From Anthoceros angustus (taxonomy: Eukaryota; Plantae; Anthocerotophyta): a stretch of DNA of 64,000 nucleotides. Every line of letters starts with the position of its first letter. The stretch's first letter is position 1. Where the stretch lies: the NCBI GenBank assembly GCA_010909165.1, contig MU008165.1, positions 434,001-498,000 of the forward strand, written 5' to 3'. Positions 1 to 64,000 of the stretch are shown here, one piece after another. A program made the position numbers and the translations under genes. Below the pieces are notes generated by a model that worked only from the letters and a program-made list of their open reading frames with translations, did not search any database and was not told the DNA's origin.

Positions 1-2697
1 GGCAGGAAACAAGCTGAGAGACAACTTGAATCATTTCAGACAAGGCACCAGACATGCAGAGAAGCTCTGCTTGGCATAAAGAGTAGTACAGGTTTGTGGG
101 TAGAGTTTGTACACTACATTTTGTGCAACATCAATGATCTAGGTTGAGGTTGTTTTCACAGCCACTTACTCTTGCTCTAAACAGATGCCAGAGAAATGCG
201 GCAAGTATGCCCCAGCCTGGCTGAAACAATGTGGACAGTAGACAGAGGTGGTGGTTTGAGGACTACAGAAGACCTTAGTCCTGGAAGCTTGATTGTGACG
301 GAAGACCCTTATGCTGCTGTAAGTCTCTAGGCTTTCCAGGGAACGAATTGTCGAGCAAGCCAATGCAGGGTTTATCTAATCCACTTAACATCATCTGCAG
401 GTGCTGCTGAAATTGCATCGGGACACTTATTGTCACTTCTGCTTTCAAAAGTTGCCAGTAGGTGAAGTGGCATGTGACGGCTGCACTGTCAGTGTGTACT
501 GTTCTGAAACATGCCGTGACAGTGCAGCTGGAAGCTCTTGGACAGCTGAAGATATAGAACGTGCTACCAATAGCAATTGGACTGCCAGGATCCAACGGGA
601 TTCTTGCCATTCAAGTGGCCCTTGTAGTAATGACGAGCCCTTCTCAGAACAGACTGCTCACAGGGTTGAAGTTGCAATCAAGAAAGCACTTCATGGTCAA
701 CACAGACATGAATGTGGAGGTGCAAGCTGGTCTGCAGTGCTGCCGATTGAAGCTGTATTGGCTGCCAGAGTTTATATGAGGTCACAGCATTCAGACTTCG
801 TTCAGTCTAGGGATGGGCAGAGTGTAACAAGTAGGAATGACCTGGAGTACGGCAAAGCAGCATATGCCAGAGGTGTCTCATATTCAGCTAACTCAACGTG
901 TCCCTGGATATTGGTTTCTTGTTGCAGATAGGTGTATTCCCATTTCAGCCCCCTTCTTGCTGTGCTGCAGCTTTGACATCGATGTGACATAAAAGTGTTG
1001 TGTTGTTGATGTCTGCAGCCAAGAAACTTGTGCCATCACTTCGATAAAGTGCCCTCTTCAGAGAAATTGGAGATGCATGTACTATCTACAGTTCTTGCTC
1101 ATTGTTTGCAGCACTGCCCATTGTCTTGCATGATCACAGGCACCACAGCAGATCTATCCGTTGAAGTAAGTGGTAACAACTAAGCAAAGTGTGGATTTGG
1201 GGATGTTTTGGTCATCTGTGCTCACGCTAAAAATCTTGGTACTTACGTAGAGCTAAAATTGTTTTTAGCTTATCTTGATAATGGCTCAACTGCGAGCCAA
1301 CTCGATAGCTATCAATGAAGTCACATCAGTCACCAGCGATGTGGGTGCAGCCGGGAGTGCTGTATGCACTGTTGACCAGGTAACCGCTCCCACCTCATCT
1401 TCAAGAACTTGTTGTTTACTATCCGAGTGTCTTATATGTCTGTGTTTCATGCAGAATAATATTGCTCAGGCAGTTTATATCAACGGGAGCATGCTGAACC
1501 ATTCCTGTGATCCCAATTGTCATGCCTCCTTCACTTCGTGCCGTCTCTTCATCCACGCTACCAAGAGCATCCCAGCGTTTACTGAGCTGGAGATCTGTTA
1601 TGGGGCACAGGTGTGGAGCAATGCCTGAATCCTTGATATGTCACATACATGTATGGTATGCCAGATAGATGGGATCCTAATGCAGTGGGTGGTTTGGCAG
1701 GTGGGTGAAATGGCTAGATCAAAAAGACAGAAGTGGCTGAAGGAACGCTACTCCTTCACTTGTACTTGCATAGCTTGCTCTACCTCAAGTTTTTCCGACA
1801 CAGTCATCAATGCTCTGCTCTGCCCCAAGCCTGGGTGCTCTGGTGTAGTTATTGGTCCTGATGTTGATGACATGGGTTTGGAATTGAACCATAAGCCATT
1901 TCGATGCCTCAGCTGTACGTTAGTGGTCGACCGAAATAGGATTCACGGTCTGGCAAGGGAACACTTTCAAGTGTTTCTCAGGTTTTCATTCTCCCTTACC
2001 CACTGTAGTTTCTTCTCTCTCTGGTAACTAATACATCATGTACTGGCATCACTTCCCTGTGAGCAGATTGGAGAAACTACTGGATACGGATTTTGAGCAA
2101 GCAGAATTTGCAGCTCATGAGCGAAGTGCCTTAGAATCTTTAAAACAGCTGCAGATCCTTGTGCATCCTTGCAACAAACAACTTGCAAAGGTGAGTTCAT
2201 TGTGGCTGTCCATTTCCTTCAAGTTTCTCCCTTCGCACTTGAGTAGATTTCATGCAAATTTCTGATGATGCCAACCTGCGTTTTCTCCAGGCACACGACA
2301 TTTTAGCAAAATCCTACTGTGTAATGGACAATCCTAGGGCTGCCGTGGCTCATTGTCTAGCTTCCATCAAGGTATAAGTTGTCCAAATCGAAAAGGCTAC
2401 TTTTTATATCCATTCCACGAGATTTTACTAGTGATAGGCTAAATCAAAGTTAAAGTTCAGGATTGATGCGTTTTGAACTATTTGCAGATTTTGGAGCTCC
2501 TTTACAATGGCGCACATATAACTCTTGCGAGCGAGCGACTCAAGCTTGTTTCAATTGCATTGGCAATTACAGATACAAAATGTGCTAAAGAGAGCTTAGC
2601 TATTGTGAAAGAAATTTTGTATGCTCATTACGGGTCCGGATATGCCGATCACTTTTCTATTGTTGTTAAGTTGCAGGGTTTGATGGATCAAAACTAA
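1..2697 (+). CDS. SET and MYND domain protein (SMYD4-like), multi-exon, 5' end outside window
   Basis: Exons read DRGGGLRTTEDLSPGSLIVTEDPYAA (pre-SET, ends at gtaagt ~319), YCHFCFQKLP..ACDGC..SVYCSETC (MYND finger, from 401), GSMLNHSCDPNC..ELEICYG (SET), RYSFTCTCIACS (post-SET), then a helical C-terminus ending TAA 2697; GT-AG introns of ~80-130 nt. Confidence 0.85.
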
Positions 2698-4003
2698 AGT
2701 AATATTTTATATCATAGTTAAAGAATAACAGTCTAATATGATCAATATTTCAAATAAAAGTGGGAAGGTCGTGCCCTTCATCTTTCTCCTCTAAGAAAGC
2801 TTCACCTCTAAGAAAGCTTCAACTCCGCCACGGACTTTTCATGCTTTCAACTAGGGTGCTTGGCTTTGGGATGGAGAGGGTGGTGACATTTTTCAGCATA
2901 TTACTTGTGTTTGTCATTGTCTTTGCCACAAGGCATAGAATGATGGCAGTTCTTGTTGCTTATCTTAATAAATCAAGAGTAGATTCTTAACAACATGTGT
3001 TTGTACCTTATGATATTGATTCACATAAGTGGGAAAATTGTACCTAGAAGGTGTTTCCAAACTAAAAATGAAAGACGAACTAAAAATGAAAGACGGTCTG
3101 GTAACGAAATGTCTCGCGCTCCTCATGATGCGCAGTGAGGAACACTGCGGTCTCCCGCTTTATATGCCAAATTCCTGGAACAACCAAGAAAAGGCGATCT
3201 CCCGCTTTATATGCCAAATTCATGGAACAACTAAGAAAGGCAGTAAAACGACGAGTGTGTACATCTTAGAAGTGTAATGCCATGTGACACTAATATCTGT
3301 ACTTGGGTTAGTATTTTATTAGCATTAATTAATCTAATTATTTATATTTAAGTAAGTAATTAATATTAATTAATCTAGAATAGTATGTTAATTAAGAGTT
3401 TATTAGTGTTAATTAAAATGGTTAACAATATCCAAGTGGATAAGCACAAGTAATATGCTTTAGCATATTCCTTGCATATTATAGTGTATTAATACTTAGG
3501 ATATTTCTGGCATATGCTGATGCCAATAGGATATTTTAGGAATATGCCGATGCCAAGGGCTAGTATACATAGACCTTTTCACAGAGGACAAGCTTAATCA
3601 TAGCTTATCTTCTAGATATGCAATGCAAGGGTATTGCGAGGAGGTCCTCTAGATATGCAATGCAAGAGTGTTGTGAGGAGGCCAAAGCTATAACTGCGAG
3701 AGCGATGTGTAAGGAATTTGCGTGCTGTTCTCATGGGGAGAGTGTGTTTGTGCCACGATGTGCGAACTACTCCCCCCTATTGTTATTGGTTTGCACCTAC
3801 ATCTGCGTATTAGATTTGTTTTGCTTGGTTGTCTGTTGAGGAAGTGCTCATGTGAATGCAAGTGCTTACCTCATGCGACAGCAGTCTGTGGACTTGTGCC
3901 TATTGGAGACGAAGAGATATCTCTTCTGAATGAGGTACGTTCTCCTAACTATCTTGTTGAGTAACCTTTTTCCTAACTGGAGATATATGAAAGGATTCTA
4001 ATA

Positions 4004-4331
4004 CTCCCACTTAGGCGCAACATATTAGATTGAGGGACAGGCTAGTCTTGAATTGGATAAACTCCAAGAAGGGTAACAAATGTGCTTATCCCTCGGCAAG
4101 CTCTTGGTTAGGACATAAGCTGCAATTTGTTCAGTTGAGCAACATTCAAGCTTGATCTCTCCGGCGACACATTTTTCATGAACATAGAGATAATGCAAGT
4201 CAATGTGCTTCGATCTTGAGCTAAACTGTGGATTCCCTGCAAGTGCAAGGGCAGATTGGTTATCAATCTTGATTATCAAGGGCTTAAGCTGTGTCGTATC
4301 GAGCTCCTCAAGGAGTCGAACACATTCAATA
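4004..4331 (-). mobile_element. Ty1/copia retrotransposon, 3' fragment (RNase H C-half and polypurine tract)
   Basis: Minus frame IECVRLLEELDTTQLKPLIIKIDNQSALALAGNPQFSSRSKHIDLHYLYVHE..VLTKSLP matches copia RNase H; purine tract AAGTGGGAG (rc of 4004-4012) follows it. The LTR presumably extends leftward, but its boundary was not resolved. Confidence 0.85.
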
Positions 4332-4346
4332 CACTACTAGAAACAG
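4332..4346 (+). repeat. CACTA left TIR
   Basis: CACTACTAGAAACAG, preceded by TSD ATA; subterminal TGTTTGTTA..GC..GCAG also resembles the reverse complement of the right end. Confidence 0.95.
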
Positions 4347-5287
4347 CGTTGTTTGTTATGCTGCAGTATTACGGAATATTGCCTTCTTGTTACGTAAACG
4401 ATGACTTTGTTACACAAGGCATGTGTGCGGACCTAGGCGTAATAAACCTCGTAACACGAGTGACAACCAAATCTTATAGCGGTTATGAGGTGCGGGGTAA
4501 GGCCGGTGTGCAGCTCGGTAACCGGGTTTGTCAGGGTTTCTAACCCGAGTGCTGACAATGTCGGTCAGTGGTGAGGACGTGTGCTGCCCTCATGTTCGCA
4601 CGTGCGCTGCGTTTTGGGACTGCGAGTGGTGGAGGAGTATTTTATTTTGAATTCTAAAGGTTTCCGGGGTTTCTACTGCTGGTTTTGATGCCCCTCTCCC
4701 GACATGTGTGAACCTGCCATGTGGCATGTACAATGTCCGCTTGGCCACATTGTATTCTCGCATGATTTACTGAATTTATACCGCGCATTTTATAGATGGC
4801 TCTAAACAGGAATACATATAAATTCACAAAACTTCGCATGTACTATACGGTATCACAGACGTATCGCTACGGAAGTTTGCAGCGGGGGTTCACCCGGCGA
4901 CACGGACCTTCTGGAGGTATGTGCATCCAAGCACTAATCATAATCAGCTGCTGGGTATCTCACGCCTGTATCGCTCATGACGCTTTTTCGCCCTTTCGCT
5001 CTTTTCGCTTTCGGTCCTCGAGGGTTTGTAGCTGCCCGCCTTTTTCCTGCCGATGCAGCGCGCTCTTCGGTGAATGCCATCGCCTCATGCACATCGTGCT
5101 CTGGTTGTGCCTGCGTGAGAAAGAATCCACATCAACCCCACAACGCACATGACATGCATGTGGACATATAAATTTGGTCATGGCAGCTCACCTTGACCCT
5201 TCGCTTTGTCTTTCCCTTGGCACTTGCGGCACTTTGAGTCACTGCGGCTCGTGCCCTCGTTACTCTGCCCTCCAATGTGGCGGTACT

Positions 5288-6587
5288 TTATGCCGTCCCT
5301 TGTTCTTGAAACTTTCCGTCTGTGATTCGGATTTCGACATCGTCCGTGTCAAATTCTGATTGGCCTCCTCCTAGTGACTCTGATGTTGTGCCATCTGCCA
5401 CCGTATGTTGTTTTCCATGTCCTTTCACCCTCGCCGCTTCCTCCTCCTCTGTTGCGTCCCCATCCTCATTGTCTTTGTCTCCCGCATTAACTTCACGGCG
5501 TGTTTCCTCTTCCTGTTCCGAATCACCTTCGTGATCCCCTTCTTCTTCATCCGCTGTTTTCCCCTTCGCACCATCCACTGACGGGGCGTCGTCGCCCATA
5601 CTGCTACCTTCCGAATCCAGATCAATTATTGCAGATTTTCGTGAATGCTTTGACCCATTTCTCTTCGTGGCGTCTCGCTTGGCCGATGCATACCCTCGTG
5701 GATTTCAAAACTCGCACGGACTCCGCTCCGCACATCCCATAGTTCCTGCATTTTTGTTAGTGGGCGGAGTGATCCAAAATCACACTCCTCGTCAGTTGGC
5801 TCCCTCCCATACTTCTCTTGGAACTTAAAAACCCATCCAGCTCGTCCGCATTGGCCCCATGGATTGGGCCCTTCTCCATTTGATTTCTCCAGTCGAGTCT
5901 TAGCTGCAAGTGATGCCTTGGATGGCAAAAAATTTCCATGCTGCCTGAGTTCAACCCGTGCCCATGTGAGAATCTCCGCCATACCCTTTCATCGGCTAGT
6001 GGAGGCTGAAAATCTGTCAATTTTTGCCTACCCTCTTCTCCTCCAGCTTTGGGCGCCTCGACATACCTTGTTCCTTGTTCGAGTGTATTGGTGAACTCGT
6101 GAAATCATCCCTTTGCGAGAAGATCCGGGCGGCAGCCATACATGCACATTTTCTTCCTCCGAGACAACGGCAAGTCGCTCCACTTTCACGGAATTTCGTT
6201 TGCGCTCTGCTGCGTATTACTTCCATGAACTTCTTATGCCTCGGGACGGTCAAGCCCCGAAGGTCAATGTAGATGGAGGCTTTGGCTTCCCGTGTGCTCC
6301 ATATCTTCGCAACTTCTGAGTGCCATTGCTCTTGAATCCACCCTACTCCCGTGTTTTCAGCAAAGCTCGGACCGATTCGGTGTTGTCTATTCCACCTGGC
6401 TTCCGCCCATCTTTGCGAAACATTGTGGGGAGGAAGCACACCGCCTCCTGCGACAAAGTTCCCCGCCATACCTCGTGCAATCGGCCAAGCGAGCAACACG
6501 ATGGCCACCGAGATTCCCTTCCGCTTCATAAGCTTCTTGGGAATCCGGAACTTCATCAGGTGGGATGAAATCCTCCCCATATGCCAC
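5288..6587 (-). pseudogene. CACTA accessory ORF, probably TnpA-like (Ptta/En-Spm type), copy 1, frameshifted
   Basis: Same strand as and downstream of TnpD, the usual TnpA position; the segment GPNPWGQCGRAGWVFKFQEKYGREPTDEEC loosely resembles TnpA-family G..G....G.EP..E; acidic C-tail. The TnpA identity is inferred. Confidence 0.5.
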
Positions 6588-7289
6588 AGTTACTTACGGT
6601 GATGCGGCGGATCCCTGCATTTCCATTTCTCCCCAAACTCCGGCCGTCGAAATCAAAGCGCTACCATGCACGGCCATACGGCGGCGGATATGTCGATTCG
6701 AAAACAAGTAGGAGGGCATGTGGGCGCGCATGTACAATGTCCACTTAGCCACATTATATTCTCGCATGATTCTTGAATTTATACGCGCATTTTATAGGTG
6801 GCTCTAAGCGAATACATATAAATTCACAAAACTTGCATGTACTATACGGTATCGGGCGTATATCGCTCACGGAAGTTTACGGATGTATGTGCATCAAGCA
6901 CTAATCATAATCAGCTCTTTGGGTATCTCACGCTGTATCGCTCATGGCTTTTTCGCCCTTTCGCTCTTTTCGCTTTGGTCCTCGAGGGTTTGTAGCGCCG
7001 CCTTTTCACGCCGATGCGCGCTCTTGATGAATGCCATCGCCTCATGCACATCGTGCTCTGTTTGTCTGCATGAGAAAGAATCCACATCAACCCCTAGCAC
7101 ATGACATGCATGTGGACATATAAATTTGGTCATGGCGGCTCACCTTGACCCTTTGTCTTTCCCTTGGCACTTGCGGCACTTTGAGTCCTGCTGCAGCTCG
7201 TGCCCTCGTTACTCTGCCCTCCAATGTGGCAGTGTACTTTATGCGTCCCTTGTTCTTGAAACTTTCCGTCTGTGATTTTCGACATCGTC

Positions 7290-8544
7290 GTGTCAAACTC
7301 GATTGGCCTCCTCCTAGTGACTACGATGTTGTGCCATCCGCCACCGTATGTTGTTTTCCATGTCCTTTCACCCTCTTCCTCCTCCTCTGTTGCGTCCCCA
7401 TCCTCGTTGTCTTTGCCTCCGCATTAACTTCACGGCTGTTTCCTCTTCTGTTCGAATCACCTTCGTGATCCCTTCTTCTTCATCCATTGTTTTCCCCTTC
7501 GCACCATCCACTGACGGGGCGTCGTCGCCGATACTGCTACCTTCCGAATCCAGATCAATTATTGCAGATTTTCGTGAATGCTTTGACCCATTTCTCTTCG
7601 TGGCGTCTCGCTTGGCCCTGATGCATACCCTCAGGGATTTCAAAAACTCGGGCACGGACTCCCCGCGCTCCCGCACATCCCATAGTTCCTTTTTGTTAGT
7701 GGGCGGAGTGATCCAAAATCACACTCCTCGTCAGTTGGCTCCCTCCCATACTTCTCTTGGAACTTAAAAACCCATCCAGCTCGTCCGCACTGGCCCCATG
7801 GATTGGGCCCTTCTCCATTTGATTTCTCGAGTCGAGTCTTAGCAAGTGATGCCTTGGATGGCAAAAATTTCCATCTTTGCTGAGTTCAACCCGTGCCCAT
7901 GTGAGAATCTCCGCCATACCCTTTCATCGCTAGTGGAGGCTGAAAATCTGTCAATTTTTGCCTACCCTCTTCTCCTCCAGGCCTTGAGCTTTGGGCGCCT
8001 CGACATACCTTGTTCCTTGTTCGAGTGTATTGGTGAACTACGGAAATCATCCCTTTGAGAAGATCCGGGCATACATGCACATTTTCTTCCTCCGAGACAA
8101 CGGCAAGTCGCTCCACTTTCCTGGAATTTCGTTTGCCGCTCTGCTGCGTATTACTTCCATGAACTTCTTATGCCTCGGGACAGTCAAGCCCCCGAAGGTC
8201 AATGTAGATGGAGGCTTTGGCTTCCCTGTGTGCTCCATATCTTTCGCAACTACACTGAGTGCCAGCAGTTGCTCTTGAATCCACTCTACTCCCCGTGTTT
8301 TCAGCAAAGCTCGGACCAGTTCGGTGTTGTCTATTCCACCCACAACTACTTCTAGCCCATCTTTGCAGAAACATTGTGGGGGAGGAAGCACACCGCCTCC
8401 TGCGACAAAGTTCCCTGCCCATACCTCGTGCAATGCAGCAGCCAAGCGAGCAACACGATGGCCACCGAGATTCCCTTCCGCTTCATAAGCTTCTTGGGAA
8501 TCCGGAACTTCATCAGGTGGAATGAAATCCTCCCCATATGCCAC
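7290..8544 (-). pseudogene. CACTA accessory ORF, probably TnpA-like, copy 2, frameshifted
   Basis: Duplicate of 5288-6587; longest open piece 8047-8544 (YGEDFIPPDEVPDSQEAYEAEGNLGG..GLTVPRHKKFMEVIRSR). The 3' end is approximate. Confidence 0.5.
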
Positions 8545-9850
8545 AGTTTTGCACTTACGGTGATGCGGCGGATCCCTGCATTTCCATTTCTCCCCAAACT
8601 CCGGCCGTCGAAATCAAAGCGCTACCATGCACGGCCATACGGCGGCGGATATGTCGATTCGAAAACAAGTAGGAGGGCATGTGGGCGCGCATGTACATGG
8701 TCATACTAGGCAATTGCATCGGCCAAGCGGTTGCTCACTTTCAATCGGGAATTCAAAGATAGCCTACAAAGGAGTGCACTATGCATCACACTATAGCTAC
8801 AACCATCCACCACAACGATATGAACATGTTATGGGTCAGTCATCGACCGCTGTCACCAACCATACATCACAGCAGGGACCATCGAATTACGCTGGCTAAT
8901 CCTGCAGTGTCCAAGCAAGGTCGTAAGTTTGGGACGCAAGCTCACGCCCTGGGGATGCACGTCCATAACCTCGCCACACTTCCACCGGATTGCAGGCAAG
9001 CAGGTATTTCAATCCTTCAAGCCCGATCGATTGCGAATACCGATGTTCGAGGCGAAGCGTATCGGAGAACTCGAAGCTATGGGCGGTAAGTGCACACCTC
9101 GGAAGGGTGTGGGTGCGAGCACGGGCCTTCTCCTCCCATCCCGCACAACAACGAGGTCGATTCTTCGTCTTCACGATCAACCACGCTTGCATGGAAAAAC
9201 CTATACATTTTCTTGCGGACGGTGGTTGTTCTATCGCAAAGTAGAAAACAACGAGTCTAACCGTGTCCGGGATAGCGACAACGGCATGCGCGCCTTCGAT
9301 TGGATGTTGTTGGCACGCTAGCGATGGGGAAGAAATGTCACGTGGTGTATGCTTCTTCACATCACGGTCACGAGCCATACCGGCAAAAGTCAATATCAGA
9401 TGCGCGGAATGCTATATTGAACCTACACACTCTCCCTTGCCACGGATTGCTGCTTAATTCAAATTGTGGGGCACTGCGCCGTCTTGCGGACGAATGACCA
9501 CTGTTCCCTCGATGTCGCCCGCACCATGTGAAATGACCAGCAGCAATGAAACGTGCTCCATGGTATGCCGCCTCGAAATGGCTGCCAATATCTGCCGGAT
9601 CTTATCTCTCCCTCTTCCGCCGTGTGGCGATCGTGTTCTTATGGCTGGATTTTATTGCAGACACCGGTATGCATGCAAACCGGTGGAGGTCGATCTCTTG
9701 CCACCTTGAGTGCTTGTTACACTGGCATGCACTTGCCACCTTGAGTGCTTGTTACACTGAAGTTGCGGCGTATCCGCCTCATTGAGCAGCCAAATCCTTT
9801 AACCTAAAAACCTTTATGGGCACTTATAGGTATTAGAAAATGCCATAATC

Positions 9851-10030
9851 CAGGACAATGGCCATTATCCAAGGACAATGGCCATTTTCCTTGGCTAATG
9901 TCCATCATCCTGGGACAATGGCCATTGTCCCTGGATGATGGACATTAGCCAAGGAAAATGGCCATTGTCCAAGGACAATGGCCATTAGCCAAGGACAATG
10001 GCCATTAGCCAAGGAAAATGGCCATTATCC
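9851..10030. repeat. 20-bp-period array (AAGGACAATGGCCATTAKCC-like) containing a 98-bp palindrome
   Basis: About nine 20-nt units; 9873-9970 is self-complementary about 9921/9922 with a single mismatched pair. Confidence 0.9.
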
Positions 10031-11099
10031 GTGCTTCATTAAATACCAGCGCAACCTCATCGTGTCCTCAAGTGGCATGACAGTCGTTGGCGGCCTGCCG
10101 CCGACCACCGCTGACGCCGCGTGGACGCGCTGTTCATAACCTCTGCAGTGACAGAGCACGCTTGTCCAGGCGCGTGCCGCCGATTGTGACGTGAACCTGC
10201 ATTGTCATGATGCTCATCTCCTACTTCATGCTACCCATCCTTCCGCCACCTGCTTTCAGTCGAGCTTCTGCCGTGTTTCGGTGCTACCTGTGCCTGCGCG
10301 TTAGCACCTTCCCCTGCACCCTTCAATGTCGGCATGCTGGAATGTTTCCTCGTTTGTGCACACGGCCTCCCTCACCTACCGTCCTTGTTGCCCATTTAAT
10401 TGTGGATGGTGGCTTTGCAGGCATTGGCGGAAGTGGACTTGGCAATGGCTGGAGAGCCGTTGGAGGCGGAGACCGTAGCCGTTTCTCGCCCACATGGAGG
10501 GGATCATCCGTCAGACATGGGTTGATGCCTGGACATATCGACAGCTTCCCTCAATCGAGCCTGTGGAACGCGAAGAAGGTGCTCGGCGTTGGGTTGCTGC
10601 TCTCCAGACATCGAGTGATGTCTTAGATGCTCGCAGACGTCTGCTCGAAATTGGGAGGTGTTTGCTGGAGATCACGGAGTGGATGGATATGTTGCCGGAT
10701 TTGGATATTCGGGATTGGTTTTATCTGAGGCGCGGACTTGGTGGGTCTGTATTCAGAGGCAGTGCGGGCTGCCTTAAATGTCGTATTGCACGTTATTAAC
10801 ACCGTCCAGTTGTTTTGGAGTGAAAACTGTACATCCTCCATTATGGAAGGGGGCGAGAGAAGTAGGATGTGAGTTGAGCTGGTTGACACGGTTCGTTCCA
10901 GAGACACCCTTATGTTTTGATGCCACAAAGGCCCTTGCCTATGCCGCAAAGCAAATTGATTTCAATGCTGAACGCCCGCCGTCTGTTCTCTCAGTTTCAA
11001 TCCCCGTCTATAACCCTAGTTTCATTGTGCATGCTGTCCTGGCCAGTCGCGACGAATCCCATGTATCAAGCAGTCGGATGAAAGCGTCAACCTTGTAAA

Positions 11100-14000
11100 T
11101 CAATCTTCATCCTCATTTGCTCCCGCCGGCTCTCTCCACCCCCGTGCAGGAGTGGGGACGGCTATTGCCCACCCTCTATTCTCCGCTTGACCATCCGGAT
11201 GTAGGATACACTGCGTCACTTGATGCGGCCATATGAATGGTGTGTCCATGTCATCTGGGCGGTACGTACAATGACGGCCAGTGTACACAAGGTCGAATCC
11301 AGCCAATGTAGACCTTATGGACTGGAATCTGCCATTCGGGTTGCACTCATACCACTTAACCTTCAAGATAAGAGGTTCATAACCGCACGAGAACTGAACG
11401 CGCAATATCTCTTGCACATTGCCGTAGTAAGTCCGATCCCCTCCGTCTCCCATTACGTACCGTGTGTAGACACCGCTATCTTGGGTGGTTTTCCTGTGCA
11501 TATCTGCGACTATAGTGCGGAGGTGGCTACCTTTGCATATCATGTGCTTGTATGCCGTTGCCACAATGGAAGGGCCGTCCATGAGCGGCAGCGTCATCGA
11601 TCATATGCGGCAAGCCCTCCCAACGTCCTCCATTTCGACCATCATGAATCCAAGCCCGAAAGGAAGGGTTGTGTCCCATGTCACGGTTAATTTCCTCACG
11701 GTACATCGAAGAAAGGGTCCATAACCGTGGTGTGTGACGAAGGTGTGGACTTGGTGCGACTCCGTGGTAAATTTGTATGCTCGTCCTATCCCTAAGGTCT
11801 TCTCGTGGGCATCCCGTCTGCGACACCGCCAAATATGGTCTGTGGATAATGTTGGAGAAAGGACTTTGCATAATGCAAAGACTCATCTCGACGTAACCTT
11901 CCGCCATCGCCTCCGGTTTGCTCTGTTGGCGGATTGTTCCTTTCTGCTTCCGGATACCTTTCAGCGGGATACATCCATCGCCGTGAACCGCCCTAGAGTG
12001 CAACCTCATCCACCAAGTGGATTATGAGATGGGTCGATATGTCGAACAAGTTGGGGAATTCTCTTTCCAACTCACACATCACCTGATGCACTCTTGTTGC
12101 ATTCTCCCAACCTCATGGCCCGGTATTCTTCGCTGGCATATCCTCCGATAAAGTTTGCTGAGTCCGGCCACTGCTTTATATACGGATGGTTTGATTCGAC
12201 CTCGCAAAACAATTGGAAAATAAATCTCCATGAGTATATGCCAATCATGGGCTTTCAAATTCCCCAGCTTACCAGTAGACATCTTTGCCGCAATGTTTGA
12301 CGCATATCCGGTAGGTAACCTTATTGCTTGCATTTCCAAAAAAACCAAATCCAAGTCTGGCTTCGAGAGGACATAGGGAGCTGGCAGAAACGTTTCCCTG
12401 TTCCCTGCCAAAGGCCATAGCTCCTTCTTTCCCCATATTGTTCCATGTCTAAGCGTGATCTAATATCATCTTTCTCCCTATGAAGGTGCCACGAGCCTCC
12501 GCATTGTTCTTTTCAACGTGCATGACATCTTTACGTGCCCACTTAAGCATATACCTCCAATACGGATATTCAAACCATAAAGACTGCGGGTCCCGAACTT
12601 GCCCCTTTCCTCAACTCTCTCTGCAACCTCTCTCCTGTCCATATCACATGAGGTCATCATAGGAGGGGGGTTGTGGGCGGGGACGCCTCTCCTCTTCATT
12701 ATTGTGACGATCCAAGTCCAGCCTCCGCATTGGATGGTTGCGCGGAAGCCACCGCCGGTATCCAAGGTACTCCTCCTTCTATACGTGGTGGGCCCAACGA
12801 GAGTGCAACGTACCCCAACAATCTACACATGCCCTAGAACCTTTCACTTGAAAGCCTGTTAGTGTACCGATTCCCGGATAATCAGCTATGGTGTGCAGCA
12901 CTGCGGCTCGCAACCTGAAACGCCATCTAGGATCTTCCGATGGGAGAGAAAAGTCTTCCATAGGGATCCCATGCCATAGGTCTTTTAGCTCCTCCAGAAG
13001 AGGTTCTAGGTAAACATCAAAGTTAGGCACAATATGGGGACCCGGGACGATAAGGGGCATGATGATATGACCAGTCTTTGTGCTAAGCCATGGCGGTAGG
13101 TTGTGCAGAAAAAGCATTACAGGCCAAATGGATGTCGTGGCTGACCTGTGTCCAAAAGGGTTAAATCCATCTGTTGCGAGAGCGAGCCGGATGTTCCGGG
13201 TTCACTACCGAAGCCATCCAATCCATCAAGAGCCTCCCACGCCGGTGTGTCTGCCATTATGCCCATGGAGCCATCACAACTCCGGAGTTCCTTGTAGGAT
13301 GTCATCAATCTGGCAGTGTTGGGTGCTCTAAAAATCCGGTTGAGCCTATCCTTCAAAGGGAAATGCCACATGACCTTTCGAGCCGTTCGCCTCGACCCAT
13401 TTGGCAACCCGGTCCCCTCCACATACCTGTCTGCATCACATTTTATGCAGTGATCATCTCCGGCATATGGGCCCCGAAAGAGCAGGCAGTCATTAACGCA
13501 GGCATGAATCTTCTCGAACCGCGGCCCAAAGGAAAACAAAGTTTTTTTGGCTTCTGACATGGACTTCGGCAGTGAATTCCCTTCAGGCAACAAATGCACC
13601 GAAATCACCTGGAAAATATCAGACATAGCCACATCTGAAATACCATGCATTGTTTTGATCGAGACGAGAAGCAAGGTGGCAGTCAATCGGGTCTCTTTGG
13701 AAAGACATGCTTCTTCCATGGTGAACAAAGGCAGCTCTGCCGTAGCCGAGGCGGCCTCACTTTCCTGTCCGGGCACATCTGGAACACCTGCAGCTGCCAT
13801 GAGGTCATCCAAGTCAGCATCCAAGTCGGTATCATCAATGGGATTCTGTGCATCCATTTCGTCCTCTGACTCTGATGACTCTTCATTAGATGAAACTGAC
13901 ATAGGTATCTCGGGCTCCGTTTCTTGGTTCATCTCTCGGGGGAGCGCGTCACCGGCAGTCGGTAGCAGCGATTGCGTCCCGATGTCACTATAGGCCTGCG

Positions 14001-14397
14001 CGGGCTGGACCGTTCCCTCCACATTCCCATTAACACGCCCAACATTGGCAACGTTCTGCAGGTCAAACGCCGGCAGCTGTGGCGGCCCAATAGTCGCTTC
14101 TGCTTGAGCGCGCGCTAACCTTGCATCATGTTCAACCGCATGCACCTGAAGAAGAACATCAGTACAGACAAATGAAGGCTTGTCAGTTTCCATGTATTGT
14201 TCAAACAAGCCAATTATGAAGCGAACATTTCAACGCAGGACATTTCTGCATCCACCCACATCACGGAACCATCCTCGAATAGTTTGCTGGCAGTGAACCA
14301 CCGAGACGTGGGCTGGAATGGTCACAGTGCTGCCTTCACACGCGGGGCAGGGACACATCATGTACGTTGTCAAATCCGGATCTCCTCTTCGAACCAT
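11100..14397 (-). pseudogene. CACTA TnpD transposase (transposase-associated Zn domain, Transposase_21, DUF4218, DUF4216), frameshifted
   Basis: MMCPCPAC..H (N-terminal domain), CVNDCLLFRG..C..C..RY, WHFPLKDRL..F, ADTPAW, MLFLHNLPPW, LEELKDLW, TIADYPG, DVMHVEKN, NLKAHDWHILME, QDSGVY..YYGNVQEILRV..LKVKWY; split over several frames. Confidence 0.92.
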
Positions 14398-15157
14398 AAT
14401 GGCAGGAAAGTGCGTGTGTGGAAACCCCGTCTCCTTTGTCAGTGGAAGCGCCCAGTCAGCGCTTCGCCACTTCTCGCTCCACCTGCAACCATCATGCCCC
14501 CAATCGCACCGACGCAGGAAAATGGCAGAATGGATGGAACGACCCAAGCGGATGGAACAACCCAAGCGCAATGCGCATGCCCAATTTGCAAATGACACGG
14601 TGCAATTGGCGAATGTAAAGGTTCACACTCGAGACTTCACCAAGACCCGCAGCCACATCCATACACAACATCCAATGCACGAACCTTGGGAAATAGGTGA
14701 CAGCGTCCAGACTGCTCACGGGATTCCTAAATGGATTCAGGGAATTGCTGAGATTGCACACGCGGCTAACGTCATTGTTGATGCTTGGTCGCCAGACACA
14801 TGCCACAACCGCTTGGCGTTGGACACCACTTCTTTCCTTTGCGGCAAGAGGAAGGGGTCGGCGAAAACCAGGTGGATATCGCAGACACAGCGGTGCATGT
14901 CACAGCACAACTAACCTACTGCTAGGCCTAGCCGAAGGTCACCAATTGAGGAGCAGGTGGTGGGTATTCGTCGACGTCGAGTAGCGGTACAGCATGCTAG
15001 CCGTTACCAACAGTCCAACGTCTCTCACTAGCATTTGTCACATTCTCATATTCTGTCGGGCGACGTGCACTAACAAGAAAAGGGTGCGTCCTGGGCTTCC
15101 TTCTCTACATTGTAGGCAACTTGATTCAGGACGATTGCCAATCGCTGAGCTATTGCG

Positions 15158-15904
15158 GTGTTGCCAAAAATGGAGGAGACACCAGAGACTGAGGCGTACG
15201 ACATGCCAGAGTTGTCCCAGCCCATCACCGACACACAGCGCATGGAGCAGCTTGTTTCGCTGGCCATGGCAAACCCACCCATCGAGTACCAAGAGGGATT
15301 GCGACGTAAGCGGGGGCATTGCAGTGGTGTGAACGCCGACTCCGACGAAGACTACTTGTCAGGTGGACCAGCTCCCCCACCGCAGCCAGTAAACGAGGAA
15401 GAGGAGTTGCCAAATCCCGTATGGAGTGCCGACTTGGGGCCGGTCGAAGGCCAGGAGAAGGTGTATGTCTGGGCATTCCGCTTCGGGGACATGCAGAGTA
15501 TGCAAGAGTGGGCACCCGGAAAGGGGAGATGGATGGTGCAGGTCATGGAGGGAAAGGGTTTGCCCGAAATGCATCACAGGTTTGTGACAGCAAGGGCTAG
15601 CTTGGAAGAGGATGGACCTTTGCCGGTGTTGCGGACAGATACACCCACTGACACACCCGAAGTGTGGGCGGCATGCTCGGAACAGCTAGGATTGGGTTTC
15701 CTGGGACGAGCCAAGGAGCTGGCAATTTACGTTTACAAAGCCGTAGAGGCACTCCGGGAAAACTGGCGCGTGAACATCTTAATGCTGAGGTTTGAGACTC
15801 CTAGGGAGAAAATGTATTGTGATGCCATGATGTCGGCGCACAAGTTCAATGTGTTGGTTGTGCAGAAGGAGGCCCAATTCGGTGAAATGATCTCAAAGAC
15901 CTAA
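15158..15904 (+). CDS. CACTA-borne ORF of unknown function (248 aa), divergent from TnpD; degenerate coding-like sequence continues to ~17200
   Basis: Uninterrupted 248-codon ATG ORF with an acidic/Pro-rich N-half and a globular-looking C-half; lies inside the TIRs; no family recognised. Confidence 0.55.
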   Translation: MLPKMEETPETEAYDMPELSQPITDTQRMEQLVSLAMANPPIEYQEGLRRKRGHCSGVNADSDEDYLSGGPAPPPQPVNEEEELPNPVWSADLGPVEGQEKVYVWAFRFGDMQSMQEWAPGKGRWMVQVMEGKGLPEMHHRFVTARASLEEDGPLPVLRTDTPTDTPEVWAACSEQLGLGFLGRAKELAIYVYKAVEALRENWRVNILMLRFETPREKMYCDAMMSAHKFNVLVVQKEAQFGEMISKT

Positions 15905-17619
15905 CCGGCACAATGGATTGGAGGAACTTGCGGATGTCTTTGCGAAGAGGCACGCACAAGTGGATGTGGGGAAACACATCTATGTGCGTGAACGTGGCCC
16001 TCTTTGGGAAGAGCGTCGGTATTTGCTATGGACAGCCCAGTATGCGGCGAGATCCATGCTTACTAGTCCTTCAATAGCATGTGGCCTTGTGACCATTGTG
16101 AGGCGGTGGATGGTGCCAATTTCTTGGTGTAACGAGGCTTTTGTTCACGTACAATAGGGTGGACCATTTTCCGGGATATGCGGACTTCAAATGCAATGAC
16201 GAGGGGCAATACCAGCTCCTTGAGGCGGTGAGATGATTGTTGAGGCACACTACACCGGTGGAGGACTACTATATGGGCTGCTATGGACGATCACATGGGT
16301 ACTTGTTCCGGATACAAAGCCTTGCCGAGGATGTGGAGGTGCGAAGGGAGTTCTACCGACATGGGACAAAGAAAATTGGTATTTGAATTTCTGTTGTTGG
16401 AAGCCTAAATGCCTAACGACCAGGTATTCACCCTTGATCTGTGTGTTCTTGGTTCTCCTAACGTGTGTGAGAAGGCGGTGTGTTGCTGCAGAGTTCTCTT
16501 GTCAAGAGAATCAGTTGTTCGACGGTGTGAAAGTGCTGCGTGGAGAAGGCCTGTGGATCTGATCTTGTACAACCAGGATGACAAGTTCTTAGCACCTTTG
16601 CCAACCTTCTTCCTCAGGACGGGTCCCGATCTCGTCAATAATCTCCATGCTCATGCGGAATGAAAGTGCGGCTTCTATCACTTTGAGGAATCGAGTTCTC
16701 TCCCTAAGTAGTCCATTGAGGCCACATTTCACAATCATCCACAAACACAAACCAAAGAAAACACACGGTTTACAAAAGTGCTTACCATCAATGTTATGAA
16801 GTTGCACAAGAGAGCCATGGCTTGGGGTCCCAAGGGTGAGGGGACGTACTGCTACTGCGGGCTGCCAAACTTCGCATCGAAGCGGACAATGATTCGGGCT
16901 TCTCTGCGCTCGTTGTGGCCTTCGCCGATTTTTCGACATGCCATGCGAGCGGGGAGCGGAAGACCTTGGTTTGACATAAGGCACCTTCAACAGGGCGCAG
17001 ATGCAGCGGTCGTCTCACAAAGGAAGATCCCATGCCCGTGACGCGCCGGCACCGGGAGGGGCTGAAACATTGCTTTGGAACATGCTCCTTCCCATCTAAA
17101 AGGTTGATCAGTTCCTCGTCTACAAGAGATGATGAAGCACCTCTCAGCGATTCCGATGTTGTTCTTCGCAAATGGGGGACAGGAGAGAAAGAATATTATT
17201 AGAAAATGGCTCCGATGATCCTTCCAGCCTACAGAAGCACGTGCCACAACCGTTAATCACCTTTTAAATGCGCATGGCATTGGGAAATGTAGCTTACAAA
17301 GAATGCAGTGAACACGTACAAGCTGTGGCATGTACTCTAAAAAAAGGGTGGGTGACGGGGCCGGACAGTAATGGAACCGAGGAAAACACATTGGGCTACG
17401 GGATACCCCGTGGGATAGCTATTTTTTAACACAAGAAAATGAAAAGGGTGGAGAATTCGGGCAATGGGGACAAGTGGCCCCCATTATTGAAGACACAAGT
17501 GTTATATTGCAGCGTAACAAACATGTCCTATTATGACATGCCCCTCCTCCAAACCAAAATTTGTAACGATTGTGTGGGCCATAACAAACTCTGCAACATA
17601 AAAGCGTAACAAACACCCT

Positions 17620-17634
17620 CTGTTTCTAGTAGTG
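17620..17634 (-). repeat. CACTA right TIR
   Basis: CTGTTTCTAGTAGTG followed by TSD ATA; exact reverse complement of 4332-4346. Confidence 0.95.
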
Positions 17635-20600
17635 ATAATTCGCTTTGTCGCTTGCATAGCTGCTATGTGTTCGGATTCCGTGGAAGAGGGGGCGATGGCG
17701 GTTTGCCTCTTCATCCCTAGTTTACTGCATTGCACAACATCACGGCGAATCCGGAAGTTGATTTCTTGGAGTCCATGTCTCCCCCCAATCGGCATACATA
17801 TACGCATGTAGTTGAGGGGTACGATTGGTAGCAGGACCCTTATCTTGATGGCCAGTATAAAGAAGCCCATGGGTCAACGTTCCCTTGAGAAAGAGGAGAG
17901 TGCATTTGAGTGCCCGCGCTTCTCAGCCTACCGGCATAGGTTGGCAACCTACGACGGTAGGTTGCCAGCCTACCGTCCCTTTGGGCTACCTGCTGGACCA
18001 AAACACGGACGACATGGCTCATAAGGTTAGGCCTCAATGTCGTCCGTATCCAATTACGGCTTCCAGACATGGCTTCCAACGGCAATTCCAGATTTGGCTT
18101 CCAACGGCAATTGCAGATATGGCTTCCAACGGCTTCTAGATATGAGATGGATTCCATGTACTTTCGCTCTTCATCATTCTTGGGAGCCTATGATGCGCTC
18201 AAAGGCGCATCCACGGCAAGTGGAGTGCATGCAAACTTGCACTGAAGGATATTGAACCTAGTTTAAATGTATCTTCAATGTATTGGGTTTGACTTAAATG
18301 TAACCACCTATCATTGCGATTTGTACTAACCTTTATCCCAATGTACCAATGAATGTCGCCTAAATCTGCCATGCGAAACTTGGATTTAAGCATAGTCATG
18401 ATCATCTTTGCTAGCAAGCTAGACTTATCATTGCTAACAAGGATGCAATCATCCACGTACAAAATGAAAATGACAAGTGCATTGCCAGACTTAAGTACAT
18501 AAACTTAAGTACATAGACGTTACTGTGTGATGGGCATTTAACAAACCCAAATTCAAGAAGGACTTCATTCATCAAGTCATTCCGAATTACGAAGGATTGT
18601 TTAAGTTCATAGATGTTGCCTAAAAGCAAATATTCGAGATGCTCTTTAACTTTTTTCTCGTATCCCTTAGGGTGGCACATGTAAATTTCTTCTTTGAGAT
18701 GACCATACAGAAATGTCTTCTTTACATGATTCTAATTGAACAACCTCCCAATCAGGGATGGTGGTAAGTGCCAAAATAGTGTAAAAGGACCTTATCTGAC
18801 CGTCAGGCCGGAAGAGATGGACCACTACATCATAATCACCACTGGCCTGTTGAGTATATCCTTGTGCAACAAAGACAAGCCTTGTAGTGCTCGATTGCAC
18901 TATTAGACTAGCGGTGTAGTTAGTTTTAAAAGTCCACTTACTCCCCGTGGCCGTCCATGCAGCAACTTGAAAAGCCTTCAGGTCTTATTGTCTTTGACTG
19001 ATTGAACCTCATCATTAATTGTCAGTTTCCATTCAAACGATTGTGGCCCAAATATGGCCTCCTTGTAGTGGATGGCTCTTGGATATCTGAAGAAGACATA
19101 AGTGTGTCGGCATAGGTAAGAGCTACTAGATTCGATGGGCTTGCCGCGCTTGAGTGATAACTTAAGGTATTCATTTCCTTGTTAGGAGAATCGAAGGTAG
19201 ATGCAAATTTACGAGGCTCGCTCAAGATTCTCATGAGCCTTCCAACTAGGTTGTCTTTGCCTGGTAGAGCGTTGGAGCGCGGGAGGCTCTACCAACAGTG
19301 GAGACAAGTCAGGAGGGAGGATAAACCTTATTAGCTGGGAAAGGAAAATTAAGTCCATTACGATCAACATGTTGATCGTAGCAGTGATATAGATGTACAT
19401 CTATATCACTGCTAGATGGCACAAGAGGATCAAGAGGTTGAGGAATCGGTGGGGTACCAGTAACAGGGGAAGCTGGAGCAGGCAAGCCTTAGGGGCCATG
19501 AGGCAGCATATCTGCACTTGCTGTTGGAATGTAACCTGTGATCAAGCACTGGAAACGAGATAAATAACTCGCCAGAGGTGGTTGAAACCGGATCATCATC
19601 CACGTCTCGCTCCTCCTCCATCCCCAACATTGAGTTCGGAGCAATGTAACTGTATGCCTGCATCGGTACTGTCTTGGACAGAGTCCTTCCTCTAGTAATG
19701 CATGTTTTGATGCAGCAGAAGGCTTGGAAGAACCCAATGCAACAACTAGGACTGAAGGAGCTAATGTGTTAGCTGCGGCCAAAGTGGAGGTTGACAAAGT
19801 ACTGGTGAGAGACAATATGTGGAGGAGAGAAGCGTTGTTGTTGGCTGGTACCTTGGCAAATGTGTCATTTTTCACTCCCAAATCCCTGAGAGATGCCATG
19901 CCTGCCAGTTATCACCCCATGGTCTGCCATCATCCATTCCATATGTTCACATACTTCAATAAACTAGTGATCTTTGTCAAGTGGGAAGGACTATCTTGCA
20001 AATCAGTAGGTCCTTCGATGAAGGCAAGCATCTCAGCCACGACCACATCGCTCCCCATAGGCAGGACACCATAAAGGCTACATCAGTGCTGTTGATACAA
20101 GAAATGGTCATTATGAGGTCTCTCCCTGCGTTGTACACTGAATTTAGCTTGCCACCTCCCCTTGTTGCATCAGCATCCGCAGCGCTAGAGCTACGATCCC
20201 CCGATGGCAAATAGCCCCGTGCTCGTGCACTGGCCGATTCTAGGTTGAAGGCGGCGACACCACCTGGCTTTAGGCTACAGACAATTTGCAGAGTACTAAT
20301 TCACAATTTTCAAAGTACAAAATGCGCCTTCAACAACCATTCTACAACAATGGTTGTTAAAGGTGCACTTAGTACTTTGAAGAATGTTTGGCGCATTCTA
20401 GGATGGAAGGTTTGGAAGGCAATGTCGAGTACTTCACTGAAGCGTCCAACGTATGTTACATGTTGCACAACATATGGATTACGATACCCAGGGTGACCAA
20501 TTGTATCCCCGGTTGCTTGATCTTAATGATGACAACCTCGCCTCTCGGAATAGGTTAGGAATACGAGCAGTGCCACCTGCCAGCTCCGAAGGTCACTATC

Positions 20601-21000
20601 TACGATGCAACACTTATGGGAGGAAGAAAAGCATTGAATTGAGATTAATGTTATGTAAATTGTAGGATACAATGCTTCAACCCTTCTTAATGCATGCGGC
20701 TTCCACTATTGAAGCCCCCAAGCTTTTGATGGAAGCCAAAATCTCAGTGAATGTTGTGATTGTACTCTCTTTCCTGCCTCAATCTGATGTAACATTTTCA
20801 GTTTTTCTATTTTCGCAAGTGTTGCCATCTTCTCACGCTCAATGACCATCTTGCAGTCAGCATGTCGGACATGTCGTTGATCTTCGGTATATTTGGAACA
20901 GACACAACCTCAACATTATTCTCTCTAATACTGGCAATAAAGATTCCAGCTGTAGCAGTCGACGTCGTTGTTGATGTATCCCTAGAAAACCCCCCCTAGA
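17635..21000 (-). mobile_element. Ty1/copia retrotransposon, RT/RNase H N-half and decayed upstream pol/gag region
   Basis: RLVFVAQGYTQQ..DYD (RT start), GFVKCPSHSNVY, YVDDCILVSND..DLGDIHWYIGI..LHLSQTQYIE, DWGGDMDSKKSTSG and QTAIAPSSTESEHIAA (RNase H); many stops and frameshifts. The upstream limit is approximate and no 5' LTR was found. Confidence 0.85.
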
Positions 21001-24000
21001 AGCCCCCCACTGTTCCCAAACAATTCAAAGCCTTCAAACACGTCGCCGGAAGTAGTAGAAGGAGGCTTGCTAGAGTGCATGGTCCCACATACATTCATAG
21101 CTTTGTTAGTCATGAATGCTGCGATGGCATCATACACGCTCGGGAAGAACGATTTTGTTTATGTGTGGGCTTTACGTTTTGTCTTATCCATATTCCAAAA
21201 CGAACTCTCGCTTAAATGAGCACGGGCCTTTCCCTATCAGCAATCTTATTGAAGTCGATCATGCACTATTCCCACTTATCCTTACACTATTTTCGGGTGC
21301 GGTAAACACTAAGTGTTTACCGCACCAAGTCCCGTAGACAGGAAAATTCCATGCAAAAGGACTATCGTACACTTCCCCTTCTTCTTTGAGGACTACACAG
21401 TTTTGGTGCTAAGGAAGGCAATGTTTAGTCGAGATGCTGGTGCCAGAATGACTCCAGTGCAAGCTATTGTCGACCTTATGATTGCAGACAAGCCACATTC
21501 AGCCGCGAAGCTAGCTGTAGTCAAAGTTTGAGTCAGATAGGGCAATAGTGGAAGTGGTTTCAGCCTGCTACATGACCTCCTGGGATTGCTGCGACGTTGC
21601 CTTTCACAGCAAGTATGCGGAGTCGTCTACTTCCAGCTAAGGTAACAGATGTGCATAATCCAGCCATGACTTGGCCAGGGCTTCAATTCCTTGCAGGCCA
21701 TAGTGAGGGAAACGGTGTACAGGGGGCTCCCAAGGCTTGTTGCAAGCTTATTGATCCTCGTTCATCACAAGCGATTTTCGATCTTGTTTGGTTCCATTCC
21801 CGTCGTCTGTATGAGTACAGCAAGTTAAAGTCATTCCAAGTAAACCTTTTTCATCTCACCCAGGTCGATCCTGATAAACCCTGGCCGTGATGTACCCTTC
21901 AGAGCAGCTCTGGAACACTGAAAGCTGCACACATTACATGGCACGCTCATTCCTAGAGAATTGAACTAGAGACTTGAATCACCTTTGCTGTTCCTAGAGA
22001 ATTGAAGCACCTTTGCTGCCTACATAATTCAATCACCCATTTCTTGCGTGAAGATTCAGGATGCAGGGAGTGTGCATTTGGAGGCGCCAGTCCACCAGTA
22101 CTTCGTATCGTTTATCTACAACTGCAGTTATTACTTGGAGGGCAAGGGCAAGAAAGAGCATATGACTTTGGGTTCACCTTGACTGCAGAGGGCAAGAAAG
22201 AACATCTGACTTTGGGTTCACATTGACTGCAGAACAAAAATCCCCGAAGAGAAGTCTACAGGCGCATTTTACATTCTATTGGCACGGGTTCCTCTTGTGA
22301 ACACAGGCTCCTCTTGTGAAGCTTTAGCTGCTGTTTGTATGAATCTCCGCCAGAGCATGCAAAGCAGGTCCCTGAGAGGCGATCGTGTTTGTGGCTTGAA
22401 AACCTGCAGACTGAATGACGGGAAAGCCTCAAGTGAAGTGAGCGCGATCAATCTCTGAAAGGTACTCTTGTCTACGTTGAGTCTGAGATTTTAACCTTGA
22501 CGACACGCAAAACTTTGCTGCTGAGACCCTTGACGGATCCGGAGAGAGCAACTTGGAACAGGCTCGCATGCTCCTTGGCATTTTGGAGGTTCTCATGAAT
22601 GCAGCTGTGGCAGACCTATGTCGTGATCAGGAGACCGAAGCAAAGAAAGAACTGGAAGCCTCTACTTGCCCGATGCACGACTCCTTGGAACAGGTTTCGA
22701 CCCAGAAACGAGAAAAAGGTGTTGTAAAAGGGTAAAAGGTGGACGGAATTGAGCAAAGGCTGCGTCTAGCAGGCCGGGGCGGTTCCTGGTACCCCGAATT
22801 TCCATAGGGAATCGCAAGCTTGCCTCTCCTGGGAAATCCTTGTATGGCTCACCTTCTCCTAGTAGTCGCTGAAGACATCATGAAATCGGTGAAATCACTC
22901 AGGAGCAGTTGGACGTCTCACTGGAAGCTGCCGTGTCTACAGAGCTCACTGAGCAGATATCTGAGTTTCTGAGCAAGCTTCACGACCTGAGAGATAGCTG
23001 ATACTGGCAAGACGTGTTTGTCAGTTCCTCGACGTGTTTGTCAGTTGGTCCTGGCATCGAAAACTTGCGGAGTAACGACGTCACAGCTAGCATATTCCAC
23101 AGGAAAAGCGGAGAACAGGGAACAGCAAGAGGGAGATGTCTGATGAAATCCGTGGGAGCCCTGTTTTGATCAACCGCCGTGAAGTGCTTAGGAGGTTGGC
23201 AGACGAGAAAAACCCACTTAGAGACGTGTTCAGGGTCCCGACTCCAATGTGGATGCTGAACTTGACAGTGAAGAAGAGACCGAGGCAGAAGCCTCTGAAA
23301 GTGAAGAACGGAGGCTCGCCATTCACGATTGGGTGAGTAACCACGCTAAACCGCTCATGATCATCCAGTTTCTGAGCTGGCCAGTCAGTGTCCGGACGAG
23401 ATTCATCCAGGCCTGTGTCTGTATCTCAAATGGAGACGCACAGTGCTTGGGGCAGAGCTTGGGGCAGAGCTTGTGAGCAAAAGCTGTGGTCACCAGCCCA
23501 GTAGCAGCTGCTGTACACCCAGCTGGCAGCTATGGTTGTGTGCCTGGACCCTCTACCACGCTGCAGACCTGTCTAGGACGCTTGAAGAAACCAACATGAG
23601 AAGCCAAGCTATGGCGATGGTGAACCGAGCGCACCCAGACTGAATGACGGGAAAGCCTTGAGCCCCGTACATTACCTTAGAGTGGGGTGATTCCAGAACA
23701 CCTGGAACTTAGTTATGGCAATCACAGCCCCGTCAGTCGTCTCTGCCGCTACTGTCAAGTGGTACACATCCGAATTGAGTATGCCGTCAATGTTGTTTTC
23801 AGATTCTAATTCTCGTACTCTCCGACGCCGACGCAGCTGACTGCTGAGCCAGTGGATTTGTGATAAGATGTTTGATGCCCACCGATGGGAAACATGCCAG
23901 CCCGAAAGTACAACTTCTTGTCCGGCGCTTGCTCCAAGGCCAGGACCTTTGAAGTCGGGTCCGCTTCCAGCAGATGACATGGAACTCTTCACCCATAAGA

Positions 24001-24223
24001 GGGAAAATTGCTCTAACTGCTGCGTTAGAGGAACTGCAACAACCGGCTGCTGCATGTTTTGATGCACATGCAATGGTCTTCAAGTTACCTGCTTCAATAC
24101 TTCAGAGGCCTGTGAGTTCCCCGATGTCGACAGGTGGAATCCATGATTGTGGCCAATTGGGAGTCAGAGATTTTTCAAAGCCCTCGGGCCAGAAAGCGAT
24201 TGAAAGTTGAAACCCTGCCAGCG

Positions 24224-27200
24224 TCAGACTTTTCTTGCTCTAGTCCTCTGTTTTGTTGCAAACTGCACAACCTTTTCCTCCACCGCCAGGCCTTTGCGTC
24301 GCCTCACACCGTCAATAAGCTTCCTAGCAGTATTGGGTGGGATGTTCGACCCATCGCCAAACTCCTCTAGTTCCTCCTCTGTTTTGGGAACAAAGAAAGG
24401 GTCTTGGAGTAGAGCTTCCCAGTGACTCAGAACTAATAAGGGGCTAGCAGCACCTGAAGTCTTCCTACGCAGCTCATCCGCAAATCCAAAGCTTTCAGCG
24501 ACAGGCATGTAAGCATGGACTAGAAACACAGCTGTCCCTTCTTGCATCTCCTCTTTCAGAACTCGAGCTCGCCTTCGACCCAGAACCGCGTACACCTGGC
24601 CCAGATGTTCAGGACTTGTACTGACCTCCACAAAGTACATGGCTTCAGCAATTCTGGGATTTCGTGCAAGCATAGCTGTTCGGCATGCATCCTTTACAGC
24701 AGTCATTACCTGTCCAGAAAAAGGCCCGTACTGATCGGCAACATTGCTTCCTCCAGCATCTGCTGCAGAGTCAGGACCCTCCCCATTTTCAGCATCACCC
24801 TTAGGTTTGGACACGAATGCTTCAACCGTGAAGACCATACCCCACATGGGCTCCTCGCACAGAGGGCCTTGAGCTGTTGCAAGCTGAAAACCAGCTGTCA
24901 CACTACCCTCCAATCCTGATTCAAGAGACCGAGAATCCCCGGCTAACCCCTCAGCAACTGTCGAAGTGTCGCTGTTTCCAACAAGGCCCAGTTTCCTAGA
25001 CACCTGCGGAGAGCCTCTCACATACTGCATGTCAAGTTCAGGTTCTTCTGAATTGCTTTGCTGGCTTACCTTCCTCCCAACTGGAGTGAGAAGAAGATTG
25101 GGTCCCATTCGTCTGGGACCCAAAGCCCATATTCTCTCGAGTCGTTGGAGCCAATATGGATTCTTGTTTTCCCCAGAGGAATCTTCACCAGATGCAGCAG
25201 CCAAAAGGTTAGCCTTCAAAGTTGCAACTGGATCCTCTTTAGCATCGTCTTGCATGTCACTCCAAAATTTATCCCTGTACCTAGAGATGGGACGACCCTC
25301 AATAATATCTTTCAGGAGTTCTTGATTATCATCTAGAACCTTCAAAACAGAGGCCGGCAACCTTTCAAGGTATACACGAACCGTACACCTCTTGTTTGGC
25401 GTAGTTGTCTCAACATATTCCAAACCCATCTGCCCACTTTGCTGAGAGTCCTCACTACCAGGCTCTATGGTTTCTCGAAATGCCACCAAGGGTGGTGACA
25501 CTTCCAGTTCAACCCTTGCAAAACGCTCTCTCAAATCCTTAATACACCTCTCTAGATGGACTTCTCCAGCTGTTGCAAGAACATGTTCACCATTCCCAGA
25601 TACAGATACTTCAACGAATGGGTCAGCCTTGTTGAGAAGCTTTAAGCCTCTTGCAAGAGCACCCATGTCTGCGGGATTCTTTGGCTCTAGAGCAACCCGG
25701 ACAATCGGAGCAGCCTGAAAGTCCATACTCTGAAAAGGCCAGCAATAAGGAGTGGTGGATAAAGTTGCAGTTTTCAGAATATGCTGCCCGAGGCCCCGCA
25801 ATGCAACCACATTTCCAGCAGATGCAGAAGGTTTTGGTTCCAGACCACTTCCCATCATCATGTAGAGAGCCTCAACTGTAGCTTCTTGCAGAGAATCGGT
25901 ATCCCACTTGGGGGCCGTGGGATCATGAATAGGCGACAGAATAAAAACCTTCTGACCAGCACGCAGAACCCCACTAAATACTCTAGCAAATGCAAGGAAA
26001 CACTCATGATGAGCAGCATCACTGTCACCTAGCCCGACTTCGTCTTCCAGATTGGCTAGAACCTCGCCTTCAGGACTGAAACGTGGCAACATCTCAGTAG
26101 GAACTGCAAACATCTTGGAGACGTAAACCACACAGGGTGCAGTACTGCTGTCATCACACGCTTCAACAGCCTTCCGCAGGCTCCCCAACTTCTCCTGGAC
26201 CTCAGTGCTGATTCCATCAGGGTACAAATGGATAGGCATCAAACGCACAGATCGGTAAGCCTGCGCTACGCCAGGACCTGGCAGCTTCTCTACCACCATA
26301 GACAAAACAGCGTCCACTATGGGAAGCCAGCGGCTCATGACTGCCTGAAGCACTACTTTAGAATCCTTGTGCACCAAATCACGAGGAGGGACTGTCAAGC
26401 TCATGGACTTGATAATCTTCTGCAGCATATCCGTACCTTTACTCCCCTGCATAACGACATCATAGACCTGCCAAAGTGGTTCAAGCACAAACTGGACAAA
26501 CATGGGTTTCAGTTTTCCAGCTGCTGCCTTCTTGCCCACAATCTTTTTCGTTTTGGGATTATAGTAGTAATCCCCCCACAAAGCTCTCTTCAAGGCCTTC
26601 ACGCTTGCACCCAGCTTCGTGGCGTACAGATCAGCAAATTGTTCGATCCGAAAAGCCCAACCATCACCTGCACTGCCAAAAGCCACATTTCCCTGCTCTG
26701 GAGCAAAAGCATCCTCCTCATCGGGCTCATCTTCCACTTCCTGACCCCCTCCCTCGTCCAAGGGGGACGTCGGTCCTGCCAGAATGGAGTCCACATCCGA
26801 TATATACTTCTCCGACCGGAAGGCATTAATAATGTTGTTGACCTCTCCAATAATGCTCTGCAAAAACAGCGTTGCACGATCATGAGCCTGGAAGAAAACT
26901 CCTCTGGGTAGCACAAGATCACACCTGCCATTACTCCACCTGCATTCTTAAAAACAATTTTGGGTCATCGCACTTTACCTGCATTCGTGCGTACGCCTCC
27001 GAAGGCGTCATCTTCACCTCCGTGATCAACCTATCAACCTTGTTGAGCACCAAACAAGGTGTTACTTTCTCAATCCATGCCTGCCGCAGCACGGCATGTG
27101 TCTGTATGTGCACCCCCTCACACACATCCACCAGCACCAACGCCCCGTCGCTAAGGCGGGCTGCTGTTGACACTTCACTACAAAAATCGACATGACCCGG

Positions 27201-27488
27201 TGAGTCAATTAGGTTAATGGCGTGCCCCTTGTACTGGAGCGTGATGGCCGAACTCTTCATGGTGATGGCTCTCAGTTGCTCATCCTCCCTGTAGTCCAAA
27301 AACCTGAGCTTTCCAGCCATCTTTGCATGAATTACTCCGCCCCCTGCCCCAGCAATCAGATGATCTGCCAAAGTTGTCTTGCCATGATCCACATGTGCTA
27401 AAATGCAGATGTTTCTGATCTTCTTTTCTCGTCCTCCTCCTTCCACTTGCACCTCCGTCCCTTCGACAGAATTCACCACGTTCGACAT
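24224..27488 (-). CDS. EFL1: Elongation factor-like GTPase 1 (EFL1/RIA1, 60S maturation); exons 27488-26979 and 26857-24224
   Basis: [68 protein letters not shown] and the EFL1-specific ending [26 protein letters not shown]; one GT-AG intron at 26858-26978 rejoins [13 protein letters not shown]. Confidence 0.97.
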
Positions 27489-28709
27489 CGCCACCGACGA
27501 AGGATGTGATCAGTCAGCTCAACGGTACAATGGCAGCTCTGGTGCGGTAGAATTTGAATCAAACAGTTCTGATTTCGGTCCTTATGCGTTGCAGCTTTGT
27601 GATCAACTAGAGCTATGTCCAAATCGCTTAGGCCAAATGCACATACATTTATAAGAAAAAGGTTGTTAAAGCATTTGCGCTTCTATCGATACTTAGATGG
27701 GGTGCCTAGAAGGAGTGGATGTCCTTAGTGCTAGTAGCTGAGGCACACTATGGTACAAGTTGTTACGTACCATGTCCATCATAGGAAAATTCTATCAAGT
27801 GGACTATAATAGACTTCTTCTTCTTCTAACAAATCCCAGAAGTGTTTAGATCTAGCTACATAAAACGAAGTCTACTTTTCTAGACTCTAAATAGTCCTTG
27901 AGTTTCGAAGAACCAATCCTACACCATAAAGCAGGAGTTAATAGGTAGCACGGGTAGAGTTTCGTACTTAGATAAACCAATTCAAAGGCACAAACTAGGT
28001 AGTTTTAGTTTATTCAACGAGCTATGAACCAAGCTCCAGAAGCCTTCACATATATAGGTAGGCAGACAAGTCAAATTCTATTTGTCATTTTTTTTAATGG
28101 GTAACATTCCTTGGGTTTTGAATTCATAATTTTTCTTTATTATGTATATATTTTATATTTTAAAATAATATCCTCTTTATTTATCCAATATTTCTTGAAT
28201 TTCAAAACTATCAGCCACAAATACATTGGCTTCTTGTCCTACCTTTGAAATATGTACACAACGTTTCTTCCTCATCTCAAAGCTGGGTCACTACACTGGT
28301 ACATGTAATCTAAACACTATGTGTAATTGGATATGGACAAAAAGCCACATGCTGCAAATGCCATGGAATGGCCACGAAAATATGGGCTTCTTGTCCTACC
28401 TTTACAATATGCGCACCATAATTCTGAATGCAATATATAATGTGCACACCATAATTTGAAGTGCAATGTGTAATTTTATAGGGATTAAGGAATCACATTC
28501 TACACACAATTTAGGTAGGAAACATGCTTCCATTGAGGATTGAATTTAGGGAATTCAAAACTCAATGGATCGAATTCAAAACCTTCAGTTTACAGGATTG
28601 ACACTTTACCACCGGGGTGCAAAGACCGATGACATACTAGTCCAATTCAGTCTGAAATTCTAAAAGATATTCGATTTGAGTAAATAGTGAGCCCATTAAT
28701 AGCATGCCA

Positions 28710-29411
28710 CATGACACGATTCGCCTTTTTTTTCACCTACATGGCATGTTGCTAAGTCCAATTCAGTTGTTGGTGCCCACCCTACGGGATTACCGCAATA
28801 GGCGGGACCACCAATTATTAGTGCCATCCTATTGTTACTGCATGCGTGGGGGCTACTATTGTTACTGCATGTGAGGGGGCTACAGTTGTTACCACACATG
28901 CGGGGCCGACCGTTATTTGTCCTATAGGGTTGCTCCATATCTGATAGTTATTTGTGTCAACAATAGTTTGTGTTTCCAAATTCTACATTTGGTTGTGCCT
29001 ACAGTTGTTTGTGTTTCCAAAATCTGACAATTGTTTGTGTTTCTAGACAATTGTTTGTGTTTCTAGATCTGACAGTTGTTTCTGCCGATAGTTGTTTGTG
29101 TTTCTAGATCTGATAGTTGTTCGTCTTTCCTGACAATTGTTTGTATTTCCAAATCCAGCACAAAAATTGTTTGTGTTTCCAGATCCGACACTTGTTTGTG
29201 GAGAGGTTCGTTTGTGTGTGTATGTGGAGACACATGGAGGTTGCTCCATATCAAAGTTCAAAAAGTTTTATTAACATCTCACGCTGAAGAATCACTCAAG
29301 GAAATACCGAAAGTCAAAATCCCAAGGCGGAACTTCGATATATACTTTAAAATATCTGTAAAGTCTTCCCATTCATTATAAAAAGATCCGATTCGGAGGC
29401 ATCTTTTGACC
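28710..29411. repeat. Non-coding block X, copy 1, with internal TTGTTTGTGTTTCYARA repeats
   Basis: Reappears near-identically at 31764-32439; internal ~20-nt degenerate repeats at 28960-29190. Confidence 0.9.
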
Positions 29412-29688
29412 CACGGTGACACTTGACACCGCCACTTCTAATAACATATGGTCCGTCTCGCCGGCGCATGCATTTCATGGTACCGGCAGCATGTGTGTTA
29501 ACCTGACTTTGAATAAGCACCAGTGGAACATGGAACCAGCGATCAAGACGGCGACGGCATGAGGAAAGCGTTTCCAATCACGACGCACTCGAAAAATTAT
29601 ATGGCCGCCTTAAGAAGACAAGCAACAGGAACAGGGTCAGCCAACGGAACATAATCAGGCCTTCCTGCTCATAGAGAACTAGCGACCC

Positions 29689-30006
29689 TTAGCTGAGCCC
29701 ACGACTTGCGTACCCAGATATCAGGGCCGTCCATGTGACTACATCCTTGTTGGCCAAGCTGTCAAAAACCCTGCGTGCCTCTTCCAGTTGGCCACATTTT
29801 GCATACATGTCCGCCAGGCAGTTGCCAACAAACAAGTCAGGAGGAATGTCACTGTGCAACACATCACAGTGCACTTTCCTGCCAGATTCCACGTCTGCAA
29901 CAAATGCACAAGCTTGAAGGGCTACTACAAAGACGTGAGCATTAGCGGAGATTATGGTGCACCACATGAAGGCATCCGCTTTACCCACCCTGGTGAACAC
30001 ATCCAT
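29689..30006 (-). pseudogene. Short PPR fragment (partial P, L, S and start of P) sharing its 5' region with DYW:KP copy C
   Basis: MDVFTRVGKADAFMWCTIISA/NAHVFVVALQAC..GNCLADMYAKCGQLEEARRVFDSLANKDVVTWTALISGY then stop; its upstream ~600 bp match 35050-35640. Confidence 0.8.
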
Positions 30007-30779
30007 GGCCTCCTGAAGCCTACCTCCTCATGCATATGTGTGCAATGGTTCCTCAGGTATGTATTAGACTCGTACCCAGAAAACCGTGGCAAGAAAACCA
30101 TGCGTCGAGCATTCCACTGCACCTTCAAAGGGCAATCGGATGTCAGACTTGAGAAGTACACTGATGAAGCAAAGCAAGGGTGAGGCGAAGACGTGCAGTG
30201 GCAAGGCAAGTGTGTGTGAAATGAATCGACTACCTTTCGAGCTGGTGGTCGGAGTGAGTGGCTGGTGGTGGAAGTACTACCATGCTTGATTTAGGATGCA
30301 ATACATTTCAGCCCACGCCGCAGGGCAAGCTGGATGGTAAATTTGCGGTTCAGATCAGAGTGTAACGACTAACCCTACTTTAGGTCTGTGGGAGACAAAC
30401 GGGAAAGTGGGTGGAGACTGACCTGAGTTTTTTCAGCCAGAAGTAGAAGAGCTTCCGTCCGTACTCATGCCCAGTGTTTGCAATGATGTGCTAGTTCACA
30501 ACCCTTGGCTGCATTACCATGGCAAAACAGATCGGCTGGATTCAGATGGCAAAGCCGCAAAGATCGAAGCCACAATTTACACATACAAAGCCAACCGCAC
30601 TTTTGACCTGAATCAAACAATGAAATTGGTTCTGGATCTCCCCCTACCTTCACTCCGGTTGCATCCAAGACCAGCACTTCGGGAAGACTCGTCATGAATG
30701 AGTGATCAGATCTTGTAACGTTTGGTAATCACACCATACCCACGGAGCCGGCAGGGCGAGGAAGTTTACACTGTACTCA

Positions 30780-31763
30780 TCAATGCTGATCACCACAAGA
30801 ACAGAACCCATCCACAAAATGGTGCACGCGGTGGGCATCTCTGACTATGATCTCTCGCTTCTCAACTCTGGACATAATCTTGGTTCCACTGTGGCAGACA
30901 TTGCACATCCGAAGATTCTTGGTGACTAGAAGAGTTTGACCATCTGGAGTATTCAGGAGACCATAAGCTAGTGCTAGCTTTTCAGCATGTCCACACAAAG
31001 CATCTTCATGCCTTGCATGATTAGGCCCAAGTTCCGACCTCAACTGTGTGTGTGTTTCATGGTTGCTTCCAGCCTCCGGCTGCATATTTACACTCCGTAG
31101 CTTGGACGCTACATCATCCCTTTCCTCCCCCACGCAGAAGGCATGAACTTTGCTGTTGAGCTCAATCCAGGCAGTTGCAGGCTTCTTACATGCACCCACG
31201 GACCTCCTCAAACTTTCTACCAATTCCACATCGCTCCACATACTAGCATTTGCATAGATGTTGGACAAAAGCACATACGCAGCAGAGTGCTGAGGCCTTA
31301 GTCGTACAAGCCTGTCAAAGCAACGCCTTCCTCGTTGAACGTCACCATGAGTCTTGCAGGAACTCAGCAAAGATGTCCAGCCCACAAGGTCACTTTCAAA
31401 TGGCATTTTCAGCAACATGTTCTCTGCTTCATCTAGATGTCCTGCCCGCCGAGAAGATCAACCATGCAATTATAGTGACACAAAGATGGAGTGATGCCAT
31501 GACTTTCCACCATCATCTGAAATACTTCTGACCTTCATCGACCAGACCCTGATGGCTGCATGCCACAAGCAGGCAAGTAAATGTAGCATCGCCAGGCGAG
31601 ACACCCTGCTGCTCCATCTCTTGGAAACACTGGATTGCCGTCTGGCCATCACAGTGTTGACCATAACCATTAAGCAAAGCTGTCCATGCCACAACATTCC
31701 TGGTTGGCAAACTGTCCAGCACTGTGCGAGCATCCTCCAAGCTGCCACATTTGCATACATGTC
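30780..31763 (-). pseudogene. PLS-E1-E2-DYW:KP PPR copy B (5'-truncated; E1-E2-DYW frame intact at 30780-31418)
   Basis: GACKKPATAWIELNSKVHAFCVGEE..EDALCGHAEKLALAYGLLNTPDGQTLLVTKNLRMCNVCH..RDAHRVHHFVDGFCSCGDQH*; interrupted at 31764 by block X. Confidence 0.9.
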
Positions 31764-32439
31764 CATGACACGATTCGCCTTTTTCACCTACATGGCATGT
31801 TGCTAAGTCCAATTCGGTTGTTGGTGCCCACCCTAGGATTACCGCAATAGGCGGGACCACCAATTATTAGTGCCATCCTATTATTCGCGTATGGGGGCTA
31901 CTATGATTCGCATGTGAGGGGCTACGATTGTTACCACATACGGTATTATTTGTCCTATAGGGTTGCTCCATATCTGATAGTTATTTGTGTCAACAATAGT
32001 TTGTGTTTCCAAATTCTACATTTGGTTGTGCCTACAGTTGTTTGTGTTTCCAAAATCTGACAATTGTTTGTGTTTCTAGACAATTGTTTGTGTTTCTAGA
32101 TCTGACAGTTGTTTCTGCCGATAGTTGTTTGTGTTTCTAGATCTGATAGTTGTTCGTCTTTCCTGACAATTGTTTGTATTTCCAAATCCAGCACAAAAAT
32201 TGTTTGTGTTTCCAGATCCGACACTTGTTTGTGGAGAGGTTCGTTTGTGTGTGTATGTGGAGACACATGAGGTTGCTCCATATCAAAGTTCAAAAGTTTT
32301 ATTAACATCTCACGCTGAAGAATCACTCAAGGAAATACCGAAAGTCAAAATCCCAAGGCGGAACTTCGATATATACTTTAAAATATCTGTAAAGTCTTCC
32401 CATTCATTATAAAAGATCCGATTCAGGCATCTTTTGACC
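31764..32439. repeat. Non-coding block X, copy 2
   Basis: Collinear with 28710-29411, with small indels. Confidence 0.9.
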
Positions 32440-32609
32440 TGAATCAAACAATGAAATTGGTTCTGGATCTCCCCTACCTTCACTCCGGTTGCATCCAAGA
32501 CCAGCACTTCAGGAAGACTCGTCATGAATGAGTGATCAGATCTTGTAACGTTTGGTAATCACACCATACCCACGGAGCCGGCAGGGCGAGGAAGTTTACA
32601 CTGTACTCA

Positions 32610-35060
32610 TCAATGCTGATCACCACAAGAACAGAACCCATCCACAAAATGGTGCACGCGGTGGGCATCTCTGACTATGATCTCTCGCTTCTCAACTCTG
32701 GACATAATCTTGGTTCCACTGTGGCAGACATTGCACATCCGAAGATTCTTGGTGACTAGAAGAGTTTGACCATCTGGAGTATTCAGGAGACCATAAGCTA
32801 GTGCTAGCTTTTCAGCATGTCCACAAAGCATCTTCATGCCTTGCATGATTAGGCCCAAGTTCCGACCTCAACTGTGTGTGTGTTTCATGGTTGCTTCCAG
32901 CCTCCGGCTGCATATTTACACTCCGTAGCTTGGACGCTACATCATCCCTTTCCTCCCCCACGCAGAAGGCATGAACTTTGCTGTTGAGCTCAATCCAGGC
33001 AGTTGCAGGCTTCACATGCACCCACGGACCTCCTCAAACTTTCTACCAATTCCACATCGCTCCACATACTAGCATTTGCATAGATGTTGGACAAAAGCAC
33101 ATACGCAGCAGAGTGCTGAGGCCTTAGTCGTACAAGCCTGTCAAAGCAACGCCTTCCTCGTTGAACGTCACCATGAGTCTTGCAGGAACTCAGCAAAGAT
33201 GTCCAGCCCACAAGGTCACTTTCAAATGGCATTTTCAGCAACATGTTCTCTGCTTCATCTAGATGTCCTGCCCGCCGAGAAGATCAACCATGCAATTATA
33301 GTGACACAAAGATGGAGTGATGCCATGACTTTCCACCATCATCTGAAATACTTCTGACCTTCATCGACCAGACCCTGATGGCTGCATGCCAAGCAGGCAA
33401 GTAAATGTAGCATCGCCAGGCGAGACACCCTGCTGCTCCATCTCTTGGAAACACTGGATTGCCGTCTGGCCATCACAGTGTTGACCATAACCGATTAAGC
33501 AAAGCTGTCCATGCCACAACATTCCTGGTTGGCAAACTGTCCAGCACTGTGCGAGCATCCTCCAAGCTGCCACATTTTGCATACATGTCCACAAGGCTGC
33601 TGCCAACAAGCACGTCAGCTAACAGTCCTGATTCCTGGATATCAAAATGAAGCCTCTTTCCCTGTTGTAAAGCTCCAAGCGCAGCACATGCTCTCAGAAG
33701 GCACACAAACATGGAGCTGTTCCTTGAAATTTTATTCGTCTGCATGCTTTCATGCAGATTCAGAGCTTCTTGATAAAGCCCATGCTGAACATAACCTGCA
33801 ATCATGGCATTCCAGGTCACGACATCTTTGTTGGGCAACCTGTCAAACACTTCACGAGCCTCTTCCAGGCTGCTGCATTTTCACGAACATGTCCACAAGA
33901 CTGCTGCCAACCACCACGTCTGCATCCAAGCATTGCTCCTGAATTGCCTATACAGCTGCTTCCCTTCCAGCAACGCTCTGTTGATGGCGCATGCCTTCAG
34001 GAGACACGCAAAAGTAAAAGGATTGGCTGGGTGATACCCTCTATTTGCATATTTCGATAAACAGCAAGGGCTTCTTGCAGAGCCCATGCTGGACATAGCC
34101 TGTGATCATGGCAGTCCATGCAACCACATCCTTGGTGCCCAGATCATCAAACACCTTGCGAGCATCCTCCAAGCTCCCACACTTGCATACATATCCACCA
34201 GGCTGCTGACAATCAAGTCAGCTTCCAGTCCACGCTCCTGGATCCGGGAATGAATTGCCTTACCTTCATGTAAAGCTCCAACACTGGCACATACTTTAAG
34301 GAGGCCTACAAATGTGACAATATCTGGGTGAGGCCTCTTCTTGCATTCGTTGGTACAGAGTGAGTGCTTCTTGACTAAGCCCATGCTGAATATATCCAGC
34401 AATCAAAGTGTTCCCCCGTCTCTCGTTGTGGCAATCGGTCAAACACTCTGCGAGCATCCTTTAAGCTCCACATTTGGCATACATGTCCACCAAGCAATTG
34501 CCAAGTATTATATCAGCTTCCAGCTGTCTTGCCTGAATCTGCGTCTCTAATTCCTTGCCTCTATCTACAGCTCCGGCACTGGCACATGCTTTCAATACAC
34601 ACACAAACGTGACTTGATTCGCTTCAGTCAGACCCTCATCTACCATAGATGAGTACAGAGTAAGGGCCTCTTGACCCTGACCATGCTGAGCATACCCTCC
34701 GATCATGGCAGTCCAGGATACCACATTCTTGACCGACATATTGTCGAATACACCTCGAGCATCCTGCAACCTCCCACACTTGACATACAAGTCCACCAGA
34801 CAGTTGCCAACCAAAACACTGGGCTCGGCCCCACTCCCTAACACATCAGAATGGACCTGTTTGCCAAGTTCTACGTCGGCGGCAGCTGTACAAGCTTTCA
34901 GCACCGCCATAAAAATATAGTCGTTTGGCTTCACAGCTGACCGCCTCATCGCACCATACAGTTTCAAAGCTTCTCCAGGCTTACCGTAGTCGGCATGTGC
35001 CGAAATAATAGAATACCACATGAAGGCATCCGCTTTACCCACCCTGGTGAACACATCCAT
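32610..35060 (-). pseudogene. PLS-E1-E2-DYW:KP PPR copy C (full length, multiple apparent frameshifts)
   Basis: All motifs from MDVFTRVGKADAFMW through six PLS triplets, E1, E2 and the DYW:KP end GDQH are present but spread over ~7 ORF pieces by 1-3 nt indels. Confidence 0.85.
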
Positions 35061-35812
35061 GGCCTCCTGAAGCCTACCTCCTCATGCATATGTGTGCAAT
35101 GGTTCCTCAGGTATGTATTAGACTCACCCAGAAAACCGTGGCAGAAAAATGAGCATTCCACTGCACCTTCAAAGGGCAATCGGATGTCAGACTTGAGAAG
35201 TACACTGATGAAGCAAAGCAAGGGTGAGGCGAAGACGTGCAGTGGCAAGGCAAGTGTGTGTGAAATGAATCGACTACCTTTCGAGCTGGTGGTCGGAGTG
35301 AGTGGCTGGTGGTGGAAGTACTACCATGCTTGATTTAGGCAATACATTTCAGCCCACGCCGCAGGGCAAGCTGGATGGTAAATTTGCGGTTCAGATCAGA
35401 GTGTAACGACTAACCCTACTTTAGGTCTGTGGGAGACAAACGGAAAAGTGGGTGGAGACTGACCTGAGTTTTTCAGCCAGAAGTAGAAGAGCTTCCGTCC
35501 GTACTCATGCCCAGTGTTTGCAATGATGTGCTAGTTCACAACCCTTGGCTGCATTACCATGGCAAACAGATCGGCTGGATTCAGATGGCAAAGCCGCAAA
35601 GATCGAAGCCACAATTTACACATACAAAGCCAACTTTTGACCTGAATCAAACAATGAAATTGGTTCTGGATCTCCCCTACCTTCACTCCGGTTGCATCCA
35701 AGACCAGCACTTCAGGAAGACTCGTCATGAATGAGTGATCAGATCTTGTAACGTTTGGTAATCACACCATACCCACGGAGCCGGCAGGGCGAGGAAGTTT
35801 ACACTGTACTCA

Positions 35813-37167
35813 TCAATGCTGATCACCACAAGAACAGAACCCATCCACAAAATGGTGCACGCGGTGGGCATCTCTGACTATGATCTCTCGCTTCTCAACT
35901 CTGGACATAATCTTGGTTCCACTGTGGCAGACATTGCACATCCGAAGATTCTTGGTGACTAGAAGAGTTTGACCATCTGGAGTATTCAGGAGACCATAAG
36001 CTAGTGCTAGCTTTCAGCATGTCCACAAAGCATCTTCATGCCTTGCATGATTAGGCCCAAGTTCCGACCTCAACTGTGTGTGTGTTTCATGGTTGCTTCC
36101 AGCCTCCGCTGCATATTTACACCTCCGTAGCTTGGACGCTACATCATCCCTTTCCTCCCACGCAGAAGGCATGAACTTTGCTGTTGAGCTCAATCCAGGC
36201 AGTTGCAGGCTTCTTACATGCACCCACGGACCTCCTCAAACTTTCTACCAATTCCACATCGCTCCACATACTAGCATTTGCATAGATGTTGGACAAAAGC
36301 ACATACGCAGCAGAGTGCTGAGGCCTTAGTCGTACAAGCCTGTCAAAAGCAACGCCTTCCTGCGTTGAACGTCACCATGAGTCTTGCAGGAACTCAGCAA
36401 AGATGTCCAGCCCACAAGGTCACTTTCAAATGGCATTTTCAGCAACATGTTCTCTGCTTCATCTAGATGTCCTGCCCGCCCGAGAAGATCAACCATGCAA
36501 TTATAGTGACACAAAGATGGAGTGATGCCATGACTTTCCACCATCATCTTGAAATACTTCTTGACCTTCATCGACCAGACCCTGATGGCTGCATGCCACA
36601 AGCAGGCAAGTAAATGTAGCATCGCCAGGCGAGACACCCTGCTGCTCCATCTCTTGGAAACACTGGATTGCCGTCTGGCCATCACAGTGTTGACCATAAC
36701 CATAAGCAAAGCTGTCCATGCCACAACATTCCTGGTTGGCAAACTGTCCAGCACTGTGCGAGCATCCTCCAAGCTGCCACATTTTGCATACATGTCCACC
36801 AAGCAATTCGTATTATATCAGCTTCCAGCTGTCTTGCCTGAATCTGCGTCTCTAATTCCTTGCCTCTATCTACAGCTCCGGCACTGGCACATGCTTTCAA
36901 TACACACACAAACGTGACTTGATTCGCTTCAGTCAGACCCTCATCTACCATAGATGAGTACAGAGTAAGGGCCTCTTGACCCTGACCATGCTGAGCATAC
37001 CCTCCGATCATGGCAGTCCAGGATACCACATTCTTGACCGACATATTGTCGAATACACCTCGAGCATCCTGCAACCTCCCACACTTGACATACAAGTCCA
37101 CCAGACAGTTGCCAACCAAAACACTGGGCTCGGCCCCACTCCCTAACACATCAGAATGGACCTGTTT
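35813..37167 (-). pseudogene. DYW:KP PPR copy D (three central PLS triplets deleted, 5'-truncated, frameshifted)
   Basis: DYW/E region matches copy B except for indels; the junction at ~36799 (GCATACATGTCCAC) joins the last S1 motif to the second S1 motif. Confidence 0.85.
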
Positions 37168-37179
37168 ATGTTCTCGCCG

Positions 37180-39516
37180 TTCAGCATGTCCACAAAGCAT
37201 CTTCATGCCTTGCATGATTAGGCCCAAGTTCCGACCTCAACTGTGTGTGTGTTTCATGGTTGCTTCCAGCCTCCGCTGCATATTTACACCTCCGTAGCTT
37301 GGACGCTACATCATCCCTTTCCTCCCACGCAGAAGGCATGAACTTTGCTGTTGAGCTCAATCCAGGCAGTTGCAGGCTTCTTACATGCACCCACGGACCT
37401 CCTCAAACTTTCTACCAATTCCACATCGCTCCACATACTAGCATTTGCATAGATGTTGGACAAAAGCACATACGCAGCAGAGTGCTGAGGCCTTAGTCGT
37501 ACAAGCCTGTCAAAAGCAACGCCTTCCTGCGTTGAACGTCACCATGAGTCTTGCAGGAACTCAGCAAAGATGTCCAGCCCACAAGGTCACTTTCAAATGG
37601 CATTTTCAGCAACATGTTCTCTGCTTCATCTAGATGTCCTGCCCGCCCGAGAAGATCAACCATGCAATTATAGTGACACAAAGATGGAGTGATGCCATGA
37701 CTTTCCACCATCATCTTGAAATACTTCTGACCTTCATCGACCAGACCCTGATGGCTGCATGCCACAAGCAGGCAAGTAAATGTAGCATCGTCAGGCGAGA
37801 CACCCTGCTGCTCCATCTCTTGGAAACACTGGATTGCCGTCTGGCCATCACAGTGTTGACCATAACCATTAAGCAAAGCTGTCCATGCCACAACATTCCT
37901 GGTTGGCAAACTGTCCAGCACTGTGCGAGCATCCTCCAAGCTGCCACATTTTGCATACATGTCCACAAGGCTGCTGCCAACAAGCACGTCAGCTAACAGT
38001 CCTGATTCCTGGATATCAAAATGAAGCCTCTTTCCCTGTTGTAAAGCTCCAAGCGCAGCACATGCTCTCAGAAGGCACACAAACATGGAGCTGTTCCTTG
38101 AAATTTTATTCGTCTGCTGCATGCTTTCATGCAGATTCAGAGCTTCTTGATAAAGCCCATGCTGAACATAACCTGCAATCATGGCATTCCAGGTCACGAC
38201 ATCTTTGTTGGGCAACCTGTCAAACACTTCACGAGCCTCTTCCAGGCTGCTGCATTTCACGAACATGTCCACAAGACTGCTGCCAACCACCACGTCTGCA
38301 TCCAAGCATTGCTCCTGAATTTGCCTATACAGCTGCTTCCCTTCCAGCAACGCTCTGTTGATGGCGCATGCCTTCAGGAGACACGCAAAAGTAAAAGGAT
38401 TGGCTGGAGTGATACCCTCTATTTGCATATTTCGATAAACAGCAAGGGCTTCTTGCAAGAGCCCATGCTGGACATAGCCTGTGATCATGGCAGTCCATGC
38501 AACCACATCCTTGGTGCCCAGATCATCAAACACCTTGCGAGCATCCTCCAAGCTCCCACACTTCGCATACATATCCACCAGGCTGCTGCTGACAATCAAG
38601 TCAGCTTCCAGTCCACGCTCCTGGATCCGGGAATGAATTGCCTTACCTTCATGTAAAGCTCCAACACTGGCACATACTTTAAGGAGGCCTACAAATGTGA
38701 CAATATCTGGAGTGAGGCCCTCTTCTTGCATTCGTTGGTACAGAGTGAGTGCTTCTTGACTAAGCCCATGCTGAATATATCCAGCAATCAAAGTGTTCCA
38801 CGTGACCACGTCTCTCGTTGGCAATCGGTCAAACACTCTGCGAGCATCCTTTAAGCTCCCACATTTGGCATACATGTCCACCAAGCAATTGCCAAGTATT
38901 ATATCAGCTTCCAGCTGTCTTGCCTGAATCTGCGTCTCTAATTCCTTGCCTCTATCTACAGCTCCGGCACTGGCACATGCTTTCAATACACACACAAACG
39001 TGACTTGATTCGCTTCAGTCAGACCCTCATCTACCATAGATGAGTACAGAGTAAGGGCCTCTTGACCCTGACCATGCTGAGCATACCCTCCGATCATGGC
39101 AGTCCAGGATACCACATTCTTGACCGACATATTGTCGAATACACCTCGAGCATCCTGCAACCTCCCACTTGACATACAAGTCCACCAGACAGTTGCAAAA
39201 CACTGGGCTCCTCTAATCAGAATGGACCTGTTTGCCAAGTTCTACGTCCTGAGCAGCACTGCCATAAAAATATAGTCGTTTGGCTTCACAGCTGACCGCC
39301 TCATCGCACCATACAGGTTTCAAGCTTCTCATCGGTGCCGTGCCGAAATAATAAATACCACATGAAGCTATCCGGGGCCGCCAGTTGGGCAAACACCTCT
39401 GATGCTTCCTGCAACCTTCCATGGGCATCGCTTCGAATAATGTCATCAATGTGTGTTAGACCTGCGTGCTTGACAGGGGGCAGACGCCTGCCAACAAGCA
39501 GATCTTTCCTGACCAT
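37180..39516 (-). pseudogene. DYW:KP PPR copy E (long open PPR tract 37493-39238, DYW cut after HAE, foreign 5' end)
   Basis: The 581-aa ORF covers GRLQDAR..to E1; the DYW begins only at the HAE codons (37180); beyond ~39365 the sequence switches to a different paralog (DAHGRLQEASEVFAQLAAPDSFMW). Confidence 0.85.
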
Positions 39517-40341
39517 GCTGAGCAGGGTGTGAAGATCGAACTGAACGCATGCACAACAGTGACCGCCAGCCCTGGCTCAGGAAACCATCTTTGAGTTGTA
39601 AGCAGATCGCTGTGGATCGCTGCTCCCTCTTGAAACAGCTTGCTCGGCGTTTTATCAGTAAAAGCACGGCCGCAGCCAGGCGTCTGCAGCATCCCAACAT
39701 GCAGGACGGGACGTCGGCGAGCAAACAGACCTTCGGGATCCGCCCCACCTGTCCCATACATGCTACATGCACCGAGAACCTGTATAGACTCTTTCTCTAA
39801 GTGGACTGAAGTGAAGAAAGGAGGAGATAGAGAAGTAACTCAGGGTCACCAGGGAGTTGCTGCTGGGTGCGGCCGCCGGCCCTTCTCAGCCCACTGGGAT
39901 GCTGCCGCTGGTCCTGGGAACGTGTTAACAGAATCGTTTCAACAGGCTTCTTTCAATGGTTCTTGACGTGACAAAGGCGACAGTTTCAAAGGCCGCTGAA
40001 GGAAGAAGCAAACATCAGCTAGGAACAAAGAAGGACAGGGCAAGAAGGATGAGGCGTTGCAAATGCTGGCGACAAGGCAGGCAGTGGCGCTCCCCCGGCA
40101 ACAGGATGGTTTGCCGCCTGAACTCCTTCCTGGCAGTGCTATGCCTCGCTGGGCTCAGGAGGGCTGCCTCCTGCTGCCAGGATGTTTTGGAGACAGGGCT
40201 TATTATCCTTCCTGGATGATGGGCAGAGCAGATTCAGGTGAGAAGTCAAGGATAGCCATTGTCTGGTCAGGTAGGATGGTGGACTCTGAGCTCTATTTGC
40301 TCATGGCGAGTCCGGGAGGGAGGAAGAGCATCTCTCTGCTC

Positions 40342-43300
40342 TCAACTCCGCAAACAAATGTGTGGACCTGCTGAGGTGTGATAAGGTTCAGAGCTTTCGT
40401 CTTCGTAGACTACGGCAGGCCCTTCCTGCCTTGCTTCTTCTTGGTTGTCTTTAGGCGTCTGCGTTGCACACGGCAGCGGAGGGGTTATGCGGTTTGCCCA
40501 CTTGCAGAGGTTAGATGAGTGACCAGATAGGTGCAAGGTGGAGGCAAACCTGTGCCAGAATGAGGTCAAGGCGGCCAGAGAGAGAGAGTAGAGGCTTAAA
40601 TACTGAAACTCTTGCATCGATGATCTGCATGACGGACATAGTTTCCCATCAGTGTACAGCCCACGCATCCATGTACAGATACAAGAATCATGATAAAAAT
40701 CCTGTAACACAGTGAAGAAACCCCACCCGATACAAAGAGGCTAACACAGGCTGCATAGAAGGGGTTGACATGAGGGAAGCCGCGTGCTGTATAAGCGCTG
40801 CCCTTATCCATGGTACCAGGGTCAGGCCTCGTCTTGGCCTGCGATTTGTTTGAACCAGTAAATTTGAGTCAGTCACATCCAAAAACACATTCGCACTGAA
40901 GTAAGAAACGTCAAGTCGAGATCATGGTAGGAACCAGATATCCAGGTCTACCTAAGTCAACACGAACCTCGTCTCCATTTTAAAGACCATCAGTCTGAGG
41001 AACTTTGCCACATCGGGTGTGCGAAGCCTGCTGACGGTGTTTGATATGACCTGCACAAAAGACCAGACCATAAAACGATGCGCATTGTACGTGGTATACA
41101 AGGCAGGAGTGATTACAGAACAAACACGTACCTTGGGATCGGTGACTGCAACACAGCGCTCTAGCAGAGCGTTATCATCAGCCTGAATGGCCTGGGACAG
41201 CAGAACTTGTAAACTATCTGCCCTGGGTATGACCAAAGGATCTAGCGCCTTGCTTTGTTCCACCAACTTTCTTTCCTCAGATTCTACAAGTCCTAGGGCA
41301 ATCAGCCGATCCTCCATCGTTGGCTCCTGCTCTGCATCCACCTCCATTCCTGCTACTCCATCCGCTTGCACTTCTGAAAACCACAAGTACAGAACCACGT
41401 GAGAAAATGTGCAATCAATAAACCAGCAATCCTTCCATGCACAGGCACACCAGGGTAGGCCCCCACCTGCCAACTTAGAATGCTTCACAATAGGCTGCTC
41501 TGCATCCAATGCCGTTGACGCTTTTCGTTTCTTCTCTTTCCTAGTCGTCTTCAGGACTTCCCCGTCAGATTCTATGTGAGCTCTTGTTAAAACAGCATCA
41601 ACAGCACTATCGGGACCTACAACAGCCACTGCACCAAAGGAAAATACGGCATTAAAACACTAAACATCCAGAAACCCAGCAGCAGACAGACCACACCAAT
41701 ACCAACATACATCAGGTTTTAAGCTAGTACCATCACGTGACTCAGCTGCCCTTCCAAAGCTACTTTTTTGTTGTCCTCCAGACAGCAGATCCCCAGTTTC
41801 TGGAGCATGGAGAACAATACTTGTACTTTGACCATCAACAGGCACCCTTTCAAATTGAGGCCTGGCAGAAGTGCCTCTAGCTAACAGCACAGAGCCTGAC
41901 CCATCTTTTCTGCTTAGCAACCTGGCTGCCAGGATGCAAGTTTTGGAACTTTTCCTGACCTTTTCAGGAGTACCTGTCACTGAATTTTCCCTAGCAACAC
42001 TAAGTTTCACTGGTTTCGCCTTGGCTAGGCCTTCCACATTAGCTGCTATCCACACATACGCAATCCCTGTTTCTGACAATGCAAGGACTCTAACATTTTC
42101 TCCATTGGTCCCGAAACCACTGCAGTCAAGTGCCACAGCTGGCTGTTCCATAGGGAGAGTAAACGCGGCACCACTTCCAGGTTTCTCCTGATTACACAGC
42201 CACACAGCCACATGACGGTCACCAGGAGCTGCTGAGAGTATGTGCTGACCGTCTTCCGCGAACACCATTGCCCTCACCGATGCCTGTCAGCAGACAACAG
42301 ACGAAAGTTAAAACGACCTCAGTTGCAAGCATGAAGGCAAGTTTCACAGCAAACAGAGAAGCACTTACAGGATGCCCTGTAAACTTGCGAATCCGCTTTT
42401 TACTCGCTAAATCAATAATCTTAATCTCAGCACTGGCTGCAAGTAACTTGTCACCATCTGAAATGCCAAAATCACACATTAGCAAGAGCATAGGCCACGC
42501 AAGACAGATTTAGCAAAAATGTGGACACGAAAAGTATGGCCAGAGAAATAACCTGGTGACACTGCAACACTAGAAAGGGGAGCTTTTGACCCCTTGAACT
42601 TCTGGATCAGCCTTCCATCTCCGGAATCCAACTCACAAACCATTCCATCAGCCCCAACGGCATAAAGGCTTTGACCACTTCTCGAAAAGACAATGGCTTT
42701 CACACCCCTGCATATTGAAAAAAGTAGCAAGAGCATGAGGAACCGACCTGCAAAACATGGAAAAGGTGGCTTCACAGTGACCAATGGCACAACACAAGAT
42801 TTCAACATCTCGGAATAAGTAGTCTCAGCATTGTAGCAAGGGCTGACCCAGGGTTGACATCATTCTTCCTCCACTTCAGTTCACCAAGTGCTGCATCCCA
42901 AGCTAACACGTCACCAGACCCAGTTCCTAAAGCTAGCAGCAAAGAGGTCCCGCTCCTTTTCTTCACCTACAAATCATAACCCCCAAGCACGTGAGCTGAG
43001 AACACTAAAAGCATATTGGTGGCATCTCCAAAGGAGAGCCCAGGCAGGGGCTGGCTGCCCACAATCACAGCCATCCCAGAGTTGGGATTGTGATCCTTGG
43101 CATCCACATGCAACACCCACCTTCTTCTGAGCAGAGGTGACGGAATTCCCCCATGCAAGCGATGTGTAGTCTACAGCTAAATGTCCATTCGCAAGTCCCG
43201 TTGCAGTGCCCACGCTATTAGCGGAAGCTGCAATATCCACGAACTCCCCACGCATTTGTCCACTCCCCACATCCCACGTCTGCATCCCCCAACATTCTTC

Positions 43301-43505
43301 ACTCCATCAGCTGACAAGTTTTGCATTCAAACGATACAATCCAAGCCTGTAAAATGCCTCCCTTGAGCCGAGTGATCCTGAAAAAAACAAGCAGGCCAGG
43401 TAAGCAAAGCTTCACCTTAACACGGCCATCCCCAGAGGTAAGCGCAAGGTATTTGCCGTCAGGACTGAACGCCGTCAGCACATCCTTAATGCTCATCGGC
43501 GCCAT
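40342..43505 (-). CDS. WDR43: WD40 SSU-processome protein WDR43/UTP5, multi-exon
   Basis: MAPMSIKDVLTAFSPDGKYLALTSGDGRVK/TWDV.., VDYTSLAWG, further WD repeats, ADSLQVLLSQAIQADDNALLERC, QIIDARVSVFKPLLSLSGRLDLILAQ (Utp12-type domain), VVYEDESS tail. The exact last exon is uncertain. Confidence 0.9.
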
Positions 43506-43571
43506 GGACGCCAAATCTGTACCGGCTGAGGGAGGTATGCCGGCCTCCCCGTCCAGGCTCCAGCACCCAAT

Positions 43572-43590
43572 TCAGGGTTCAGGGTTTTAG
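43572..43590. promoter_or_regulatory. Telo-box-like motif TCAGGGTTCAGGGTTTTAG (copy 1) in the WDR43/GET1 divergent promoter
   Basis: Identical 19-mer at 43763-43781; resembles the telo-box (AAACCCTA). Function is inferred. Confidence 0.5.
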
Positions 43591-43762
43591 ACCTTGCCCA
43601 CGCTTGCTGAGAGTATTTATAGGGCGAAATTACCATGCCCAGCGCTTGACTCTGTATGGTAGCTTCGCATTTGCGGGTGAACAGAAAGATGCATCTCGCA
43701 CGCCGGCCCCTTGTCGCTGAAGACGGTGCAGCTGCGGCCGCCCCGTCTTTCGAAAGCAGCCA

Positions 43763-43781
43763 TCAGGGTTCAGGGTTTTAG
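43763..43781. promoter_or_regulatory. Telo-box-like motif (copy 2) in the WDR43/GET1 divergent promoter
   Basis: Exact repeat of 43572-43590. Confidence 0.5.
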
Positions 43782-43961
43782 AACGGGACTGGCGCCAACG
43801 CTGCGTGACACAATTCTAGGGCAAGACTGCGTTTTGTAGTGTATGGACGTCCGATATGGAAGTCCAGTAAAGAATTGCTGCCTGTGTGGGTCCTTTACTG
43901 GACTAACATATGTAGGGACTCCTCCTTCTCACCAAGGTTTCGCGTCTCGGTAAATTTCAGT

Positions 43962-45221
43962 ATGGAATTCGGATTCGCGTCCTCCGCGGCTGAAGGCGGG
44001 GCAGCTGCTGGCATCTTGGCATCGGTGTTGTTGCTGCGCCTGATTTTTGCACTCTTGCAAGGCATCATGAAGGTGCGTCAATTTTATGTTTTCTTCGATC
44101 TCAGCAAGGAGATGGAGCTTCCCGTGTCTAACATCTTCTCTTGCGGCTGCAGAGAGAGTCTGCGACTAGTCAGGAAGCCGCTCTCGCGAAGGAGATCAAA
44201 GCGCTGCTGAAGCAAGCTGACGCTTTTTCGACGTACTTCTCTTTTTCTCTCTTCTTTCCATTTTTTGCGAGGTTGGCCGGCCCTGTAGATGATTCTGTGG
44301 TTGTCGTGCAGGCCGGCAACGTTCGCCAAGTCTGCGAAACTGAGACGTGCTGCTGTTCAGAAGGAGAAAGAACTTGCAGAGTGTAGGTCATTCTGTGCCG
44401 AAATTGACGTTTGCGAAAAGGTTTTATTGTGTTTTCGAACTCTGTGCAGTGGAGTAGCTATGTAGAACGCTTCTTTTCTCCGGTATGTTTAGGTGCTATC
44501 ATTCGGTTCAATGGCTTGTTTTGTTGTCTGATGCAGAGCGCTATGGATTGATTGTGCTCTTGTAACGCACACGTTTGGTACAGTGAGACTGAAGACCAAG
44601 CAACTCTCCCATCGGCAGAGATATGTCGTCTCGTTTCTCCCGACTTTGCTCCAGGTGACTGCAGAGGCTTGGTTTCACCTCCACTGTCATGCTAGTTTTA
44701 CGCCATAGGCTCTTCGAGATCTTACTTAGCTTGCAGTGTGCTTTCCGCGAACTCCTGAAGTGTCTTCTGTATGTTGTCCCCCTCACCTTTCGATGTGCTT
44801 CGTCGTATTGCAGGCGTGTGTTAATCTTTTCTTCTTGTGGTGGTTCTGGCGAACTCCGGTGGCGACCATACCTTCTCGCCTTCTACACCCGTTTGGTATG
44901 TTCAATTTGTCAACTGGAACGGATGTCCTTCAAGCTACAGTGTACAGGACATGAAGCTTTTTACAGTGAAGAGCTGATGTTGCCTTGGCAGGTCGAATGT
45001 TTTCCATCACTCATGCCACGACATCGTCTGATGTTATCCCGGTATTTGAACTGCTGCCTGACCGGTACCAGTCTCGTTTTCTGAGGGTCATGCTGAGATT
45101 TTCAGCGAGGTTTATACGACTTAAGTTTCTCTTGCAGGTGAGTGTCATTCCATGGTTGATGTTGTGCAACAGTGTGAGCAGCTTCATATCAAGGAAGATT
45201 CCGAGTTCAACTCGCCGGTAG
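43962..45221 (+). CDS. GET1: GET1/WRB tail-anchored protein insertase, multi-exon
   Basis: Exons: MEFGF..LIFALLQGIMK / AALAKEIKALLKQADAFS / PATFAKSAKLRRAAVQKEKELAE / WFWRTPVATIPSRLLHPF / VSVIPWLMLCNSVSSFISRK..*, matching plant GET1 motifs. Confidence 0.88.
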
Positions 45222-45337
45222 TTGAGCAGCTTCAAGTCAGGTTTTAAACCCTGATATCTATTTCCACTATTCATCACCGTTCTGGTTCACAGTCAATGTC
45301 AAGTATCCGCGTAGTCTACAAGAACTTGTGCTCACCT

Positions 45338-46324
45338 CTAAACGCTCATCTCTTCTGCCTTCCCCTCTTTGGGCAACGGCGTAACAAAGTCGAACTGGTA
45401 GAGGAAAGGCACAAGGATAAAAGCACAAACCAGCACAGGAACGGGATTGACCAGCCAGAAAAGCAGGGGAAGAGCCATAACGAAGCTTCTAGTGCCAACT
45501 GTGTAGAAGTTAGATGAGCGGGCAAGTACCCGAGCGACGTACTCGGGCGCAATTCCAGCAGGCGCTGCCTCAGGCAGCGGGATGTTGATGAGGAAATTGA
45601 CGTGATTTGCGAACCTGATAGCCTGGGTGTAGCACAAGAAGGAAAAAATGAAGAAGCAGCAGAGAGTGGTAAACTTGGCGGTTTCCGTGATATCGTTCTG
45701 GGGTCCGAAAATTGTCCTCTCCAAACTCTTCTTGACTTGATAGGAACTGCTAATGACAGCAGCCATTCCGGTGCTGAGCAGCAGCGCAGCGGTTGCCATG
45801 AGAGTCGATACCATGATGCTGTTTCTCAACGTCTGCACCGCGAGGACGGTCCTAGCAGGATTGTCCTGTGACAAAACTCGACCGAGTCAGAGAAAAACCA
45901 GTCCCGCACAGGTTTGCAGATTGGACGCAGAAAGCTAAACATCAAAAGAGGAGCATTTTAATAGACACCAGACATGCAGAACCAAGAGAAAACAGAACTG
46001 CGACAAAACTTCAACAAGTCCAAGAATACCAGCTCCGGACACGATCGCTCCTTGGACGCAGGCAGAAAGCTAGATATTACAGACGGAGCATCGCTCCCAG
46101 CTTGAAATCCTCTAAAGCAACACCGGACATGCAGAACAAGGAGACGGAGTTTGATGACTTACATGCATAATGCTGTACACCCAGGCTCTTCTCGCATTGT
46201 GATTCAGGCCGATGCTGGTAACACAGGGCTCGGTTTTCACTTTGTAGTACAAATAGCCGTGATACAGCAGAAGCAACAGTATGGAAACGGGAACGAGGGA
46301 CAAATCCAAGACGTAAGGATCCAT
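45338..46324 (-). CDS. DUF599 family membrane protein, two exons
   Basis: MDPYVLDLSLVPVSILLLLLYHGYLYY..GLNHNARRAWV / LAVQTLRNSIMVSTLMAT..SFLCYTQAIRFANHVNFLIN..NFYTVGTRSF..PLLFW. Confidence 0.92.
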
Positions 46325-46794
46325 ATTCTCCACGCAGGTCCCTCGCCGAGGTGTGACAATTTCAAGAGCTCTTAAGACTTTGCAAAATTCGAAGGGGAGA
46401 GTGGCAGGTATAAGAGAAGCATCAACCAATGTGGAACAAACAGACATTCGCCTTTCAGGCTTTCAGCTAGCAGACATTCTCCAAGTCGTGTCGTCGAAAG
46501 CCGTGCCTCTGACGTAGTGCATTTTCCAAATCTCAGGATGACAGCTGCGCCTGCAGAAAGGAAGGCAAAGGGAGATCCTCACCTCAGCAGCTATGACGTG
46601 GCTTACATATGGACAGCGGACAAGTAGGCGGGCTTGCCCTTGCCAAAGATAGAGAAGGCTCGAGAACCAAGGTCGCCAAACCTCTAACCTCCTCTTCAGT
46701 TTTTAGGCTCTAATTTTGCACATAACCTGGTCGATTTGTGGAACAACTGTAAAGCCGGTATAAGTCCTAGCAAGAAAGCAAGTGCGAAGGTCAT

Positions 46795-49700
46795 TTACCC
46801 ACGGATTTCTAACAACAATTGTGGGAGTCCCGTGTGCTCTCCCGCTTCTCGCTTGCCGAAAAGAAAAGTACTCAGCCTTTCTACATCACGCAAGTGGGAA
46901 AGTGATGAGTCCAAGAAAGACGCTTGTCTTTCTTCATACTGGAAAGAAGCTGCCTCAGCCTTCCGTGAAGGTTCACTCTTGAAGTGCTTCTTATGGCCGA
47001 CCAAGAAACTATGCACCAGTCCATCCATGCCAGTCCACCAGCTCTGACCCGGCTGCTTCCATGCCCTTGATCTGATTCTCCTGGTCTGCATCTCTTCTGC
47101 GTGCTCCCACATCTGGACATTGGTATAAATGTTGAACATCAAAACATATGCTGCGGAATCCTTCTTGTTTAGTTGCACTAACTGGTCGAAAGCATGGCGC
47201 CCGACCACTACGTTGCTCCACTTCCGACAGGCACCCAAAAGAGTGTGCCAAACTGCAGCATTAGGCAGTTCCGGCATTGTTCTCACCAAAGCTAGCGCCT
47301 CAACCAGTCGACCTGCACGACCCAGCAGATCCACCACGCAGGTGTAGTGCTCTGCTGTGGGTGTGATGCCGTACTCTCCGCGTCTCAGAGATTCAAAGTA
47401 CTCTCTCCCCTTGCTCACCAGACCTGCATGACTACATACTGTTAGCACACTAAGGAATGTGACGCCCACTGGCTGTATGCCATCCTCCATCATTCTTTGC
47501 ACTAAGTCAAAGACTATGTTACTGTCTCCTTGACAGGTATAGCCTGCAATTAATGCACTCCAGGCAACAACATCTCGTTCAGGCAACGCATCGAACACCA
47601 GTTGCGCATCAAGCATGCTCCCGGACTTGCCATACATGTTTATCAAACTGCTGCCTACAACCACGTCAGCTTGAAGCCCTTGCTCAACAATCTGCGCATG
47701 TAGCTGTCTTCCCAGATGCAATGCTGCTAAATTTGCACATGCCTGCAGGAGGCAAACGAATGTGACTGAATTGGGCACAGCAATGCCTCCTTCTTGCATA
47801 GCACTGTAAAGGCGAAGGGCTTCCTGACCCATTCCCTGCTGGGAATACCCAGCGATCAGGGCGTTCCATGTCACAACATCCTTTTGACACAGACCGTCAA
47901 AAACTCTGTGAGCGAGTTCTAAGCTGCCACACTTTGCATACATGGTCACCAAGCTGTTGGCTACAAACAGATCACCCTGGTGTCCTTGCTCTCTAATTTG
48001 CGCATGAAGCTGCTTCCCCTCCTCCAATGCTGGGGTCCCCACACTGGCACATGCCTGCAGCAGGCACAAAAATGTCACAGAATTGGGTATCGTGATGCCC
48101 TCCTGCTGCATAACACTGTAGAGATGAAGAGCTTCCTGGCCCATGCCCTGCTGGGAATACCCAGCTATCATGGCATTCCACGTCACCACATCTCTTTCAC
48201 CAAGTCCGTCAAACACTCTCTTGGCGTCTTCCAAGCTGCCACACTTTGCATACATGTTAACCAGACTGCAAGCTACAAAAACGTCAGCCTGCATATGCCC
48301 TCGTTCTCTAATTTGGGAGTGAAGTTGCTTTCCCATCTCCAAAGCAGCGGTGCCCACTCTTGCACATGCCTGCAGGAGGCCTACAAACGTTACGGAGTCG
48401 GGCACAGGCATGCCCTCTCCTTGCATAGCACTGTAGAGGTGAAGGGCCTCCTCCCCCATCCCCTGCTGGGAATACCGTGCTATCATGGCATTCCATGTTA
48501 CCAAATCTTTTTGACCAAGTCTGTCAAACACTTTTTGAGCGTCGTCCAAGCTCCCGCACTTCGCATACATGTTCACCAAGCTGTTGGCTACAAAGACATC
48601 AGCCTGATATCCTCCTTCTCTAATTTGTGTGTGAAGCTGCTTCCCCTTCTCCAATGCTTGGTCGCCCACACTTGCACATGCCTGCAGGAGGCACAGGAAT
48701 GTGACAGCATTAGGTACAACCATGCCTCCGTCTTGCATAGCACTGTACAGTCGAAGAGCTTCCTCGCCCATGCCCTGCTGGGAATACCCTCCTATCATGG
48801 CATTCCACGTGACTACATCCTTTTGACCTAGTTCGTCAAACACTCTTTCAGCATCCTCCATGCTGCCACACTTTGCATACATGTTCACCAAACTATTTGT
48901 CACGAAAACATCAGACTGATGTCCTCGTTGCTTAATCTCCTCATGAAGGCGCCTCCCCATCTCCAAAGCTGTGGTGCCCGTGCTGGCACATGCCTGCAGG
49001 AGGCACACAAATGTCACAGAATTGGGCACAGCCATTCCTTCCTCTTGCATACTACTGTAAAGACGGAGGGCTTCTTGACCCATGCCCTGCTGTGAATACC
49101 CTGCGATCAGAGTAGTCCACGTCACCACATCCTTCACAACCAGTCCATCAAACACTCTTCGAGCATCTTCCAAACTGCCAGACTTCGCATACATGTCCAC
49201 CAAGCCATTGTAGACAAACAAATCAGGCTCAACCCCACTGGCCAACACATCAGCATGCACCCTCTGCCCATTCATCAAGTCCGAACTCCTCGCACAAGCC
49301 TGAAGAGCTGCCACAAATACATGCCCATCTGGCCTCACACTTGACCCGCTCATTCTTCGGTACAGTTGAATGGCCTGCTTGTCTTCCCCATGTCTGACAT
49401 GAGCAGAAATTATGGCAGCCCACATGTAGGCATCAGGATTGGCAAGCAAGGTGAACACATCCATCGCTTCCTGCAACCTGCCATGAGAAGAGTACATTCG
49501 CAGGATATGGTTGCACAGGAACGTGTCTGATTGGTATCCCGTTTTCACCGTCAAGGCATGGACTCGGCGTCCCAGAACGAGATCCTTCTTCACCACACAC
49601 TTCTTCAGGACAGTCGTAACAAGAGATTTGGAAACACAACAGTCTGTCTGCACCATAACCCCCAAACCCTCAACTGCCTCTTTGACATAGCCCTGATAAC

Positions 49701-49809
49701 ATAGCTTGGTCACAGTGTCAGCCGTTACGATTCCTCCATGTCCTGCCTTTCTTCCTACAAAGCCTGTGGACCTCAAAACAGCCATAGGCGGCAGCTGAGC
49801 CGTGAGCAC
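46795..49809 (-). CDS. PLS-class PPR protein with E1-E2 and a truncated WW-type (PGxSWW) DYW start, 1004 aa, intronless
   Basis: N-terminal extension, about seven P-L-S triplets plus P2-L2-S2, E1 (AAVWHTLLGACRKW), E2, then PGQSWWTGMDGLVHSFLVG; no in-frame HxE or CxxC. Confidence 0.93.
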   Translation of the reverse strand: MLTAQLPPMAVLRSTGFVGRKAGHGGIVTADTVTKLCYQGYVKEAVEGLGVMVQTDCCVSKSLVTTVLKKCVVKKDLVLGRRVHALTVKTGYQSDTFLCNHILRMYSSHGRLQEAMDVFTLLANPDAYMWAAIISAHVRHGEDKQAIQLYRRMSGSSVRPDGHVFVAALQACARSSDLMNGQRVHADVLASGVEPDLFVYNGLVDMYAKSGSLEDARRVFDGLVVKDVVTWTTLIAGYSQQGMGQEALRLYSSMQEEGMAVPNSVTFVCLLQACASTGTTALEMGRRLHEEIKQRGHQSDVFVTNSLVNMYAKCGSMEDAERVFDELGQKDVVTWNAMIGGYSQQGMGEEALRLYSAMQDGGMVVPNAVTFLCLLQACASVGDQALEKGKQLHTQIREGGYQADVFVANSLVNMYAKCGSLDDAQKVFDRLGQKDLVTWNAMIARYSQQGMGEEALHLYSAMQGEGMPVPDSVTFVGLLQACARVGTAALEMGKQLHSQIRERGHMQADVFVACSLVNMYAKCGSLEDAKRVFDGLGERDVVTWNAMIAGYSQQGMGQEALHLYSVMQQEGITIPNSVTFLCLLQACASVGTPALEEGKQLHAQIREQGHQGDLFVANSLVTMYAKCGSLELAHRVFDGLCQKDVVTWNALIAGYSQQGMGQEALRLYSAMQEGGIAVPNSVTFVCLLQACANLAALHLGRQLHAQIVEQGLQADVVVGSSLINMYGKSGSMLDAQLVFDALPERDVVAWSALIAGYTCQGDSNIVFDLVQRMMEDGIQPVGVTFLSVLTVCSHAGLVSKGREYFESLRRGEYGITPTAEHYTCVVDLLGRAGRLVEALALVRTMPELPNAAVWHTLLGACRKWSNVVVGRHAFDQLVQLNKKDSAAYVLMFNIYTNVQMWEHAEEMQTRRIRSRAWKQPGQSWWTGMDGLVHSFLVGHKKHFKSEPSRKAEAASFQYEERQASFLDSSLSHLRDVERLSTFLFGKREAGEHTGLPQLLLEIRG

Positions 49810-50329
49810 TACCTAGAATGCAATGTTTTCCCAGCACAGTCATCAAGAAGATCCAACGGCCGTCCCCGGCAGAGGCAGGTACCGAGCAGGGCCGACAGTC
49901 GACCAGCTCCCCCACAACGGAAAGAGTTATCTTTGCTGAAAGTACACGATTCATATCCCCGTTGATAATCTGCGAACATGGGCAGCCAGTGTTAAGCAAC
50001 GCACAAATCCTGAGAGGGGTGGAGGCAAATGGTAGCATCAACCCGTGATGTCAAACCTGCTCGAATATAGACTACTTCACTACAACACATTCAGCTTCAC
50101 AGAAGCTACGTACAGGTCTTGACAGCGTGATTTCTCAGGTCTCTCAGTTCTATGATGCATGCCAGTTGGTCCTTCCGGAGCACCATTAGTGTATCATAAC
50201 ATTCTCTTTTTCCTTTTTGATACCTATCCACCGTCCCTAATATAAATATTAAATATTATACTTTAACTATGTACAAAAAACGACGAGTGGACTTGTACTC
50301 TCGGACTCATGAAGGCACCTTTGCATATA

Positions 50330-50768
50330 CAGTCCACCCTCCCTAATTTATAAATTTTAAAAAAAAATACTCAAAAAAAGAAATTTTAACTTTTAATTGA
50401 TAGGTTTCACTAAAAATAACTTTTATCACTTCTCTATATAGTTGCCTAAAAGTTAGCACCCTCTCTAAGCAGTATTAGAAAACCTCTACCTATCATAAAG
50501 GAAAAAGCTTAGCTTAAGAGTCTTAAAAGTCTATTGTGCTATGAAATAATCAATTTCTTTTTATTTTCTTTTTTAATTTTTTTAGTAAAAAAAATAAAAA
50601 ATTCCATTTATGGAGGTGAAACTAACATGAATGTATGTTTCAAAAGGTCCCAATTACCATTTAGAGAAAAATCCCATTTTTTACACTGTAAACTAAAGGG
50701 AGTAGGATGGGAGGTCCCATTTAGAGAGGAATCCCATTTATAGAGTTCCAATTAGGGGGGGCCGATTG
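50330..50768. mobile_element. Putative Tc1/mariner-type MITE (~440 bp)
   Basis: TA|CAGTCCACCCTCCCTAATT ... AATTAGGGGGGGCCGATTG|TA: imperfect TIRs (15/19 matches), TA flanks, AT-rich non-coding interior. Confidence 0.5.
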
Positions 50769-52759
50769 TAAGTAGGAGTTGAGTCAAGGACTGTAGAACG
50801 TTAACCCATAGGACTTAGATCAAAAGCAACGAGTATCCTTTGTCAGTCTATATGCGAGTTGGTATTTAATGGTAGGAAAAGAAGAAAACAAAGAATATTT
50901 ATTCTTGGCCTATTCAAGCATCCACATTTCTCATGCATTTCCGCCCGGCAGCATCCTTCATAGAATTATAATTTGGACATAAGCCTGCAATGCTTGGAGT
51001 TGCCTTCCTGCAAAAGGGCTCCAATGCAACCACATACTTCATGTGAATGATATATAAATGATCTGTGAGAGTCGTTTCTTCTTGTTGCATGCAGACATGT
51101 GTAAAAAAAGAGATCTTTGTCAGAGCTTCTTGTGCGAGTCCACGCTAGGTGTAGAAAATGAGCTAGCATGACAGTATCTAGGAAACTACAGTTTTTGTCA
51201 CCAGCTTTGTCGATTAATACATGTTGAGCATCCTGATGGAATCGGTAACATTCAAAATTATCCGTGAACCAACGGCAGGAAACCACCAACTAGGCTCCTC
51301 CCTTGTGTTGCAGATTATTGCATGAATCATCCTTCAGCACATCCTTATGCTTGCTGCATGAATCATCCTTCACCAAATCCTTATGCTTGTTGGATTATGT
51401 TTCGAAAATTAGGCTCCTTGCGCACTTGAAGATTGTGCCTAAACTTCCTCATCATCCGTCCCGCACCTAGCAAGTGGCGTTTTTTGTTGGCTTGTCACCA
51501 ATCAAGAGGGTCTCCTTAATCCCATCAACCTTTGTTTCACTTATTCCTTGCCTCTATATAATGCTACACCATTTTTTGCCCCTTTTGAGTGCAAGTATAA
51601 ATTTTAATTTTATAAAATTGAATGAACGCTAAAATAAATCTATAAAGTATTCATAATTATTATGGTTCCTTGGTCTTTAGAACTTGGGGATACATCCTCT
51701 TTACCATTTATTGAAATTATCTCGCGTCCTTGGTCTTTGGAACTAGACCATATTTACCTTAACTATAGATGATTCGTACAGATGTATTGCAAAAACATAA
51801 ATTGGATCATCAGCTTATCTTGTGAAAAACATTTCACTGAACGCTCTCTTACGATTGAGTTTTCAGGCATTATTGAAATTATACCATGTCCCCCAAAATT
51901 ACGTCCGACGAACGGTCTGCAAACACATCAGATCCAAAAGCGTCCAACCGTACGCATAGACGAGAACGTCAAGGACAAAGTGTCAGTACACAAGCTGGTA
52001 TCCATACAAGATTTAATCGACAAGGCAAGAAAGAGGAAGAAAAAATTATAGGAAGAAGCTAAGTTGCGTGAACAACTTGAAAGAGGAAAAAGGAACAAAG
52101 AGGAACATGGTGGAGGAAGCTAATGAAGCTTTTAATGCTAAAATGACGGAGAGACGTGCCAAGTTACTGGCAGGCGCCCCCTCCTCGGCGATCACCTGCA
52201 ACCAGCACGGAGGAGGTAAGGTGCACTTGGTATGGGAGGTGGTGCAAGTACTAGTAGAAACAGGGTGCTGATGTTACAGGTTTTTACAACGGGTTTGGGT
52301 CTATTTGTAATGTTTTGGGAGGATTTGTTACGGGTTGCAAATTGGGTGCCGAGCCTAGCAAACGTTATAAAAACTGTAACATGAAGGTCGTGACAAACAA
52401 ATTTGTTACGGTTTTGAGGCCTCGTATGAGGCCTGGTCCTAGGTTTGGTAATCTAGGTTTGTTAGAGTTTAGAACCCGGGTTCTGACAAACCATGGTAGA
52501 GACACATGTGTGTGTGCAAATATTTATCTTTCCACACGCACCCCAAGTCCCGGATCCGGCGGTGCAACCGAGGATGTGCATATAATTATGCACATGAATG
52601 GCATTGTCGGGATTTCTGATTCCCTTGGGAACGGCCTTGTGTCGATATGTGGCATGTGGCATGTACATAGAACATCCTACATAACATATTTATTCATATA
52701 TATATATATATATATAATACATACGGCATAAATATTACTTTGTAAGGGAAAAAACGATG

Positions 52760-55000
52760 GGAAAAAACCCATCCAGCACGGGACAATGTAGGTGGACCTC
52801 GGGGGGTCAAGGTGAAAAAGAGCAACTAAGCCCTTACCTAAAGTTACCTACTGCTCCTAGAACATCATATGTAGGAAGAACAAATGGCCTGCAAATGATG
52901 GAGGAAGAGAAAGAAGCATCGCTTACCGTCGCCACCTTGCGAAGGATTGCCATCGAGATGGCCCTGGGAAGGGCAATGGAGACTCGCTGTCTGAAGTAAG
53001 CTCTGAAATAAGAAAGGGGCAACCCCGCGCCATGCTGAGACTTATGGTTGTACGGACTTGAGAAATTGATCGGTCGTAGCCACCCACACGCTTCGTCAGA
53101 GCGGAATAAAGAAGTGGCCCGCTTGCATCCCGCTATACTTTCTGACCTTGAGAGCCGTAGCAATGGCAGCAGCCCAACCAGGACGGTTAGTGATAACCTG
53201 AGCGGAGATGGTGTCTCGGGAGGGTCAATAACCACCATGTTCGCCACCGAAACCTGGTCACTGCGGACAAAGTACAAGTCAGCCCTAATTGAGTGACTTG
53301 TTTGAAGAATGTACCCTCGCTCCCTCCAGGCCATGTAGCCACTTTCGCGAGCTATGGCAAACATGACATCGCCGATAGCCTCGTGGGTGGTAATGCGATG
53401 ACCCCCATGGGGACAACGAGCAAAGTGTACCTCAGAGTCATCGAGGGCAGAGCCCCACTCGCAGGTAAGAAGGGAAGACGCCACAGGCGGAAGCAGGCCA
53501 AGACGGAATCGCATCGCAGTGGTGAAAGTGGCTGGTGCGATAACAAAACCCCGTATACATGGACGAGATAGAAGCCAAGCACCTACGCCCTTACCAGAAC
53601 AAGAGCAAAGCCGAGCGCTCGTGGACAGAGGAGTCCAAGAGGACGAACTGGAAAGTCTGGCCAAGCTGCTTCTCAAGCAACAACACCTGCAACCCCCTGA
53701 AACCATCGGAGATAAACGTGGAGAAAGTAGGAAAATCCCGCTGAGCATCCGCAGAAAGCATTTCCCTAGCCTGCCTCAAGGAAATTTGGAGAGGGAAGGT
53801 TTTCTCCTCCATACTAGACGTAAGATCCTCCAAAAAGGGCCTGTCCTGGAGGATGAAGTGAGAGGCCAGAGCAGCAGTTGATAGGGCCCAGCTACCTAAA
53901 AAAGACGCCAGGGAAGAAACCTCCAGTGAGAGAAGGCCAGCGCCCCCAAACTGCATTGGCATGGATGCTTGCCACCGGGCCACATCGCCCGCAAGGCACT
54001 CAAAAGCCCTTGGGCCCATGATGTCACCAAGAGTATCCATTATCTTCCTGTCAAACCCCTGAAGTCGAGACATGAGAACCGGAGTCGGGGGGAGCGAGCG
54101 GATGAGGTAACTAGGGCGCCTAGCGAAGCAGGAAGAAAGAATTCCAAAAGCCACCGAGCATCCCCTAATAAGGGGAGGTTCTCGACATGGGACAGGTCCT
54201 CCACGAGAGCCTGGTCCCGGAAGCTCCCAATGAAGTTATGGGAGCCGAAGGGGACCCCCAAAATCCGTAGACCCAAGGCCGGAGCAATCTCCCTACCAAG
54301 GAACTGCAAAGTGGGGAGGATACCCGACGGGGACCAAACGCGGCACTTAGAGAGCTTTACTTTTAAGCCAACCAAAGAAAGCTCATTGGGAAAAGAGCTG
54401 GAAGGCCTCTTGAACCTTGTCTCTAGGCCCAAGGATGTGAGAGTCGTCTGTTAGCGACGGGAAGACACAGTCACGCGTAGAGGAAGCAGCCCTGGAAAGG
54501 GCCCTGTAGTGGGCGATGGCAAAGAGGGCACCGCCTAGAGGGTCACCTTGCATGGTACCTGTGGCTGATTCCAAGACGGACATAGCAAATCCCGAAGAGA
54601 CGTTCTTGTGCTAATAGATTAGAAGACGTCCCATAGAAGCACCAGACAAAAGGTATAAGGCTCCCCATGACACCACCAGCGTCCCTGAGCTTCCCGAAGA
54701 TGATGCTCCTGGAAATGGTATTGAAAGCGTTTTCAACATCCACCTGTAAAACAACCCAATCCATGTGGGTATCAAGGCATGCCTGCACGCTTAACACCAC
54801 GGACTCGCAACCCCCCCCGGAGTAGCAATGCCAAATTGTAGGGGGTTAAGGTGCTGCTAGAGGAGGGAGCGACATGTAGGCTTCCCCAACCGCGATTGGA
54901 CGCACGCCAGAGCCCTAAGGCAGGCTTGTCCATCGCGACGAGCCTGCTAGCTGAAAGGACTCGAGAGATCTGACAAGGCGTCGCACATGGCGGCATGAGA
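52760..55000 (-). mobile_element. CRE-like non-LTR retrotransposon (RT plus C-terminal Zn/RLE), 5'-truncated, frameshifted
   Basis: RPIAVGE, GGCESVVLSVQA..VDVENAFNTISR, GTMQGDPLGGALF, SLTDDSHILG, GLKVKLSKC, GLRILGVPFG, MPMQFGGAGL, then HFARCPHGGHRITTHEAI and RADL..VIDP. Element ends are approximate. Confidence 0.85.
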
Positions 55001-55045
55001 AAAGCGGCCGGGATGGGTCTTCAAGGAGAAAAAGGTCCCGAAGAT

Positions 55046-55800
55046 GCCCTACGCGATTACTCCAGATTAAACTCCTATTGTTAGTACCCTAAACTCCTAT
55101 TGTTAATGCCCTACGGGATTACTCCAGATTAAACTCCCGTTGTTGGTGCCCTAAACTCATGTTGTTAATGTCCTACGGGATTATTCCATATTGTTAGTGC
55201 CCTAAACTCATGTTGTTAATGTCCTACGGGATTATTCCAGATTAAACTCCCATTTTAGTGTCGTACAGGGTTACTCCAGATTAAACTCCCGTTGTTAATG
55301 GCCCATAGGGTTCCTCCAGATTAAATTCTTGTTGTTAGTGCGCTACAAGGTTACTCCAGATTAAACTCCCGTTGTTAATGGCCTATAGGGTTCCTCCAGA
55401 TTAAACTCTTGTTGTTAGTGCACTACAAGGTTACTCTAGATTAAACTCTGGTGGGGGTTACTCCACATTAAACTCCCGTGGTTAGTGCGCTATAAAGTTA
55501 CTCCATATTAAACTCCCATTGTTAGTATGCTATAGGGTTACTCCAGATTAAACTCGCATCGTTGTTAGCGCCCTATAGGATTACTGAAGATTAAACTCGC
55601 ATCGTTGTTAGTGCCCTATAGGATTACTGAAGATTGAACTCACGTGGTTGTTAGTGCCCTACAGGGTTACATCAGATTAATCAAACTCCAGATATAGGAC
55701 TTTGATGTATACTGTAACTTGAACTTGCATGATTGTTAGTGCCCTACAGGGTTACATCAGATTAATTAAACTCCAGATATAGGACTTTGATGTATATTTT
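55046..55800. repeat. 40-bp minisatellite (TTACTCCAGATTAAACTCCCGTTGTTAGTGCCCTACAGGG-like)
   Basis: Roughly 15-18 degenerate units, with an 80-bp dimer pattern at ~55270-55430. Confidence 0.9.
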
Positions 55801-56473
55801 AAAACATTTATATAATATCTCAAAATTCTCTAAAAAAGCACTTCGGGCACTACCTGTTGTAAAAAACAGCGCGGGACCGCCTGTTGTAAAGCCTTACGGG
55901 GTGACGAAGTTCACTAAAAAACAATATGGGTGAACATTATGTGTTAAGCTATATGGTATAGCACAGAAAGCATTGGTCAACTGCCACCCAAATAATGTTT
56001 CTCACTAGAGTAAAATGAAAGGACGTCCGGCGGGTCGTGTTGCTAGGTATGCACGAAGATAGCGTTTTTCCGTGGCCTGGACACCTGGATAAGGTCCTCC
56101 TGCTAGGCACAAGAGACACCAAGGAAAGAACGATCCTTCCTTTACATTGTGTAACCTGGTGGAGGCAGATTAGCATGGACGACAGGGTGATGGAGTCGTT
56201 GCTATCAGGTCTGGCAGAGACCTTTCTTAGTCAAGGCACGAGGTGCCGCCAAGCTCGACACATCCTTGAGACCAGAAAGGAAACCCCGTCCAACCTCACA
56301 AGACGACCTGCAAAGATTCACGTACAGTTGGAGAAAGTAGAAGTGATCATCCGCCATGTCTGCGATGAACTTCGGTGCTGCCTTACTCACAGAATAAGCT
56401 TCTTGCAAGTTTCTCCTGCCTGCCGAACATGGTACGACACGTCATCAATTGCACAGCCTGTGAACCGAGGTCG

Positions 56474-57277
56474 TCATTGGCTCTCCCGTGGCAGCATTCT
56501 CTGACTTGCAACCGCTTGCTGTTTGCACCAAGCCATGTAATCCCTCGCAATTCCTCTCAGCAGCTGCGATTCCAGGACGGCCAGTATGCGGTCCAAGAGA
56601 TCATCTCCAACGGAAGTGACCAGCGGCTCCGGCATAAGAGAAAACGGAAGAGGCAAGTCGAACCCCATTTGCAAGGACACCGAACCCGAGAAGCCTGTCT
56701 TGTCAGCCTTGTATCCCTTCTCCCTCACCGCTTTCAAGTCTCCCCTGAGATTGAACCTGAAATCAAGCTTCTTGATGTCCTCGGACACGGCGTTACCATC
56801 CAGCACCAGTTTATCGGAATAGATGCGCAGGCTGGGATCTTCATAGTATACCTTGATATCACAAAGGGGCGTGGCTGTCAGGCTGAAGAAGGTGATGGGC
56901 AAAATCTGCACTCGGTAGAGACTGTGTCCCATGTACTTCATGCGGGAGGAGTCCGGGAAGGTGATCTTCACCACCCGCTCCACGTCCTTGAGATACTCCT
57001 CCGGCGGCAGGGCTCCTTCTTGGCAGGATATAGTGACAGCTCTCCTAGCCTTGAACTCCACCAGCTGTGCCCGAACAGGAGGGTGATTCCGAAACCTCGC
57101 CGATCCTGCCCCATGGCGGGCAATCCTCTCCCTTCCTACCACCGAAAACCCGAGCAATTCTCGCCTCAGCTCCTGCCTTCCACACTTGGCCGATACCGAC
57201 AAGCTTTCAGTCCGAGTCGAGCCGGACGTCGGCGGGAATGCAGGACCACGGCAGAGAGCCGCGCTTTGCGAAGCCAT
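56474..57277 (-). CDS. DUF1997 (SRPBCC-like) protein, intronless, probable plastid transit peptide
   Basis: Ser/Arg-rich N-terminus; EYLKDVERVV..FPD, LPLPFSLMPEPLVTSVGDDLLDRIL..LLRGIARDYMAW. Confidence 0.85.
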   Translation of the reverse strand: MASQSAALCRGPAFPPTSGSTRTESLSVSAKCGRQELRRELLGFSVVGRERIARHGAGSARFRNHPPVRAQLVEFKARRAVTISCQEGALPPEEYLKDVERVVKITFPDSSRMKYMGHSLYRVQILPITFFSLTATPLCDIKVYYEDPSLRIYSDKLVLDGNAVSEDIKKLDFRFNLRGDLKAVREKGYKADKTGFSGSVSLQMGFDLPLPFSLMPEPLVTSVGDDLLDRILAVLESQLLRGIARDYMAWCKQQAVASQRMLPRESQ

Positions 57278-57643
57278 CACACCTTGTATTCTTCCAGCTC
57301 ACGGCGACACTGGTAGCATTGCTGAAGAGGCTTGGCGCTCCGCCAGAATCAGGAGCGGCTCAACGCCCGGCTCCATGCGCCACATCACTTTTGTGACCGA
57401 CAGACGAGTGTCCGCGATGCTAAGGGAAAACCACAGCCACAAGAATAAGAGCAACCTTTTCATGTTTTGGCTTAAACAAGAGGAAAGTGTCAGAGCCAAT
57501 TTCATCCACAACCACTGCAGCCTTGTAATCCAGACTCCTTGATCAAATTAGCCTCACTCTGCAACCGACGAACAGGCCTTGACATCATCCAAGTGCTATA
57601 AAGCCTCGTCTATTCCTATTGCGAATGCCGGTCCTGCATATCT

Positions 57644-58589
57644 TCAAAACTTGTTGTAACCAATCCGCCTGCTAAATAGTCGTCTTATAAGGTAAGCTTG
57701 AAGAGTGCTAGCTAATACTAATACTAAATACTCTGCCAACGTATAGAACAGGAGCCTCTTCTTCGTGCTTAGGTTGGCTGAGTGAGCAAACATCCAAAGA
57801 AGAAATCTATGAGAAACGAGAAAAACGAAGCCCCGGTAACGGAACAGGCCGAAGATATCCAGCATAAGAGAGAATGATAAAGCAGTGGACTCACTCTTAT
57901 GATGCCGAGCATTTCTCAACCCTAAGTACTTCTGTTCTGAGTAGATTTCTTCCAAAGCTTCCCGCAATTCAGCGATTCTCTCGTCTACCACATTGAAATG
58001 CTCTGTTGCAGCAGCAGCAACCAGCAAGCACATGCGTAAGAGATCCTTCATCTTCAAGGGGAAGAGGCAGACAAAGAATCTTGCCCGGTCACTCACCATC
58101 CTCGGCCACCTCGCCTCGGTGCGGCACATGACCGACATGAATGTAGAAGGTTAGGTACTCCGGTACAGCGGACGGATTTTTGAAGCAGAACTTGTATACC
58201 CCGGCCCTGGGAGCTTTAAAGTGGAACTCGTGCTCTTCTTTGCCCTTGGCCTCGTAGATGTGTTCACCTCGGTCTGAAATCACCTGCAAAGCCCTCACAA
58301 TCACGCAGCGAGCACGAATTCAGAACCAGAATTCCGATCTGAATTGCAGACTGCAGCCAAGGCGAGTTCGGAGTACCGTGAGATCGATGCCAGGGTGATC
58401 CGCACCCCAGAACAGCTCATAGTCCTCCACCACGAAGTTGCCAGAAACAGAGTCCCCTGCATACCGCACCTCCTCCGACACGCATTCCTCCTTCACCACG
58501 GTTAAGCTCAGACTCCAGCAAGCTGGGAGCAAAGCAATCGCGAGCAGCAGCACCGGCAGCCATCGCTGAAACCGCATAACGGAGCTCAT
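57644..58589 (-). CDS. p24 family (emp24/gp25L, p24beta-like) cargo receptor, 4 exons
   Basis: Signal peptide, LSLTVVKEECVSE..SGNFVV..PGIDLTV / GVYKFCFKNP..LTFYIHVGH / coiled coil EALEEIYSEQKYL..RH / NLSTKKRLLFYTLAEY..QAYLIRRLF..GYNKF*. Confidence 0.92.
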
Positions 58590-58737
58590 AGCGCGAGCGC
58601 GACAACAAACTTTCGGTCTGATTCCGGCCAGAAAACGAATGAGAAAACCAGACACGAACACGATGGCTTTATTTGTTTTCCTGAACTTGTTGAGGTAAAC
58701 ATGAGCACCTAGTCTAGGGAATATACAGTCCCGTCGG

Positions 58738-59749
58738 TCATTTCCTCCTTTTTTTGCTTTTCTTTCCTTTGCCTTTCTTCTTGCCAGAAGCTTTCCTCCC
58801 TTTACTGCCCCCTTCGTTATTGAAGAACTTGTTATGGACATTGCCTCCTCTGAAATCTTCCTCCTTTCGCTTCTCCGAAGCCGGCTTGACATACAAGACA
58901 CCATTCCTGTATTTGCCATCAGACACTTGAAGGCCCCTGTCTTCAGGTCGGCGATGCTTCTTCTCGTCTTTCTTCTGTTTCTTCCGTGGTTGCATGCCCG
59001 AGGCCTGAAGCTGTAGAGCAGGCAGTGCGGGGTTAACGAAAAATTGGTGAGAGAGGACGAGACGTGAAAAAACAGACCCCTGCTGCGATGCTCACCTGCT
59101 CTTCCTCCAGCTTCTGCCTCTTCCTCTTAATGCTCAACCCCATCTCGATAGGCATCTTGTGGCTTTTAGGTAGCTGCGAAGAGGCCACCCTCATCATCAC
59201 ACAGCCACATGGCAGAAGACGATCTAACAAACAGAAGTTCCTCGCCACGGGAACTCGAACAGACCTTACCGCCTGAAGCAACTAGTTTTCGTGTTTCCCA
59301 GTCCTTTCGTTCTTTCCAACTCATTTGCGAGGTGCCTGCCGAGCGCAGGGCAAACAGGAGCACGTTCCTGTGAGTATTCTTCTATGGCACAGGTTAGGTT
59401 GGCAACGCACACATGGATTCCAGATTTCTCACCGAGCTGTTCGATCTCTTTCAAGATGTGCTTGATCTGTGATTCCTCATCATCGTCCCTCTTGCTCGCT
59501 ACTATCTCCTTGGCTGCTTCTCTATGGATTTCTGACGCCTTCGGCGACTGCTTCCATCAGAAGCAGAAATAATGTCACAACACTCCACAGGTGACTTGGA
59601 GCAAAACGTTCTCCAAAGCACAGCAAATGGAGTCGCCGCAGGCTTACCATGAAGAGACGCCATTCCTTGGCGTTCGATCGTGGTTGAGGACGACTACCTC
59701 CGTCGAACACCAACAGCGGCGGGCCATCTTCAGGCTCGCCTGGCAACAC
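58738..59749 (-). CDS. DUF4602 / C1orf131-like nucleolar protein, multi-exon; start codon unresolved
   Basis: QIKHILKEIEQLG / SQMSWKERKDWETRKLVA.GG / KMPIEMGLSIKRKRQK / RGLQVSDGKYRNGVLYV and a Lys-rich tail; the first coding frame has no in-frame ATG. Confidence 0.72.
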
Positions 59750-59782
59750 CGCGTCACAGCATCCCGCTCGTCAGAACAACGT

Positions 59783-59797
59783 AAACCCTGAACCCTG
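59783..59797. promoter_or_regulatory. Telo-box-like motif AAACCCTGAACCCTG upstream of the DUF4602 gene
   Basis: Reverse complement of the core CAGGGTTCAGGGTTT seen twice at 43573 and 43764. Confidence 0.45.
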
Positions 59798-60346
59798 CCA
59801 ACCCTACCCTACCACACGGCCTATCTAGTCCCTCACCGGATGCGGTTTTCTTCACCATCGCATTCAGAGCGCTGTCTCCAGTACCGAAGATCGCCGTGAG
59901 CCACAATTAACTTCAACCGATTCTTTCTCCTAACCAGTTTACATACCTATGGACATACATAGCTGTCGCGCTCAAAGAAGAAGAAGAAGAATTCAAAGGT
60001 TTCGTACGTCCGACATATGTATATAGCTCTGTCGCGCTCTCTTAAGATAGAATTATGAGCATCCAATTTTCCAAGCAAGTTGATCAGGTTCCGCTTCCCC
60101 TTCCCCCTTCCCCACAGCCTGCACCCCGGCTGGACCCTTTGCCTGTTTTTGAATAGAGATTATCAAGGAAGCGAATACCTGTGTTAGCTAGGGTGGAGGA
60201 AGCACTCCATTGCCGAAAAACCCGATCTCACCAAAGATGAGAAATGGGTAAAGTATCATAAATCTTAATGCTAGGATTATTTGCGGCACTTAATCCCATC
60301 GATGGAGGACCAGTCTTTTTCAGTGAATTTGTAGGGAGTTCCAATG

Positions 60347-60431
60347 AACAACAACAACAACCATATTCCGTCCCAAGGACCCTTAATTAAGGAGTTCCAA
60401 TACACAACAACAACAACAACCACAACAACAA
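60347..60431. repeat. (CAA)n microsatellite, two tracts
   Basis: Each tract is preceded by GGAGTTCCAAT, suggesting a small local duplication. Confidence 0.8.
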
Positions 60432-60774
60432 TGATATTTATGTTCATATTTTAAAACTAAGAATATATTTTTATTACGGAAGGAGAAGATGGATGAACAC
60501 TTGTAGGACATCAAAGATAGTGCAAGGGTGACAATAAACAAGGAGCACCTAAGCTTCGTGTAATTGTCATGTTTTTGAACTCATGTTTGGATGTCACTCA
60601 TCCTGTCGGTTTTACAAGAACACGAAAGTTGAGTGCAGCTACTCCTCGAATTATATACAGCAGACATCTGATCCTAATGATAGAAATGTCTGAAGTATAT
60701 GATTCAGGCAACCGCGTTTTCGATTTGGATTCCACACTGAGGATGAGGACGGCGATGTCAGGCACACGCGTACG

Positions 60775-62727
60775 ATGGCAGGGATGATCGTCGGGGCAAC
60801 CTATTCAAGCAATGGCACCTGGTTTGGCGGGAGGCACGAAGCTTCCTGGCAATGCACGTCCGAGCAAGGCTTTGGGATGCGGGTGTGCAAGCTGCAGACG
60901 GTGGCAAGGGGCTCACTGGGACAAGCTTGGCGGAGCACGAGCAGTAGCACGTTGCTGGCTGATGACTGGAGATTGAATTCAGGCGGTGGAGGAAATCCAT
61001 CGCTCAACAGCCTTTCTGCAGCTTCTCCAGCTCGAAGCAGGTCTCCTTTGTTTGACCAGTTTGTGGCGAAGGGAGGTTGATTTCCACTTTGTTGTGTTGC
61101 TGATCGCCTGGATGATGTTAAATGCAGGCCGGAACCGAAGTATGACAAATTCGACAGAGGTGACGTGGAGGGGGTGGTGCGTATGCTCTGTAAGGAGGGA
61201 AGGCTGGATGAGGCCGTGTCGTTACTGGAGAGCATGGATGAGCGAGGCATCAGTGTGAACCCTAGAGTTTTCTCGTCGATCTTGAAGCTGTGCATCAGGA
61301 TGAAGGCCTTGGAGAAGGGGAAAAGGGTTCATGGCTACATAATCAAGAGTGGGCTGGAATGTGAGATTGTTCTGTCAAACATGCTGGTCAACATGTATGC
61401 AAAATTTGGGAGCATTGGAACTGCACGAGCTGTTTTTGACAACATGCCGTCACGTGATGTTATATCGTGGACGGCGCTGATATCTGGGTGCGTTGCTCAT
61501 GGGTATATAAAAGATGCTTTCAAACTGTTCAAGGAGATGCAGGATGCAGGAGTCAAGCCTAGTAGGGTCACTTTTATCAGCATGCTTCATGCCTGTGGCA
61601 GCCTTGGTGTTTTGGAGGAGGGCAAGCGAATGCATGCCCTTGTAATGGAAAGCCATTTAGAGCTAGCCGACTATGTGGCCAATTCCCTCGTCACAATGTA
61701 TGCAAAGTGTGGAAGCATGAAGGAAGCTCAGAAAGTGTTCAACCGGATGCCTCAGCGGGACTTGGTTTCATGGAACGCGATGATCGCGGGGTATGCAAAG
61801 AACGGACGTGGTTGGCAGGCTCTGAATCTCTTCAAGCGGATGCAAAGAGAGGGCGAGAGTCCAGATGCTTACACATTTGTCAGTGCCCTCAGTGCATGTG
61901 CCAGCTTGGGAGCCTTGCAGGAAGGCAAGGAAATACATGCTGCAAGCTGTAAGGCCGGATGGCACATCAAACCCGAGGTGGGGAACAGCCTGATCGATAT
62001 GTATGCTAAGTGCGGTAGCATTGCTGATGCTCGGCAAGTCTTCAATACTATGCGGAAGCATGACGTGGTGACATGGAATTCCATGATCAAGGGATATGCA
62101 CTCCATGGACTTCACCAGGAGGCCTTTGCCATTTTCCAGCAAATGGCAGACGAGAATGTAAAACCAGATGGTCTCACCTTTGTCAGCATCCTGAACGCCT
62201 GCTCTGCTGCGACCACTGTCAAAGAGGGCAGGGTTGTGCATTCCTACTTGTACAAAACAGGGTTCGAGGCCGACGCCTTCGTCTGGAATGCCCTCATCGA
62301 CATGTATGCAAAATGTGGGAGCATGGAGGAGGCGCGTGACGTGTTTGAGAAGATGGGCAGGCGAGATGTTGTGTCCTGGAACACTCTGATGGCAGGTTAT
62401 GCTCAAAATGGCCAACCTAGAACTTCACTAACACTATTTCACAGAATGCTAAAAGAAGGGGTGCTACCGAGTGCCATCACCTTCACCTGCGTTCTTCACG
62501 CCTGTGCCAGCCTCTCAACCCTGGAGGAGGGAAAGGAGATTCACGATCTGCTAATAAAATCTGGCTTTGACAACGATATGACTGTCAGAAATGCTCTTGT
62601 GCACATGTATGTGAGGTGCGGGTCCCTCGACAATGCTGGCAGTGTGCTACACAACGGCCGTGAGTTCCCACCGAGCTGCCTAGACGCCAAGTTTTGGGTG
62701 AAGAAGGGTTACCATGTCCCCAGCTAG
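60775..62727 (+). CDS. PLS-class PPR protein lacking E/DYW; exons 60775-61040 and 61128-62727 (3' end may splice at 62660)
   Basis: The intron 61041-61127 (GT..AG) joins a transit-peptide-like exon in frame to RPEPKYDKF..VVRMLCKEGRLDEA; four P-L-S triplets follow and the protein ends after an S motif with no P2L2S2/E1. Confidence 0.88.
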
Positions 62728-63178
62728 CTCTCTTTTATCAGGACTATGGTCTGGAATGCCCTGAATCTCGGAGCATGGGAACCGCCAGACCTTTGCTTTT
62801 CTGCCTTGCTTGTACATATCTACATACCTGCTGAACTTCCTGAGCCCATCTCTCCGAAATTTGTTTATTCTGCTGTTTGTTGATCTTAATCAAGACAAGA
62901 AATCCAATTCTTTTACCACGACATTTGTATCTCTTGCTACATGCATTGTTGGAATACATGCAATGTTTCGATCTTGGTTAGTTGTTCTTTCAACAATGGG
63001 GACAAGCTGCATTCTGATGTCAGGAGAACAACAGGAGAGCAACAAGAAGTGCAACTGACGGAACGCGGGTTGCGGGGAAACGTGTCCAGATCCACGTCAG
63101 GAAGCCGCTGGCAGTTGTGGTGCTTGGTATGCTACAGGCGGGACAGAAAAGGACCGGACGGGGGGTGCTGTAGATGCG

Positions 63179-64000
63179 ATGCTGGGCCTGCGCGCAGCGC
63201 AAGTCGTGAACTCCAACCACCACCATCTGCTGCTGCAGCAGCTCCATCGCTACCGCTACCTGCGTTTGCAGCAGCTCCACCTGCCGCACCTCCACTGTCG
63301 TCCGTCCACTTTCTTGCACCAGCCCGGTCGGAGTCGGAGTCGAAGCGGGAGCCGGTATGCCATGTGTTCTTTCCCGCTTTGGACTATAATTTGCGTCCGT
63401 GAAGCTAGCTGGTGTAATGTGTAATCGCCGCCTTGTGGTCTCGGCAGCGGCCGCATTTCTCAGAATCAGCAAGATTGCCCGCACCTCACCAGGCTCGGCT
63501 CCCGCACCGGCACAGAACTTCTTAAGCTGAATAGCGCGCGGGAATTGCAGCGTCGTCCTGGAATTCGATTCTTCTTCGTATTCAGAGCTATGGCGGAGTC
63601 AGGGGAAGGCGACAAGGCTGCTGCAGGCTCCGCTGCTCACAAACACACCAACCGGCTGATTAAGGAGCAGAGTCCCTACTTACTGCAGCATGCACACAAT
63701 CCGGTAGGCTAATTTTCAAGCCTGCGCAATCTTGGAGCAGGATGAAGGCGTATCTGCGGGTGTGTGTACTTGTCTTGTGTTCAGTGGAGTCCTATCTTTC
63801 CTTGCCTACAGGTGGACTGGTATCCGTGGGGGGAAGAAGCATTTTTGAAAGCGCGTGCAGAGGATAAACCTATCTTCTTATCAGGTCTTCACCGCACTGG
63901 ACTCCTTTGTCTCCTCGTCTAGACATCTCCTTTGTCTCTCTGGTTTATAAGCTTGTGACAGTGCTGAACCATGCAATTCTGTACGCCATCCTGTTTTTTT
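63179..64000 (+). CDS. SPATA20: SPATA20 / DUF255 thioredoxin-domain protein, 5' part (core from ATG 63590; upstream transit-peptide exon from 63179 tentative)
   Basis: [22 protein letters not shown] / [24 protein letters not shown] is diagnostic; runs off the window. Confidence 0.9.

Follow-up and report, generated by a model that had tools for sequence, protein, structure and literature searches.

Does the cluster of PPR sequences in this 64,000-nucleotide stretch of Anthoceros angustus DNA (the window) encode a U-to-C RNA editor, and is any copy of its gene intact? Reverse (U-to-C) editing in organelles has DYW:KP genes as its accepted candidates; the class occurs in lineages with such editing (hornworts, lycophytes, and ferns), and hornworts have many of these genes. 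A first-pass annotation described the locus as an array of a recently multiplied PLS-E1-E2-DYW:KP gene encoding a candidate editor of this kind. The locus probably consists of near-identical copies, most of them partial, of a single nuclear PPR gene of the PLS class with a DYW:KP deaminase domain.

Among the five copies (Table 1), copy C is complete, copies B, D, and E are partial, and copy A is a stub. The presence of several near-identical copies is borne out, but the description as an array of a gene goes too far: only copy C spans the composite coding sequence, the others are fragments or deletion derivatives, and a full-length open frame is found in none of them as assembled. Copy B is truncated at 31765 within GCATACATGTCCA, a VDMYA-coding motif, where it abuts filler F2, and its three 1-nt deletions all lie upstream of an open 212-aa ORF (30780-31418, minus strand). 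Copy C contains 16 small indel events, 14 of them frame-shifting, and PPR-like coding sequence extends upstream of it to about 35250 with one further frameshift. Copy D has about 11 frame-shifting indels and an internal deletion of 916 nt, equal to three PLS triplets, across a 14-nt identity within the PPR repeats. Copy E stops exactly after its HAE codons (37180), so that the CxxC and all the rest of the deaminase's C-terminal half are missing; its 5′ region is homologous to the N-terminal part of a neighboring paralog (46795-49809, minus strand) and is garbled from 39170 to 39550. Copy A has only the 46-nt start of the coding sequence and its 5′ flank in common with copy C, and its remainder resembles a different paralog.

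The sequences between the copies are also repeated. Filler F2 is a 94.5% copy of filler F1 (28699-29411) and joins copy C through a 9-nt microhomology (CTTTTGACC), while a 12-nt filler that matches neither flank lies between copies E and D. The spacer between copies D and C is duplicated at 30007-30779, between copies B and A. Two breakpoints fall at the same highly repeated VDMYA-coding motif.

Table 1. Features of the PPR cluster and of the copy B deaminase domain (positions in the window)
Feature	Position	Strand	Remarks
Copy A, PPR remnant	29644..30063	-	First 46 nt of composite CDS (29961-30006)
Copy B, 3′ fragment	30780..31765	-	Composite codons 496-824: last S1, P2-L2-S2, E1, E2, DYW:KP, stop
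Filler F2	31755..32439	.	20-87-nt tandem repeats; lies between copies B and C
Copy C	32610..35060	-	Sole copy covering all 824 composite codons
Spacer	35061..35812	.	Between copy D stop codon and 5′ part of copy C
Copy D, internal deletion	35813..37167	-	Codons 67-212 (36735-37167) fused to codons 495-824 (35813-36803)
Copy E	37180..39550	-	Gene's own 5′ region and open 581-aa PPR ORF (37493-39238)
E1 motif, copy B	31287-31388	-	E1/E2 together 31185..31388
E2 motif, copy B	31185-31286	-	
DYW:KP deaminase domain, copy B	30783..31184	-	134 aa (KP...DQH)
KP box KKPATAWIE	31161-31187	-	Exact-coordinate translation
HAE	30981-30989	-	Exact-coordinate translation
Lys88 equivalent (K167)	30918-30920	-	
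CNVCH	30891-30905	-	
Zn2 ligands	H 30822-30824, C 30801-30803, C 30795-30797	-	
DQH	30783-30791	-	DQH and stop, 30780-30791

A composite frame of 824 uninterrupted codons can be assembled from copies E and B and the first ~95 codons of copy C, which are required because copy E is garbled there. The earlier proposal that copies E and B together reconstruct one intact gene of ~830 aa is feasible with this addition from copy C, and the open PPR tract of copy E is confirmed as a 581-aa ORF. The composite has the architecture (P1-L1-S1)x5-P2-L2-S2-E1-E2-DYW; its PLS tract and P2-L2-S2-E1-E2 series are complete, and they are structurally complete in copy C, with no single copy open throughout. The paralog at 46795-49809 (1004 aa) is intact; it is a PLS-E1-E2 gene that carries a truncated box of the WW type (KQPGQSWW). 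Its homology to the array gene covers the N-terminal region and the PPR tract, with residues 50-257 aligning to the 5′ region of copy E; unlike the array gene, it lacks a deaminase domain (E+ type, PG/WW box), and its frame is unbroken. By eye, neither the paralog N-terminus nor the frames upstream in copies A, C, and E show an OSB-type PDF N-terminal domain. A collection of 15 billion proteins contains no identical or near-identical protein and so gives no independent sign that the gene is intact or expressed. No exact matches to the 212-, 581-, and 199-aa ORFs were found, and protein-collection searches returned no relative above 70% identity for the DYW ORF and none above 53% for the PPR tract.

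The 212-aa ORF of copy B contains the Pfam E_motif and DYW_deaminase domains (PF14432, E 2.7e-30), and the motifs named in the first-pass annotation (KKPATAWIE, HAE, CNVCH, and the DQH ending) are all found at exact coordinates. Mapping onto OTP86 (PMC7611903) confirms that the zinc ligands and catalytic glutamate are intact: the Zn1 ligands H144/C172/C175, the Zn2 ligands H176/H199/C206/C208, catalytic E146, and K167 (equivalent to Lys88) are all present, and H144, E146, C172, and C175 are invariant in the domain alignment. The Met92 equivalent is M171 (KNLRMC), a position occupied by V or I in 70 of 78 PG domains, and the distance from KP box to His is 64, versus 66 in 69 of the 78. The gating region is indeed shortened, albeit modestly (52 aa, H92-G143, versus 55 in OTP86); the xHP site, which reads VGEERDDVASK, has lost four residues, and an insertion further on partly makes up for them. 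Its beta-finger is divergent (LRSE versus LVLK) and has a pLDDT of 61-65 in an AF2 model of the domain with a pLDDT of 89.9. The best Foldseek matches are the synthetic PPR-DYW 9kfx (TMq 0.82) and the OTP86 DYW domain (7o4e/7o4f). The DYW DNA is the same in copies C and D except for 1-2-nt indels, and the DQH ending is common to copies B, C, and D.

Motifs, profile scores, and phylogeny assign the deaminase domain to the DYW:KP class, which upholds the original PLS-E1-E2-DYW:KP call. The hallmarks of KP domains are the KP pair, HAE, a missing xHP, Lys88, M92, and a non-DYW tail (PMC9478123; PMC11845758), and replacement of Ser by Ala (or Cys) in HxE is a KP criterion (PMC11845758, PMC9478123). 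The domain has KP in a box that reads xxPGxSWIE in PG proteins, shows HAE, Lys88, Met92, and a non-DYW tail, lacks xHP, and is 134 aa long, where about 132-133 aa is taken as the KP length versus 136. With class profiles built from search hits and labeled by literature criteria, as distinct from the published DYW:KP/PG/WW HMMs, the HAE-type KP profile scores best (191.5 bits), ahead of HCE-KP (157.5), DYW:PG (133.0), and WW-like (126.3). Size-matched three-member profiles give 143-199 bits for KP versus 118-129. Even when only the fern-side KP subclade is used, the resulting profile scores 155 bits. In an exhaustive HMMER search, HAE/KP-box proteins rank at the top (298-258 bits), while canonical HSE/PG/DYW proteins reach at most 200 bits. 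The maximum-likelihood tree places the query within a 100/94* clade of 12 HAE sequences and the PG domains in a separate 100/98* clade. DYW:PG was rejected as the best class, with the PG box, HSE, xHP, and terminal D-Y/F-W all absent and a profile score among the lowest; the WW type and the HCE-type KP subgroup were rejected on profile scores and the tree.

DYW:KP genes are an already described hornwort family (PMC9478123, PMC11845758), and the encoded domain appears to be an ordinary member of its DRH subgroup, because the tree puts it in the KP clade and its nearest named relatives are Nothoceros transcripts with DRH, DNH, or DHH endings. Close relatives include the Nothoceros aenigmaticus transcripts P0272 (GDRH) and P0277 (GDNH) as well as Logan P0122 (GDHH), with 61-70% identity over E2-DYW. 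The DRH triplet itself is not present, and DQH is best read as a DxH variant that groups with the DRH-subgroup relatives in the tree. Features in common with the hornwort DRH subgroup include the KKPAxAxIE box, the absence of xHP, LCGHAEKLALAYGLLNTP, KNLRMC, a CSCGDxH ending, and a starred subclade that contains the query. Unlike the subgroup, the query ends in DQH (versus DRH), has CNVCH (versus CxDCH), and carries the beta-finger THTQLRSELGPNHARHEDAL in place of (H)TELVLKxxSxxxKEDAL, one residue longer in the query; the query gene also has no intact full-length copy as assembled. Compared with DYW:PG domains (OTP86 7o4e/7o4f, DYW1 7w86, and synthetic 9kfx), the fold, Zn1 and Zn2 ligands, catalytic Glu, and active-site Lys are alike. 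In contrast to them, the query has KP rather than PG, HAE rather than HSE, M rather than V ahead of the first Cys, a gating domain shorter by 3 aa, and His for the terminal Trp, and scores 58 bits lower on the PG than on the KP profile.

Most of the 1-2-nt frame breaks are probably consensus errors from long reads, left uncorrected in a repeat that was beyond polishing with short reads. It is therefore likely that one gene or more, about 830-930 aa in length, is intact in the real locus. The A. angustus assembly was made from Nanopore reads with wtdbg and Pilon polishing (PMC7027989). The error reading is favored because about 50 indel events separate the copies in total, against 1-2 isolated substitutions, whereas the unique genes in the vicinity have no breaks (the ORFs of 896 and 1004 aa in the window are open throughout). 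Across copy pairs, gap openings number 47/23/7/14/3/10 versus 5/2/1/2/1/1 mismatches, and a recent duplicate at 4913-8697 in the window is likewise indel-rich (60 gap openings versus 42 mismatches). The excess of indels over substitutions between the copies is the reverse of natural decay, as the old PPR repeats within the intact paralog differ by 256 mismatches versus 21 gaps. It speaks against a real pseudogene cluster, in which all copies would be dead as written, left behind by birth-and-death turnover in the very large PLS-PPR family of hornworts, and the locus would encode no functional editor. Such a cluster is unlikely, although every copy is broken, four of the five have truncations or internal deletions even if the small indels are set aside, and no intact matching protein is present in public collections. 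The copy B DYW domain, however, keeps every catalytic and zinc residue. Decay would also explain lesions larger than typical homopolymer errors, namely the 5-16-nt deletions with garbled flanks in copy E (39170-39354), and the seven indels common to neighboring copies B and C, against D and E. Indels common to copies would not come from independent random errors. Their distribution nevertheless tracks neighborhood (B with C, D with E) and not the structural pairing of B with D, which fits local consensus artifacts better than descent. Homopolymer context was dropped as an argument for error in favor of the indel-to-substitution ratio, because 10 of 19 1-2-nt indels touch a same-base run, no clear excess over chance.

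Consensus error is proposed for the small indels; the larger truncations and junctions are probably genuine, produced by unequal recombination among PPR repeats and by joining at microhomologies. It is quite improbable that the array itself was made by the assembly, that is, that the true genome has one or two copies and that noisy long reads were mis-joined into a mosaic over a locus rich in PPR repeats. The copies are identical apart from indel noise, two breakpoints share the VDMYA-coding motif, and one junction carries filler foreign to both flanks, as such a mosaic might; yet each junction is specific and they differ in kind (9-nt microhomology, 14-nt identity, and 12-nt filler), as in real rearrangements, and the repeat unit includes non-genic filler and spacer duplicated in consistent order. 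In addition, 9.8% of A. angustus genes are in tandem clusters (PMC7027989). The claim of recent multiplication is overstated: with copies that differ almost only by small indels, it is indistinguishable from assembly effects. Very improbably, both the indel-only divergence and the mosaic junctions are real, and active template-switching or slippage is at work in this hornwort genome, multiplying its editing-factor genes as well as scrambling and inactivating them. Were this true, the birth and death of PLS-PPR genes would be driven by repeat-targeted, indel-prone repair and not by ordinary point mutation.

The protein, if made, would be imported into an organelle, where its 18 or more PPR motifs would bind RNA with a P/S-code footprint of 5′-nnYAnUUnGAnGYnAGnU. 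The DYW:KP pocket would then receive the base that lies four nucleotides 3′ of the one bound by S2, and zinc bound by H144/C172/C175, together with E146 and K167 (Lys88), would convert U to C via a lysine-linked intermediate, as described for the designer proteins KP2/KP3/KP6 (PMC11845758). As to the annotated role of U-to-C editor, the DYW:KP class holds; the direction of editing is predicted only from membership in that class, and the chances of U-to-C activity are about even. Designer proteins KP1 (DRH-based), KP2/KP3 (GRP-based), and KP6 (fern) have the KP box, HAE, Lys88, M92, and ~133-aa domain of the query (134). U-to-C editing was seen only with KP2, KP3, and KP6 (Ichinose et al. 2022, PMC9478123), while KP1, the DRH-subgroup consensus and the nearest designer type to the query, edited in neither direction (0%) in E. 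coli or human cells (PMC9478123, Supplementary Data 3).

It is somewhat unlikely that the enzyme, despite its KP class, edits C to U or is a catalytically silent RNA binder. The inactivity of KP1 points that way, as do the activity of KP6 in both directions (PMC9478123, PMC11845758), the divergent gating beta-finger, and the Val that replaces the Asp of CxDCH, although this position varies (H, E, Q, V) in other KP-clade proteins. The residues that tune direction in KP6 are mixed: G64, V113, and H133 match C-to-U-enhancing KP6c substitutions, whereas A116 and V119 match the U-to-C-favoring KP6u (positions from PMC11845758). Against a loss of U-to-C activity, Lys88, HAE, and M92 are present, HAE-to-HSE changes lower U-to-C editing in active KP proteins (PMC9478123, PMC11845758), and KP proteins match U-to-C sites by PPR code (PMC9478123).

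The locus adds one DRH-like DYW:KP member with small variants (DQH, CNVCH, and a divergent beta-finger), and little beyond annotation. A verified natural sequence of the DRH type would, together with its cognate site, make a useful test case, because to our knowledge assays have not covered any natural KP protein and the designer based on DRH failed; this use requires the true sequence of the locus first. An EFL1 housekeeping exon shows about the same distance (61-62%) to proteins of lycophytes, liverworts, mosses, and ferns, which would be expected of a hornwort. Recent repeats in this assembly carry dense indel noise, and calls of "pseudogene" or "frameshift" in its tandem gene families should not be trusted as they stand.

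The deaminase domain of copy B, one of five repeated pieces (A-E) of a minus-strand pentatricopeptide-repeat (PPR) gene, belongs to the DYW:KP class. Members of this class carry a KP pair in place of PG, an HxE motif with Ala or Cys rather than Ser, and Met92 in place of Val95; they lack xHP, which shortens the domain to 132-133 aa versus 136, and combine a variable C-terminal triplet with a conserved Lys88 (PMC9478123, PMC11845758). The copy B domain displays all of these hallmarks, with K167 and M171 (numbered in its 212-aa reading frame) as Lys88 and Met92 and a length of 134 aa. When 1.84 billion representative proteins were searched exhaustively with HMMER, HAE/KP-box proteins ranked highest (298-258 bits), above canonical HSE/PG/DYW proteins at no more than 200 bits. 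Profiles were built without the query from 157 full-length DYW domains among these matches, sorted by the literature criteria; the query scored best against the HAE-type KP profile (191.5 bits), followed by the HCE-type KP (157.5 bits), PG (133.0 bits), and WW-like profiles (126.3 bits, small set). Size-matched three-member profiles gave 143-199 bits for HAE-KP, 131-153 for HCE-KP, and 118-129 for PG, and a profile from the fern-side KP subclade alone still gave 155 bits. In a maximum-likelihood tree, the query falls inside a clade supported at 100/94 with 12 HAE sequences and one HVE sequence, while PG domains form a distinct clade (100/98). The first-pass annotation was thus right to call a DYW:KP domain, and the motifs it named all lie where it placed them.

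Both the closest named sequences and the nearest relatives of the domain are hornwort transcripts (Nothoceros aenigmaticus, 61-70% identity); fern members of the KP clade include Pteridium and Ceratopteris proteins. Its hornwort relatives P0272 and P0277 (N. aenigmaticus) end in GDRH and GDNH, and P0122, a Logan protein, ends in GDHH; the domain is thus placed in the hornwort DRH subgroup as a DxH variant. The Asp position of CxDCH is Val in the domain and His, Glu, Gln, or Val in other KP-clade proteins, and β-finger length also varies within the clade, so neither variant alone is a sign of decay. The gene is an unexceptional member of a hornwort gene family that is very large and already described.

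Alignment to the solved OTP86 DYW domain (7o4e; residue roles from PMC7611903) shows that the Zn1 ligands H144, C172, and C175, catalytic E146, active-site lysine K167, and Zn2 ligands H176, H199, C206, and C208 are all kept, and these residues are invariant or nearly so across a 66-sequence alignment. The zinc ligands and catalytic glutamate of copy B are therefore intact, as had been claimed. The terminal Trp position of OTP86 is His. The gating domain (H92-G143) is indeed shortened, at 52 aa versus 55 in OTP86, with four residues gone at the xHP site and the loss partly made up further on. An AlphaFold2 model built on the 66-sequence alignment has a mean pLDDT of 89.9, with lower confidence (61-65) in the gating β-finger at residues ~111-140; the model is structurally closest to the synthetic PPR-DYW 9kfx (TMq 0.82), OTP86 (7o4e/7o4f), and DYW1 (7w86).

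The proposed U-to-C activity is based on class membership, which makes the gene a candidate editor. U-to-C conversion has been seen with KP2 and KP3, of the hornwort GRP type, and with the fern-type KP6, and it requires HAE, CxxC, and Lys88 (PMC9478123, PMC11845758), whereas KP1, a DRH-subgroup design, gave 0% editing in either direction (PMC9478123). Six positions are reported to shift KP6 toward one direction (PMC11845758). At these positions, the domain has W6, matches the C-to-U-favoring KP6c at G64, V113, and H133, and matches the U-to-C-favoring KP6u at A116 and V119. The sequence of the domain does not reveal the direction.

The window, plant nuclear DNA without Ns, has a GC content of ~49%, and pieces of the PPR gene recur on its minus strand from 29.6 to 39.8 kb. 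Two long frames in this region are open. The proposal that copies E and B rebuild a gene of ~830 aa holds in that an uninterrupted 824-codon composite could be assembled at shared residues, but its 95 opening codons had to be taken from copy C, ahead of the open frames of E and B. Mapped onto this composite, none of copies A-E has an open full-length frame.

Features of the PPR locus and neighboring genes
Feature	Position	Strand	Description
Tandem duplicate, ~1.8 kb	4913-6736, 6881-8697		92% identity
EFL1-like gene	24224-26914	-	896-aa open exon
Filler F1	28699-29411		0.7 kb
Copy A	29961-30006	-	composite's first 46 nt only; remainder resembles another paralog
Copy B	30780-31765	-	codons 496-824; three 1-nt deletions
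ORF, 212 aa	30780-31418	-	Pfam E_motif + DYW_deaminase, E 2.7e-30
DQH + stop	30780-30791	-	translation of exact coordinates
CNVCH	30891-30905	-	translation of exact coordinates
HAE	30981-30989	-	translation of exact coordinates
KKPATAWIE	31161-31187	-	translation of exact coordinates
Filler F2	31755-32439		94.5% copy of F1
Copy C	32610-35060	-	codons 1-824; 16 indel events, 14 frame-shifting
Copy D	35813-36803 + 36735-37167	-	codons 495-824 + 67-212
Copy E	37180-39374	-	codons 10-759; ends exactly after HAE
ORF, 581 aa	37493-39238	-	PPR repeats throughout (Pfam)
Intact PPR paralog	46795-49809	-	1004 aa
Third PPR gene	61165-62727	+	520-aa open frame

Because copies A, B, D, and E are partial or deleted, with specific junctions, the locus is a mosaic and not the array of genes first described; it holds one complete-length, frame-broken copy (C) and fragments. 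Copy D lost 916 nt, the length of three PLS triplets; this internal deletion lies across 14 identical nt inside a ~70-nt homeologous PPR stretch (36735-36803). A 12-nt filler, ATGTTCTCGCCG (37168-37179), joins copy D to copy E. Copy B was cut and copy D recombined in the same VDMYA-coding motif, GCATACATGTCCA. Copy B adjoins F2 with 3-4 nt of microhomology (31755-31765), and the F2/C junction (32427-32439) has 9 nt, CTTTTGACC. The two fillers flank copies A and C, contain 20-87-nt tandem repeats with a unit like ACAATTGTTTGTGTTTCCAAAT, and are conceivably transposon fragments.

The copies differ from each other nearly only by small indels. BLAST copy pairs have gap openings/mismatches of 47/5, 23/2, 7/1, 14/2, 3/1, and 10/1; a four-way alignment of B, C, D, and E has 14 indel sites and one substitution; and, relative to the composite, the copies carry ~50 indel events and 1-2 isolated substitutions, other apparent substitutions adjoining deletions in garbled stretches. 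Natural divergence within the window has another signature: the old PPR repeats inside the intact paralog show 256 mismatches and 21 gaps. Unique frames (the EFL1-like and 1004-aa PPR genes) are unbroken. Since recent repeats are indel-rich while old repeats are mismatch-rich and unique frames intact, this is the pattern expected from a noisy long-read consensus polished with short reads unplaceable in repeats; the published Anthoceros angustus assembly was made with Nanopore, wtdbg, and Pilon (PMC7027989). The tandem duplicate at 4913-8697 is a second indel-rich recent repeat (60 gap openings, 42 mismatches), pointing to unpolished consensus in the assembly's repeats.

Pure noise is at odds with seven shared indels that set B and C apart from D and E, with 5-16-nt deletions in copy E, and with 1-2-nt indels lacking a clear tie to homopolymers. 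The shared indels track physical proximity and not structural descent: segmental duplication pairs B with D (29961-31765 versus 35015-36798), whereas indel sharing pairs the neighbors B and C. This is tentatively read as local consensus or polishing behavior, with gene conversion another possibility. The assembly at this locus carries heavy indel noise.

The composite has the architecture (P1-L1-S1)x5-P2-L2-S2-E1-E2-DYW. When the established PPR code is applied to its P and S motifs, the predicted footprint would be 5'-nnYAnUUnGAnGYnAGnU, with the edited base four nt 3' of the S2-bound nucleotide. The gene reaches further 5' than the composite: copy E aligns with residues 50-257 of the intact paralog, whose N-terminal region is the nearest paralog of the gene's 5' end, and in copies A and C the PPR-like coding sequence runs on for at least 60 further codons. 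The paralog is a PLS-PPR gene of the E+ type, with E1/E2 and a truncated WW-type box (KQPGQSWW) and no deaminase domain. The third PPR gene is of the PLS type, with no in-frame E/DYW motifs at the end of its 520-aa frame.

The window also contains a gene resembling EFL1, a ribosome assembly GTPase. The best named matches of its exon, from lycophyte, liverwort, moss, and fern, all reach only 61-62% identity, as would fit a lineage without annotated proteomes among the sequences searched; one further match reaches 73%. These distances and the hornwort relatives of the DYW domain both fit a hornwort.
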